IMG/VR virus record: IMGVR_UViG_3300008050_000030
Length of the DNA stretch: 19,895 bases
Strand: one strand, 5' to 3'
DNA from: a virus
Part shown: in pieces, positions 1 through 19,895 of the stretch
How the letters are laid out: every line of letters begins with the position of its first letter
Numbering within the stretch: position 1 is the first letter of the stretch
Notes under the pieces: generated by a model
The model's input: only the letters and a program-made list of their open reading frames with translations
What the model was told of the DNA's origin: nothing
Databases searched by the model: none
Position numbers and translations under genes: made by a program

Positions 1-41
1 AGGCCTACATCGAGGACGCCGACTACGACTCCGACTTCCTG

Positions 42-917
42 ATGGACGAGCGGGTGCCTCTCGATGTGCGCCGCGAGCACTACATGAAGGCGCTGAAGGG
101 GACCCTCGACCACGCGCCCCTGACCCGCTCGAGGGCAGTCGCGGGTGCCCGCACGGGAGATCGCTTCTTGGGGGGCACCCTGGGAGCCATGCCGGGCATG
201 TTCGCGGGCCGAGTGATCGGGGACCACTTCGGGCACGGAGGTCTGGGCGCGACTGCGGGTACCCTCCTGGGGGTGGCTGGTGGCGCCGCGCTCGGTGATC
301 GGGCGGGCCGCAAGTCTCGGTCCACTCGCGCTGACAAGCGGGTGGCCTACGACACGTCGGAGCGCAACCGGGTGAAGTCCCTCCTGGGCGATCCCGCACG
401 GGCCGACGCGCACATGCACCGCACCATCAGCACGCACCGCCGAGAGAAGGCGGAGCGGGAGCGTGCCGAAGCGATCCGCCAGGAGATCCGGAAGCACGAG
501 CAGCGCAAGGAGATGGTCAACGCCTTCGGGGAGATCATCAACCCGAAGCCGCGACCGGCGTCCCCGCAGCCTGCACCCTTCGTCTCCTCCCCCGCTGCTC
601 CGAAGAGCGAGAGGGACCAGAACCTGTCGAAGGCCGAGGACCTCTTCAAGTCGAAGCCGAAGTCGGCACCGCGCCACGACCCCAACGGCTCCTACAGCCA
701 CTGGGCCAAGAGCAAGCGACCCGCCGGTGGGCGGACGTCCAGCACGTCGCACGCGCCGAAGCCGAAGTACCCGACGTCGCACGCGGGCCAGAAGACCACG
801 CAGAAGGAGTGGGAGGACGCTGACGCGGAGATCAACGCCGCGCTGTCCGCCCGCGGCCTGAAGCACGCCTTCGTCGCCGCCGCGTACCGAGCGATGGAGC
901 CGACGGCGAACCTGTGA
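42..917 (+). CDS. Hypothetical protein with an N-terminal glycine-zipper motif and a basic, low-complexity C-terminus. It is possibly 5'-truncated, because the frame stays open back to nucleotide 3.
   Basis: High GC3 in this frame. The segment GGTLGAMPGMFAGRVIGDHFGHGGLGATAGTLLGVAGGAALG has the GxxxG repeats typical of glycine-zipper two-TM domains. There is no in-frame stop upstream to the window edge. The downstream gene starts with a GTGA overlap. Confidence 0.55.
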   Translation: MDERVPLDVRREHYMKALKGTLDHAPLTRSRAVAGARTGDRFLGGTLGAMPGMFAGRVIGDHFGHGGLGATAGTLLGVAGGAALGDRAGRKSRSTRADKRVAYDTSERNRVKSLLGDPARADAHMHRTISTHRREKAERERAEAIRQEIRKHEQRKEMVNAFGEIINPKPRPASPQPAPFVSSPAAPKSERDQNLSKAEDLFKSKPKSAPRHDPNGSYSHWAKSKRPAGGRTSSTSHAPKPKYPTSHAGQKTTQKEWEDADAEINAALSARGLKHAFVAAAYRAMEPTANL

Positions 918-1816
918 GCATCGGCCTCCGATACGGCATCGGCTCCGATCTGGAGAAGACAGCCAAGCTGGACCACTTGGATCGGTCCGATTTCTACGGG
1001 GGGAGCCTTCACGGCATCGCTCGGAGGCAGGGGGTGGGCGCCGCAAAGCGGGTGGCGCAGTTCCACGGGAGCCGAGAGAGCCGAATCGCGCTCCAACTGA
1101 TGGAGATCCACGGGAAAGGGGTGAAGAAGCGCACCACGCCGCATACCACGGACCCTCAGCTGGGGGGCTCGGCATGGGGCAAGGAGGTGCACAACCGCTT
1201 GGTGTCAGGCCAGGCAGCCTTCCACCCCGAGGAATTGAAGGACCTGCACTCCGTGATCCAGGAGCGCCACGACGCTTCGCAGGCGAAGGAGGAGAAGGCG
1301 AGCGTACTCACGCGTTGGGCGCATCGGCGACAGCGGGAGGGTTACGGGGAGCGGGCCCAGCACATCAGCTCGATGGGGAAGGAGGCCCTCTTCGACCGCA
1401 AGAAGAAGTGGGAGGCCATCTCCGGCATGGCGCCGACGCACAAGGACAGCCTGAGCGTCAACTCCGCCTCTCGACAGTCGTTCGAGCACATGCACCGGCC
1501 GCAGGCGCCCCTCACGAAGCCGAGGTCGAAGTTCCGTCCCACAGGCAAGCAGCTCGCTGCCGGCACGGGCATCGCGGCGGCGGGGTACGGAGTGCACCGG
1601 CTCCTCAAGGCCCGGCGCAAGGCGAAGCAGCAGTACGAGGCGCCCTTGCGCCAGCACCCCCCGCAGCCGGCCCAGCAGCCTCAACAGCCGATGCGGCCGA
1701 AGCTCGCCTTCATCGAGGTCACCGAGGCACTCGACTTCGAGAAGACGGCCGCCCTCCTCGCCGACGGTGAGGCAGCGGCCCAGGAGATCCTGAGGGGTCT
1801 GCCGTGCTGGAGCTGA
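914..1816 (+). CDS. Hypothetical basic, His/Arg/Lys-rich protein (300 aa), probably a virion-associated or internal protein.
   Basis: The GTG start at 914 overlaps the upstream stop (GTGA). GC3 is very high throughout. There is no recognisable catalytic motif. It overlaps the next gene by 13 nt. Confidence 0.5.
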   Translation: MSIGLRYGIGSDLEKTAKLDHLDRSDFYGGSLHGIARRQGVGAAKRVAQFHGSRESRIALQLMEIHGKGVKKRTTPHTTDPQLGGSAWGKEVHNRLVSGQAAFHPEELKDLHSVIQERHDASQAKEEKASVLTRWAHRRQREGYGERAQHISSMGKEALFDRKKKWEAISGMAPTHKDSLSVNSASRQSFEHMHRPQAPLTKPRSKFRPTGKQLAAGTGIAAAGYGVHRLLKARRKAKQQYEAPLRQHPPQPAQQPQQPMRPKLAFIEVTEALDFEKTAALLADGEAAAQEILRGLPCWS

Positions 1817-2688
1817 TCAACGTAGCTTGCAGATCTCTCGACCTGGACAGGCTGACCCTCTCGTGGGACATCGCCGACACGTCCGAGAGTCCCCTCGACT
1901 ACGACTTCCACGTGCAGCGAGCAGGGTCTCCTGGAGGGGAGTGGGACACCGTCTCCCCTCAGGCGCTGGTGGACACCTACATCTTCGTCGACGCCCAGGC
2001 CGGGCTGCTCCACAACTGGGCCAAGCTCTACTACCGGATCAGGGTTGTCCGCCGCTCCACCGGGGAGGAGTCGTTCTACCCCGACGTGCCCGTCAGCCTC
2101 CGGGCGGCCCCGCCCCTCGACGCCCTCGAGATGGCGCGGCAGGAGCTGGTGCTGCTCAAGGAGTTCGTGGGCCGGAAGTGCTGGCTCTTCAAGCGCCGCA
2201 CGTCGGGAGCGAAGTGCCCAGAGTGCTGGGACCCTCGCTCGATGCAGCGGGTCAAGTCGAAGTGCATGTCCTGCTACGGCACGGGCTGGGCCGGGGGCTA
2301 CCACAGGCCCATCGAGTTCTACTGCAACATCGCCCCCGCGGCACAGACGCCGCAGAACGTCCCGCCCGTGGGAGAGCTGCAGATCGAGAACTCGACGGCC
2401 TGGACGATCTTCTTCCCGCCCGTCGATCCTCGCGACGTCATCGTGGAGCCCGAGAACGTGCGCTGGTTGGTGCACAACCGGGTCTACACGGAGCGCGCTC
2501 GAGCCCCGGTCAAGCAGCAGCTCCAGATCCACCGCATCACTCCTGGCGACATGGAGTTCCTGTTGCCCCTGGACGTGGACCCTGCGACGCTGGATCCTAC
2601 GGCGGTGAGGCAGTTCCACAACCCTGTGAACCCCGAGATCGTGGTTGACGGACTCGACGGCGTCTTCAGCCGGTTGGGGGTGACATGA
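1804..2688 (+). CDS. Hypothetical structural protein with a Cys4 zinc-ribbon-like cluster (CPEC-x13-CMSC-YGTGW).
   Basis: GTG at 1804 is preceded by GAGGGG with a 6-nt spacer. The sequence KCPECWDPRSMQRVKSKCMSCYGTGWAGGY is a treble-clef or ribbon-like C-x2-C...C-x2-C motif. The stop sits in an ATGA overlap with the next gene, indicating translational coupling. Confidence 0.5.
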   Translation: MLELINVACRSLDLDRLTLSWDIADTSESPLDYDFHVQRAGSPGGEWDTVSPQALVDTYIFVDAQAGLLHNWAKLYYRIRVVRRSTGEESFYPDVPVSLRAAPPLDALEMARQELVLLKEFVGRKCWLFKRRTSGAKCPECWDPRSMQRVKSKCMSCYGTGWAGGYHRPIEFYCNIAPAAQTPQNVPPVGELQIENSTAWTIFFPPVDPRDVIVEPENVRWLVHNRVYTERARAPVKQQLQIHRITPGDMEFLLPLDVDPATLDPTAVRQFHNPVNPEIVVDGLDGVFSRLGVT

Positions 2689-3881
2689 CCTGGGAAGCCA
2701 TCGCCTTCCGCGAAGAGCTGATCGCGCTCACGAAGCAAGCCGGCGCCGACCCGCACTTCAAGCCGGGGCTCCGCCAGGCGGCGAAGAACTGGAAGCAGTT
2801 CGCCGGCCACAAGCTCCGCGAGGAGTGGGAGGGCTCCAAGCCGACAGGCAGCCTCGCCGGAGAGACGGCGAGCGCGGCGGGCTGGGGAGGCATCATCGGG
2901 GGAGGCTTCGGCGCAGCCGCGGCCAAGGGAGATCGTCGCCGAGCAGCCGTCGAAGGCGCTGGGTTGGGGGCTCTCACGAGTGCTGCCGTCGCCCCGGTCA
3001 CCACCGCGCTGTACCGGGCCCGCCCGGGCAGGGCCACCCACCTCGCCCACCTGCTCGGCCCCGACTTGGCCGCCGGGGCCGTGGGAGCGCGCCTGGGCTA
3101 CAAGCGGCGGGGCAAGATCCAGCAGCTGGTCGACGCTGCGACCCCGGACGAGACCCCCATCAAGGAGGCCTTCTTCCGGGGAGGCCCCGATGCCGCCGGA
3201 GTTGACTGGGGGGCGGCAAAGCGAGAGGCCAAGGCGGTCCGGAAGCTGCGGAAGCTGCAGGCGAAGGCGGAGACGGATACCGGCGGGAGAGCCCTGGCGC
3301 GACGATCGGGAGCAGGGGCATTGGTCGGAGCAGGGGCAGGGCTTGCGCTCTCCGGTGCCGACGCCATCTTGAACGAAGAACACCCCATGTTCGACGACGA
3401 GGCCATCCCCATCTTGATGGGTGCCGGAGCGACATTGGGCGCGGGGGCCGGAGCACTGCGGAACCGCCTCCTCCGGAGACGGAAGGAGCGGCTCGCTCCC
3501 CTCTATCAAGCTGCGCACCGGCAGCACGCTGAGAGGTTCCACAAGGAGGCCGGCGCGGACGCCAAGCGCAACTGGCGGTTGGCGAAGAGGGTCACCCGTG
3601 AGGCTGCAGGCATCACCGGGGGCATGGGCCTGGGCTACCTGGCGGGCGCAGGAGTGCATGAGGGCCTCCTGCGGATGCCGGCCTACAAGAACCTGCCGAA
3701 CTCCGAGAAGCTGCAGGTCCTGCAAGGGGCGGGAGTCCTCGTAGGAGGCGGCCTCGCGACGGCGTCCCTGGCGAAGCGAGTCGCCAGGGCGCAAGATCGA
3801 CGTGAGTCGCGCCGCAAGAAGCAGCGCCTGAACCAGGGAGTCCCCGGTGAGCAACGAGCAGGTCAAGCCGAGCTCGGGTAG
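2685..3881 (+). CDS. Hypothetical Gly/Ala-rich protein with at least five amphipathic GA-repeat segments. It may be an ejection or internal virion protein, or a membrane-interacting protein.
   Basis: The ATG at 2685 lies in an ATGA overlap with the upstream stop. Repeated segments such as GWGGIIGGGFGAAAAKG, GAGALVGAGAGLALSGA, GAGATLGAGAGAL, GGMGLGYLAGAGV and GAGVLVGGGLATASLA occur, separated by basic helices. Confidence 0.5.
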   Translation: MTWEAIAFREELIALTKQAGADPHFKPGLRQAAKNWKQFAGHKLREEWEGSKPTGSLAGETASAAGWGGIIGGGFGAAAAKGDRRRAAVEGAGLGALTSAAVAPVTTALYRARPGRATHLAHLLGPDLAAGAVGARLGYKRRGKIQQLVDAATPDETPIKEAFFRGGPDAAGVDWGAAKREAKAVRKLRKLQAKAETDTGGRALARRSGAGALVGAGAGLALSGADAILNEEHPMFDDEAIPILMGAGATLGAGAGALRNRLLRRRKERLAPLYQAAHRQHAERFHKEAGADAKRNWRLAKRVTREAAGITGGMGLGYLAGAGVHEGLLRMPAYKNLPNSEKLQVLQGAGVLVGGGLATASLAKRVARAQDRRESRRKKQRLNQGVPGEQRAGQAELG

Positions 3882-4605
3882 CCGAGTCATCCCGGGAGTC
3901 GAGGAGCACGACCTGTGGGCCCGGCACGTGATGGTGTGCTTCCTGCAGGGCCTCTGCAACAAGTTGCCCCTGGACCACGCGTGGCATTGGGAGCCGGACC
4001 TCAACACCTCGGGGATTTGGATCTCCGGCGGGACGCCGCTGGACTACGGCCGTGTGTCCCCCCGGCCGGCGATTGCCGTTGACGTAGGGCAGTACCAGGC
4101 CGCTAACATCGCGATGGACCAACTGCGGGCCGAGGACCAGCTGACTGGCGAACGCCTCCACGTTGATCTGGTCCCGGGAACGCTCACGGTGTACGCCTTG
4201 GGCGGGGTCGAGACCGAGGCAAGAAGGCTTGGCGGGTGGATTTCCCGTCAGATCAGGTATCACCGGAGGTTGCTGCAGACAGAAGGAAGTTTCCATCAGA
4301 TCGGTCAACAGCTGGCTGTAGCGCCGCCCACTCCTCCAGGGCAGATCTTCCAGGGGGCGTCCGACGAACGGGCTCGGATGGTGGCGGTCAACATCCCCTG
4401 GTACATGCAGTGGGGATGGTACACCCGGCCGATTGCCCCGCCCACCCAGACCAGCCTGGACTACATCCAGGCCGACCGGGCGCGGGACTACGAGAGGCCA
4501 CACCTGGTGCGGCTGAATGATCTGAGAACTGGCTTTGTAACACCCTCCGGCGACTTGCAGGTTGCTGGAATGCGCAAGGGCCCCGAGCCCACGAACGACG
4601 AATGA
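3847..4605 (+). CDS. Hypothetical protein immediately upstream of the sheath gene. By position it is a candidate tail completion or sheath-associated protein.
   Basis: A GTG start at 3847 is preceded by GGGAG with a 6-nt spacer. An alternative ATG near 3931 lacks an RBS. The assignment rests on synteny only, since the gene ends 11 nt before the sheath-gene start. Confidence 0.4.
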   Translation: MSNEQVKPSSGSRVIPGVEEHDLWARHVMVCFLQGLCNKLPLDHAWHWEPDLNTSGIWISGGTPLDYGRVSPRPAIAVDVGQYQAANIAMDQLRAEDQLTGERLHVDLVPGTLTVYALGGVETEARRLGGWISRQIRYHRRLLQTEGSFHQIGQQLAVAPPTPPGQIFQGASDERARMVAVNIPWYMQWGWYTRPIAPPTQTSLDYIQADRARDYERPHLVRLNDLRTGFVTPSGDLQVAGMRKGPEPTNDE

Positions 4606-4616
4606 GGAGCTGACAC

Positions 4617-7600
4617 ATGCCTGCCATCCCCCAGCCGGGTGTCACCGTCATCCAGGAAATCCGGACCACCTCCCCCACCATCGCCAGCGCGACGCTGCCG
4701 GCGTGCATCATCGGTCCTGCCTTCCAGGTGATCGAGACGCAGGTGGACGGGTTGCTGAGCGCCGACGCCCTGGCGACGTCCTACAGCCAGTACCCCCTCA
4801 GCCTGAGCCAGTCCTCGTTCCCGGACCCGCGTGGCAACATCTCCGAGCTGGACATCCAGGAGGACACGGTCGAGGCGTCGCTCTTCTACGGCGGCTCCCT
4901 CATCGCCCTCCCCCGCGGAGACGGCAGCCCCTTCGGCTCCGCCTTCCTGGCGGCCTCGAACGTGGCCAGCCGCGCCGTCATCGTCACCGACTTCGGTGAG
5001 ACGACCCCGTGGGCCCTGGCCGACGGCGATGTGCTCGTGCTCGCCTTCGACCGCCCCAGCGCGGTGGACACCAGCCAGGACGTGACCGTCACCATCTCCG
5101 CCGCGGCCCCGGTGGCCACGGCCGCCGAAGTGGCCTCGGCCATCAACGCCGCGGTCGGCGAGGACGTGGCCTCCGTCGTGGTGGGCGGCGCCTCCGAGGT
5201 GATGATCCGCTCGAACACCTGGGGAGCTCTCTCCTCGATCGACATCCGGGCGGGCGGCAGCGCCATGACCGCCATGTTCGGCGACACGCAGTCCCGCCGG
5301 GTCGAGGGTTCCGGCTACCGGGCCCAGGACGACTCCGACGGCGACCTCGTCAGCCCCTGGATCGAGTTCTTCGAGGGCGAGGCGTTCCAGAACGGCGTCG
5401 CCGGTTCCTGGGGAGGCGCGGGTCTCGGCCTGGGCCGCTGGACCGAGGCCGGCACGATCTCCAACGCCGACGCCGCGCTGCTCAGCTTCACCGGGGGCGG
5501 CGCGGACATCCCGTTGCAGGCGGCCAGCTCGGTGCGGGCCGGCGACGCGATGGTGAGCGACGGTGTCGACCCGGGGTGGGAGGTCGTCGAGGTGCAGGCC
5601 AGCCGCTTCCGCATGGCGCAGCTGAACTCGGCGCTCTCGACCTTCGACGACGAGGGCAACGCCACCACCCGCTTCTACGACGACCGCGAGGTCAACGTGC
5701 CGAGCCACGGGGTGCCCTTCGCGCCCCGCAACGTGTGGTTCGAGGCGCAGGGGCTGCAGTGGGGCTCGGTGAGCCCCGCCCCGGTGGCCGCCGTGCTCAC
5801 GGGCAACCTGGCGGCCAACGCGGCGCAGAAGGCCGAGGTCCAGAGCGACGGCAGCCTGACCAGCGCGGCTCTCGCGGGCACGCTGGCCCTGGCCGGGCTG
5901 ACCCTGATCACCCAGCTGGTCGACGACGGGATCTCCCAGACGCAGGTGACGTCCACCCTCGCGGGTACGGCGGCGAACACCGTGCAGCTCGCGGCGGCCC
6001 TGGACGCCCTCGCCATCCCCGGCATCGACGCCTGGAACGTCTTCGATGACGGCGCCAACGTCTGGATCCACGCGCAGACCACGAAGACGGGGTCCGGCCA
6101 GACCCTCGTCGTGCTGCCGACCGGCACAGCGAACGCCATGCTGGGCTTCTCGGTCGCCCTGGCCACGTCGCACACCGGCAAGGACCAGGAGTACGGGACC
6201 CCCGCGACGGAGACGGGCGGGACCATCGGCGCCCTGCCCATCGCCACCCTGAGCGGTACGGCCGTGACGGTCGTGGTGACGGACAGCCGCGGCACCTTCA
6301 CCAAGGTCCACACCATGGGCGCGGCCGAGGCGGCGGATGCCACCCTCGCAGACCTCGCGACGGAGCTGAACCTGCAGGCCAACCAGCTCGCCTGGGCCGG
6401 CAACATCCGCATCGGCACCTTCTCCGGTCCCGCGGCGGCCACCGGGGAGCTGGTGTTCACCAGCTTCGAGTCCGGCGACGGTGTCACCGTCGCGGTCTCG
6501 GACGACTCCGGCGGTGGCGGCACCCTGGACATGACCAACGCGCCGGTCGCCGGCGCAGGCACCCTGAGCGGCACGACCCTCCAGCACTCGCTGGACGGCG
6601 GTGACGCGATCACGGTGACCTTCGGCAGCGACTCGCTGGACGACGCGGTCGCGGCGATCAACCTCGCCCACGGCGGGGCGGCCATCGCCTCGATCTCCAC
6701 CACCTTCATGCGCCTCACCTCGCCCCTGGGCGGAGTGGCCTCGTCCATCGACGTGGACGCGGCTTCGACGGCGGACTCGATCCTCGGCTTCCTGCCGGCG
6801 AACGACGAGGCCGCCGGCTCGGGCCGCCCGAACCCGGACTGCTTCCTGGACCTCAGCGGCAACCTGGTGCTGGGCGCGGGCATCCTGCGCAACAGCCTGA
6901 CCGGCGCCCCGTTCGTCCCGGCCTCCGCTGGTCTGTACGTGGCCTACGAGGCACTCCGCCTCGATGTCAGCTCGTCCTCCGCCGCGGTGGAGAAGCTGCT
7001 GACCATCGAGGACCAGGCGACCCTCGAGGCCATCGGTGAGCCCATCGACGCGCGGAACCCGCTCTTCCTGGGCATGTACCTCGCGCTGCTCAACTCGCCG
7101 ACCACGGCCATCACCGGCATCGGGGTGGACGAGGTCAGCGCCGCGCAGCCCGAGGGCACGCTGGACGGCTACGCCCGGGCCTTCGACTACCTGGAGGCCA
7201 AGGACGTCTACGCGATGGCTCCGCTGACGGAGAACGAGCTGGTCCACCTGGTGCTCGACACGCACGTCACCGCCATGAGCGCGGCGGAGCAGCGGGGCGA
7301 GCGCATCGGACTCATCGCACCGGAGGCGCCGACGCGCGCCTTCCCGGCAGCGGTGGCCTCGGGCATCGGCGACTCCACGGCCAACCCCAACGAGATGACC
7401 ATCGACGTGAACCCCACGGGTCAGCTGGTGGCCGCCGGACTCAACCCGGCTGCGCTCGACGCGGACGACGGGGTCTACCTCGAGGTGACCGTGGGCGGGG
7501 ACTTCCGCCGCTACAGCCTGTCGCTGGTCAACGGGACGCTGCTGCAGTTCCGCAACTCGTTCTCCTCGCCGGACAACGACGACGGCTTCTACACGACCAC

Positions 7601-8333
7601 GCAGCTGACCTCGTCGCTGGTCAGCGTGGCCTACGCGCTGAAGATCCGCGGGGACGAGCTGCTGATCCCCGGCAGCTCCCTCCCGGACCTGCCGGCCCGT
7701 GCCGCCGCGGTGGCCGCGTCCGCCACGGACTACCTGAACCGGCGGATGTTCTACCTGTTCCCGGACTCGGTGTCGGCGGAGCTCGACGCCGGCACCGCCG
7801 TCGTGCCGGCCTACTACGCCGCCGCCGCGGTGGCGGGGCAGATCGGCCACCAGCCGCCGGCGCAGCCCCTGACCAACTTCCCCATCTCGGGGCTGAGCGC
7901 GGTCCAGGGGTCGCACGACACCTACAAGAAGAGCCTGCTCGACCAGATCGCCGGCGGAGGGGTGTACATCCTCTTCCAGCAGTCGTCGGGCGGCGCGGTC
8001 ATGTGCCGGCACCAGCTCTCCACCGACACGAGCTCGGTGGAACAGCGGGAGCTGTCCATCACCAAGGCGGTCGACTTCGTGGCCAAGTTCCTGCGGAACG
8101 CGCTGCGGAACCTGATCGGCCGGTTCAACATCACCCCGCAGTTCCTGAACAACCTCGCCACCGTGATCCAGGGCCAGCTGGCCTTCCTCGGCCCCGACGG
8201 GCTGCAGGTCATCGCGGCGGCGCAGCTGAACAACGTGCTGCAGGACGAGTCGAGCCCCGACACCATCCTGGTCGACGTGACCCTGACGCCGCTCTACCCG
8301 GCGAACCAGATCCGCGTGACTTTGGTCGTCTAG
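4617..8333 (+). CDS. Contractile tail sheath protein of 1238 aa with very large inserted domains.
   Basis: The N-terminal segment PGVTVIQEIRTTSPTIASATLPACIIGPAFQVIE carries the GPAFQ-type motif characteristic of the T4 gp18 sheath family. The C-terminal segments LIGRFNITPQFLNN and TLTPLYPANQIRVTLVV match the conserved sheath C-terminal domain. GAGGAG lies 8 nt before the ATG. The central roughly 800 aa is Ala/Gly/Thr-rich and contains internal domain repeats. The gene is followed by a putative tube gene. Confidence 0.82.
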   Translation: MPAIPQPGVTVIQEIRTTSPTIASATLPACIIGPAFQVIETQVDGLLSADALATSYSQYPLSLSQSSFPDPRGNISELDIQEDTVEASLFYGGSLIALPRGDGSPFGSAFLAASNVASRAVIVTDFGETTPWALADGDVLVLAFDRPSAVDTSQDVTVTISAAAPVATAAEVASAINAAVGEDVASVVVGGASEVMIRSNTWGALSSIDIRAGGSAMTAMFGDTQSRRVEGSGYRAQDDSDGDLVSPWIEFFEGEAFQNGVAGSWGGAGLGLGRWTEAGTISNADAALLSFTGGGADIPLQAASSVRAGDAMVSDGVDPGWEVVEVQASRFRMAQLNSALSTFDDEGNATTRFYDDREVNVPSHGVPFAPRNVWFEAQGLQWGSVSPAPVAAVLTGNLAANAAQKAEVQSDGSLTSAALAGTLALAGLTLITQLVDDGISQTQVTSTLAGTAANTVQLAAALDALAIPGIDAWNVFDDGANVWIHAQTTKTGSGQTLVVLPTGTANAMLGFSVALATSHTGKDQEYGTPATETGGTIGALPIATLSGTAVTVVVTDSRGTFTKVHTMGAAEAADATLADLATELNLQANQLAWAGNIRIGTFSGPAAATGELVFTSFESGDGVTVAVSDDSGGGGTLDMTNAPVAGAGTLSGTTLQHSLDGGDAITVTFGSDSLDDAVAAINLAHGGAAIASISTTFMRLTSPLGGVASSIDVDAASTADSILGFLPANDEAAGSGRPNPDCFLDLSGNLVLGAGILRNSLTGAPFVPASAGLYVAYEALRLDVSSSSAAVEKLLTIEDQATLEAIGEPIDARNPLFLGMYLALLNSPTTAITGIGVDEVSAAQPEGTLDGYARAFDYLEAKDVYAMAPLTENELVHLVLDTHVTAMSAAEQRGERIGLIAPEAPTRAFPAAVASGIGDSTANPNEMTIDVNPTGQLVAAGLNPAALDADDGVYLEVTVGGDFRRYSLSLVNGTLLQFRNSFSSPDNDDGFYTTTQLTSSLVSVAYALKIRGDELLIPGSSLPDLPARAAAVAASATDYLNRRMFYLFPDSVSAELDAGTAVVPAYYAAAAVAGQIGHQPPAQPLTNFPISGLSAVQGSHDTYKKSLLDQIAGGGVYILFQQSSGGAVMCRHQLSTDTSSVEQRELSITKAVDFVAKFLRNALRNLIGRFNITPQFLNNLATVIQGQLAFLGPDGLQVIAAAQLNNVLQDESSPDTILVDVTLTPLYPANQIRVTLVV
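8306..8333 (+). repeat. Upstream copy of a 28-bp imperfect direct repeat that encodes the sheath C-terminus QIRVTLVV plus stop. Its partner lies at 9311-9338.
   Basis: ccagatccgcgtgactttggtcgtctag compared with ccagatccgcgtgaccctggtggtctga. All four differences are synonymous or a stop-codon swap. Confidence 0.85.
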
Positions 8334-8379
8334 CGTAAGTTCCACTAGGTGTGTGGTAGGCTGTCTCTCGGAGGTAGCT

Positions 8380-9324
8380 ATGCCCGGTGGACGGCCCAAG
8401 AAGATCAAGCCCCCTTGCAAACTCGACGGCTGCGAGAAGCCATCGAAGTCCAGAGGGATGTGCGGCACGCACTACATGCAGCTCCGTCGCGGCGCCATCG
8501 ACGAGCGCGGTGCCTCGCTGCGGCCCATGAAGCAGGGCCGGGACGGCGGCTGTGAAGTCGATGGCTGCGGTGACCCGATCGTCGCCCGTCGGATGTGCAG
8601 CAAGCACTACCAGCGGCGGATGTCGGGCGCTTCGGGGGAGGCGAGAGAGCGCCACGCCAACCACTCCCGTGAAGGCGTGTGCAGGCTGGAGGGGTGCGGC
8701 AGGGAGATCGAGAATGGAAGAGTCCGGATGTGCCGTCGCCACTACGCGCAGTACTATCGCCGGATCATTGATGAGGACGGAGTCCGGCTCCGGGAGTTGA
8801 AGAGGGTCCCGTCAGCGGAGGGCCTGGCCTGTTCCGTCCCAGACTGCCACTCCCGGCCGACGAGGCGCGGCATGTGCCAGAAGCACCGGAGGCAGGAGCA
8901 GGCGGGCCTGATTGACGAGCAGGGCAACAAGCTCCGAGAGCACAAGACTCGGGGACGGCCCAGAAGGAAGGCCCGCTGGAGGACCTCGGGCGGGTACGTC
9001 CGCAAGCACGCGCCGGAGCACCCCAACGCCGACAAGTACGGCAACGTCCTGGAGCACCGTCTGGTGATGGAGGCCCATCTCGACCGACTTCTTGGCCCGA
9101 AGGAGGTCGTGCACCACATCAATGGGAAGCGGGACGACAACCGCCTGGAGAACCTGCAGCTGCGTCAGTGGACCACGCACCCTCCTGGATCAGAGCCCGT
9201 GGACGACATCGAGGCCGCCCTGGGGCTTCTGGAAGAGCGCTTGACCAAGAACACCACGGGCGGTGAGGCTCACTTGGAGAGGCTCCAGGACCTGCTCGAT
9301 CGGGAATCGGCCAGATCCGCGTGA
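8380..9324 (+). CDS. Free-standing HNH homing endonuclease with four N-terminal tandem Cys3His zinc-finger-like repeats.
   Basis: The C-terminus reads VVHHINGKRDDNRLENLQL, which is the HNH motif. There are four repeats of C-x3-(G/D)C-x7-9-C-x2-H(Y/R)-x3-RR. GGAGG lies 6 nt before the ATG at 8380; the ORF track's 8353 start lacks an RBS. Codon usage is rich in AGA and AGG, unlike neighbouring genes. The gene is flanked by a duplicated sheath 3' end. Confidence 0.85.
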   Translation: MPGGRPKKIKPPCKLDGCEKPSKSRGMCGTHYMQLRRGAIDERGASLRPMKQGRDGGCEVDGCGDPIVARRMCSKHYQRRMSGASGEARERHANHSREGVCRLEGCGREIENGRVRMCRRHYAQYYRRIIDEDGVRLRELKRVPSAEGLACSVPDCHSRPTRRGMCQKHRRQEQAGLIDEQGNKLREHKTRGRPRRKARWRTSGGYVRKHAPEHPNADKYGNVLEHRLVMEAHLDRLLGPKEVVHHINGKRDDNRLENLQLRQWTTHPPGSEPVDDIEAALGLLEERLTKNTTGGEAHLERLQDLLDRESARSA

Positions 9325-9338
9325 CCCTGGTGGTCTGA
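9311..9338 (+). repeat. Downstream copy of the 28-bp duplicated sheath 3' end, lying in the +1 frame across the HNH stop codon.
   Basis: See the paired repeat at 8306-8333. The duplicated sequence ends exactly where homology to the sheath gene ends. Confidence 0.85.
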
Positions 9339-9471
9339 TTCCTGGCAGGGATGCCGGGAGAAGAGTACGCTGTCTTCACACCGAGGACGTGATGGTGGCC
9401 TGCAGTGGGTAGGTCACAAGCAGTCTCCGAGAGGATCTGCTCACCACACCTCTTGACCCTGTGAGATCGCC

Positions 9472-10284
9472 ATGACGTACCAGTTCCCTCTCGAGCCCGG
9501 ACAGGCTCCCCTCTCTGTCACCGTCGAAGGTGGCGATCCCTGGGGCGACCGTCGTCTGCACCGCAAGCACGACGCCCGTTGGCGCGGCATCGCCCGACAG
9601 TTCGTGGACGAGCGTGCTCCTGGCGGAGTCGGCTACATCCGCGTCATCGACTTCGCCAACCACGTGGACGGGGAAGACCTGACCCTCGGGTCGCGGATCT
9701 ACGAGCTGGACACCGTGCCGGATGGAGTCACCGCCGGCTCCGTCGCCGTCGACGTCAGCGGCGTCGGCTCGAACGCTGACCTCGCAGTGGAGATCGCAGC
9801 GGCCATCAACGGTGACGCGGACCGTGAGGTCGATGCGGCTGTCGTCGACACCGACAAGGTGGTCTTCCTGCCGCGCACCAACTGGGGTGCCGCGGGCAAC
9901 CTCGCCATGGTGTCCACCATCAACGTCCTGGATGTTCCGGCTCCCGCTGCGCTCATGACCGGGGGCGAGCTGCCTGCGGCCATCCGCCGCTGCCAGGGCT
10001 CCTACACCGTGACGCTGGCCGATGTGACGGCTCTCACCGCCGGCGACGTCATTCCCGTCGGCTCGGTGCCGTGGACCAACGCCCCGGCCTGGACGCATCT
10101 CCAGCTCGAGTCCAGCGTCGGCCTGCTCAAGCCTCTCTCGGGCGAAGCCGGTGCCGTCGACGCAGCCACCTACGGCTGGGTGCAGGTGAACGCCAACCGC
10201 CGAGCCCTGCTCGTCTCCGCCACCGTGGTGTCGGGACTCCCCTTCGCCGCCGGCGACGTCCTCCACTGGCAGACCTCGGTCTGA
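9472..10284 (+). CDS. Hypothetical tail protein (270 aa) carrying one copy of the roughly 70-aa domain that is tandemly repeated inside the sheath insertion region.
   Basis: ADLAVEIAAAINGDADREVDAAVVDTDKVVFLPRTNWGAAGNL aligns with sheath AAEVASAINAAVGEDVASVVVGGASEVMIRSNTWGALSSI and with DDAVAAINLAHGGAAIASISTTFMRLTS. GC3 is high. The gene lies between the sheath/HNH genes and the tube gene. Confidence 0.55.
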   Translation: MTYQFPLEPGQAPLSVTVEGGDPWGDRRLHRKHDARWRGIARQFVDERAPGGVGYIRVIDFANHVDGEDLTLGSRIYELDTVPDGVTAGSVAVDVSGVGSNADLAVEIAAAINGDADREVDAAVVDTDKVVFLPRTNWGAAGNLAMVSTINVLDVPAPAALMTGGELPAAIRRCQGSYTVTLADVTALTAGDVIPVGSVPWTNAPAWTHLQLESSVGLLKPLSGEAGAVDAATYGWVQVNANRRALLVSATVVSGLPFAAGDVLHWQTSV

Positions 10285-10297
10285 GAAGGAGCCTCTG

Positions 10298-11056
10298 ATG
10301 GCCCAGCTTTCTGGATGGTCGCCCTACGACAGCTACGTGCAGGGCGGCATGATCGACGGCCGGTTCATGTCGGCCGCCTTCACCCTCATCGCCGCGGGAC
10401 CCCCGCGTCTGGCGGCGGTGGCAGGTGGGAACGGAGATCTCGGCTCCCCGGCCGAGTTCGCCTTCCCCATCGGCGTGGTGCAGAACTTCAACCTCTCCCA
10501 CAACCGGCAGTTCAGCCGGTTCTGGGAGGTCGGCTCGGAGCGCAGCTACTTCATCAGCGGCCGGACCATGGGGCAGATGTCGCTCTCGCGCATCATGTAC
10601 CACGGGTCCTCGCTGATGCGGGTGCTCTACGCCTACTACCAGGACCTGATCCCCGACACGGGGGCCTCGTTCGCGGCCATGTTCGACAACCCCGGCATCG
10701 CCGGCGTCGCCAACAAGCACGACGTCGTCATCCCGCCGGGCTACGAGAACGTGTTCCTGAACCTGGCCTCGGACCTGTTCGCCCAGCCCATCGGCATCCT
10801 GCTGTACTTCCGCGACAGCAACATGGCCACCCTGGGGGCCGGGTACCTCGAGTCCTGCTACGTCCCGGCGATCAACCTCGCCTCGGACTCGCAGGGCACG
10901 GTGATCCAGGAGTCGGCGCAGATCCAGTTCGAGCGGATGATGCCCATCGACGTCAACGCGGTCGCCCTGATCCGCGGCGGCATCGATGAGCTGATCCCCG
11001 GCGCGGACATGCTGCCCTCCGGGTCCATCCCCTCGGGAGGATTCCCTCCGGGGTAG
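10298..11056 (+). CDS. Putative tail tube protein (252 aa).
   Basis: The gene sits in the position downstream of the sheath. GAAGGAG lies 7 nt before the ATG. There is weak motif resemblance to the gp19 tube family (P-x-G-V-V-x7-NRQ...). It is followed by a strong terminator. It is larger than typical tube proteins, so confidence is moderate. Confidence 0.45.
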   Translation: MAQLSGWSPYDSYVQGGMIDGRFMSAAFTLIAAGPPRLAAVAGGNGDLGSPAEFAFPIGVVQNFNLSHNRQFSRFWEVGSERSYFISGRTMGQMSLSRIMYHGSSLMRVLYAYYQDLIPDTGASFAAMFDNPGIAGVANKHDVVIPPGYENVFLNLASDLFAQPIGILLYFRDSNMATLGAGYLESCYVPAINLASDSQGTVIQESAQIQFERMMPIDVNAVALIRGGIDELIPGADMLPSGSIPSGGFPPG

Positions 11057-11077
11057 CGGTTCCGCGGAGTGATCGGT

Positions 11078-11108
11078 GAAGGCCCTCGTGTGACCCACGA
11101 GGGCCTTC
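11078..11108. terminator. Bidirectional intrinsic-terminator-like hairpin between the convergent plus-strand tail genes and the minus-strand operon.
   Basis: A perfect 13-bp stem, GAAGGCCCTCGTG and CACGAGGGCCTTC, encloses a 5-nt loop (tgacc). It lies 22 nt after the tube stop and 6 nt after the stop of the minus-strand gene ending at 11114. There is no strong T tract on either side. Confidence 0.6.
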
Positions 11109-11113
11109 GTCGT

Positions 11114-11851
11114 TCAGAAGGTGGAGCTGATGAAGCGCTTGTTCCACCAGGCGTAGCGGACCGCCGTGAAGCCCAGGGGCAGGGCCGACTGCGTCTTCCA
11201 GAGCAGCGACCCCTCGGAGGTCCACTCGATGTCCACTCCCGCCTCTACGTCGGCCTGGACAGCCTGCAGGACGGCCTGCTCCAGCTCGATGCCGAGTTCC
11301 ACCCGCCCCTCTCCGTAGAAGGAGAACTTCAGCCACTCGGCGTAGACCGTCGACTCGACGATGTCGACTTGCCGCTCGACGGGGAAGCCCGCGCGCCTGG
11401 ACTTCATCAGCCGCACCACCTCCCGCATGTCCCCGCAGTCCAGCGAGGAGTTGACCATCTGCAGGTAGTCCAGATCGGTCAGGTAGTCCGGCTCGCCGAT
11501 GCGGTTGAGCTCGTCGTGCACCAGCTTCTTCTGGGTCAGCGGACCCACCTGCACCTGGACCTGCTTGCCGACGGAGAGGCCGGCACGCAAGGAGGCGATC
11601 TGAGGCACCCCCACCTTCAGGCCGGCGTTCGGCACCGACACGGTGTGGGTCCAGTGGTCCAGCAGCGCGGAGGACTGCAGGGGCGGGCTGATGCTCAGGT
11701 CCTCGGGGAAGCAGTCCAGGTCCGCCAGGTGCTGCAGCACCTCGCCCTGGTTGTTCAGCAGGGTGCCAGGGGTGATGTCCTCGCTGGGGAGGCGGAGCAG
11801 GTAGATCCGGTGCTTCTTCAGGAAGCGTCGCAGGGGCTGAAGCAGGCTCAC
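11114..11851 (-). CDS. Hypothetical 245-aa protein, the terminal gene of the minus-strand unit, with its own strong RBS. It is a candidate effector or toxin-like cargo.
   Basis: A GTG start at 11851 is preceded by GAGGTGATCC, a near-perfect anti-SD complement. It is separated from the upstream RHH gene by a 123-bp spacer containing direct repeats. It has a basic N-terminal helix (LRRFLKKHRIYLLRLP) and an aromatic C-terminus (YAWWNKRFISSTF). I could not recognise a family. Confidence 0.6.
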   Translation of the reverse strand: MSLLQPLRRFLKKHRIYLLRLPSEDITPGTLLNNQGEVLQHLADLDCFPEDLSISPPLQSSALLDHWTHTVSVPNAGLKVGVPQIASLRAGLSVGKQVQVQVGPLTQKKLVHDELNRIGEPDYLTDLDYLQMVNSSLDCGDMREVVRLMKSRRAGFPVERQVDIVESTVYAEWLKFSFYGEGRVELGIELEQAVLQAVQADVEAGVDIEWTSEGSLLWKTQSALPLGFTAVRYAWWNKRFISSTF

Positions 11852-11950
11852 GGATCACCTCAAGCTAAGAGAGGGGCGGGTCCGGGGGATCAGTCCCAGC
11901 GCGAGGAGGAGAGATGTACGCCGAGCTGCAGACCCACGCCCTCCCCGACA

Positions 11951-11971
11951 GCGTGACGGGGAGGGCGTGAC
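11951..11971. promoter_or_regulatory. Direct repeat GCGTGAC occurring twice with 14-bp spacing, in the spacer between the RHH gene and the terminal 245-aa gene. It is a candidate RHH operator.
   Basis: GCGTGAC lies at 11951-11957 and at 11965-11971. It is immediately downstream of the RHH stop and upstream of the RBS of the 11114-11851 gene. Confidence 0.3.
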
Positions 11972-11974
11972 AGG

Positions 11975-12172
11975 TCAAGGTTCCTGGGGCAGCAGGGTCT
12001 TGGTGTTCAGGAGCACATCGTCGCGCTCCAGGCGCTCCCGGACGTCGTCGAGCAGCGCGTTGGTCACCTCCGAGACGGAGACAGTCCTCCCCCGCTCCCG
12101 CTCCGCTTCCGCCCGAAGACGGTCGACGAGGCGAGAGTTGGGGAGGGACATGTTGATCACTCGGGAGGGCAC
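11975..12172 (-). CDS. Ribbon-helix-helix (CopG/Arc/MetJ-like) DNA-binding protein.
   Basis: The segment NMSLPNSRLVDRLRAEAERERGRTVSEVTNALL has the beta-strand, helix, helix pattern of RHH antitoxins and repressors. A GTG start at 12172 is preceded by GAGGAC with a 7-nt spacer; an alternative ATG lies at 12151. Confidence 0.55.
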   Translation of the reverse strand: MPSRVINMSLPNSRLVDRLRAEAERERGRTVSVSEVTNALLDDVRERLERDDVLLNTKTLLPQEP

Positions 12173-12402
12173 GCCAAGTCCTCGTCGACTCGACAGAGCT
12201 CATCGAACTCGTCAGCCTCGTCGACCGGGGGCGACGGCGTCTCGTCTTCCAACGGCCCCACGTCCTTCAGCGCGTCGCGCAGGGACTGGAAGACCGCCAT
12301 GCCTCCGTCGAACAGGGCCATGGACAGCCTCCCCTCCTTCCGAGGGTCGAACTTGGCCATGTAGAGCTGGTGGGCCTTGGCGAGCCACTGCTCCCGGGTC
12401 AC
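12157..12402 (-). CDS. Hypothetical small protein (81 aa) with an acidic C-terminus.
   Basis: The GTG start overlaps the upstream stop (GTGA). GC3 is high. The C-terminal tail reads DETPSPPVDEADEFDE. Confidence 0.45.
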   Translation of the reverse strand: MTREQWLAKAHQLYMAKFDPRKEGRLSMALFDGGMAVFQSLRDALKDVGPLEDETPSPPVDEADEFDELCRVDEDLACPPE

Positions 12403-12827
12403 TCGTACACCCCCTGCCCGGCCGCCTTCAGCGCCGCCTCCTGCTGCATCCGCTCCATCACGGCGGCCCCGCGCGAGCGGGAGAGGGCGATGCCCATGAC
12501 GGCGCTCGCCTCGGTGGCGCCGAGGCGGAACACGGCGTCGACGGTGTCGTCGGTGACCAGCCCGGAGTACTCGGTGATCATGTACTGGCCCAGTCCCGCC
12601 CAGACGGAGGAGAGGAGCGCGTGGCTCTGCAGGGGCCGCGCCGACATCGTGGCCATCGACAGGGGCTTGATCACCTCGTCCTGCTTGATGGGGCCGGTGA
12701 CGGCCAGGAAGAAGGAGAGGCCGGCGTCGCTGAGGATCTGGGCCGCCTCCTCCAGCTTCTGCTGCATGGTGAGGGGGTCGGTGAGGTCAGGCATGTCGGC
12801 CATGCGGGTGGGGTCGTCGTCGATCAT
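12399..12827 (-). CDS. Hypothetical protein (142 aa).
   Basis: The ATG at 12827 lies in an ATGA overlap with the stop of the vWA gene. GC3 is high. No family was recognised. Confidence 0.5.
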   Translation of the reverse strand: MIDDDPTRMADMPDLTDPLTMQQKLEEAAQILSDAGLSFFLAVTGPIKQDEVIKPLSMATMSARPLQSHALLSSVWAGLGQYMITEYSGLVTDDTVDAVFRLGATEASAVMGIALSRSRGAAVMERMQQEAALKAAGQGVYE

Positions 12828-14671
12828 CGGGCTTTTCCTGTCAGGTACTGGTGGAAGAGCTTCTCCCCGAGCGACACGAGCGCCTGCCCGGCGGAATCGC
12901 AAGGGCACTGGGAGAAGAACTTGGTGGAGTGGGACATGAACATCGCGTCTTCGTAGCTGATCTGCCCTCCCACGTAGAGGGTCTGCACGCGGATTCCTTC
13001 GCGCATGGCCTCCATGATGTTGCGGCGGACGTGGGTCTTGGCCCCCGATCCGGTGGGAGCTCCGTCGGTCAGGTGGATGAGCTGACGGAAGCCGGTCTTC
13101 GTCATCAGCTCCCGGGCCGCCACGCGAATGGCGGTGTGTGATGGGGTGGAGCCTCCGAGGATCGTGTTGTCGTTGTTGGCGGGCATCTTGCGGATGGGGT
13201 GCCCCATCCGGTGGATGACCACTTCGCTATCCCAGCCGCCGTAGTAGATCCAGACCTGCCCCTCCACGCCGGGGAAGTTCAGGGCCTTGGCCAGCTGCAG
13301 CGCTGCTCGAGCTTCCTGCTCGAACAGAGAGCCCACCACGGACCCCGAGCCATCGAGCAGGAGCAGGTACTTGAAGCCCGGCAGAGGTCGGGGAGACCGG
13401 AAGATCGGCCCCTCCTTCGTCATGCGGCGCTGCACGGCGGCCTGGATGTCCACCGTCGTCCCTTCGTAGTCCAGGTGGGTGCGCTGCTTGCCGCGGATCT
13501 TGACGAACTTCGAGTGCAGCCGCGAGGTGATCGCCAACTCCTCTCCCGTCAGCACCCGCGGCACGAGCTGCGAGTCCTGGATGTCGTGGAGCTGGACCTT
13601 GGCCTTCGCGTCCTCCGTCAGCCACTCGTCCTTGTCGGGGACGTCGGACTGCCCCGACTGCAGATCAGCGATGGTCTGCAGCATGGCGGCAGCCGCCGCG
13701 GCCTGGGTGTCGGGGTTGTCCAGGTGCTGAGAACCCCCCATGGCTGCAGCAGCCTGAGCCTGCGCTGCAGGGTCAAAGCGGTGGGCGTCCAGCTTCTTCT
13801 TGACGTACCCCTCGACGGGCGTGTCGCTGTGCCCCTGGCTCTTGAGCAGGTCGATGTCGCCTTGGCCCAGCAGAGCCATGAGGCGCAGCGCCACGGCCTG
13901 CGTCACCGCGGGATCCTGCTGCCCCGGGTCGCCCAAGAGGGTGGCCACTGCCCCGGCACCGCTCGGGGCGTTCCCGGCAGGCTGAGCGGCGGCTCCCGTC
14001 TTCTGCGCGAAGCGGTCTCCCAGGAGCTTCGTCAGCTTGGACATCAGCTTGGCCGCCGCAGCCATGCAGGAGGTGAAGTCCGAGGAGACGCAGTCCAGGT
14101 ACGCCTGCTCGATGGCTGGTTGCACGGCCAGGAAGTCTGCGTCTGCGTCAGCGGGCGCCTGGCCGAACATGCAGCTCAGCATGAACTGGAAGAAGTCCTT
14201 CTTGGCTCCCTCCGTCTGCTCTCGGCCGATCCGCTTCCACCGCGCCACCAGGAGGTCGTAGTCCCCCGGGTTGAACTGGCCCCACCAGTAGGCGACGCGG
14301 TTGTCGTCCAGGATGTTCACGACGTGGTGGATGAAGGCGGCCAGGGGCTCCGTCTGCCCCGAGAGGGTGCGGTCTCCCTTGGCCAGGAAGTCCGTGATGA
14401 TCCGGTCCGCCAGCTTGGTGGTGAAGTGGTGCATCGCCTCGATGTTCGAGCCGAAGACGATGTGGCTCAGCTCGTGGCCCGCCACGAGCCATGCCTCGGG
14501 GTCGGCGAGAGGCACGTTGACCTGCCGGCCGTCGGTGCTGCCGAAGGGAGCGTCGCGGAGCCAGATGGGCTGGCCGAGGGCTTTGCTGGTGGTGTTGACG
14601 AGCTTGTAGCAAGCGTCCTTCGTCTGCCACGCGGGTCCGCGCAGCGACGCTGGGAGAGTGAAGTCGGCCAC
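12824..14671 (-). CDS. CobT/NorD/CbbO-like partner protein (615 aa) with a C-terminal von Willebrand factor A domain and an N-terminal region containing an HExxH motif.
   Basis: The C-terminal vWA domain has the MIDAS motif LLLDGSGSV, followed by ...GGSTPSHTAI... and ...IHLTDGAPTG. The N-terminal region contains AGHELSHIVFGSNIEAMHH. The GTG start at 14671 is preceded by GAGGAGG. Its size matches phage and bacterial CobT-like vWA partners of AAA_5 ATPases. Confidence 0.75.
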   Translation of the reverse strand: MADFTLPASLRGPAWQTKDACYKLVNTTSKALGQPIWLRDAPFGSTDGRQVNVPLADPEAWLVAGHELSHIVFGSNIEAMHHFTTKLADRIITDFLAKGDRTLSGQTEPLAAFIHHVVNILDDNRVAYWWGQFNPGDYDLLVARWKRIGREQTEGAKKDFFQFMLSCMFGQAPADADADFLAVQPAIEQAYLDCVSSDFTSCMAAAAKLMSKLTKLLGDRFAQKTGAAAQPAGNAPSGAGAVATLLGDPGQQDPAVTQAVALRLMALLGQGDIDLLKSQGHSDTPVEGYVKKKLDAHRFDPAAQAQAAAAMGGSQHLDNPDTQAAAAAAMLQTIADLQSGQSDVPDKDEWLTEDAKAKVQLHDIQDSQLVPRVLTGEELAITSRLHSKFVKIRGKQRTHLDYEGTTVDIQAAVQRRMTKEGPIFRSPRPLPGFKYLLLLDGSGSVVGSLFEQEARAALQLAKALNFPGVEGQVWIYYGGWDSEVVIHRMGHPIRKMPANNDNTILGGSTPSHTAIRVAARELMTKTGFRQLIHLTDGAPTGSGAKTHVRRNIMEAMREGIRVQTLYVGGQISYEDAMFMSHSTKFFSQCPCDSAGQALVSLGEKLFHQYLTGKAR

Positions 14672-14680
14672 GGGGCCTCC

Positions 14681-14932
14681 TCAGAAGATGTAGGTGTCTG
14701 CGGGCAGAGCAGCGGTGAAGGCGTCACCGTCGTAGTGGACATCGAGCATGGCTTCGAGGAAGGCGCTGTCTTCGATGGCCTGGATGTCCCGGATGGACTG
14801 CTCCTCGATGATCTTGGTGATCGGGTAGTCGGGGGAGGAGACCCCCCAATCGACCCCGATCGACCAACGATTCACCGGTTTGTCCACCGCAGGCGACGTG
14901 ACGGTGAAGAAGGGGATGGTGTACCGCGCCAT
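14681..14932 (-). CDS. Hypothetical small protein (83 aa).
   Basis: The ATG lies 1 nt after the upstream stop (TGACATG), and GAGG lies upstream. Its own stop overlaps the RBS of the vWA gene. Confidence 0.45.
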   Translation of the reverse strand: MARYTIPFFTVTSPAVDKPVNRWSIGVDWGVSSPDYPITKIIEEQSIRDIQAIEDSAFLEAMLDVHYDGDAFTAALPADTYIF

Positions 14933-14933
14933 G

Positions 14934-15239
14934 TCAGCCTCGCGGGGTGTCGTCGTCGAGGAGTACTCGAGCGGGATGCTCCTCAGGGTCATGGTCGTCG
15001 CCGGGGACCACCTCGTAGGGCAGGAGCACGTCGCCGCTGTCGTCGAGCACGATGCCCTCGATGTGGAGTTCCCAGTGTCCCTCCTCCAGGCGTAGGTCGA
15101 AGATCGGGGTGGGCACGGCCTCAGCGTCCGCCTCTGGGTTGGCGAGGAAGCGAAGCTGCGCCGGGCCCAGGCGCTCCTTGTCCTTTCGGGACTCCAGGAA
15201 CGCCCGGACCTGTGCAGCGAATGAGAGGTCTCCCGACAT
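14934..15239 (-). CDS. Hypothetical acidic protein (101 aa).
   Basis: It has an ATG start and high GC3, and is very acidic (PEADAEAVP, DDSGDVLLPYEVVPGDDHDPEEH). Confidence 0.45.
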   Translation of the reverse strand: MSGDLSFAAQVRAFLESRKDKERLGPAQLRFLANPEADAEAVPTPIFDLRLEEGHWELHIEGIVLDDSGDVLLPYEVVPGDDHDPEEHPARVLLDDDTPRG

Positions 15240-15260
15240 GGATCTAGGGTACCTACTCGG

Positions 15261-15665
15261 TCAGGTGTGGTCGAAGACGATGAGCATCTGCCCCTCGGGC
15301 AGGCGCACATCGAGGTGCTCTTGTACGTGATCCCTCAGCACGCCCCAGAGACGTCGGGCCTGGCTGATCTTCGGCTGCAGCTCGAGCATCGTCCAGCAGA
15401 CGCTGTCGAGCTGCATGCGCAGGGCCACGATGCCCATCCACTTCTCGTCGCAGTCGGGGGAGCTGCTCTCGAAGGAGAGGTTCTCCAGCTCCGGGGGACA
15501 GGTCGCCAAGAAGTCGTCCCAGTTGTCGACCCAAGAGCCGAACTTCATGCCCCCCTCGACGGGGAACTCCTCGGGGGGAGCGACCCCCCAGATCACGGCT
15601 GCGAAGCACTCGCCCATTGGCCGTTCTCCTCGTGGTTGAAGGGTAAGAGGAAGACGCAGCTGCAT
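15261..15665 (-). CDS. Hypothetical protein (134 aa; alternative start at 15617 giving 118 aa).
   Basis: The ATG at 15665 overlaps the stop of the RNR-fragment gene by 1 nt (TGATG). An alternative ATG at 15617 has GAGGAG upstream. Confidence 0.45.
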   Translation of the reverse strand: MQLRLPLTLQPRGERPMGECFAAVIWGVAPPEEFPVEGGMKFGSWVDNWDDFLATCPPELENLSFESSSPDCDEKWMGIVALRMQLDSVCWTMLELQPKISQARRLWGVLRDHVQEHLDVRLPEGQMLIVFDHT

Positions 15666-16465
15666 CAGCTACATCCGCTGGTCGCTCCGCAGTCCTCGCA
15701 GACACCGCAGGTGCCGGACTGCTTCATCCGCATGCTCCCGCAATGGGAGCAGCTGTCGCCGGTGTAGCCGGCCCCCACCGCAATCTCCCGCGACATCGTG
15801 ACCGCGGGAGCGTGAGGGTTGCCCTTCCACGCCTCTGCGGCATCGAACTTCGCTACGGCCTCTGGAGCCGGCCCCTCTACGGGAGTGAGCAGCTCCTTGG
15901 AGGGGTGGCCCAGGGTGTCAGGACGGAGGTTCTCCTCGGTGACGTCGGTGTGCGCGAGGTCGGCCATGCCCAGGTAGCTGATGGCCAGCTCCCGGAAGAT
16001 GTAATCGACCACGGAGGTCGACATCTTGATCCGGTCGTTGCCCGTCACCATCCCGCTCGGCTCGAACCGGCTGAAGATGAACAGGTGCACGAACTTCTCC
16101 AGGGGCACTCCGTGCTGGAGACCCAGGGAGACCGCGATGCCGAAGCAGTTCATCAGCGACCGGAAGGCCGCGCCCTCCTTGTGCATGTCGACGAAGATCT
16201 CGCCGAGCGTGCCGTCCTCGTACTCTCCCGTCTTGAGGAAGATCTTGTGGCCGGCGACGCGCGCCTTCTGGGTGTAGCCCTGACGCCTGTCCGGGAGGCG
16301 TCGTCGAGAGGTCTTCTCCGCCAGAGCCTTCCAGAGCAGCTCCGGACACCGCCGGTCGACGGTGCCCTCGGCGGTCGACTCGCAGTGGCGGCAGTAGGCC
16401 ACCACTGCGCCGTCGCCGTCCGGCTCGACCCAGTCGTGATCGTACTTGGGGTCGAAGTCCGCCAC
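15665..16465 (-). CDS. Orphan C-terminal segment of a ribonucleotide reductase large subunit, most like class II adenosylcobalamin-dependent NrdJ (a split NrdJb-like piece), with a Cys-rich C-terminal tail.
   Basis: The block [112 protein letters not shown] matches the conserved C-terminal core of RNR alpha subunits. The tail [28 protein letters not shown] resembles RNR C-terminal redox or Zn tails. The GTG start is preceded by GAGGAGG. No N-terminal catalytic half of an RNR is present in this window. Confidence 0.6.
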
Positions 16466-16711
16466 CTAGTCCTCCTCGGCCTCGAAGTAGGCGAGGTCCA
16501 GGCCGGCGAGGCACTGGTCGAGCAGGTCGAAGCCGTTGGCGTACTCCACCTCGATCTTCGTGGGGACGGAGTAGCTGTCCTCCATGCCCTCGATCTCGGC
16601 CTTGCAGTCCTTGCGGCTCTTGGCCCGGACGTGGGTGGGCTCCTCGACGTTGCCGTCCTCGTCCTCTTCGTACTCGGTCAGGTCCTTGGCGAGCCAGTAG
16701 GTGAGCTTCAT
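16466..16711 (-). CDS. Hypothetical small, highly acidic protein (81 aa), a candidate DNA-mimic-type protein.
   Basis: The ATG lies in an ATGA overlap with the upstream stop. The composition includes YEEDEDGNVEEP and YFEAEED. Its stop TAG directly abuts the GTG start of the RNR fragment. Confidence 0.5.
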   Translation of the reverse strand: MKLTYWLAKDLTEYEEDEDGNVEEPTHVRAKSRKDCKAEIEGMEDSYSVPTKIEVEYANGFDLLDQCLAGLDLAYFEAEED

Positions 16712-17097
16712 GTGTCTTCTCCGGTGAGGGGGCGGATCATGTAGATCTCGTCCCCGGTTGCGCTGTCGTGGTGGAAGTTCTGCAGGCGGATCTGCTGACC
16801 CGCCATGTCGATCCAGATCTTGAAGTGGCACTCGGTCTTGGGGAGGATCTGCCGCAGCATCTCCTCGGCGTGTTCGGCGATGAACTCCTTCTGGCCGTTC
16901 GACTTTCGCCAGCCGAAGTCCTTGACCGTGGCGAGCCAGCGGCAGTCCTGCGGCATCATGCCATCGATGTGATCCTGGAAGCTCTCCAGGAACAGGGTCC
17001 ACAGTGCGGGGCCGTCCTCGCCGCTCTCCTCATCCTCGAAGCCCCAGGACAGGTTGGGCTCTCCGAACTCGGGCTCTCCGAAGGTAGGCAGCGACAT
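16708..17097 (-). CDS. Hypothetical protein (129 aa).
   Basis: The ATG at 17097 overlaps the upstream stop by 1 nt (TGATG). AAGGAGG lies 5 nt upstream. The N-terminus is acidic. Confidence 0.55.
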   Translation of the reverse strand: MSLPTFGEPEFGEPNLSWGFEDEESGEDGPALWTLFLESFQDHIDGMMPQDCRWLATVKDFGWRKSNGQKEFIAEHAEEMLRQILPKTECHFKIWIDMAGQQIRLQNFHHDSATGDEIYMIRPLTGEDT

Positions 17098-17693
17098 CAG
17101 CCCTCCTTGAGGCACCCGCACACGAAGCGGGCCTTGTTGTGTTCGACGCAGAGGCCGCACTGCCAGTGGCCGGGGGTGCCGACGGTGGGGCAGTTGAGCC
17201 TCTGCAGATCATCGTTGATCGGGTCTCTCCCGTGGAGAGCTCGGAACTCGTAGGCCGTGTAGGGATTCTCCTCCAGGTCCCGTTCCGGCCCCCCCAGCGT
17301 GATGTCGATGGTGATGGTGGTGAGGGGGTGCTCCAGCACGAGATCGTACTCAAAGAGGGAGTAGACGATCTTGGTCGGGTCCTCCTCGTCCACTTCCACG
17401 GTGACCTCGCGGGTCACGGAGTCGGGGCAGACGCGCCCGACCCGTGACCCCTCGGCGGTGTAGAGGCTCCCGTCCCCCTCCAGGCGCGCCCCTTGGGAAC
17501 GGAACCACAGCTGGAGCAGCGCCCAGTCCTGTGCCTTGTTGTGGGGGCCGGTCCTCATCTGATGGTCGCGAAGAAGCTCCTCGAGCTTCGCCTGCAGGGC
17601 TGCCAGGAACCCCGCGTTGATGTTGAACCTTCCGATGTAGCCGGTCAGCGTGTCCCGGACGATGCCCAGGAACTCCTCGTCCTGGGCAGACAT
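17097..17693 (-). CDS. Cys-rich (zinc-ribbon-like) protein of 198 aa. Its N-terminal helix and a central strand mimic the conserved C-terminal domain of the tail sheath protein.
   Basis: The ATG at 17693 overlaps the AAA+ gene stop by 1 nt (TGATG). FLGIVRDTLTGYIGRFNINAGFLAALQAKLEELL aligns with sheath FLRNALRNLIGRFNITPQFLNNLATVIQGQL, and HPLTTITIDITL aligns with sheath TPLYPANQIRVTL. The C-terminal cluster is C-x11-C-x2-C-x9-C-x-C. The ORF-track 505-aa ORF at 17097..18614 is a frame artefact upstream of this start. Confidence 0.6.
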   Translation of the reverse strand: MSAQDEEFLGIVRDTLTGYIGRFNINAGFLAALQAKLEELLRDHQMRTGPHNKAQDWALLQLWFRSQGARLEGDGSLYTAEGSRVGRVCPDSVTREVTVEVDEEDPTKIVYSLFEYDLVLEHPLTTITIDITLGGPERDLEENPYTAYEFRALHGRDPINDDLQRLNCPTVGTPGHWQCGLCVEHNKARFVCGCLKEG

Positions 17694-18691
17694 CAGGGAG
17701 TCGCCTTCCGGCGCTTCTTGGGCTTCGGCTTGGCCTTGGGCACGTCCAGCACGTTGAGGCTGGCGACGTCGACCCCCATGCGCGCCTGCACCTTCTTGAC
17801 GTAGAACTCGCGCTGCTGCGCTTCCTCGAACTTGAAGGTGGACAGGAGCAGCGCCTTGGGCACCCCCCAGAGTGCTGCGTTGCGGCAGATCTGGTGCAGG
17901 TCGGACGTGGACAGCGAGTACTCGAACGTCCCCGTCCGGGTGTCGCCGGCGAGCTCCAGCAGCATCGAGACGAAGGGCTTGTCGCCCGCGACCTTCTCGG
18001 CGAAGACGGCGTCCGGGATGGCCTTGTCGTCGTCGCAGGCCGAGGCCCGCAGCCCCATCAGGATCTTCAGCTCTTGCTCCTTGGGCGGGTAGTCCAGGAA
18101 GATGGGCTGCACGCGCCGCTTGAAGTCGTCGTTCAGGGCGTTGGTGCCTCCGTAGGCGCTGGGGTTCATGGTCATCACGACCCAGAGCTTCGCGCCGATG
18201 TCGAGGCTGAAGGCGCGGCCCAGCTTGTGGACGTTGATCGTCCCCTGGAAGTCCAGGAGCGGGTTCAGCGTCTTCTGGGTCTGGGGCCGCAGGGCGTTGA
18301 CCTCGTTGATGAGCAGGATGGCACCGTCGCCGGCCTCGGTCTTGGCGACGAAGCGCTCGTGCATCTCGTTGGCCACTTCGATGGCCGTGGTGAGGGCTCC
18401 GAGCCCGAAGAACGAGGTGTCCCCCTCGAGGCCGAAGGCGCCGATGAGGTCGAGGTCGCGGGTCTCTTCGGTGCAGCTGTACTCGATGATGGGCAGCCCC
18501 GTCTCCTGAGCGAGGGCGTAGACGGACATGCTCTTCGCCATGCCCGTGGGGCCGACGACGAGCAGGGGGTCGTGGAAGGTGGACTGGCGGAGGAACCCCA
18601 GAAGGCCGGTGCAATCGACGTAGGGGACTTCCGCCTGGAAGTAGGACTCGAGCGGCATGCGGCGCAGCTCGTAGGCAGCCTGATCAGACAA
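17693..18691 (-). CDS. CobS/CbbQ/NorQ-like MoxR-family AAA+ ATPase (AAA_5 type) with a lysine-rich C-terminal tail.
   Basis: The Walker A motif reads LLVVGPTGMAKS, the Walker B and sensor region reads AILLINEVNALRPQTQKTLNPLL, and a CobS-like MTMNPSAYGGTNALNDDFKRR motif is present. The C-terminus is KAKPKPKKRRKATP. The start is either TTG at 18691, with GGAGAG upstream, or ATG at 18658. It is the first gene of the minus-strand operon. Confidence 0.8.
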   Translation of the reverse strand: MSDQAAYELRRMPLESYFQAEVPYVDCTGLLGFLRQSTFHDPLLVVGPTGMAKSMSVYALAQETGLPIIEYSCTEETRDLDLIGAFGLEGDTSFFGLGALTTAIEVANEMHERFVAKTEAGDGAILLINEVNALRPQTQKTLNPLLDFQGTINVHKLGRAFSLDIGAKLWVVMTMNPSAYGGTNALNDDFKRRVQPIFLDYPPKEQELKILMGLRASACDDDKAIPDAVFAEKVAGDKPFVSMLLELAGDTRTGTFEYSLSTSDLHQICRNAALWGVPKALLLSTFKFEEAQQREFYVKKVQARMGVDVASLNVLDVPKAKPKPKKRRKATP

Positions 18692-18767
18692 GGATCTCTC
18701 CGGTAGTAAGAGTGGCGAGATCCTTATTGCGCAATCTCCGCTGTTCTTTCGGGGTAGAGTCTCTCGC
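18692..18767. promoter_or_regulatory. Divergent intergenic region with lower GC, likely holding promoters for the minus-strand operon and the plus-strand GT2 gene. It contains the palindrome TTGCGCAA.
   Basis: GC content drops locally (ccttattgcgcaatctccgctgttctttc). An 8-bp perfect palindrome lies at about 18726-18733. A TAGAGT -10-like hexamer lies upstream of the GT2 ATG. Confidence 0.35.
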
Positions 18768-19589
18768 ATGCCGATCGCCTCGATCATCATCCCCACCTGC
18801 AACCGCGACGCCGCCCTAGCCCGCGCGGTCAACAGCGCGTTGTCTCAGTCGATCTCGGACACCGAAGTCATCGTGGTCGACGACGCCTCGCAGGACCAGA
18901 CTGCGGAGGTCCTCAACGAGCTCCTGCGGATGGATGATCGACTGAGGGTGCTGCAACTCCCCATCCCACTGGGGTTGTCCGGAGGGCTGCAGCGGAACGA
19001 GGCCGTGAAGATGGCGCGCGGAGAGTACATCGCGTACCTCGACGACGACGACGTCCTGACCTACCGCTCCATCGAAGCACGCATCGAGTTCCTGCGGCAC
19101 CGCCCCCAGCTCGACTTCTGCTGGGGGCGCACCCTCTTCATCCGGCACACCGTGGGGCACCCAGACCTGGACGGCCGAGTTGTGGCCCGCCTGGTCAAGG
19201 AGCCGCGGCCCGGTCCCGGGGAACCGAACGGGCTTCACTGGGTGCGGGGCACCGTCATCCCTGACGAGTTCATGCACCGCGCCGGCGTCGTTGGCGAGAA
19301 GAGCGGGGTGTGGTGGCCCAGCGGGCGTGGAGAGGATCGCAAGCTGCTCCAGGCCATCATCAAGGCCGGCTTCAACGGTGCGGCCTGCGACGAGGTGGTC
19401 GCCATCTACGGACGGACGGTCGGCTACACCGACTCTGCCCACAGGCAGACGAAGGCGAGGCAGGCACGCAAGGTGAAGGGGGCGACGCAGGTGCGGCCCC
19501 CCGGTCTACGGCGGCCGGTGTCCGCCAGCGCCCGGCTCCAGCAGGCCGGGAAGGAGAGGGAGGACCATGTCCGACGCGGAGATCATTGA
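18768..19589 (+). CDS. Family 2 glycosyltransferase (GT-A fold).
   Basis: The N-terminus reads SIIIPTCNRDAALARAVNSALSQS...EVIVVDDASQD, and YIAYLDDDDVL provides the DxD motif. The layout is the classic GT2 catalytic domain. Confidence 0.8.
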   Translation: MPIASIIIPTCNRDAALARAVNSALSQSISDTEVIVVDDASQDQTAEVLNELLRMDDRLRVLQLPIPLGLSGGLQRNEAVKMARGEYIAYLDDDDVLTYRSIEARIEFLRHRPQLDFCWGRTLFIRHTVGHPDLDGRVVARLVKEPRPGPGEPNGLHWVRGTVIPDEFMHRAGVVGEKSGVWWPSGRGEDRKLLQAIIKAGFNGAACDEVVAIYGRTVGYTDSAHRQTKARQARKVKGATQVRPPGLRRPVSASARLQQAGKEREDHVRRGDH

Positions 19590-19895
19590 CCTGGGCCTGG
19601 GGAACGACCCCCGCCAGTGGGCGTGGCGGCTCTACACCAAGATGGAGTGGAAGGACAAGTTCCCCGCCTCCTACGTCCGGCTCAGCGCGATCCAGGACCT
19701 GCTGAGGGAGATCATGGTCTCCTACACGGGGGAGGCGCGCGACGCCATGGTGCGGGCTGCCCTTGACCAAACCGTGCAGCGGGTGCGAAAGGTGCAGGTG
19801 CTGCCCGAGGGCCGTGCCGTATACTTCGAGACCGCAGACGACTACGGTGACTACGGCTACACGGTCACCTTCCCGGAGCTTCAACATGTCCGAGA
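19567..19895 (+). CDS. Hypothetical protein, 3'-truncated by the window end.
   Basis: An ATG at 19567 is preceded by GGAGAGGGAGG. The frame is open to the end of the window and GC3 is high. It overlaps the GT2 gene end by 23 nt. Confidence 0.45.
   Translation, partial: MSDAEIIDLGLGNDPRQWAWRLYTKMEWKDKFPASYVRLSAIQDLLREIMVSYTGEARDAMVRAALDQTVQRVRKVQVLPEGRAVYFETADDYGDYGYTVTFPELQHVR

What the first reader, a model, noticed from the sequence alone, without database searches (positions are those of the whole stretch)
8306..9338. Homing-endonuclease cassette inserted at the exact 3' end of the sheath gene, with a synonymously recoded 28-bp target duplication
The HNH gene (8380-9324) is bracketed by two copies of the last 28 nt of the sheath gene, at 8306-8333 and 9311-9338. 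Both copies encode QIRVTLVV plus stop. They differ only at three synonymous third positions (act/acc, ttg/ctg, gtc/gtg) and in the stop codon (tag/tga). Homology ends precisely at the repeat boundary. This is the signature of a free-standing HEG that carried a re-coded, presumably cleavage-immune, copy of its target into the sheath terminus while preserving the sheath reading frame. The roughly 45-bp leader at 8334-8379 is also lower in GC than the surrounding sequence. The HNH gene uses AGA and AGG arginine codons that the neighbouring genes avoid, which supports recent horizontal arrival.
Basis: seen in the sequence. Interest (0 to 1): 0.7.

Follow-up and report, generated by a model that had tools for sequence, protein, structure and literature searches.

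The report
Homing endonuclease carrying spare sheath tail
A selfish endonuclease gene sits inside the last eight codons of a phage tail-sheath gene and brings its own synonymously re-spelled copy of those codons, leaving the original ones behind as a relic; the same design recurs in related phages and resembles mobile endonuclease genes of fungal mitochondria.

Summary
8306-8333 and 9311-9338 match at 23 of 28 bases, and both encode QIRVTLVV plus a stop codon. They bracket an HNH_3 endonuclease gene (8380-9324).

Three relatives lack the HNH gene. Their sheath end and downstream spacer line up with copy 2, at 27/28 for L004. Copy 1 is therefore the incoming tail and copy 2 is the displaced native tail.

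The pattern recurs:
- All 16 HNH homologues I could place, 15 intact and one remnant, lie directly after a sheath gene.
- Five of them (window, L018, L158, L077, L195) keep a second copy of the last 7-8 sheath codons at the HNH 3' end.
- That copy differs from the working tail only synonymously (P about 9e-10).

In HNH-bearing phages the last 8-9 sheath codons use atypical AT-ending codons. HNH-free relatives keep a conserved GC-ending tail (p = 3e-6; replicated in IMG/VR, p = 8e-4).

Best reading: a free-standing homing endonuclease cassette made of recoded tail, leader and HNH, whose left edge lies inside the sheath reading frame. Cleavage and immunity are untested.

The AGA/AGG codon and low-GC leader arguments are weak.

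The closest precedents are the fungal mitochondrial mobile ORFs with C-terminal duplications and the T4 MobA cassette.

The parts
4617..8333 (+). Tail sheath gene (1238 aa). It is the host gene of the element. Its last 8 codons and stop belong to the incoming cassette.
   Evidence: phrog_279 tail sheath, E 1e-15. 100 homologues with the same C-terminal motif.
8306..8333 (+). Copy 1: the working, synonymously recoded sheath tail (C + CAG ATC CGC GTG ACT TTG GTC GTC TAG). It is the left end of the cassette.
   Evidence: Continuous with the sheath body. 22/28 to L004 against 27/28 for copy 2. Holds the only ACT of 103 Thr codons and one of 3 TTG of 122 Leu codons in a gene whose last 138 body codons have GC3 of 0.99.
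8334..8379 (+). Leader of the cassette, with a GGAGG ribosome-binding box at 8370-8374. It has no counterpart in HNH-free relatives.
   Evidence: Absent from L001, L004 and L006. 54% GC. No sigma-70 consensus promoter found.
8380..9324 (+). HNH_3 endonuclease gene (314 aa). Four Cys/His zinc-finger-like modules are encoded at 135-nt spacing (about 8410-8900). The HNH motif is at aa 226-261 (nt 9055-9162). The last four codons and the stop are read from copy 2 in the +1 frame.
   Evidence: Pfam HNH_3 30.3 bits. PHROG HNH families. 135-nt repeats D1/D2. Invariant H226, H245, H246, N254, N258 and H267 in alignment A3.
9311..9338 (+). Copy 2: the displaced native sheath tail (C + CAG ATC CGC GTG ACC CTG GTG GTC TGA). 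It is no longer joined to the sheath reading frame.
   Evidence: 27/28 to the L004 sheath end and collinear with its spacer. In the sheath frame a stop lies 24 codons upstream.
9339..9471 (+). Native sheath-to-next-gene spacer, of the L004/L005 type.
   Evidence: Alignment A1. Sliding identity to L005 is 0.66-0.78 here, against 0.46-0.64 to L001 and L006.
9472..10284 (+). Variable gene after the sheath, allele type A. It provides right-hand flanking homology only for phages of the same type.
   Evidence: About 80% nt identity to L005 and about 50% to L001 and L006.

Best explanation
This is a free-standing HNH homing endonuclease cassette whose left edge lies inside the sheath reading frame, between codon -9 (Asn) and codon -8.

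Composition. The cassette has three parts: (1) a replacement copy of the last eight sheath codons plus a stop, spelled with different synonymous codons (8306-8333); (2) a 46-nt leader with its own ribosome-binding site; (3) the HNH gene. Its insertion pushed the native last eight codons and stop downstream. They survive as an unattached relic (9311-9338), joined to the native spacer.

Inferred mechanism, not shown. The enzyme recognises the strongly conserved nucleotide sequence at the end of HNH-free sheath genes and cuts at or near codon -9/-8. The break is repaired from an HNH-bearing genome during co-infection. The sheath body serves as the left homology arm, and the relic plus spacer serve as the right arm. 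Repair copies the recoded tail, the leader and the HNH gene.

Inferred immunity. The HNH-bearing genome would escape cutting because the intact site is split. The upstream half now abuts a recoded tail, and the native tail now abuts the end of the HNH gene.

Why the two copies differ only synonymously. The relic is either the recipient's own tail at each homing event, or it is kept matched to real tails because it serves as the homology arm.
For: Identity of the gene:
- HNH_3 domain with an intact motif.
- No intron or other RNA family in 7500-10500. The ORF fills the insert and has its own GGAGG box.

Sporadic but site-specific distribution:
- The HNH gene is absent from the three closest relatives.
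- It is absent from about 30 of 31 distinct metagenome loci and from 65 of 72 IMG/VR loci.
- All 16 homologues that could be placed lie directly after a sheath gene: L066, L068, L070, L072, L074, L075, L077, L078, L018, L158, L195, L196, L198, L218, the L210 remnant and the window.

Which copy is native:
- Copy 2 and the spacer are collinear with HNH-free relatives. Copy 2 matches L004 at 27/28; copy 1 matches at 22/28.
- In L077 the relic matches the tail of its HNH-free relative L025 at 21/24 and its own copy 1 at 17/24 (my hand count of the tail sequences printed). The sheath 3' regions of L077 and L025 are 80% identical.

Recurrence of the relic at the same place:
- L018 and L158 have the relic right after the HNH stop, beginning 28-29 nt before the relic's stop.
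- L077 and L195 have it fused in frame (..HNLT-IRLTLVV*), 24 nt.
- The HNH proteins involved are only 40-47% identical.

Selection on both copies: all 15 coding differences in three pairs are synonymous. The random expectations are 0.021, 1.5e-4 and 2.9e-4, with a product of 9e-10.

Recoding goes with the HNH gene:
- Tail GC3 minus body GC3 is -0.30 in 10 HNH-bearing phages (all negative) and +0.12 in 25 HNH-free ones. Mann-Whitney p = 2.7e-6.
- The drop is confined to codons -9 to -1.
- It replicates in IMG/VR: -0.18 (n = 7) against +0.02 (n = 65), p = 8e-4.
- The second most recoded 'HNH-free' outlier, L181 (-0.42), carries a different endonuclease at the same spot (phrog_1035 endonuclease VII, E 3e-41).

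Decay stage: L210 keeps only the last ~55 codons of an HNH gene after a recoded tail.
Against: - No cleavage, homing or expression data exist. The phage is known only from metagenome contigs.
- Eleven of the 16 HNH-bearing loci have no relic, so the relic is not obligatory. The ancestral state could equally be a clean insertion after the stop codon.
- Junction geometry falls into two classes, stop-abutting and in-frame fusion. This allows more than one origin.
- The statistics on recoding are not corrected for phylogeny.
- Low tail GC3 could be hitch-hiking from a lower-GC donor rather than selected immunity.
- The native-looking relic remains in the HNH-bearing genome. Immunity therefore needs the extra assumption that recognition spans the codon -9/-8 junction.
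- Within the window the first 15 nt of the two copies are identical, so the left edge cannot be placed more exactly than 8306-8320.
Confidence: 0.72

Rival explanations
1. One-off repair scars. The HNH gene normally sits cleanly after the sheath stop. In some homing events the region downstream of the break had no homology, because the allele of the variable next gene differed. The right end was then joined illegitimately, trapping the recipient's last 24-29 nt. Each relic would be an independent accident that marks the cut site.
For: - The next gene has two allele types that are only about 50% identical. Identity between the otherwise 93-97% identical L005 and L006 collapses exactly at the sheath stop.
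- Eleven of 16 HNH loci have no relic.
- Two junction geometries exist.
Against: - The donor-side junction is always at the very end of the HNH ORF. The recipient-side junction always lies 24-29 nt before the stop, across HNH proteins that are 40-47% identical. Independent illegitimate joins should scatter.
- L077 and L195 share the identical fusion junction while having different sheath tails, so the junction is inherited with the HNH lineage.
Confidence: 0.17
2. Target-site duplication made by a transposition-like insertion or a local tandem duplication, followed by neutral drift of the unused copy.
For: Direct repeats flank a mobile gene.
Against: - All 15 coding differences between copies in three phages are synonymous, and the relic keeps its in-frame stop (P about 9e-10). 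A drifting pseudo-copy would not show this.
- The relic is closer to HNH-free relatives than to its partner copy.
- No transposase or integrase is present, and 24-29 bp is far longer than usual duplications.
Confidence: 0.03
3. Chance similarity between the sheath end and the HNH end, with an HNH gene that has a housekeeping role such as DNA packaging.
For: A 15-nt exact match in 20 kb of GC-rich DNA is not wildly improbable on its own. Shuffles give 0.08 pairs of the full quality per window.
Against: - Same frame, same peptide, and a position exactly at the insertion edge defined by relatives.
- The pattern recurs in four other phages.
- The HNH gene is missing from about 90% of relatives. 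It is not next to a terminase gene.
Confidence: 0.01
4. Intron- or intein-like element that is removed at the RNA or protein level. The mature sheath would then use copy 2.
For: Copy 2 is in the same frame as the sheath (spacing 1005 = 3 x 335).
Against: - A stop codon ends the sheath ORF at 8331-8333.
- No group I or II intron model matches, even at E <= 1.
- Only 46 nt of the insert are non-coding, which leaves no room for a ribozyme core.
- In the sheath frame, stops occur upstream of copy 2.
Confidence: 0.01

Closest known systems
Mobile endonuclease ORFs (mORFs) of fungal mitochondria that create 'gene hybrids' with a C-terminal duplication. Examples: Allomyces macrogynus atp6; Glomus sp. 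atp6, atp9, cox2 and nad3; Rhizopus oryzae atp9; Mortierella cox2. Source: PMC3630166 and its reference 48.
   Same: An endonuclease ORF is inserted in the 3' part of a conserved gene. The element brings an in-frame substitute C-terminus that is the one expressed. The native C-terminus stays downstream of the ORF. The native copy is nearly identical to that of element-free relatives, while the inserted one is diverged, largely synonymously. [quoted passage not shown]
   Different: Those enzymes are LAGLIDADG or GIY-YIG, in mitochondrial genomes, and they replace tens to hundreds of nucleotides. Here the enzyme is an HNH_3 protein in a large tailed phage, the host gene is structural, and only 7-8 codons are replaced. 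Mobility has been shown biochemically for Allomyces but not here.
Phage T4 MobA / gene 60 cassette (Bonocora et al. 2011, as summarised in bioRxiv 10.1101/2022.08.31.505936).
   Same: An HNH-family free-standing homing endonuclease is inserted inside a reading frame without an intron or intein. The element carries a stretch homologous to the displaced target region (HomR), and carries a sequence change that protects the carrier from further cutting. It inserts repeatedly at nearly the same site in several phage clades. Decayed and 'hit-and-run' forms exist.
   Different: MobA splits the topoisomerase gene into two proteins and needs a 50-nt translational bypass. It deletes 55-75 nt of the target rather than leaving it as a relic. 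Here the host gene stays whole, no bypass is needed because the insertion is so close to the stop, and the displaced piece is retained.
Intronless homing by T4 Seg and Mob endonucleases (established knowledge; see also PMC2330249 for SegB and PMC10448857 for ICP1).
   Same: A free-standing endonuclease gene lies next to a conserved essential gene. Its distribution among relatives is sporadic. Target-site sequence differences are present in carrier genomes. The site is a boundary of genetic exchange.
   Different: Those genes sit between genes and do not duplicate part of the neighbour. Their cleavage and co-conversion have been shown experimentally.
attP sites of integrating elements that carry a replacement 3' end of a tRNA gene (established knowledge).
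   Same: The logic is the same: an element that inserts inside a gene restores it by bringing a spare 3' end, and the old end is left as a repeat.
   Different: Those use integrase-mediated site-specific recombination with identical core repeats, and no endonuclease-driven repair.

Membership tests
Free-standing homing endonuclease gene, HNH_3 type | HNH catalytic motif present and intact | tested here: met
   Pfam HNH_3 30.3 bits (cut-off 24.8), aa 226-261. The His and Asn residues are invariant across 12 homologues.
Free-standing homing endonuclease gene, HNH_3 type | Present in some and absent from other closely related genomes, at the same site | tested here: met
   Absent from L001, L004/5 and L006. 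Present in about 10% of sheath loci. All 16 placed homologues lie directly after a sheath gene.
Free-standing homing endonuclease gene, HNH_3 type | Not embedded in an intron or intein; has its own translation signals | tested here: met
   No Rfam intron at E <= 1. GGAGG box 5 nt before the ATG. The sheath ORF ends with a stop before the leader.
Free-standing homing endonuclease gene, HNH_3 type | Carrier genomes differ from empty genomes in the target sequence | tested here: met
   Codons -9 to -1 of the sheath are recoded in carriers only. That this stretch is the target is an inference.
Free-standing homing endonuclease gene, HNH_3 type | Site-specific cleavage of the empty allele, and transfer with flanking markers in mixed infection | not testable with these tools
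   The phage is uncultured and no biochemical data exist. The sheath stop is a mosaic boundary, which is compatible but not specific.
mORF-type 'gene hybrid' with C-terminal duplication (fungal mitochondria) | Element supplies an in-frame substitute C-terminus; the native C-terminus is retained downstream of the endonuclease ORF | tested here: met
   Copy 1 and copy 2 in the window. The same holds in L018, L158, L077 and L195.
mORF-type 'gene hybrid' with C-terminal duplication (fungal mitochondria) | The native copy matches element-free relatives better than the inserted copy does | tested here: met
   To L004: 27/28 against 22/28. To L001: 25 against 20. L077 relic against L025: 21/24, compared with 17/24 to its own copy 1 (hand count).
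mORF-type 'gene hybrid' with C-terminal duplication (fungal mitochondria) | LAGLIDADG or GIY-YIG endonuclease in a mitochondrial genome | tested here: not met
   This is an HNH_3 enzyme in a phage contig of 188 kb. It is therefore an analogue, not a member.
T4 MobA / gene 60 cassette | Splits the host gene in two and carries a translational bypass element | tested here: not met
   The sheath ORF is complete (1238 aa, same length class as HNH-free homologues). No second sheath fragment gene is present.
Group I intron with an internal homing endonuclease | Ribozyme core flanking the ORF | tested here: not met
   No Rfam match. Only 46 nt of the insert are non-coding.
Transposon-type target-site duplication | Repeats identical at insertion and then drifting neutrally; a transposase present | tested here: not met
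   Differences are all synonymous in three pairs. There is no transposase.

The most novel reading that the evidence does not exclude
The displaced sheath tail is not a passive scar but a maintained working part of the selfish element. It would be a portable right-hand homology arm of 24-28 nt, and possibly also a half binding site for the enzyme. It would let the cassette home into any phage of this large clade even when everything downstream of the sheath is non-homologous, as with the hypervariable next gene at about 50% identity. Selection on the element would then keep the relic matched to the population's consensus tail. This would explain why relics stay 'synonymous-only' and consensus-like while their HNH genes have diverged to 40% identity.
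Probability: 0.25. Interest if true: 0.65.

Novelty: new variant of a known kind. Interest (0 to 1): 0.5.

Why it matters
It shows a third way for a homing endonuclease gene to live inside an essential reading frame without an intron, an intein or a translational bypass. The element inserts a few codons before the stop and brings a spare, re-spelled end.

The design was known from fungal mitochondria with other enzyme families. In three literature searches I found no description of it for phages or for HNH enzymes.

Practically, the relic and the recoded tract together mark the likely recognition and cut site of an uncharacterised enzyme family to within about 30 bp. That makes the specificity directly testable with synthetic DNA.

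The contrast between tail and body codon usage may be usable as a computational detector of endonuclease target sites and of past 'hit-and-run' invasions.

It also explains a sharp mosaic boundary at the sheath stop in this group of roughly 200-kb phages.

Tried and rejected
- DNA search of 7300-10300 against 50,697 phage records found no match. A protein search of the sheath C-terminus found only distant hits: Salmonella phage Arash and Bacillus phage G, about 30%.
- The first IMG/VR scan, with a single sheath protein, found nothing. An alignment query was needed.
- Group I/II intron hypothesis: the Rfam E-value scan gave only a sub-threshold snoRNA hit. Rejected.
- Inverted repeat between the leader (8347-8373) and the spacer (9427-9453). 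The local alignment score is 21, against shuffles of 12.6 +/- 2.0 with a maximum of 23. The shared part is a Shine-Dalgarno-like CTCTCGGAG. I treat it as unproven.
- Codon usage and GC as evidence of foreign origin of the HNH gene: not discriminating.
- Sigma-70 promoter scan of the leader: none found.
- A 20/28 match of the sheath tail at the end of the next gene in L029 and L032. The next gene there is not an endonuclease, so this is chance or an ordinary C-terminal strand.
- Search for a donor. The nearest HNH is 44% identical, on a 1.4-kb contig whose DNA could not be fetched. The donor remains unknown.
- Pfam on the ORFs after recoded but 'HNH-free' tails (L181, L182, L185) was uninformative. 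PHROGs then identified the L181 ORF as an endonuclease VII-type nuclease.
- C-termini of 120 HNH homologues were screened for in-frame sheath tails. Only P0112 has one.
Full report
**What is in the sequence**

The window is the first 19.9 kb of a 188,377-bp metagenome contig (ENA ERZ27249009 k141_382418). It has no DNA match among 50,697 deposited phage genomes.

ORF 4617-8333 (1238 aa) is a tail sheath. Its C-terminal 180 residues match phrog_279 (E 1e-15). One hundred homologues of about 1100-1500 aa, mostly on contigs of up to about 210 kb, share its C-terminal motif ..PDT(I/V)L(V/I)D..(Y/F)P(A/C)N(Y/Q/K)I(R/K)xTxxx*.

After the sheath stop come, in order:
- a 46-nt leader with GGAGG five bases before an ATG;
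- a 314-aa ORF (8380-9324) with a Pfam HNH_3 domain (30.3 bits, cut-off 24.8) and four Cys/His modules encoded at 135-nt spacing;
- a 133-nt spacer after copy 2;
- a 270-aa gene.

**The repeat**

8306-8333 and 9311-9338 are identical at 23 of 28 positions, with the first 15 exact. They lie 1005 nt (335 codons) apart and both read QIRVTLVV-stop in the sheath frame. The differences are ACT/ACC, TTG/CTG, GTC/GTG and TAG/TGA.

It is the only pair of that quality in the window. Shuffled windows give 0.08 on average. Nothing matches in the ten bases upstream of either copy.

The HNH stop codon lies inside copy 2, one frame off. The enzyme's last four residues are therefore encoded by relic sequence.

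**Which copy is native**

Three groups of relatives have sheaths 71-74% identical and lack the HNH gene. In them the sheath stop is followed by 125-140 nt and then the next gene.

Aligned to the window, their sheath end and spacer continue through copy 2 and the sequence after it. Copy 1 simply continues the window's sheath body.

| Relative | Match to copy 2 | Match to copy 1 |
|---|---|---|
| L004 | 27/28 | 22/28 |
| L001 | 25/28 | 20/28 |
| L006 | 24/28 | 23/28 |

(All.)

The inserted block is therefore 8306-9310, give or take the 15 shared bases. It consists of a new tail, a leader and the HNH gene.

Within a sheath gene whose last 138 body codons have GC3 of 0.99, copy 1 contains the only ACT of 103 Thr codons and one of three TTG among 122 Leu codons.

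**The enzyme family lives at this site**

The nearest HNH homologue is only about 44% identical. Even so, every homologue whose context I could read lies directly after a sheath gene:
- P0113, P0107, P0110, P0106, P0105, P0120 and P0112;
- L018/L019, found independently in the sheath scan;
- L078;
- L158, L195, L196, L198 and L218, plus a truncated remnant in L210, from an IMG/VR sheath scan.

The gene is rare among sheath loci. It occurs in about 1 of 30 distinct metagenome loci and 7 of 72 IMG/VR loci.

Sporadic presence at one fixed site next to a conserved essential gene is the classic signature of a free-standing homing endonuclease gene.

**The duplication recurs**

- L018: the HNH stop is followed at once by (C)AC TAC ATC CGC CTG ACC TTG ATC GTG TGA. 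The sheath ends AAT TAT ATT CGT TTG ACC CTG ATC GTA TAG. Both encode YIRLTLIV*.
- L158..CTC TGA | C TAC ATC CGC GTC ACC CTG GTG GTC TGA, against a sheath ending TAC ATC AGG GTT ACC TTG GTT GTC TGA. The relic is 28 nt, as in the window.
- L077 and L195: the HNH ORF runs in frame into ATC CGC CTG ACC CTC GTG GTC TGA and so ends ..HNLT-IRLTLVV*. The two phages share an identical fusion junction but have different sheath tails.

Five of 16 carriers thus keep the displaced tail. It starts 24-29 nt before its stop and always sits at the very end of the HNH ORF, although the enzymes are only 40-47% identical.

No HNH-free locus has such a copy. The best scores were 14-20 of 28 in 36 loci, and none of 65 loci reached 6 of 8 at peptide level.

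**Both copies have been under protein-level selection**

In the window, L018 and L077, all 15 coding differences between the two copies are synonymous, and each relic keeps its stop. Random substitutions would achieve this with probabilities 0.021, 1.5e-4 and 2.9e-4, a product of 9e-10.

A neutrally drifting duplicate is therefore excluded. The relic has been a real sheath end until recently, or it is kept matched to real sheath ends.

**Recoding tracks the endonuclease**

I compared GC3 of the last eight sheath codons with GC3 of the preceding gene body.

| Data set | HNH-bearing | HNH-free | Mann-Whitney p |
|---|---|---|---|
| Metagenome and first loci | -0.30, n = 10, range -0.47 to -0.11 | +0.12, n = 25, range -0.03 to +0.41 | 2.7e-6 |
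| IMG/VR replication | -0.18, n = 7 | +0.02, n = 65 | 8e-4 |

Position by position, the difference is confined to codons -9 to -1. There GC3 is 0.2-0.8 in carriers and 0.84-1.0 in non-carriers. Upstream codons are alike.

HNH-free tails are strikingly uniform at the DNA level (TGC AAC TAC ATC CGC CTS ACC CTS GTG RTC), even in low-GC3 genomes. The relics look like that consensus.

The second most recoded 'HNH-free' outlier, L181, carries an unrelated endonuclease VII-type nuclease at the same spot (phrog_1035, E 3e-41). L210 has a recoded tail next to a decayed HNH.

These tests are not phylogenetically corrected. The carriers are, however, scattered among non-carriers. For example, the L077 and L025 sheath ends are 80% identical.

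**Mechanism**

Shown:
- the composition and edges of the insert;
- its polarity, with copy 1 incoming and copy 2 native;
- its recurrence;
- selection on both copies;
- the link between carriage and recoding.

Inferred:
- The enzyme recognises the conserved sheath end and cuts near codon -9/-8.
- Repair from a carrier genome copies the cassette. The sheath body is the left arm, and the relic plus spacer are the right arm.
- Carriers are protected because the site is split and one half is re-spelled.

Recoding alone cannot protect the carrier, because the native spelling persists as copy 2. Recognition must therefore also need sequence upstream of codon -8.

The gene after the sheath exists in two allele types that are only about 50% identical. 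Identity between the otherwise near-identical L005 and L006 collapses exactly at the sheath stop. The site is thus a recombination boundary, and a short portable right arm could matter.

**Rivals**

- Independent illegitimate-repair scars would explain why most carriers lack a relic and why two junction types exist. They would not explain the constant position on both sides, nor the shared junction of L077 and L195.
- Transposon-like duplication, chance and intron or intein readings are rejected.

**Comparison with what is known**

The closest analogue is the mobile endonuclease ORF of fungal mitochondria. It inserts in atp6, atp9, cox2 or nad3, supplies a foreign in-frame C-terminus, and leaves the native C-terminus downstream. 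The native copy matches element-free relatives and the changes are largely synonymous (PMC3630166, which cites the Allomyces atp6 case, read).

In phages, the T4 MobA element likewise carries a stretch homologous to its displaced target, plus a protective sequence. It splits the gene and needs a translational bypass (bioRxiv 10.1101/2022.08.31.505936).

The present element is not a member of either. The enzyme family, the host genome and the solution all differ. It works on the same principle.

Three literature searches found no description of this design for phage HNH genes. That is not proof of absence.

**Verdict**

The supporting arguments from AGA/AGG codons and leader GC are weak.

The finding is a neat phage and HNH version of a known strategy, and it recurs across a large clade of uncultured phages with genomes of about 200 kb.

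Its main value is a concrete, testable prediction of the target site, and a codon-usage signature of endonuclease pressure.

Noticed in passing
window 9472-10284; L001, L004/5, L006; L026-L041: The gene after the sheath is hypervariable. It has two allele types about 50% identical at the DNA level among phages whose sheaths are 93-97% identical. Its length ranges from 141 to 667 aa in more distant relatives, which share only an N-terminal ..RxHR(K/R)xDxR.. motif. In some clades (L070) it is absent and the next conserved gene (homologue of window 10298-11056) follows directly.
   Followed up: partly
L081 (IMGVR_UViG_3300032177_000028), 2229-2288 and 2672-2731: In an unrelated 41-kb phage contig, an HNH_3 ORF ends with a 25/30-nt copy of the 3' end of the upstream gene (..GTGGAGATATTC(C/G)CATGA). 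This includes the ATGA stop/start overlap. The design may therefore be general for HNH_3 genes.
   Followed up: partly
L181 3704-4426 (IMGVR_UViG_3300032516_000003): A different nuclease (phrog_1035 endonuclease VII-type, E 3e-41; no Pfam hit) occupies the same post-sheath site. Its leader contains CGGTATAAG, as do several HNH leaders (L066, L072, L075), and the sheath tail is strongly recoded. The sheath end looks like a hot spot for more than one endonuclease family.
   Followed up: partly
L210 3682-3870 (IMGVR_UViG_3300018080_000110): A 5'-truncated HNH remnant, the last ~55 codons and 92% identical to the L070 enzyme, sits directly after the sheath stop. This is a decaying copy.
   Followed up: no
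L185, L182, L212, L213, L201: These loci have no recognised endonuclease, yet their sheath tails have clearly lower GC3 than the gene body (-0.18 to -0.44). L185 has about 500 nt without a long ORF after the sheath. They may be 'hit-and-run' traces.
   Followed up: no
window 9339-9471 and the homologous spacers of L001, L004, L006: The sheath-to-next-gene spacer holds conserved blocks (GTGA.GGTGA..GC.TAGGGC...TCACA.GCAG... CCACACCTC) across phages whose next genes are only 50% identical. L001 and L004 also have a hairpin just after the stop, which is weaker in the window. This may be a promoter or RNA element.
   Followed up: no
window 8347-8373 vs 9427-9453: The HNH leader resembles the reverse complement of part of the native spacer (GTGTGGT..CTCTCGGAG). 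The alignment score is 21 against shuffles of 12.6 +/- 2.0 with a maximum of 23. This is borderline and partly Shine-Dalgarno-like.
   Followed up: partly
L011 and L012 (both on Ga0080013_1000005, 303,591 bp): One contig carries two different sheath genes, 88% and 67% identical to the window C-terminus, 60 kb apart. This may be a chimeric assembly or two concatenated phage genomes.
   Followed up: no
P0006-P0008, P0018, P0028, P0033, P0075, P0085, P0101: Some sheath homologues are 130-260 aa longer (1368-1494 aa) and align over only 48-66% of the query in one piece. This suggests an inserted domain or an intein inside the sheath.
   Followed up: no
L072 2116-2538: A 423-nt stretch without an ORF lies between the HNH gene and the next gene in this carrier, much longer than in the others.
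   Followed up: no
window 8410-8900: The HNH gene contains four tandem ~45-aa Cys-x4-5-Cys...Cys-x2-His modules (135-nt period; precomputed Pfam Zf_WRKY19-like hits in homologues). Homologues have two to four of them, so the DNA-binding part varies by module number.
   Followed up: partly

Follow-up and report, generated by a model that had tools for sequence, protein, structure and literature searches.

Gene content and organization of the block

The stretch of DNA analyzed here (the "window," 19,895 nt of IMG/VR record IMGVR_UViG_3300008050_000030) belongs to a 188-kb, 67% GC myovirus-like contig that carries, at positions 11114-18691, a 7.6-kb block of 13 contiguous minus-strand genes (g1-g13), rather than the twelve counted in a first-pass annotation. 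GC3 is 0.80-0.94 across the large ORFs of the block, and an independent gene caller gives the same block genes in an identical public contig (L010). We place the block in a lineage of uncultured, high-GC myoviruses of roughly 150-190 kb.

The block is convergent with plus-strand tail genes (4617-11056) encoding a 1238-aa tail sheath (phrog_279, 1.1e-15 on residues 1058-1238), an HNH endonuclease (8353-9324; HNH_3 and HNH PHROGs matches), a 270-aa protein and a 252-aa protein (10298-11056). The last of these had no match in family searches; its position and high conservation (62-92%) point to a putative tube protein, and its gene always adjoins the gasdermin-like gene (g13) described below. The two convergent genes are separated by a perfect 13-bp palindromic hairpin (11078-11108; predicted fold, -36 kcal/mol), so that the stem of the bidirectional terminator proposed earlier is real and remains a candidate for that role. 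At the other end, a 76-nt divergent intergenic region (18692-18767) lies between g1 and a plus-strand family-2 glycosyltransferase gene (18768-19589; Glycos_transf_2, 1.9e-28) that is syntenic wherever this flank was recovered (related loci L001-L003, L006-L008, L010, L013, and L017; L009 ends before it). A simple promoter/terminator scan gave a result at chance level.

The junctions in the block had been described as overlaps or abutments except those before the vWA gene and the last gene. Nine of the twelve are overlaps or have a spacer of ≤9 nt, and g5-g6 (47 nt), g6-g7 (21 nt), and g12-g13 (123 nt) are uncoupled. The g1/g2 and g2/g3 junctions are TGATG (1-nt overlap), and ATGA occurs twice (g3/g4 and g9/g10), not three times as first listed. 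A third TGATG, at g5/g6, is probably unused: the orthologs of g6 are 118-121 aa long, and a separate GAGGAG precedes an internal ATG at 15617, a start that leaves the 47-nt spacer. The remaining junctions were as originally described: GTGA at g10/g11, a TAG|GTG abutment at g4/g5, TGAcATG at g7/g8, and a 9-nt spacer with GAGGAGG at g8/g9. The overlap of g11 and g12 is 16 nt, the GTG start of g12 at 12172 being favored by 65-aa orthologs. Such packing had been taken to imply fixed stoichiometry; since the plus-strand tail genes overlap by 4-13 nt and are thus packed just as tightly, it is by itself no argument for this.

A conserved ATPase/adaptor pair and its variable neighbors

The first gene, g1 (17693-18691, minus strand; 332 aa, TTG start after GGAGAG), encodes a MoxR-class AAA+ ATPase, as had been recognized from the sequence: it matches Pfam AAA_5 at 1.5e-14 (54.6 bits against a cutoff of 22) and, at 4.7e-17, phrog_249 "porphyrin biosynthesis" (CobS), and its top PDB matches are the midasin AAA region (1e-14), CbbQ, and NorQ. 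The NCBIfam CobS equivalog gave no match and GvpN matched weakly. Walker A reads GPTGMAKS, and sensor-1 N176, R193, and R270 are invariant; Walker B (LLINE) has N or S in place of Asp throughout the lineage, which may weaken ATPase activity.

Its partner, g9 (12824-14671, minus strand), is a CobT-like adaptor composed of a helical, zincin-like N-terminal domain with an HExxH motif (H66-E67-L-S-H70), a low-complexity, disordered linker (approximately residues 225-345), and, at the C-terminus, a vWA domain that has a complete MIDAS and is nearest to NorD of the NorQD complex. The topology and boundary of the N-terminal domain are those of CobT_N (M48C-like), and both the MIDAS and HExxH are invariant. 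The predicted 615-aa vWA partner thus proved to combine the domain plan of CobT with a NorD-like vWA domain, the latter confirmed by profile and structure evidence only. Full-length structural matches of g9 are phage CobT-like proteins; g9 matches "CobT-like" proteins from viruses of Gordonia, Thermus, and haloarchaea, and structural matches to the AAA and vWA pair exist in many phages. In Gordonia phage Woes the ATPase and "CobT" genes of the pair overlap, and the HExxHI[LV]xGS motif is shared with g9. The suggestion of "a kind not yet described" thus fails for the pair: it is annotated (ATPase plus "CobT") in cultured Gordonia phages with HExxH intact, and g1/g9 represent an already known phage ATPase/adaptor pair.

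A third conserved core gene, g10 (12399-12827, minus strand; 142 aa), overlaps the g9 stop and gave no match in family searches. Its homologs (31-59% identical) lie directly 3' of the vWA gene wherever syntenic lineages have that gene, and two loci without the vWA gene (L021 and L022) are also without g10.

The core of the block in relatives consists of g1, g9, g10, and g13 (conserved at 49, 35, 33, and 36-42%, respectively, in distant lineages), with g2-g8 varying. Among relatives that have kept the pair, the ATPase and vWA genes are conserved together throughout. In the more distant lineages these two genes lie one small gene or about 70 nt apart, and g2-g8 are absent or replaced, so that the block is not the fixed 12-protein machine envisaged earlier.

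All of the variable genes lie on the minus strand. The lineage-specific g2 (17097-17693; 198 aa, C-terminal Cys cluster) occurs only in relatives of the 71% type, and its sole family match is phrog_24363 (unknown function; 4e-5, residues 146-188). Between residues 12-38 of g2 and residues 1159-1185 of the sheath there are 11/27 identities (E 0.006), on which the label "sheath-C mimic" given to g2 earlier rests. The lineage-specific g3 (16708-17097; 129 aa) and g4 (16466-16711; 81 aa) are acidic (D+E 25 vs K+R 10, and 23 vs 8), in agreement with the acidic character first ascribed to the small proteins; both had no match in family searches and have orthologs only in L006/L013. The supposed orphan ribonucleotide reductase (RNR) fragment, g5 (15665-16465), is a genuine stand-alone C-terminal fragment of a class II (B12-dependent) enzyme, with TSCPD and a Cys-rich tail (Pfam TSCPD, 3.9e-10; phrog_84, RNR large subunit, C-terminus, 6.7e-14). 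Its matches to NCBIfam NrdJ models (8.9e-80 and 2.6e-52) are confined to positions 966-1104 of 1222 and 738-960 of 960 in the respective models and fall far under the full-length cutoffs; g5 too is restricted to 71%-type relatives. The acidic g6 (15261-15617), with its own ribosome binding site (RBS), is 118 aa long in the L010 gene call as well, has 121-aa orthologs at 51-64% identity, and gave no family match. The acidic 101-aa ORF g7 (14934-15239) is unique to the present phage, with no homolog across the related loci and no family match. Immediately 5' of the vWA gene, g8 (14681-14932; 83 aa) shares 38% identity with a 74-aa protein of L004/L014, and its position is taken in other lineages by an unrelated 85-101-aa gene. 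Beyond the core pair, g11 (12157-12402; 81 aa, acidic) had no match in family searches and has homologs confined to closer relatives, and g12 (11975-12172; 65 aa) has 63-66% identity to its counterparts in L006 and L004 and, in L018, 39% identity within a local match of 46 aa. The latter protein is possibly a ribbon-helix-helix protein; no significant Pfam or PDB match was found (best PDB E-value 0.22).

A gasdermin-like protein at the end of the block

The last gene, g13 (11114-11851, minus strand; 245 aa, GTG start after GAGGTGA), had been set aside as unclassifiable; we find it to be a remote gasdermin homolog, with the fold predicted from sequence. It matches PADLOC bGSDM at 3.4e-11, and the same model matches 5/5 syntenic orthologs and 12 of the 14 family members. 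NCBIfam prok_gasdermin matches nine of the 14, the best at 2.3e-5 and under the curated cutoff (20 vs 100 bits). The two best PDB matches of the family profile are both Vitiosangium bGSDM (8sl0 and 7n51; E about 0.01), with a collinear alignment (query 8-221 vs chain 10-215), and hhalign gave an E-value of 4.6e-5 (probability 68%). The AF2 model of g13, with a pLDDT of 33, was uninformative. We found no literature report of a gasdermin-like pore-former in phages.

The protein has no N-terminal Cys or TM segment and probably no C-terminal inhibitory peptide. Both gasdermin HMM alignments end about 30 positions short of the model or chain end, and the lengths of the 14 family members all fall within 219-250 aa, suggesting that the inhibitory C-terminal region is missing; the length of g13 equals that of the toxic deltaCTD fragments of characterized bGSDMs (1-246/247). 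Alternatively, the conserved aromatic tail (VRYAW..RF) could itself be a short inhibitory peptide, as gasdermin inhibitory peptides of only 17 aa are on record (PMC13475620).

The 123-nt spacer upstream of g13 contains a GC-rich hairpin with an 11-bp stem (11937-11967, minus strand) directly 3' of the g12 stop, a terminator or attenuator candidate from its sequence and fold. The hairpin keeps its position, though not its stem sequence, in L006, L004/L015, and L018, and analogous hairpins are present in L001 and L008. A CTTAGCT element (11863-11869, minus strand) follows a C-rich run 11 nt 5' of the g13 start. It occurs once in the window (0.46 expected by chance) and once on the plus strand of each related locus, always just 5' of the unit ending in the gasdermin-like gene (L008 has an extra minus-strand copy at 5208-5214), and may act as a promoter, a transcription start or a processing signal. 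Given this spacer with its conserved hairpin and CTTAGCT, g13 is not translationally coupled to g12.

Two separable units and their possible roles

In L021 and L022 the tube-adjacent gasdermin-like gene is kept, and the MoxR and vWA genes give way to an array of 18 tRNAs together with another AAA protein; phage Woes, in contrast, has the ATPase/"CobT" pair and lacks the gasdermin-like gene. The block thus comprises two separable units, a point that the analysis shows, as it does the domain identities, synteny, and cis elements, and the gasdermin-like gene also stands alone in other phage-like contigs. The adjacency of g9, g10, and g13 (g9-g10-...-g13), constant in at least five lineages, could nevertheless reflect a functional link, which we discount here.

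The most likely explanation, to which we would give an even chance, combines a motor-adaptor remodeler with a pore-former for host permeabilization. The first unit (g1-g12) is a tightly packed operon whose core is the CobS/CobT-like pair plus g10. Here g1 would form an AAA+ ring motor of the MoxR class, on which the zincin-like N-domain of g9 (M48C-type, HExxH intact) would dock, and the flexible linker would join that domain to the NorD-like vWA/MIDAS, which would grip a client protein. ATP hydrolysis by g1/g9 would then presumably remodel the client or load metal into it, a role drawn from CobSTN, NorQD, and CbbQO. The small acidic proteins, the Cys-rich protein, and the NrdJ C-terminal fragment (g2-g8) are swappable passengers.

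The second unit is g13, with its own RBS, 5' hairpin, and conserved CTTAGCT leader element. As its natural end lies about where characterized bacterial gasdermins are cleaved, the protein should need no protease for activity and is probably constitutively active. It would be produced late (the timing is our inference) under separate control, and would permeabilize the host inner membrane in a holin-like manner, serving lysis or terminal host killing. A precedent for release through a death system is the Caulobacter GTA LypABC, in which a phage-derived particle is released via an immune-type death system (PMC13236601).

The neighborhood of the gasdermin-like gene in other loci points to a possible link with lysis. 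In L011 it lies two genes 3' of a gene whose stand-alone product resembles transglycosylases (phrog_4067, phrog_196); the protein encoded between them ("X") adjoins the gasdermin-like gene in L019 too, and in L001 a homolog of X is two genes from an NlpC/P60-like peptidase. There is no holin in the block, because no block protein has a TM segment; an ordinary holin/endolysin cassette may lie elsewhere in the genome, about 20 kb of the 188 kb having been examined. The defense or counter-defense system proposed by the first-pass annotation is a possible alternative, but bGSDM was the only PADLOC model that matched. A point against the role proposed for g13 is that its strand is opposite to that of the tail genes.

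Gene block, conserved core and passenger genes

The block runs on the minus strand from 18691 down to 11114 and, by an independent gene caller applied to an identical public contig, holds 13 genes (g1, transcribed first, to g13, the last) rather than the 12 of the first-pass annotation. The identical sequence lies within a metagenomic contig of 188,377 bp (ERZ27249009 k141_382418), and the window, with a GC content of 63-73%, looks like a piece of a large myovirus genome. On one side, the plus-strand tail region (genes for a 1238-aa sheath, an HNH endonuclease, a 270-aa protein and a 252-aa tube-like protein) extends up to a perfect 13-bp palindromic hairpin (11078-11108) that separates it from the block; on the other side, a gene for a GT2 glycosyltransferase diverges from the block. 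Megablast of the block against phage records gave no match, and a scan for sigma-70 promoters and intrinsic terminators returned hits at chance level.

Most of the genes are tightly packed: g1/g2 and g2/g3 meet in 1-nt TGATG overlaps, g3/g4 and g9/g10 in ATGA and g10/g11 in GTGA, g11 and g12 overlap by 16 nt, g4 and g5 abut, g7 and g8 are parted by a 1-nt spacer, and the 9 nt between g8 and g9 carry GAGGAGG. Spacers of 47 nt (with its own GAGGAG), 21 nt and 123 nt precede g6, g7 and g13, respectively, the shorter, 118-aa form of g6 having been fixed by its orthologues. This packing had been read as the mark of a machine of fixed stoichiometry, but the tail genes on the plus strand show overlaps of the same sort, so that it is a property of the genome and no evidence for such a machine.

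Relatives of the region, recovered through the g9 and g13 proteins, fall into several lineages (GC 62-67%) whose sheath proteins are 54-74% and tube-like proteins 62-92% identical. They have one order in common: a GT2 gene divergent from the AAA gene, then the vWA gene, g10, small genes and the gasdermin-like gene, the last convergent with the tube-like gene and, beyond it, the sheath gene. The block thus has a conserved core made up of g1 (49% identity), g9 (35%), g10 (33%) and g13 (36-42%), with g9 on the strand of g1 in every lineage that keeps g1. The other genes are passengers to varying degrees; g2-g7 are limited to the closer of the related lineages (here the 71%-type), and g7 to the phage of the window alone, and in the distant lineages the ATPase and vWA genes are parted by one unrelated small gene or by ~70 nt. 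Joint conservation of the AAA_5/vWA pair with the Cys-rich and RNR-fragment genes had been proposed as a check on the block: the pair is indeed kept in distant lineages, whereas g2 and g5 occur only in the 71%-type lineage.

The pair and the gasdermin-like gene are separable both ways. In two loci (L021 and L022) that share the sheath and tube-like genes, the gasdermin-like gene is still found beside the tube-like gene, with an 18-tRNA array and an nSTAND3/AAA protein upstream instead of the MoxR/vWA pair; conversely, Gordonia phage Woes (L023) has a MoxR/CobT-like pair and no gasdermin-like protein. The gasdermin-like gene is also found in unrelated phage-like contigs, directly after the gene for a 173-182-aa protein that we call X (L011 3046-4933 and L019 1616-2873; a region with an X homologue lies at L001 5175-6756). 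A stand-alone transglycosylase-like protein precedes X in L011, and in L001 a Peptidase_C92/NlpC-P60-like protein is encoded two genes away from the X homologue; X may belong to a lysis cassette.

Among the passengers, g5 is a stand-alone C-terminal piece of a B12-dependent ribonucleotide reductase, consisting of a TSCPD domain and a Cys-rich tail; it matches NrdJ models at 9e-80 in their C-terminal part only, and its 269 bits against a cutoff of 1737 mean that it is no full-length catalytic subunit. Six of the small genes (g3, g4, g6, g7, g8 and g11) encode strongly acidic proteins with no match in family searches. The first-pass annotation had called one gene an RHH regulator, and the pattern of g12 is, by eye, suggestive of one; Pfam gives it no RHH match, and its best PDB hit has an E of 0.22. 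No transmembrane segment was found in g1-g13 (top 19-residue Kyte-Doolittle score <=1.30). The g2 protein has a Cys cluster, and its residues 12-38 (17580-17660; VRDTLTGYIGRFNINAGFLAAL) resemble residues 1159-1185 of the sheath (LRNALRNLIGRFNITPQFLNNL; 11/27 identities), which form a helix in the C-terminal domain of that protein. The same N-terminal segment of g2 also gives a weak tblastn match on the sheath gene of L021.

A MoxR-class ATPase and its CobT-like partner

The 332-aa product of g1 is a MoxR-class AAA+ ATPase: it matches Pfam AAA_5 with 54.6 bits against a cutoff of 22 (E 1.5e-14), carries a Walker A of the MoxR type (GPTGMAKS), has midasin, CbbQ and NorQ as its PDB neighbours by sequence, and finds its best PHROG in the phage CobS family (PHROG 249) and its best NCBIfam match in GvpN. 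N176, R193 and R270 are invariant among members of the lineage. In Walker B (18295-18312), compared between the window and the orthologues in L001, L006 and L008, the Asp is replaced by Asn or Ser in all four (LLINE, FMISE, LLLNE), and both the catalytic Glu (Glu130) and the Asn that follows it are invariant. IMG/VR scans with g1 and with g9 gave no match.

Taken alone, the 615-aa g9 protein matches vWA models weakly (E 0.011); its MIDAS (DGSGS...T...D) and a GHELSH near its N-terminus are invariant in six homologues with identities down to 36%. In an AF2 model with a pLDDT of ~75-87 in both domains, the HELSH is placed on helix 60-72, and searches with peptidase family models gave no match for the protein. 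Whole-model fold searches were dominated by the vWA domain, whose closest solved structure is NorD. Full-length Foldseek matches among viral models include the "CobT-like" proteins of Gordonia phages, Brevibacterium phage Cantare, Thermus phage P74-26 and haloarchaeal tailed viruses. A scan of GTDB genomes with a g9 profile gave no match.

As modelled, g9 has the domain plan, domain order and domain boundary of true CobT, in which an M48C-like domain at the N-terminus (P19-E224) is described as joined by a disordered linker to a vWA domain that has a MIDAS and is itself extended N-terminally (bioRxiv 10.64898/2026.07.21.739949). The earlier labels "CobS-like" and "CobT-like" therefore stand at the level of architecture, but not beyond it: at E<=0.1 the NCBIfam CobS and CobT models match neither g1 nor g9 nor any of three relatives, the best that Pfam CobT_C attains is an E of 0.11, in one of six relatives, and CobN (about 1200 aa) is absent from the window and from every 20-kb related locus examined. 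"Cobalamin biosynthesis" is thus a name here and not a demonstrated function. The CobSTN system differs in two further ways, in that the HExxH is invariant in the g9 homologues whereas the CobT preprint mentions neither an HExxH nor a zinc site (bioRxiv 10.64898/2026.07.21.739949), and in that the g9 vWA domain is nearer to NorD than to any other solved structure.

The likeness to CobSTN lies in its motor-adaptor logic, which is also that of NorQ/NorD and CbbQ/CbbO, described as a hexameric motor with one adaptor and one client (PMC13036017, PMC9976466). The sequence of g1 matches both NorQ and CbbQ; in those systems, however, the clients are host enzymes encoded nearby (cNOR and Rubisco), while no client is evident at the block, and the N-domain of g9 is CobT-like, not NorD-like. 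By analogy with CobSTN, NorQD and CbbQO, g1 and g9, perhaps with g10, would act as a motor-adaptor remodeller of a client.

The first-pass annotation had allowed for a conflict system of MoxR-vWA type of a kind not yet described, but the class of the pair is already annotated in cultured phages, and the ATPase/vWA pair of the window is a divergent representative of a known phage gene pair. As in the phage CobS/CobT-like pairs—those of Woes (gp81 ATPase and gp80 "CobT"), the CobT-like protein of Gordonia phage GMA7 and the vWA proteins of Thermus phage P74-26 and haloarchaeal viruses being named examples—an AAA ATPase gene is followed or overlapped by the gene for a protein of ~600-700 aa, in which a helical N-domain with HExxH is connected through a low-complexity linker to a vWA domain at the C-terminus, and the pair is embedded in small, tightly packed genes without known function. 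The ATPase and "CobT" genes of Woes overlap, and the motif reads HEIGHILHGS in the Woes protein and HELSHIVFGS in g9. The divergence is large: g1 is 22-29% identical to the ATPases of these pairs (22% for Gordonia, 28% for haloarchaeal viruses), g9 finds no match among phages by tblastn, its CobT-like counterparts included, and the Woes ATPase is extended by 200 aa at its N-terminus, with a canonical DE in Walker B where the g1 lineage has N/S-E. In the window, moreover, the pair adjoins tail genes and precedes a gasdermin-like gene.

Phage "CobT" proteins, which are widespread, have an intact zincin motif on a CobT/M48C-like domain, which argues against a plain cobalamin-biosynthesis annotation and makes their function a testable question. 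Woes gp80 itself (L023 7798-9714), annotated as "cobalamin biosynthesis protein CobT" in this cultured actinophage, has an intact HExxH (HEIGH) at residue 96, and the name probably conceals a zincin-like domain that phage CobT-like proteins have in common.

The gasdermin-like protein and its control region

The 245-aa product of the last gene, g13, was earlier held to be unclassifiable, but it matches several gasdermin models. The bacterial gasdermin (bGSDM) model of PADLOC finds it at 3.4e-11 and is also matched by all five syntenic orthologues and by 12 of 14 members of the wider family; nine of the 14 match NCBIfam prok_gasdermin, although far below its curated cutoff (20 bits against 100). 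With a profile of the g13 family, the two best PDB hits are Vitiosangium bGSDM entries (E 0.009 and 0.013), the alignment to the Vitiosangium gasdermin being collinear over residues 8-221, and hhalign gives an E of 4.6e-5. The profile matches extend along the whole pore-forming domain of the bGSDMs (Runella, Vitiosangium, Bradyrhizobium, Lysobacter), which are of similar size and have the N-terminal motif L..GY.hh.LP...I.P in common with the family. An AF2 model built from three sequences failed (pLDDT 33), so the gasdermin fold of g13 is unconfirmed, and single-sequence PDB searches with distant family members gave no match. The family is very small: it has 13 representatives in a clustered set of 1.84 billion proteins, a profile search for further members added none, and neither tblastn of g13 against 50,697 phage records nor a scan of IMG/VR with the family profile gave a match.

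The protein differs from the bGSDMs in being virus-encoded, as a conserved syntenic gene, and in what surrounds its pore-forming domain. No C-terminal inhibitory peptide after a cleavage loop is apparent: beyond the strand aligned to Vitiosangium residue 215, g13 continues for 17 aa (in a chain of 266 aa with an active form of 237), its PADLOC alignment stops at model position 223 of 257, and all family members end ~17-20 residues past the last aligned strand, whereas canonical gasdermins go on for ~50 residues that hold the cleavage loop and the inhibitory peptide. At 219-250 aa, the family members match in length the toxic deltaCTD fragments used experimentally (1-246/247). A very short inhibitory tail is possible in g13, since inhibitory peptides of 17 aa are reported (PMC13475620). 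Further, none of the 14 members has a Cys, the palmitoylation site of bGSDMs, in its first 10 residues, and domain searches of the block and its flanks found no protease of the caspase-like, CHAT, trypsin or subtilase type; the only candidate protease near g13 is the HExxH domain of g9, encoded four genes upstream. A gasdermin-type protein with a pore-forming domain only is on record in fungal RCD-1 (PMC13475620), which, having no inhibitory domain, is activated without proteolysis. RCD-1 resembles g13, where likewise no inhibitory domain is apparent, but it is eukaryotic and is activated by the interaction of two allelic variants in allorecognition, and no second paralogue was seen here.

The most distant member of the family (23-31% identity; L012 4556-7138) lies in a chromosome-like context with redox and metabolic genes, where it is convergent with the gene for a 598-aa protein with a transglutaminase-core (cysteine-protease-fold) domain.

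Two cis elements stand between g12 and g13. An 11-bp GC hairpin directly follows the g12 stop, and its position is conserved although its stem sequence differs between lineages. After a C-rich run, 11 nt before the g13 start, comes the heptamer CTTAGCT (11863-11869, minus strand), which occurs once in the window against 0.46 expected. Each related locus of ~20 kb likewise has one plus-strand copy, in every case shortly before the unit whose last gene is the gasdermin-like one (L001 12998-13004; L006 12957-12963; L004 4377-4383; L018 1361-1367; L008 13043-13049; L021 921-927), L008 having an extra copy on the minus strand at 5208-5214. The distance to the start codon is 0, 11 or about 100 nt: in the window, L006 and L004 the heptamer comes ahead of the Shine-Dalgarno sequence, in L018 it directly adjoins the ATG of the gasdermin-like gene, and in L001, L008 and L017 it adjoins that of a ~70-aa ORF which overlaps this gene. 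In L021 it stands ahead of an AAA-tRNA-gasdermin unit; there (73-917 and 2782-4702), as in L022, 18 tRNA genes in two arrays accompany a 506-aa nSTAND3/AAA protein. An Rfam search of the g12-g13 leader gave no match. We read CTTAGCT as a dedicated signal, which could be a phage-specific promoter, a leaderless start or 5'-end, or a processing signal, and which makes g13 a unit of its own.

An ORF of ~52-71 aa overlaps the gasdermin-like start in three lineages (L001 13005-13214, L008 13050/13098-13256, L021 4754-4969), so that the two are translationally coupled. In L008 an in-frame ATG directly after CTTAGCT suggests that the ORF is longer than called. It is unrelated to g12 of the window lineage and might encode a regulator or a trans-acting inhibitor.

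Possible roles in infection

In animals, fungi and bacteria, gasdermins are known as proteins of the cell itself that carry out defensive cell death. Among viruses, a review has no homologues other than regulatory-domain decoys of poxviruses (PMC10989679), a gene transfer agent is reported to use an immune-type lysis system that is gasdermin-less (PMC13236601), and in the literature searched, of which coverage was incomplete, we found no report of a phage-encoded pore-forming gasdermin. A gasdermin-like gene in a phage is thus a known kind of protein in a new setting. We infer that g13 would be an active, protease-independent pore-former under its own control that permeabilises the host membrane, the simplest form of which would be a holin-like lysis step. 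The muralytic neighbourhood in L011 and L001, the missing C-terminal domain, the lack of a transmembrane protein in the block and the behaviour of the gene as a core gene all point this way; the case for lysis is weakened by a view limited to 20 kb of a 188-kb genome. The likeness to holins is one of action, a timed lesion of the cytoplasmic membrane that ends infection, and not of membership: holins are small proteins with 1-4 transmembrane helices, whereas g13 has no such segment and would form a beta-barrel pore.

A bolder reading, which we hold to be less likely than not, is that a large-phage lineage replaced or supplemented its holin with a naturally CTD-less, protease-independent gasdermin, encoded beside the tail genes with its own conserved control element and opening the inner membrane when infection ends, perhaps timed by the neighbouring MoxR/zincin-vWA pair. 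If this is true, the fold of the pyroptosis executioner would be an offensive lysis tool of bacterial viruses and not solely a means of cellular defence. A phage-core gasdermin that works without cleavage would be a new type of phage lysis or host-killing protein and a natural, minimal, "always-on" gasdermin for mechanistic work, and would bear on the exchange of gasdermins between bacteria and phages.

We had at first favoured activation of the gasdermin by the HExxH protease, and downgraded it since phage CobT-like proteins generally have the HExxH, the gasdermin-like gene is kept where the MoxR/vWA pair is absent, and no CTD is apparent. A broader version, which we consider rather unlikely, puts the gasdermin, and the timing of pore formation, under the joint control of MoxR motor and zincin/vWA adaptor: g13, or else a small inhibitor such as g12 or the ORF that overlaps the gasdermin gene in other lineages, would be bound by the vWA MIDAS, and the AAA+ ring would then extract, or the HExxH domain cleave, the bound protein. 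The invariant HExxH fits such a system, a protease adjoins 43 of 50 bacterial gasdermins (bioRxiv 10.1101/2021.06.07.447441), and an ORF of ~70 aa overlaps the gasdermin start in L001, L008 and L021. The order g9-g10-(1-2 small genes)-g13 is also kept at only 35-40% protein identity, but the lineages are collinear over the whole region, and adjacency is therefore no independent evidence for integration. Against it, besides the apparent lack of a cleavable CTD, stands the two-way separability: L021 and L022 keep the gasdermin-like gene without the pair, as do L011 and L019 (with upstream coverage of ~4.2 kb and 2.2 kb), and Woes and other phages have an HExxH-CobT-like pair and no gasdermin; in addition, the hairpin and the separate leader element part g13 from the operon. 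In L020 a protein with a HEASH motif precedes the gasdermin-like gene, which would suit such a system, but it has no homology to g9 and was rejected as its counterpart.

Strong acidity is typical of DNA-mimic anti-defence proteins. The acidity of the six small proteins and the variability of their part of the operon would thus suit a conflict module, in which g13 and its neighbours serve abortive infection or superinfection exclusion against competing phages, or g13 is a decoy that blocks host proteases activating gasdermins, with the acidic proteins as anti-defence. Bacterial gasdermins are known anti-phage effectors, poxvirus gasdermin homologues interfere with caspases (PMC10989679), and an nSTAND3/AAA protein heads the same-strand unit in L021. 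The gasdermin-like gene is, however, a conserved syntenic core gene and no sporadic moron, bGSDM is the sole PADLOC match among the block proteins, domain searches found no sensor or caspase-like protease nearby, and a decoy should keep the cleavage loop and CTD that g13 lacks; we regard such a module as unlikely.

A role in auxiliary metabolism, in which g1 and g9 as CobS and CobT recruit the host CobN to supply cobalamin to a B12-dependent RNR of the phage, and g5 serves the same nucleotide supply, is improbable as well. It would account for the CobT domain plan of g9, the PHROG assignment of g1, the CobS/CobT annotation of phage homologues and the NrdJ fragment lying between the g1 and g9 genes in the 71%-type lineage. 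It is at odds with the unmatched curated CobS and CobT models (GvpN being the best for g1), the marginal CobT_C match, the absence of CobN from all the loci, the NorD-like vWA domain and the invariant HExxH, and the distant lineages keep g1 and g9 without g5.

A chaperone role is said to have been proposed by Scheele and colleagues in 2011 for p618 and p892 of Acidianus two-tailed virus (ATV). That the MoxR/vWA pair likewise assists the assembly or remodelling of an unusually large tail with its 1238-aa sheath is very improbable, even though the block always adjoins the sheath and tube genes, ATV ORF892 is among the structural matches of g9 (rank 34, E 1.3e-4) and the g2 N-terminus resembles a C-terminal helix of the sheath, since L021 and L022 have the same sheath and tube genes and no pair, the 74-kb Woes genome carries the pair among genes for small hypothetical proteins in a stretch where tail genes are unannotated, and the block is transcribed opposite to the tail genes.

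The tail region has some features of its own. Only the last ~180 residues of the sheath (4617-8333, plus strand) match the sheath family phrog_279; the remaining ~1050 have no family match, yet are 54-74% conserved in relatives. The HNH endonuclease gene (8353-9324, plus strand), between the sheath gene and that of the 270-aa protein, has no counterpart at that position in L001, L004, L006 and L008 and looks like a recent homing-endonuclease insertion into the tail module. The 270-aa protein (9472-10284) has weak local similarity to part of a sheath protein and is represented by two to three tandem diverged paralogues in L018 (2870-4276) and L021 (6449-8722). Finally, one contig of 303,591 bp (Ga0080013_1000005) carries the whole region from GT2 through AAA, vWA, gasdermin and tube to sheath twice, once as a 71%-type copy (L013, 120045-141892) and once as a more distant, 36%-type copy (L017, 170329-192341), with ~30 kb between them (28.4 kb when counted from one retrieved range to the other). 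Either two related phages that occur together were joined into a chimera during assembly, or the tail region of this genome is duplicated.

Follow-up and report, generated by a model that had tools for sequence, protein, structure and literature searches.

Gasdermins are host-controlled executioners of cell death in animals, fungi and bacteria, which stay inactive until a protease or a partner releases them, and the bacterial gasdermins act against phages. Bacterial gasdermins (bGSDMs) turn toxic once their C-terminal inhibitory peptide is truncated (Johnson et al. preprint). Gasdermins that consist of the N-terminal domain alone are not necessarily constitutively active: disulfides hold TrichoGSDM inactive as a dimer, and RCD-1 acts only with a heterotypic partner. 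Here we describe a gene for a gasdermin-fold protein on a 19,895-nucleotide stretch of viral DNA (IMG/VR record IMGVR_UViG_3300008050_000030), which is called the window below. No prior report of a phage gasdermin was found in the literature searched. A conserved phage gene for a pore-forming domain, with neither inhibitory peptide nor protease, would represent a new biological context for this protein family.

Gasdermin homology and fold of the 245-aa protein

The ORF at 11114..11851 on the minus strand begins with GTG and encodes a protein of 245 aa, as given in the initial annotation, which could assign it to no family. It is, however, matched by the PADLOC bGSDM profile (E=3.4e-11), as are 12 of the 15 members of its family. 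The sole NCBIfam family matched was prok_gasdermin, which seven of the 15 members hit; the 245-aa protein scored 20.3 bits and did not reach the equivalog cut-off of 100. No family for this ORF was found in Pfam or PHROGs. An AF2 model of the protein (pLDDT 82, pTM 0.77) was compared with the PDB using Foldseek, a structural search for pore-forming folds that the initial annotation had proposed. The bGSDM crystal structures 7N51, 7N52 and 7N50 took ranks 1-6 (E from 6e-8 for 7N51 to 3e-4, probability 1.0, TM 0.49-0.57), followed at ranks 7-9 by the bGSDM pore models 8SL0 and 9A84 and by TrichoGSDM (8JYV). Identity to the bGSDM crystal structures is 10-14%. The family profile aligned with Vitiosangium bGSDM (7N51_A/8SL0_A) over 217 positions (8-224) at an E-value of about 0.01. 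Fold, as modelled by AF2 and compared by Foldseek, and profile homology both place the protein in the gasdermin superfamily, and on these grounds we conclude that the ORF encodes a gasdermin with the fold of the pore-forming domain.

The AF2 model resembles the inactive state. A search of BFVD, which holds predicted structures of viral proteins, gave no structural match to the 245-aa protein. The profile built from the three closest sequences had a designed repeat protein as its only PDB match, which we discarded as spurious.

Members of the phage family align end to end with the bGSDM model but reach only position 223 of its 257 positions, leaving 4-8 residues unaligned; the aligned segments span residues 6-239 of 245 in member P0004 and 4-235 of 243 in P0014. 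In the alignment, about 16 residues follow the PLGF strand in the phage protein versus 50 in Vitiosangium bGSDM, of which the last 30 form the inhibitory peptide. Judging from these alignments, the phage gasdermins extend roughly as far as the start of the cleavage loop in canonical bGSDMs, which is followed there by the C-terminal inhibitory peptide. Since the protein terminates where the pore-forming core does, it probably has no cleavage loop and no C-terminal autoinhibitory peptide, and would lack autoinhibition of the bGSDM type. An N-terminal Cys, the palmitoylation site, was absent from the first six residues of all 14 members. Among the neighbouring genes, Pfam, PHROG, PADLOC and NCBIfam revealed no peptidase family (caspase-like C14, CHAT, subtilase or trypsin), and the sole protease-like feature near the gasdermin gene is an unassigned HExxH motif in a 615-aa protein.

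Both terminal features listed in the initial annotation were seen again. The N-terminus forms a basic amphipathic helix (residues 2-14), which is basic in most members; in 9 of 14 members, the first 20 residues carry a net charge of +3 to +6. The C-terminus is aromatic (VRYAWWNKRFISSTF), and its last 10-16 residues (RYAWW..RF) are conserved in the family, where they could act as a short cis brace. Amphipathic periodicity of the beta type occurs at residues about 74-105 and 173-210, one stretch of which AF2 modelled as a helix. The protein has no hydrophobic helix (maximum 19-residue Kyte-Doolittle mean 0.93). Its gene is under purifying selection (dN/dS 0.3-0.4) and has a GC3 of 0.94. Disulfide control like that of TrichoGSDM was rejected because neither Cys47 nor Cys139 is kept in relatives.

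Phage context, operon and spacer

The gasdermin family is tiny, with 13 representatives among 1.84 billion proteins. No match to the 245-aa protein was found by tblastn against 50,697 phage records, and no relative was found by a pattern scan of IMG/VR or by two degenerate peptide patterns run against 185,579 GTDB species genomes. The related contigs are 134-188 kb in length and derive from large sheath-tailed phages. Phage genes within the window include a tail sheath (4617-8333; PHROG 279, E=1e-15, with a match to the phage G sheath), HNH, CobS-like and TSCPD genes, while rIIB and Thy1 are found in one relative. In most loci, the position of the gasdermin gene is constant: it converges on the tail module in nine main-clade lineages (33-71% identity). 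The last gene of this module (10298..11056, plus strand) encodes a 252-aa protein that is the most conserved neighbour, with 55-91% identity at all main-clade loci. It is thus a conserved gene with a fixed place in a clade of phages that are large, uncultured, sheath-tailed and of high GC content. The initial annotation likened the layout to abortive-infection modules, but the gene is not a sporadic accessory. Considering that its position is fixed and vertically inherited, a function in the phage life cycle fits better than a mobile Abi/TA cassette.

Genes for cell-wall hydrolases were sought around the gasdermin gene. On the outlier contig L009, it adjoins a gene for a PG_binding_1+CHAP hydrolase, and on L012, a 193-aa protein resembling tail-lysin/peptidase domains is encoded two genes upstream. 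No endolysin gene adjoined the gasdermin gene in the approximately 20 kb viewed of each main-clade contig, and a canonical holin-endolysin cassette may lie elsewhere on these contigs, beyond that region. Among the window ORFs, none has a transmembrane segment fit for a holin. Together, the hydrolase-like genes on L009 and L012 and the lack of a holin-type ORF in the window hint at a role in lysis. A contig of 303.6 kb carries two gasdermin copies, which we considered as an RCD-1-like pair and rejected. This contig is probably a chimeric join of two phages because one copy matches a separate 147-kb contig at 99.98% identity and a sheath module of its own accompanies each of the two.

The operon of the gasdermin gene consists of non-structural genes (AAA+, RNR-related), and it may belong to the early or middle class instead of the late one. 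At its head, a 332-aa MoxR/CobS-type AAA+ ATPase (17693..18691, minus strand; Pfam AAA_5 E=2e-14, PHROG 249) shows 26% identity to a cyanophage 'porphyrin biosynthetic protein'. The 615-aa protein (12824..14671, minus strand) carries GHELSH, an HExxH motif, near its N-terminus and a VWA domain with a full MIDAS (DGSGS...T...TDG) at its C-terminal end; both motifs are invariant in homologues down to 36-40% identity. VWA/VWA_2 domains were detected in five of six homologues. Foldseek matched the 615-aa model, which is poor (pLDDT 62, with a low-confidence N-domain), to VWA domains only, including NorD of the NorQ-NorD complex 9QH6. With an AAA+ ATPase and a MIDAS-bearing VWA protein in one operon, the locus contains a MoxR-VWA pair, and the 615-aa protein is a candidate partner of the ATPase. 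No peptidase family or fold was detected for its HExxH domain. No other protein of the operon is a conceivable protease, and going by its motif, the 615-aa protein could be an activating one.

Two ORFs of 142 aa (12399-12827) and 81 aa (12157-12402), both gene calls on the minus strand, are translationally coupled upstream of an RHH-like ORF. They are partly conserved in relatives, and no Pfam, PHROG, PADLOC or NCBIfam family was found for either. The RHH-like ORF (11975..12172, minus strand, GTG start), whose coordinates agree with the initial annotation, encodes 65 aa, overlaps the 81-aa ORF by 16 nt and is translationally coupled into a minus-strand operon of about 15 genes. The protein shows what we take to be the pattern of an RHH fold, with RVINMSL as the beta strand and helices A and B on either side of a G-R-T turn. 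Its profile aligned in register with Arc, Mnt, CopG and NikR in hhalign (E=0.012), although with a probability of 3.6% and against a hand-assembled reference alignment. Its best PDB match was TTHA0139 (E=0.08), and no Pfam RHH family matched at E-values up to 10. The RHH assignment made by the initial annotation is therefore plausible from the sequence pattern, while the fold itself is not established, and the protein is possibly an ordinary late-gene regulator. The ORF lies upstream of the gasdermin gene in six of the nine main-clade lineages and was not detected in L013, L017 or the outliers. We also considered the small upstream ORF as a universal partner or inhibitor of the gasdermin, which was rejected: the ORFs in L013 and L017 are unrelated, and L010 has an extra small ORF.

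Between the RHH-like and gasdermin ORFs lies a spacer of 123 nt (11852..11974, minus strand). The initial annotation called it the only real spacer of the operon, and it is the largest gap there; the remaining junctions overlap or measure at most 47 nt. A comparable spacer (113-116 nt by gene calls) is found only in the sub-clade of the window, L001 and L004. There is no spacer in L010, L013 or L017, and the gap is 31 nt in L015; in more distant relatives, the upstream ORF runs past the gasdermin start or ends within about 30 nt of it. The gasdermin gene is translationally coupled to upstream genes in several relatives, which is odd for a lethal protein unless it is otherwise restrained. Within the window, a Shine-Dalgarno sequence, GAGGTGATCC (11852..11861, minus strand), abuts the GTG of the gasdermin ORF. 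Described earlier as near-perfect, it is a perfect 10-nt complement of the 16S rRNA 3' end, which we take to be GGAUCACCUC. The Shine-Dalgarno sites of relatives are weaker (AGGA or GAGGA) and precede ATG.

The spacer contains the heptamer GCGTGAC twice (11951-11957 and 11965-11971), which had been read as an operator-like direct repeat. While both copies are present, 52% of shuffled spacers contained a 7-mer direct repeat (16% had one within 20 nt), and the spacer alignment showed that the repeat is missing from the two closest relatives. We rejected it as an operator, since it is at chance level, not conserved and part of a hairpin. This hairpin is a GC-rich stem-loop with 16-nt arms and a 3-nt loop (11935..11969, minus strand) that begins 6 nt past the RHH stop codon. 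Its arms (11935-11950 and 11954-11969) are 94% complementary and contain or overlap both GCGTGAC copies. The predicted stability is -36.2 kcal/mol (z=-5.8; none of 200 shuffles as stable), compared to -36.3 and -29.9 kcal/mol in relatives, and the hairpin is among the five most stable 46-nt folds of the window. Compensatory changes affect 11 of the 26 pairs predicted over the whole spacer, several of them within the stem.

No Rfam family was found in the spacer, a search for tRNAs gave none, and a sigma-70 scan found no promoter in the spacer. A promoter composed of two conserved elements, CTTGAC by the RHH stop codon and CTTAGCT close to the Shine-Dalgarno sequence, was considered and rejected: the two lie about 100 nt apart, and the single occurrence of CTTAGCT in the window is what chance predicts. 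The stem-loop has no U-tract and was not called by a terminator consensus scan; terminators without a U-tract have been described in high-GC actinobacteria. Termination or attenuation is the probable function of the stem-loop, which would thereby insulate the gasdermin gene. A second hairpin (11070..11116) lies at the junction of the gasdermin gene and the tail module, where it overlaps the gasdermin stop codon. It has a perfect GC-rich core of 13 bp (11080-11110) and folds at -32.1 kcal/mol on one strand and -33.2 kcal/mol on the other (z about -6), and it looks like a bidirectional terminator between convergent genes.

Proposed role and alternative explanations

Considering that the usual safety catch is missing, we suggest that the phage probably breaches the host membrane with its gasdermin. 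Our main reading, to which we assign a probability of about 0.5, is that the 245-aa protein forms pores independently of any protease and serves to lyse the host or breach its membrane. No proteolytic activation would be needed, and control would be exerted mainly through the timing and amount of synthesis. Accumulated protein would bind the cytoplasmic membrane via its basic N-terminal helix, after which the two amphipathic segments would refold into beta-hairpins and oligomers would form large pores. The pores would kill the cell and release a phage cell-wall hydrolase, which is the holin's job in other phages. In the sub-clade of the window, the spacer hairpin would insulate the gene, the very strong Shine-Dalgarno sequence would drive its translation and the second hairpin would close the unit. 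More tentatively, and with odds that we put somewhat below even, this lineage of large phages uses a protease-independent gasdermin without a C-terminal inhibitory peptide as its own lysis protein, in place of a holin.

Alternatively, the protein may be a latent gasdermin effector that needs a phage or host activator and is directed against competing phages, by superinfection exclusion or by abortive infection that the phage itself carries. Its sensor and activator would then be the AAA+ ATPase together with the HExxH-VWA protein, acting through an HExxH metalloprotease or a VWA binding module. This would agree with the report that bacterial gasdermins are nearly always encoded with a protease (Wein et al. 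preprint), with the invariant GHELSH and MIDAS motifs, and with the latency that gasdermins of the N-terminal domain alone can show. Most main-clade loci also have homologues of the VWA protein upstream of the gasdermin gene, and of the AAA+ ATPase where the sequence reaches. However, a protease would find neither a cleavage loop nor a C-terminal peptide to remove in this family, no peptidase family or fold could be detected for the HExxH domain, and known MoxR-VWA pairs (NorQ-NorD, CobS-CobT) are chaperone or metal-insertion systems. A CobS-like ATPase of the same type occurs in cyanophages that gave no gasdermin match, while the VWA homologue was not detected in L017 or the outlier loci. A fixed core position in apparently virulent genomes of T4-like size would also be unusual for an exclusion moron, and we consider such an effector unlikely.

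A role in anti-defence appears quite improbable. A stripped-down gasdermin might co-assemble with host gasdermin pores and poison them, or blunt pyroptosis-like Abi, similar to poxvirus A47, a blocker of caspase and gasdermin signalling. The missing activation module would fit a non-lethal derivative, phages encode inhibitors of gasdermin defence (e.g. a CARD-like protein), and poxvirus decoys are the only viral gasdermins found in the literature searched. Yet A47 resembles the regulatory C-terminal domain and not the pore-forming domain, and since the protease substrate segment is absent from the phage protein, it cannot be a cleavage decoy. Its basic lipid-binding helix and both amphipathic hairpin regions have been kept under purifying selection, and the gene is present in nine of nine lineages although host gasdermin systems are rare. 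Equally doubtful is the regulated toxin cassette put forward in the initial annotation, in which the RHH protein would bind the spacer repeats and repress the toxin or act as its antitoxin (type II TA/Abi). RHH antitoxin-toxin pairs are common, and this proposal was right about the cargo, which is of a lethal type and has the fold of a known class of bacterial abortive-infection effectors. The 16-bp palindrome of the spacer could also be a DNA operator, but its arms have accumulated compensatory changes, whereas the putative DNA-reading strand of the protein is nearly identical, so that an RNA hairpin fits better. The direct repeat did not hold up as an operator, the spacer is confined to one sub-clade, and the RHH-like ORF, missing in some lineages, is embedded in a long operon. 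An autonomous bicistron with its own promoter and operator, as in type II TA systems, was not found at this locus. Nor is the adjacency of the RHH-like and gasdermin genes specific evidence of a regulator-toxin pair, because the whole gene order is syntenic in the clade.

If the protein is a protease-independent pore former as we propose, it would be the first pore-forming gasdermin in a virus, with the virus and not the host wielding the pore, and potentially a new class of phage lysis protein. Gasdermin pores would then serve both sides of the phage-host conflict, and a common origin of bacterial defence gasdermins and phage lysis proteins would become possible. This raises the questions of how a gasdermin is restrained without a C-terminal peptide, whether it can substitute for a holin, and whether gasdermin genes are exchanged between defence and lysis. 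A compact, protease-independent pore former that is active on bacterial membranes may also serve as a tool or antimicrobial scaffold.

Comparison with known systems

The bGSDMs of Runella, Bradyrhizobium and Vitiosangium (7N50, 7N51, 7N52, 8SL0; Johnson et al. 2022) share the fold of the phage protein and are of similar size. They also have in common a basic N-terminal helix and amphipathic segments; the latter become membrane beta-hairpins in bGSDMs and are predicted to do so in the phage protein. In contrast to bGSDMs, the phage gasdermin is encoded by a phage and not in a defence island, it has no adjoining gene for a caspase-like, CHAT, subtilase or trypsin protease, and it lacks the N-terminal Cys and ends ahead of the cleavage loop and inhibitory peptide. 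It therefore differs from a canonical bGSDM-protease system in its sub-cut-off equivalog score, its C-terminus, its missing protease gene and its N-terminus. TrichoGSDM (8JYV) and the fungal RCD-1-1/RCD-1-2 (8JYX, 8JYY) are likewise single-domain proteins of about 250 residues with neither an inhibitory C-terminal domain nor a protease. They were found at ranks 9 (TrichoGSDM) and 48 (RCD-1) of the fold search. Both are eukaryotic, however, and while TrichoGSDM is held by conserved intermolecular disulfides, Cys47 and Cys139 of the phage protein vary. Similarly, RCD-1 needs two allelic partners, whereas a single copy is present at each of the phage loci viewed.

The 65-aa protein compares with Arc, Mnt, CopG and the NikR N-domain in being of the right size and having its strand-helix-turn-helix in register, but with the low hhalign probability and lack of a Pfam match given above. 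By analogy, phage holins such as lambda S105 would share the role proposed for the gasdermin, that is, a timed lethal lesion of the cytoplasmic membrane that releases folded endolysin. Holins are small integral membrane proteins with transmembrane helices, whereas the phage gasdermin is predicted to be soluble and beta-rich, has no transmembrane helix and, in the main clade, no adjoining endolysin gene. The resemblance would therefore be one of function only, and not of membership in a holin family. Finally, the poxvirus homologues, such as vaccinia A47, are the only gasdermin-family proteins of viruses reported in the literature searched. A47 derives from the regulatory C-terminal domain and inhibits caspase/pyroptosis signalling, while the counterpart of the phage protein is the N-terminal domain, which forms the pore.

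A gasdermin fold in the last protein of the operon

We determined the identity of the 245-aa protein encoded by the GTG-initiated ORF at 11114-11851 (minus strand), for which neither Pfam nor PHROGs holds a family. The initial annotation could assign it to no family, but it matched the PADLOC bacterial gasdermin (bGSDM) model with an E-value of 3.4e-11, and bGSDM crystal structures took ranks 1-6 when its AlphaFold2 (AF2) model was compared to the PDB with Foldseek. A further, weak N-terminal match to NCBIfam prok_gasdermin lay far under the family cut-off. The family is very small. A word-indexed search of 5.8 billion proteins returned only the protein itself and two relatives, while an exhaustive HMMER search of 1.84 billion cluster representatives yielded 13 family proteins; members measure 219-250 aa, except for one 136-aa fragment. 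The bGSDM model matched 12 of the 15 family members and prok_gasdermin matched seven, and no other family was matched.

The AF2 model, built on the 15-sequence alignment, had a pLDDT of 82.2 and a pTM of 0.77. Its six best Foldseek matches, 7N51 (E=6.3e-8) followed by 7N52 and 7N50, covered the full length with a probability of 1.00 each and TM scores of 0.49-0.57. Ranks 7-9 were held by the active bGSDM oligomers 8SL0 and 9A84 and by TrichoGSDM (8JYV), and the best non-gasdermin match had a probability of 0.25. Positions 8-224 of the family profile aligned to residues 10-216 of the Vitiosangium bGSDM (7N51_A/8SL0_A, E ~0.01). No match at an E-value of 1e-3 or better was found among the predicted viral protein structures in BFVD. 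By fold and profile the protein belongs to the gasdermin superfamily, and it is almost certainly a gasdermin homologue. With a GC3 of 0.94 and dN/dS of 0.30-0.39 among the three closest lineages, its ORF is a real gene under constraint.

The match to the 257-position bGSDM model ends at residue 241 of the window protein, which is model position 223. Likewise, residues 6-239 of family member P0004 (245 aa) align to positions 5-223 and residues 4-235 of P0014 (243 aa) to positions 8-223. Because the alignments end there, about 34 C-terminal model positions are unmatched, and the family members have only 4-8 residues remaining. A conserved PLGF strand occupies residues 213-216 of the 266-aa Vitiosangium bGSDM; the phage protein continues for 16-17 residues past it. 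In the Vitiosangium protein, the final 30 residues are the inhibitory peptide and the activated form has 237 aa. Removal of the C-terminal peptide renders bGSDMs toxic (Johnson et al.). Judged from its sequence, the phage gasdermin appears to have no such peptide. No family member has the N-terminal cysteine, and Pfam, PHROG, PADLOC and NCBIfam identified no caspase-like, CHAT, subtilase or trypsin domain in any neighbour of the gasdermin gene, whereas bacterial gasdermins are "almost always" encoded with a protease. Four features that define the canonical bGSDM defence system were looked for and none was found; the phage protein is not such a system.

Hallmarks of pore-formers are nevertheless retained. 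Residues 2-14 form an amphipathic helix with a basic character in most members (in 9 of 14, the first 20 residues have a net charge of +3 to +6). Beta periodicity, averaged over the family, is seen across residues 74-105 and 173-210. Inside the second of these stretches, AF2 modelled residues 188-203 as a helix, behaviour that would be expected of segments refolding into membrane hairpins.

Phage context of the gasdermin gene

The window has a GC content of 67% and corresponds to positions 1-19,895 of a metagenomic contig of 188,377 bp (ena:ERZ27249009:k141_382418), with which it shares its coordinates. Genes on the plus strand (42-11056) converge with a long minus-strand operon, which extends from ~18691 to 11114 and has the gasdermin gene at its end. 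The plus-strand genes include a tail-sheath gene (4617-8333), whose 1,238-aa product matches PHROG 279 at its C-terminus (E=1e-15) and shows weak tblastn similarity to the sheath of phage G. This protein is unusually long, and only its last ~180 residues match sheath families. Roughly its C-terminal third has weak matches to Salmonella phage Arash (from residue 774) and Bacillus phage G (1081-1234), and its first ~770 residues matched nothing in PHROGs or in tblastn against cultured phages. Between the sheath gene and a putative tail-tube gene (9472-10284, plus strand) lies an HNH endonuclease gene (8353-9324, plus strand) with strong matches to PHROG HNH families. Since the related loci L001 and L004 have no gene at this site, only ~130-140 nt, its presence here suggests that a homing endonuclease was recently inserted into the tail module.

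The minus-strand operon opens with a MoxR/CobS-type (CobS-like) AAA+ ATPase gene (17693-18691), identified by Pfam, PHROG and cultured-phage matches. It also encodes a stand-alone 266-aa TSCPD protein (15665-16465), which matches the C-terminal end of phage RNR large subunits (PHROG 84) and whose sequence closes with a Cys-rich tail (CSHCGS...); the window showed no RNR catalytic core. Divergent from the operon, a family-2 glycosyltransferase gene (18768-19589, plus strand; GtrB-like by PHROG) occupies the same place in L001 and L010.

No cultured phage is close to the window. In relatives at 33-71% protein identity, the gasdermin gene is again last in its operon and faces the gene of the same conserved 252-aa protein as in the window, followed by the putative tube and sheath genes. 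This gene order was seen in eight lineages (L001, L004, L010, L013, L015, L017, L019 and L028), whose contigs reach 147 and 134 kb, and one relative carries T4-type rIIB and Thy1 genes upstream. The patterns scanned found no relative in 185,579 species-representative genomes, nor did an IMG/VR scan. The gene is very likely phage-borne.

Four divergent members occur in other contexts. At L009 (200-1515, on a contig of only 2.5 kb), the gene of the 219-aa member P0013 overlaps, tail to tail by 4 nt, that of a 219-aa hydrolase whose PG_binding_1 and CHAP domains both score above Pfam cut-offs. P0013 is the most divergent phage-like member and the only one seen with a directly adjoining endolysin-type gene. 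Two genes upstream of the gasdermin at L012 lies the gene of a 193-aa protein with resemblance to tail-lysin or peptidase domains; the genes around the L020 member have no annotation. P0014 (24% identity; L008, 4556-5287), the most distant member, has a bacterial-looking context of peroxiredoxin, aldo-keto reductase, glyoxalase and molybdopterin oxidoreductase genes, with no protease or phage genes nearby, and may be a host-side relative or remnant.

Two family members (L023 and L026), which share 71% and 42% identity with the query, lie on a single 303,591-bp contig (Ga0080013_1000005), oppositely oriented and separated by ~55 kb, and a sheath module of its own accompanies each. A distinct 147-kb contig matches one of the copies at 99.98% identity. 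The contig is most likely chimeric, with two related phages joined in it; a genuine pair would be reminiscent of RCD-1, a gasdermin system with two partners.

The spacer and the RHH-like protein

The gasdermin gene is preceded by a GTG-initiated 65-aa ORF (11975-12172, minus strand), the penultimate gene of the operon. The layout described in the initial annotation held in part. The 123-nt gap between these ORFs is the sole real spacer in the operon, where the gene calls at all other junctions overlap or lie at most 47 nt apart. The two GCGTGAC copies are where they had been placed, and the Shine-Dalgarno (SD) sequence GAGGTGATCC directly precedes the GTG of the 245-aa ORF. The repeat itself does not stand as an operator-like feature: some 7-mer direct repeat occurred in 52% of spacer shuffles (within 20 nt in 16%), and the spacers of the two closest relatives do not contain GCGTGAC.

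Both copies fall within or overlap an inverted repeat (11935-11950 / 11954-11969) with 16-nt arms, 94% complementarity and a 3-nt loop. Its folding energy on the coding strand is -36.2 kcal/mol (z = -5.8), a stability that none of 200 shuffles reached, and hairpins at the equivalent position reach -36.3 kcal/mol in L001 and -29.9 kcal/mol in L004. Of the 26 pairs that RNAalifold predicted across the spacer, 11 show compensatory double changes, several of them in the hairpin stem. The hairpin begins 6 nt past the stop codon of the 65-aa ORF, has no U-tract and was not called by a consensus terminator scan. A hairpin of similar style at 11070-11116 overlaps the gasdermin stop codon between the convergent operons. 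With a perfect 13-bp GC-rich core, -32 to -33 kcal/mol on both strands (z ~ -6) and no U-tract, it looks like a bidirectional terminator; a sub-threshold Rfam match to the sodF sRNA (E=0.54) overlaps it, probably by chance. The spacer hairpin and this one both rank among the window's five most stable 46-nt folds. Very stable hairpins also occur in minus-strand coding regions (17405-17450, -34.8 kcal/mol; 16373-16418, -32.4 kcal/mol), one being the most stable fold in the window.

The spacer matched no Rfam family, and a scan found no sigma-70-like promoter in it. It is restricted to the sub-clade of the window, L001 and L004; farther relatives have the upstream ORF either overlapping the start of the gasdermin gene or 31 nt from it. 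The spacer hairpin would be a terminator or attenuator that insulates the gasdermin gene. The palindrome could instead be a DNA operator, but compensatory substitutions have altered its arms, whereas the strand with which the 65-aa protein would read DNA has hardly changed, and we therefore favour an RNA structure.

The 65-aa protein shows what we take to be the expected ribbon-helix-helix (RHH) order of a strand (RVINMSL), helix A, a G-R-T turn and helix B. No Pfam RHH family matched, even at E-values up to 10, and the best PDB match of a four-sequence profile was TTHA0139 (E=0.08). An hhalign comparison with a hand-assembled Arc/Mnt/CopG/NikR alignment was in register (E=0.012), but at a probability of 3.6%. 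Because these matches are weak, the RHH assignment is no more than plausible. In six of the nine main-clade lineages a homologue is encoded upstream of the gasdermin, in L010 with an extra small ORF in between; none was detected in L013, L017 or the outlier contigs.

Possible role of the phage gasdermin

The data establish a conserved, phage-borne gasdermin fold with no known activation apparatus. We infer that the protein needs no cleavage, and that the time and amount of its synthesis would therefore decide when it acts. It would bind the cytoplasmic membrane and form large beta-barrel pores, which would be lethal to the cell and could let a cell-wall hydrolase escape from the cytoplasm, as a holin does. 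We give this full explanation a probability of about one in two; replacement of a holin by the gasdermin is a tentative proposal. In its favour are the fixed core position, purifying selection, retained pore-forming features, two hydrolase adjacencies, the probable insulation by the spacer and terminal hairpins together with the very strong SD, and the lack of any ORF with a transmembrane helix within the window. Against it, the operon seems to consist of non-structural genes, several relatives have the gasdermin gene translationally coupled to upstream genes, and the sequence read covers about 20 kb of each contig.

Synthesis might also not suffice for activity. By analogy with TrichoGSDM and RCD-1, which consist of the N-terminal domain only and can be latent, the phage gasdermin might be latent too, and its conserved aromatic tail could act as a short brace. 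There is also room for an activator in the same operon, which encodes a 615-aa protein (12824-14671, minus strand) whose N-terminal GHELSH (HExxH) motif is invariant and whose C-terminal VWA domain carries a complete MIDAS. Its model is poor, with structural relatives for the VWA domain only, including NorD complexed with the MoxR-type NorQ, and its HExxH domain matched no known peptidase family or fold. It is paired with the AAA+ ATPase across the phage clade, and the two may form an uncharacterised metallopeptidase-VWA/MoxR module.

The regulated toxin cassette proposed initially is thus supported in its cargo, a gasdermin being of the toxin/effector class, and not as an RHH-operator cassette. 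A phage-encoded gasdermin with no C-terminal inhibitory peptide and apparent protease independence is more than had been supposed. We found no report of a phage gasdermin in literature whose coverage omits most subscription journals, so one may already have been described. The only viral gasdermins found there were poxvirus A47-type proteins, which are similar to the regulatory C-terminal domain and function as inhibitors. By membership the phage gasdermin is not a holin, and its closest analogues in logic are the cleavage-independent, N-terminal-domain-only gasdermins of Trichoplax and Neurospora.

Follow-up and report, generated by a model that had tools for sequence, protein, structure and literature searches.

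We describe a phage gene that encodes, as a stand-alone protein of 266 aa, only the C-terminal module of a class II (adenosylcobalamin-dependent) ribonucleotide reductase (RNR). The gene lies in a 19,895-nucleotide stretch of viral DNA (IMG/VR record IMGVR_UViG_3300008050_000030; here, the window), and no gene for the catalytic half was found nearby. In class II RNRs, NrdJb is the C-terminal module that can be detached: its IscU-like domain serves in docking and oligomerisation on the catalytic subunit, and one cysteine pair of its zinc-structured tail passes reducing equivalents on to the active site after every turnover. The explanation that we favour, with a little more confidence than doubt, is that the phage gene encodes a functional, free-standing and mobile NrdJb that would serve, in trans, to re-reduce a class II RNR whose gene lies elsewhere.

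In known split nrdJ genes the two halves are neighbours, as the first-pass annotation of the window had correctly stated; examples are nrdJab of Pseudomonas aeruginosa (PMC4520616) and nrdJ-a/nrdJ-b of Thermus phage phiYS40, where the gap is 12 nt (PMC3653736). In P. aeruginosa the two subunits are NrdJa (734 aa) and NrdJb (229 aa), the latter performing dithiol exchange for NrdJa and being needed in vivo (PMC4520616). Both NrdJb and the C-termini of long NrdJ proteins consist of an IscU-like domain and a cysteine-rich zinc-finger tail (PMC9669993). The NrdJd enzyme of Stackebrandtia nassauensis carries a zinc-binding array (C920/923/933/936/939/945), all six cysteines of which are needed for turnover with TCEP; the CRD drives NrdJ oligomerisation, electron transfer between subunits is possible, and no physiological reductant of CRD-type NrdJ is known so far (PMC5704485). 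In addition, intein-'fractured' nrdJ genes with split inteins have been described from marine metagenomes (PMC2677866).

The reading frame proved to be exactly as first annotated, running from a GTG at 16465 to a TGA at 15665-15667 (Table 1), and an identical protein (P0001) is encoded by the 188,377-bp contig k141_382418 of ENA ERZ27249009. Its third-position GC content of 0.89 is typical for real genes of the 67% GC window. A strong Shine-Dalgarno sequence, GAGGAGGA, is spaced 4 nt from the GTG (16463-65), and the TAG of the upstream gene (16466-68) directly abuts this start codon, as had been claimed. The proposed 'TGATG' coupling on the downstream side is doubtful, given that the gene caller and all homologues begin the next gene some 40-50 nt further on, at 15617, with its own GAGGAG ahead. 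No promoter-like sites were found in the window, the count of terminator-like sites was not above shuffle expectation, and Rfam and tRNA searches of the window returned no matches.

Table 1. Features of the NrdJb-like gene and its surroundings, in window coordinates.
Feature	Position	Strand	Remarks
Stand-alone NrdJb-like gene	15665..16465	(-)	266 aa, GTG start, TGA stop; ORF and translation, NrdJ C-terminal homology
Shine-Dalgarno GAGGAGGA	16470..16477	(-)	Read from sequence; within the 3' end of the preceding gene
N-terminal extension, residues 1-50	16316..16465	(-)	HxW / CxxC / (E)CPxxL module; family alignments
IscU/SufE-like alpha+beta domain (Pfam TSCPD)	15956..16306	(-)	Residues ~54-170; name-giving Cys missing (TSVVDY)
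Linker, variable, poorly ordered	15770..15955	(-)	Residues 171-232; little conserved; pLDDT <50 at 183-198
Six-cysteine tail, putative zinc finger / redox	15668..15769	(-)	Residues 233-266; GYTGDsC-x2-C-x10-C-x2-C-x2-C-x5-CS; pLDDT ~91
81-aa acidic protein (context)	16466..16711	(-)	TAG abuts NrdJb GTG; part of variable cassette region
MoxR-class AAA+ ATPase, 332 aa (context)	17693..18691	(-)	Pfam AAA_5 E 2e-14; first in co-directional block
615-aa HExxH/vWA protein (context)	12824..14671	(-)	Alignment, PDB profile, AF2 fold match
245-aa bacterial-gasdermin-like protein (context)	11114..11851	(-)	PADLOC bGSDM PDLC02986, E 3.4e-11; last in conserved block

The assignment to the C-terminus of NrdJ was borne out by independent models, namely the NCBIfam NrdJ equivalog PRK07562 (E 8.9e-80, model positions 966-1104 of 1222), PRK06556 (E 2.6e-52, positions 738-960 of 960), PHROG 84 (RNR large subunit; positions 795-975 of 975) and Pfam TSCPD (PF12637; E 3.9e-10, 40.3 bits against a gathering score of 22.8). 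By these scores the similarity to RNR is far beyond chance, the equivalog and PHROG 84 matches being C-terminal only. NrdJ homology runs from about residue 49-54 through the final residue, and the IscU-like core is 50-78% identical to the C-termini of many full-length NrdJ proteins. Only the C-terminal ~220 positions of the NrdJ models are matched, with 268.7, 177.7 and 34.1 bits against equivalog cut-offs of 1737, 859 and 961, and Pfam gave no match to the catalytic barrel (PF02867) in the 266-aa protein. Of the original description as the 'C-terminal core' of RNR, then, the C-terminal part stands while the catalytic core does not, for the matched region is the extension that follows the barrel. 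Judged from its sequence, the protein is an NrdJb-type module without a catalytic barrel and not a full-length class II RNR.

In the AF2 model an IscU/SufE-like domain precedes a zinc finger, as described for NrdJb and for the C-termini of long NrdJ proteins (PMC9669993); PDB searches with NrdJb, both as a single sequence and as a profile, returned no solved structure of the domain. The Cys-rich tail noted earlier is real, and its six cysteines (C239, C242, C253, C256, C259 and C265) are all invariant in alignments of the NrdJb family and full-length NrdJ. Their spacing is nearly identical to that of the S. nassauensis array, differing in one gap (x10 instead of x9), and the tail is a putative zinc finger with predicted zinc binding. 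Generic TSCPD proteins carry the TSCPD motif and conserved cysteines that are proposed to bind metal clusters. The phage protein shares their fold family and matches their model (PF12637), but its motif reads T150-S151-V-V-D154 and is Cys-free, as in NrdJ C-termini. The presence of the NrdJ-specific linker and zinc-finger tail therefore places it in the NrdJ branch and not among generic TSCPD proteins.

The first ~50 residues have no counterpart in NrdJ. In the family alignments H10, W12, C25, C28, C40 and P41 are invariant in this extension, and AF2 confidence is low throughout it except for a helix at residues 40-55. By profile search the module was also recovered from small proteins with no relation to NrdJb (P0250-P0253; hhalign probability 96%), where the HxW/CxxC/ECPxRLR pattern is placed either N-terminally or internally. 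The extension is thus an independent, phage-specific, zinc-type module fused to NrdJb. That it is common to non-RNR proteins hints that NrdJb may be targeted to some other partner. A MAFFT alignment had suggested that the extension is homologous to the last part of the RNR barrel; this was rejected, as BLASTP alignments show none.

Like the bacterial NrdJb, the phage protein is a separate polypeptide with an IscU-like domain and a zinc-finger tail, and its homologous part (~215 aa) begins at a similar boundary, just before R-x-R-L-P-x-R-R-x-G-Y-T-Q-K. It differs in its extra ~50-aa HxW/CxxC/CP module and in shifting between genomic slots. Furthermore, the bacterial gene lies directly behind nrdJa in one operon, whereas the phage loci have no nrdJa within at least 10 kb. 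With phiYS40 and the fractured genes it has in common that a phage-borne nrdJ occurs in more than one piece. The phiYS40 pieces are adjacent, however, and the fractured nrdJ has split inteins and a homing endonuclease between the pieces (PMC2677866); the present gene has no neighbouring piece and no intein signature. Finally, the CRD of S. nassauensis NrdJ is covalently attached to the barrel, whereas the phage module is free.

The absence of a catalytic half from the window, claimed at the outset, was upheld by each method applied. Pfam scans over all larger ORFs of the window gave no RNR catalytic domain, and neither tblastn nor an NrdJa HMM over six frames found NrdJa in it; among the Pfam labels precomputed for positions 5665-26465 of the contig there is likewise no RNR catalytic domain. 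The search was extended to six-frame ORFs of every locus fetched, using tblastn and an HMM built from 25 NrdJa sequences. No Ribonuc_red_lgC or NrdJa-like ORF was present in L001 (positions 1-26465 of the 188,377-bp contig) or within ±10 kb in L002-L007 and L068-L078; the related contigs include JGI Ga0080013_1000005 of 303,591 bp and Ga0080013_1000074 of 134 kb. The only matches were in L029 and L064, where the nrdJ genes are adjacent or intein-interrupted. With no catalytic partner gene nearby, the partner would be either far away in the phage genome or encoded by the host; the former may correspond to the trans-split RNR with a distant partner that the first-pass annotation had offered as one option.

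An intact copy is present in at least 10 related contigs of high-GC jumbo phages, including that of 303 kb, and dN/dS across 9 orthologues is 0.14-0.5; the gene is thus under purifying selection and not a pseudogene. It occupies two kinds of slot. In type A (L001, L005, L006, L068, L070, L074 and L077) it is enclosed by the AAA and vWA genes, whereas in type B (L002, L003, L072 and L073) it adjoins NT5C and rIIA/rIIB near ThyA, with no ATPase/vWA within 10 kb; a distant rIIA relative has no NrdJb upstream. The type-B proteins belong to the same family and carry the same N-terminal module. The NrdJb allele of L068 shares 79% identity with the rIIA-context allele and 58% with that of the window, while the ATPase and vWA proteins of this locus are 83% and 72% identical to their window counterparts. 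NrdJb alleles have been exchanged irrespective of the genes that flank them. The stretch from the ATPase gene to the vWA gene is a mosaic of unrelated small genes; homologues of the 81-aa acidic protein, for example, occur at other positions in L068. Four related loci (L149-L152) retain, with GT2 alongside, the ATPase gene, a small one of 85-101 aa, the vWA gene and the one for the 245-aa protein, and no NrdJb HMM match was found within 10 kb. Taken together, these comparisons indicate that the NrdJb-like gene is a mobile accessory cassette. Searches against GenBank phages with the block (megablast) and with the vWA protein (tblastn) gave no matches, and tblastn with NrdJb retrieved full-length NrdJ genes only.

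The ATPase and vWA genes that flank the type-A slot had been read as a CobS/CobT-like pair, an assignment which is not sustained. Neither protein matched a CobS or CobT model in Pfam or NCBIfam: the ATPase matched only AAA_5/AAA, GvpN and MadB-type models, and the 615-aa protein gave a sub-threshold VWA match. PHROG 249 ('porphyrin biosynthesis') matches over the AAA core of the ATPase, the window contains no CobN-like gene, and the pair differs from cobaltochelatase in the absence of CobS/CobT/CobN signatures. The nearest solved relatives of the ATPase by PDB sequence matches are midasin, CbbQ and NorQ; its Walker A reads GPTGMAKS, and its Walker B reads LLINE in all relatives. In the 615-aa protein, an HExxH region (H66, E67, H70) at the N-terminus is combined with a vWA domain at the C-terminus that bears a MIDAS motif (D440, S442, S444). 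Its PDB profile matches are to integrin I-domains, and the top PDB fold for its AF2 model is the vWA domain of NorD in the NorQ-NorD complex (9qh6_G, E 1.5e-9). Hence, the two genes are a MoxR AAA+/vWA pair of the NorQD/CbbQO type with a MIDAS-bearing partner in one block. The likeness to NorQ-NorD and CbbQ-CbbO lies in the AAA_5-type ATPase and the MIDAS-bearing, NorD-like vWA partner; the differences are the HExxH in the vWA protein, N/S replacing D in Walker B, and the gasdermin-like end of the block, which is kept in all relatives, including those free of NrdJb. Relatives of the vWA family were absent from IMG/VR and GTDB genomes, and six loci with identical arrangement were found in JGI metagenomes. 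Given L149-L152, NrdJb is not a constant component of the block, and an obligatory link between NrdJb and the ATPase/vWA pair is not supported.

An orphan NrdJb also occurs in an unrelated lineage of low-GC IMG/VR phages, beside DnaB and SSB. The fully reassembled contig IMGVR_UViG_3300037427_002351 of this lineage, 51,186 bp long and probably near-complete, carries terminase, portal, capsid and tail-fibre genes together with the orphan NrdJb and gave no NrdJa HMM match. At 4.5-10 kb from NrdJb the low-GC phages encode a DUF2201_N/vWA (HExxH-vWA) protein and an AAA+ ATPase whose Walker A reads GVGKT, and among 29 viral loci encoding full-length NrdJ a motif-prefiltered check revealed no such AAA+/vWA pair; a link of NrdJb to AAA+/vWA machines may thus still exist. 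No homology could be demonstrated between the window vWA protein and the low-GC DUF2201 protein (BLASTP E 0.033, hhalign probability 0.5%), and a 304-aa gene of the low-GC phage, considered as a candidate ATPase, was rejected as not encoding one.

That the gene is a non-functional remnant of a full-length phage nrdJ, or an assembly or frameshift artefact, is very improbable. Such fragments do exist: two 'short' bacterial homologues in long-read contigs (P0029 and P0050) were rejected as true splits and are frameshift fragments of full-length nrdJ, with Ribonuc_red_2_N and Ribonuc_red_lgC pieces immediately upstream. In the phages, however, genes for unrelated small proteins lie upstream and no frame there contains remnants of a barrel, the gene comes with a Shine-Dalgarno sequence and start codon of its own and a conserved added module, dN/dS is well below 1, and the intact form recurs in contigs from different studies and assemblers. 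Barely credible is a fractured gene whose C-terminal half would be trans-spliced to a distant N-terminal half. The ~50-aa extension is roughly of C-intein size and fractured nrdJ genes are on record (PMC2677866), but no intein or Hint family of Pfam matches the extension, which ends without a His-Asn plus Cys/Ser/Thr junction and has the conserved H, W, C, C, C and P instead. Moreover, the module occurs on unrelated proteins, both N-terminally and internally, and the similarity to NrdJ sets in again within the flexible linker, where NrdJa and NrdJb naturally divide.

Two further readings accept a working gene product and assign it another task. The first-pass annotation had suggested an adaptor or bait. 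In its present form, NrdJb would be a client adaptor, bait or decoy of a NorQ/NorD-like MoxR-vWA remodeller, recruiting a class II RNR or B12-related client for cofactor loading or reactivation, or being itself sensed as a decoy. The retention of NrdJb in the AAA-vWA slot in 7/7 type-A loci, despite allele swapping and with flanking-gene identities of 39-55%, favours this reading and counts against ours, as do the AAA+ and DUF2201_N/vWA genes of the low-GC lineage and the 0/29 full-length-NrdJ viral loci with such a pair. The NorQD and CbbQO precedents, in which a MoxR-vWA pair matures or repairs one specific enzyme, also favour it. The idea is nevertheless weakened to an unlikely one by the NrdJb-free blocks, the type-B loci, the independent allele swaps and the small-gene mosaic; phage blocks are also syntenic and tightly packed whatever their function, and the independent lineages number only two. 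Rather unlikely, too, is a host-directed modulator, in which the free CRD would compete with the C-terminal domain of host NrdJ for docking or oligomerisation, so that host dNTP synthesis would be inhibited or rewired to a phage reductant, with the N-terminal zinc-type module as the new connection. The oligomerising role of the CRD and the unknown reductant (PMC5704485) would fit, as would the recurrence of the fused module on other small phage-like proteins, a horizontally shuffled cassette such as many host-takeover genes are, and the 51-kb contig with NrdJb and without NrdJa. Conversely, the six tail cysteines and IscU-like core are conserved as in working enzymes, which fits a role in the catalytic cycle better than simple blocking.

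The reading that we prefer, a free-standing NrdJb acting in trans, would run as follows. A high-GC jumbo-phage lineage bears the NrdJb module as a mobile accessory gene, fused N-terminally to a small phage-specific HxW/CxxC/CP zinc-type module. Its product would most likely re-reduce, in trans, a class II RNR catalytic subunit from a non-neighbouring gene. That subunit would be either an NrdJa-like protein encoded in another part of the phage genome (at least 188-303 kb) or the host NrdJ, and with either partner dNTP supply would be supported during infection. The position within the MoxR/vWA block would reflect insertion into a recombination-prone variable slot and not membership of the machine. 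Action in trans is not automatic, since in S. nassauensis a separately expressed CRD together with the truncated enzyme did not reconstitute activity (PMC5704485). A combined version, in which the free NrdJb is a subunit-only takeover gene for the host B12-dependent RNR and perhaps also provides client recognition for a NorQD-like MoxR/vWA remodeller, we regard as distinctly unlikely; if true, client recognition would make this the first reactivase-type system (cofactor exchange or reactivation) for a class II RNR.

In comparison with class II RNRs split into adjacent halves, what is new here is a re-reduction module that exists as an independent, selected and mobile phage gene. At least two unrelated phage lineages have an orphan NrdJb, one of them with a novel zinc-type fusion, and the catalytic half is absent altogether from one contig of 51 kb that is probably near-complete. 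The JGI label for such ~270-aa proteins is 'ribonucleoside-diphosphate reductase alpha chain', and inferring RNR class or phage lifestyle from this label in metagenomes would be misleading. If the host enzyme is the target, these phages could tune dNTP supply via the electron-shuttle subunit alone, and the gene would offer a handle on the physiological reductant of CRD-type NrdJ (PMC5704485).

The open reading frame called in the first-pass annotation is real; its start and stop signals are listed in the table, its third-position GC of 0.89 is as in the other genes of the window, and, among the tightly packed genes that run in one direction from 18691 to 11114, it is the fifth. Models of B12-dependent ribonucleotide reductases (RNRs) matched the product only across their final ~220 positions (PRK07562, model positions 966-1104 of 1222, E 8.9e-80; PRK06556, 738-960 of 960, E 2.6e-52; PHROG 84, 795-975 of 975). 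Pfam recognised a single domain, TSCPD, and homology to full-length NrdJ, the class II RNR, runs from residues ~49-54 to the final serine. The product had been described as a piece of the C-terminal core; the C-terminal assignment stands, but the region is the extension that follows the barrel and not the catalytic core. An AlphaFold model with a mean pLDDT of 74 has the three parts given in the table. The tail reads C-x2-C-x10-C-x2-C-x2-C-x5-C-S, and its six cysteines correspond to six of S. nassauensis NrdJ, where the array binds zinc, all six are necessary for turnover with TCEP, and four are proposed to coordinate zinc and two to form the redox pair (PMC5704485). The P. aeruginosa counterpart of this module, NrdJb, is a polypeptide of its own with 229 aa; it carries out dithiol exchange for the catalytic chain NrdJa and is needed in vivo (PMC4520616).

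Features of the NrdJb region in the window
Feature	Position	Strand	Residues	Remarks
HNH_3 endonuclease gene	8380-9324	+		314 aa
245-aa protein gene	11114-11851	-		last in the ATPase-vWA block
vWA gene	12824-14671	-		615 aa
NrdJb ORF	15665-16465	-		266 aa; GTG start, GAGGAGGA upstream; TGA stop
N-terminal module of NrdJb	16316-16465	-	1-~50	conserved in phage family
Alpha+beta domain of NrdJb			~63-165	confident in model
Linker after alpha+beta domain				disordered in model
Zinc-ribbon-like terminal hairpin of NrdJb			233-266	confident in model
198-aa protein gene	17097-17693	-		follows the ATPase gene
ATPase gene	17693-18691	-		MoxR-class AAA+

The absence of a gene for the catalytic half from the window was borne out: no Ribonuc_red family or NrdJa-like ORF was found there in any frame, at positions 5665-26465 of the source contig or, in any of the related contigs, within 10 kb on either side of the orthologue. 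The window, with 67% G+C, corresponds to nt 1-19,895 of ENA metagenome contig ERZ27249009 k141_382418 (188,377 bp). Its content is read as phage-like from a 1,238-aa structural protein, whose C-terminus matches phage structural and tail-sheath genes, an HNH endonuclease and many genes without a family. Since related contigs reach 303,591 bp, this is a jumbo-phage lineage; no sequenced relative was found among GenBank phages. The HNH_3 gene lies between the structural gene and the next gene and, as none was called at that position in four related loci (L005, L006, L068, L070), looks like a free-standing homing-endonuclease insertion.

NrdJb is, judged from sequence, a working gene. Nine orthologues of 50-88% identity keep all tail cysteines and the IscU-like core, and the closest pair has a dN/dS of 0.14, with 0.2-0.5 in pairs that are saturated. 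That it is a remnant or an artefact is very improbable, given that the DNA upstream codes for unrelated small acidic proteins and that the gene is found intact again and again across studies and assemblers. Two short bacterial 'NrdJb-like' proteins (P0050 and P0029) were rejected as frameshift-fragmented full-length nrdJ on long-read contigs, with barrel pieces directly upstream; at their loci (L147 4533-5699 and L148 2079-5693, on 275-474-kb contigs) nrdJ is split into several small ORFs. Such frameshift-broken bacterial nrdJ genes mimic split genes in protein databases.

Three arrangements were found in related contigs. In type A (window/L001, L005=L074, L006, L068/69, L070, L077/78) a divergent glycosyltransferase gene is followed by the ATPase gene, variable small genes, NrdJb, the vWA gene and genes for 142, 65 and 245 aa. 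In type B (L002/3, L072/73) the order is NT5C, two small genes, NrdJb, rIIA, rIIB and, further on, ThyA; this NrdJb has the same N-terminal module, and no ATPase or vWA gene lies within 10 kb. The third (L149-L152) is the same syntenic block as in type A with only one 85-101-aa gene between ATPase and vWA and no NrdJb HMM match within 10 kb; the ATPase is 49% and the 245-aa protein 35-41% identical to those of the window, and two of these contigs have assembly accessions that are close neighbours of the window's. Compared over L068 8659-10870 and L002 9361-10864, the ATPase-vWA interval is a recombination mosaic. The ATPase and vWA proteins of L068 are 95% and 92% identical to those of L005; its NrdJb is closer to the type-B allele of L002 (79% identity) than to that of L005 (65%), and another small gene (119 aa, 56%) likewise matches L002. 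Upstream of a more distantly related rIIA, NrdJb is lacking. We conclude that NrdJb is an accessory cassette, moving from slot to slot, and that the ATPase/vWA block has no need of it next door.

The first ~50 residues have no counterpart in NrdJ and carry the motif HxW...CxxC...ECPxRLRxAL, with H10, W12, C25, C28, C40 and P41 invariant in the phage family. In a search of 1.84 billion representative proteins, a profile of this segment also matched small metagenomic proteins with unrelated remainders beyond the NrdJb family; P0251 (177 aa) and P0253 (174 aa) carry the module, P0252 (329 aa) has it internally and P0250 (129 aa) has it twice (whole-library E-values of 4e-6 to 8e-4; hhalign probability 96%). 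No known domains were found in these four. Because the same segment occurs on proteins with unrelated remainders, the extension is an independent module fused to NrdJb and represents an undescribed ~50-aa domain, probably metal-binding. AF2 gave the extension low confidence. That NrdJb is half of a split intein is hardly credible, as neither a Hint match nor a His-Asn junction was found in the extension.

Neighbouring NrdJb are genes for an AAA+ ATPase of the MoxR class and a vWA protein of 615 aa. The ATPase matches Pfam AAA_5, with midasin, CbbQ and NorQ as its best solved relatives; in the vWA protein an HExxH region is invariant and the vWA domain bears a MIDAS motif, and the structure model of this protein best matched NorD in the NorQ-NorD complex. 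The earlier term 'CobS/CobT-like' is apt only loosely, for a MoxR/vWA pair, as neither protein matched CobS or CobT models in Pfam or NCBIfam. In all seven relatives (window, L005, L006, L068, L070, L149, L151) the Walker B aspartate of the ATPase is changed to Asn or Ser (LLINE / MISE / LLNE), with Walker A and the Glu next to the changed residue retained. The 198-aa protein has a Cys/His-rich end, CPTVGTPGHWQCGLCVEHNKARFVCGC; a homologue occurs in L005 and a matching ORF in L074, and the other type-A phages have neither. The 245-aa protein matches the PADLOC bacterial-gasdermin model PDLC02986 (E 3.4e-11, residues 159-241), gave no Pfam or PDB sequence match, and is kept throughout the relatives, with or without NrdJb. 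As its gene lies downstream of that for the vWA protein, whose HExxH motif is invariant, a possible reading of the block is a phage module that combines a MoxR/vWA peptidase with a gasdermin-like pore.

In IMG/VR, ~15 low-GC (40%) viral contigs carry a 215-250-aa NrdJb that begins exactly at the split boundary, lacks the N-terminal module and lies between DnaB and SSB. One contig, IMGVR_UViG_3300037427_002351 (51,186 bp), was reassembled whole from five overlapping loci (L087, L081, L046, L084, L146). It has terminase, portal-like, major head, adaptor and tail-fibre genes and gave no NrdJa HMM match over its whole length even at E 10; it has no terminal repeat, so the genome may be incomplete. 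Two giant ORFs (2,915 and 2,526 aa) are also present. At 4.5-10 kb upstream of its NrdJb, this lineage too encodes an AAA+ ATPase, with the Walker A motif GVGKT, as well as a DUF2201_N/vWA protein; the DUF2201 family is labelled 'HNH endonuclease' in PHROGs (phrog_1314), which looks like a misannotation.

The recurrence of an ATPase and a vWA protein in this second orphan lineage would fit NrdJb as a client adaptor of a NorQD-like machine, though on two lineages only and against a crude base rate: in 29 viral loci that have full-length NrdJ, checked after prefiltering by motif, only RecA, SbcCD-like and clamp-loader ATPases were seen. Retention of the ATPase/vWA block without NrdJb in L149-L152, and of NrdJb without the block in type B, argues against such an adaptor, which we consider quite unlikely. 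A modulator or inhibitor of the host RNR is also an unlikely role.

The split NrdJ and NrdJb architecture is already known; an unlinked mobile phage NrdJb, its fusion to a new small module and the reappearance of an orphan NrdJb in an unrelated lineage appear to be undescribed in the searchable literature. On balance we lean towards NrdJb as a trans-acting re-reduction subunit of class II RNR. Its IscU-like domain would dock on the catalytic subunit, the zinc-organised tail would swing a Cys pair into the active site, and the N-terminal module would provide an extra, lineage-specific contact. The catalytic partner would be encoded elsewhere in the phage genome or be the host NrdJ, and the two are about equally likely: jumbo genome size and nucleotide-metabolism content favour a phage partner, and a host partner is favoured by the status of the gene as a shuffled accessory and by the 51-kb contig, which gave no NrdJa match.
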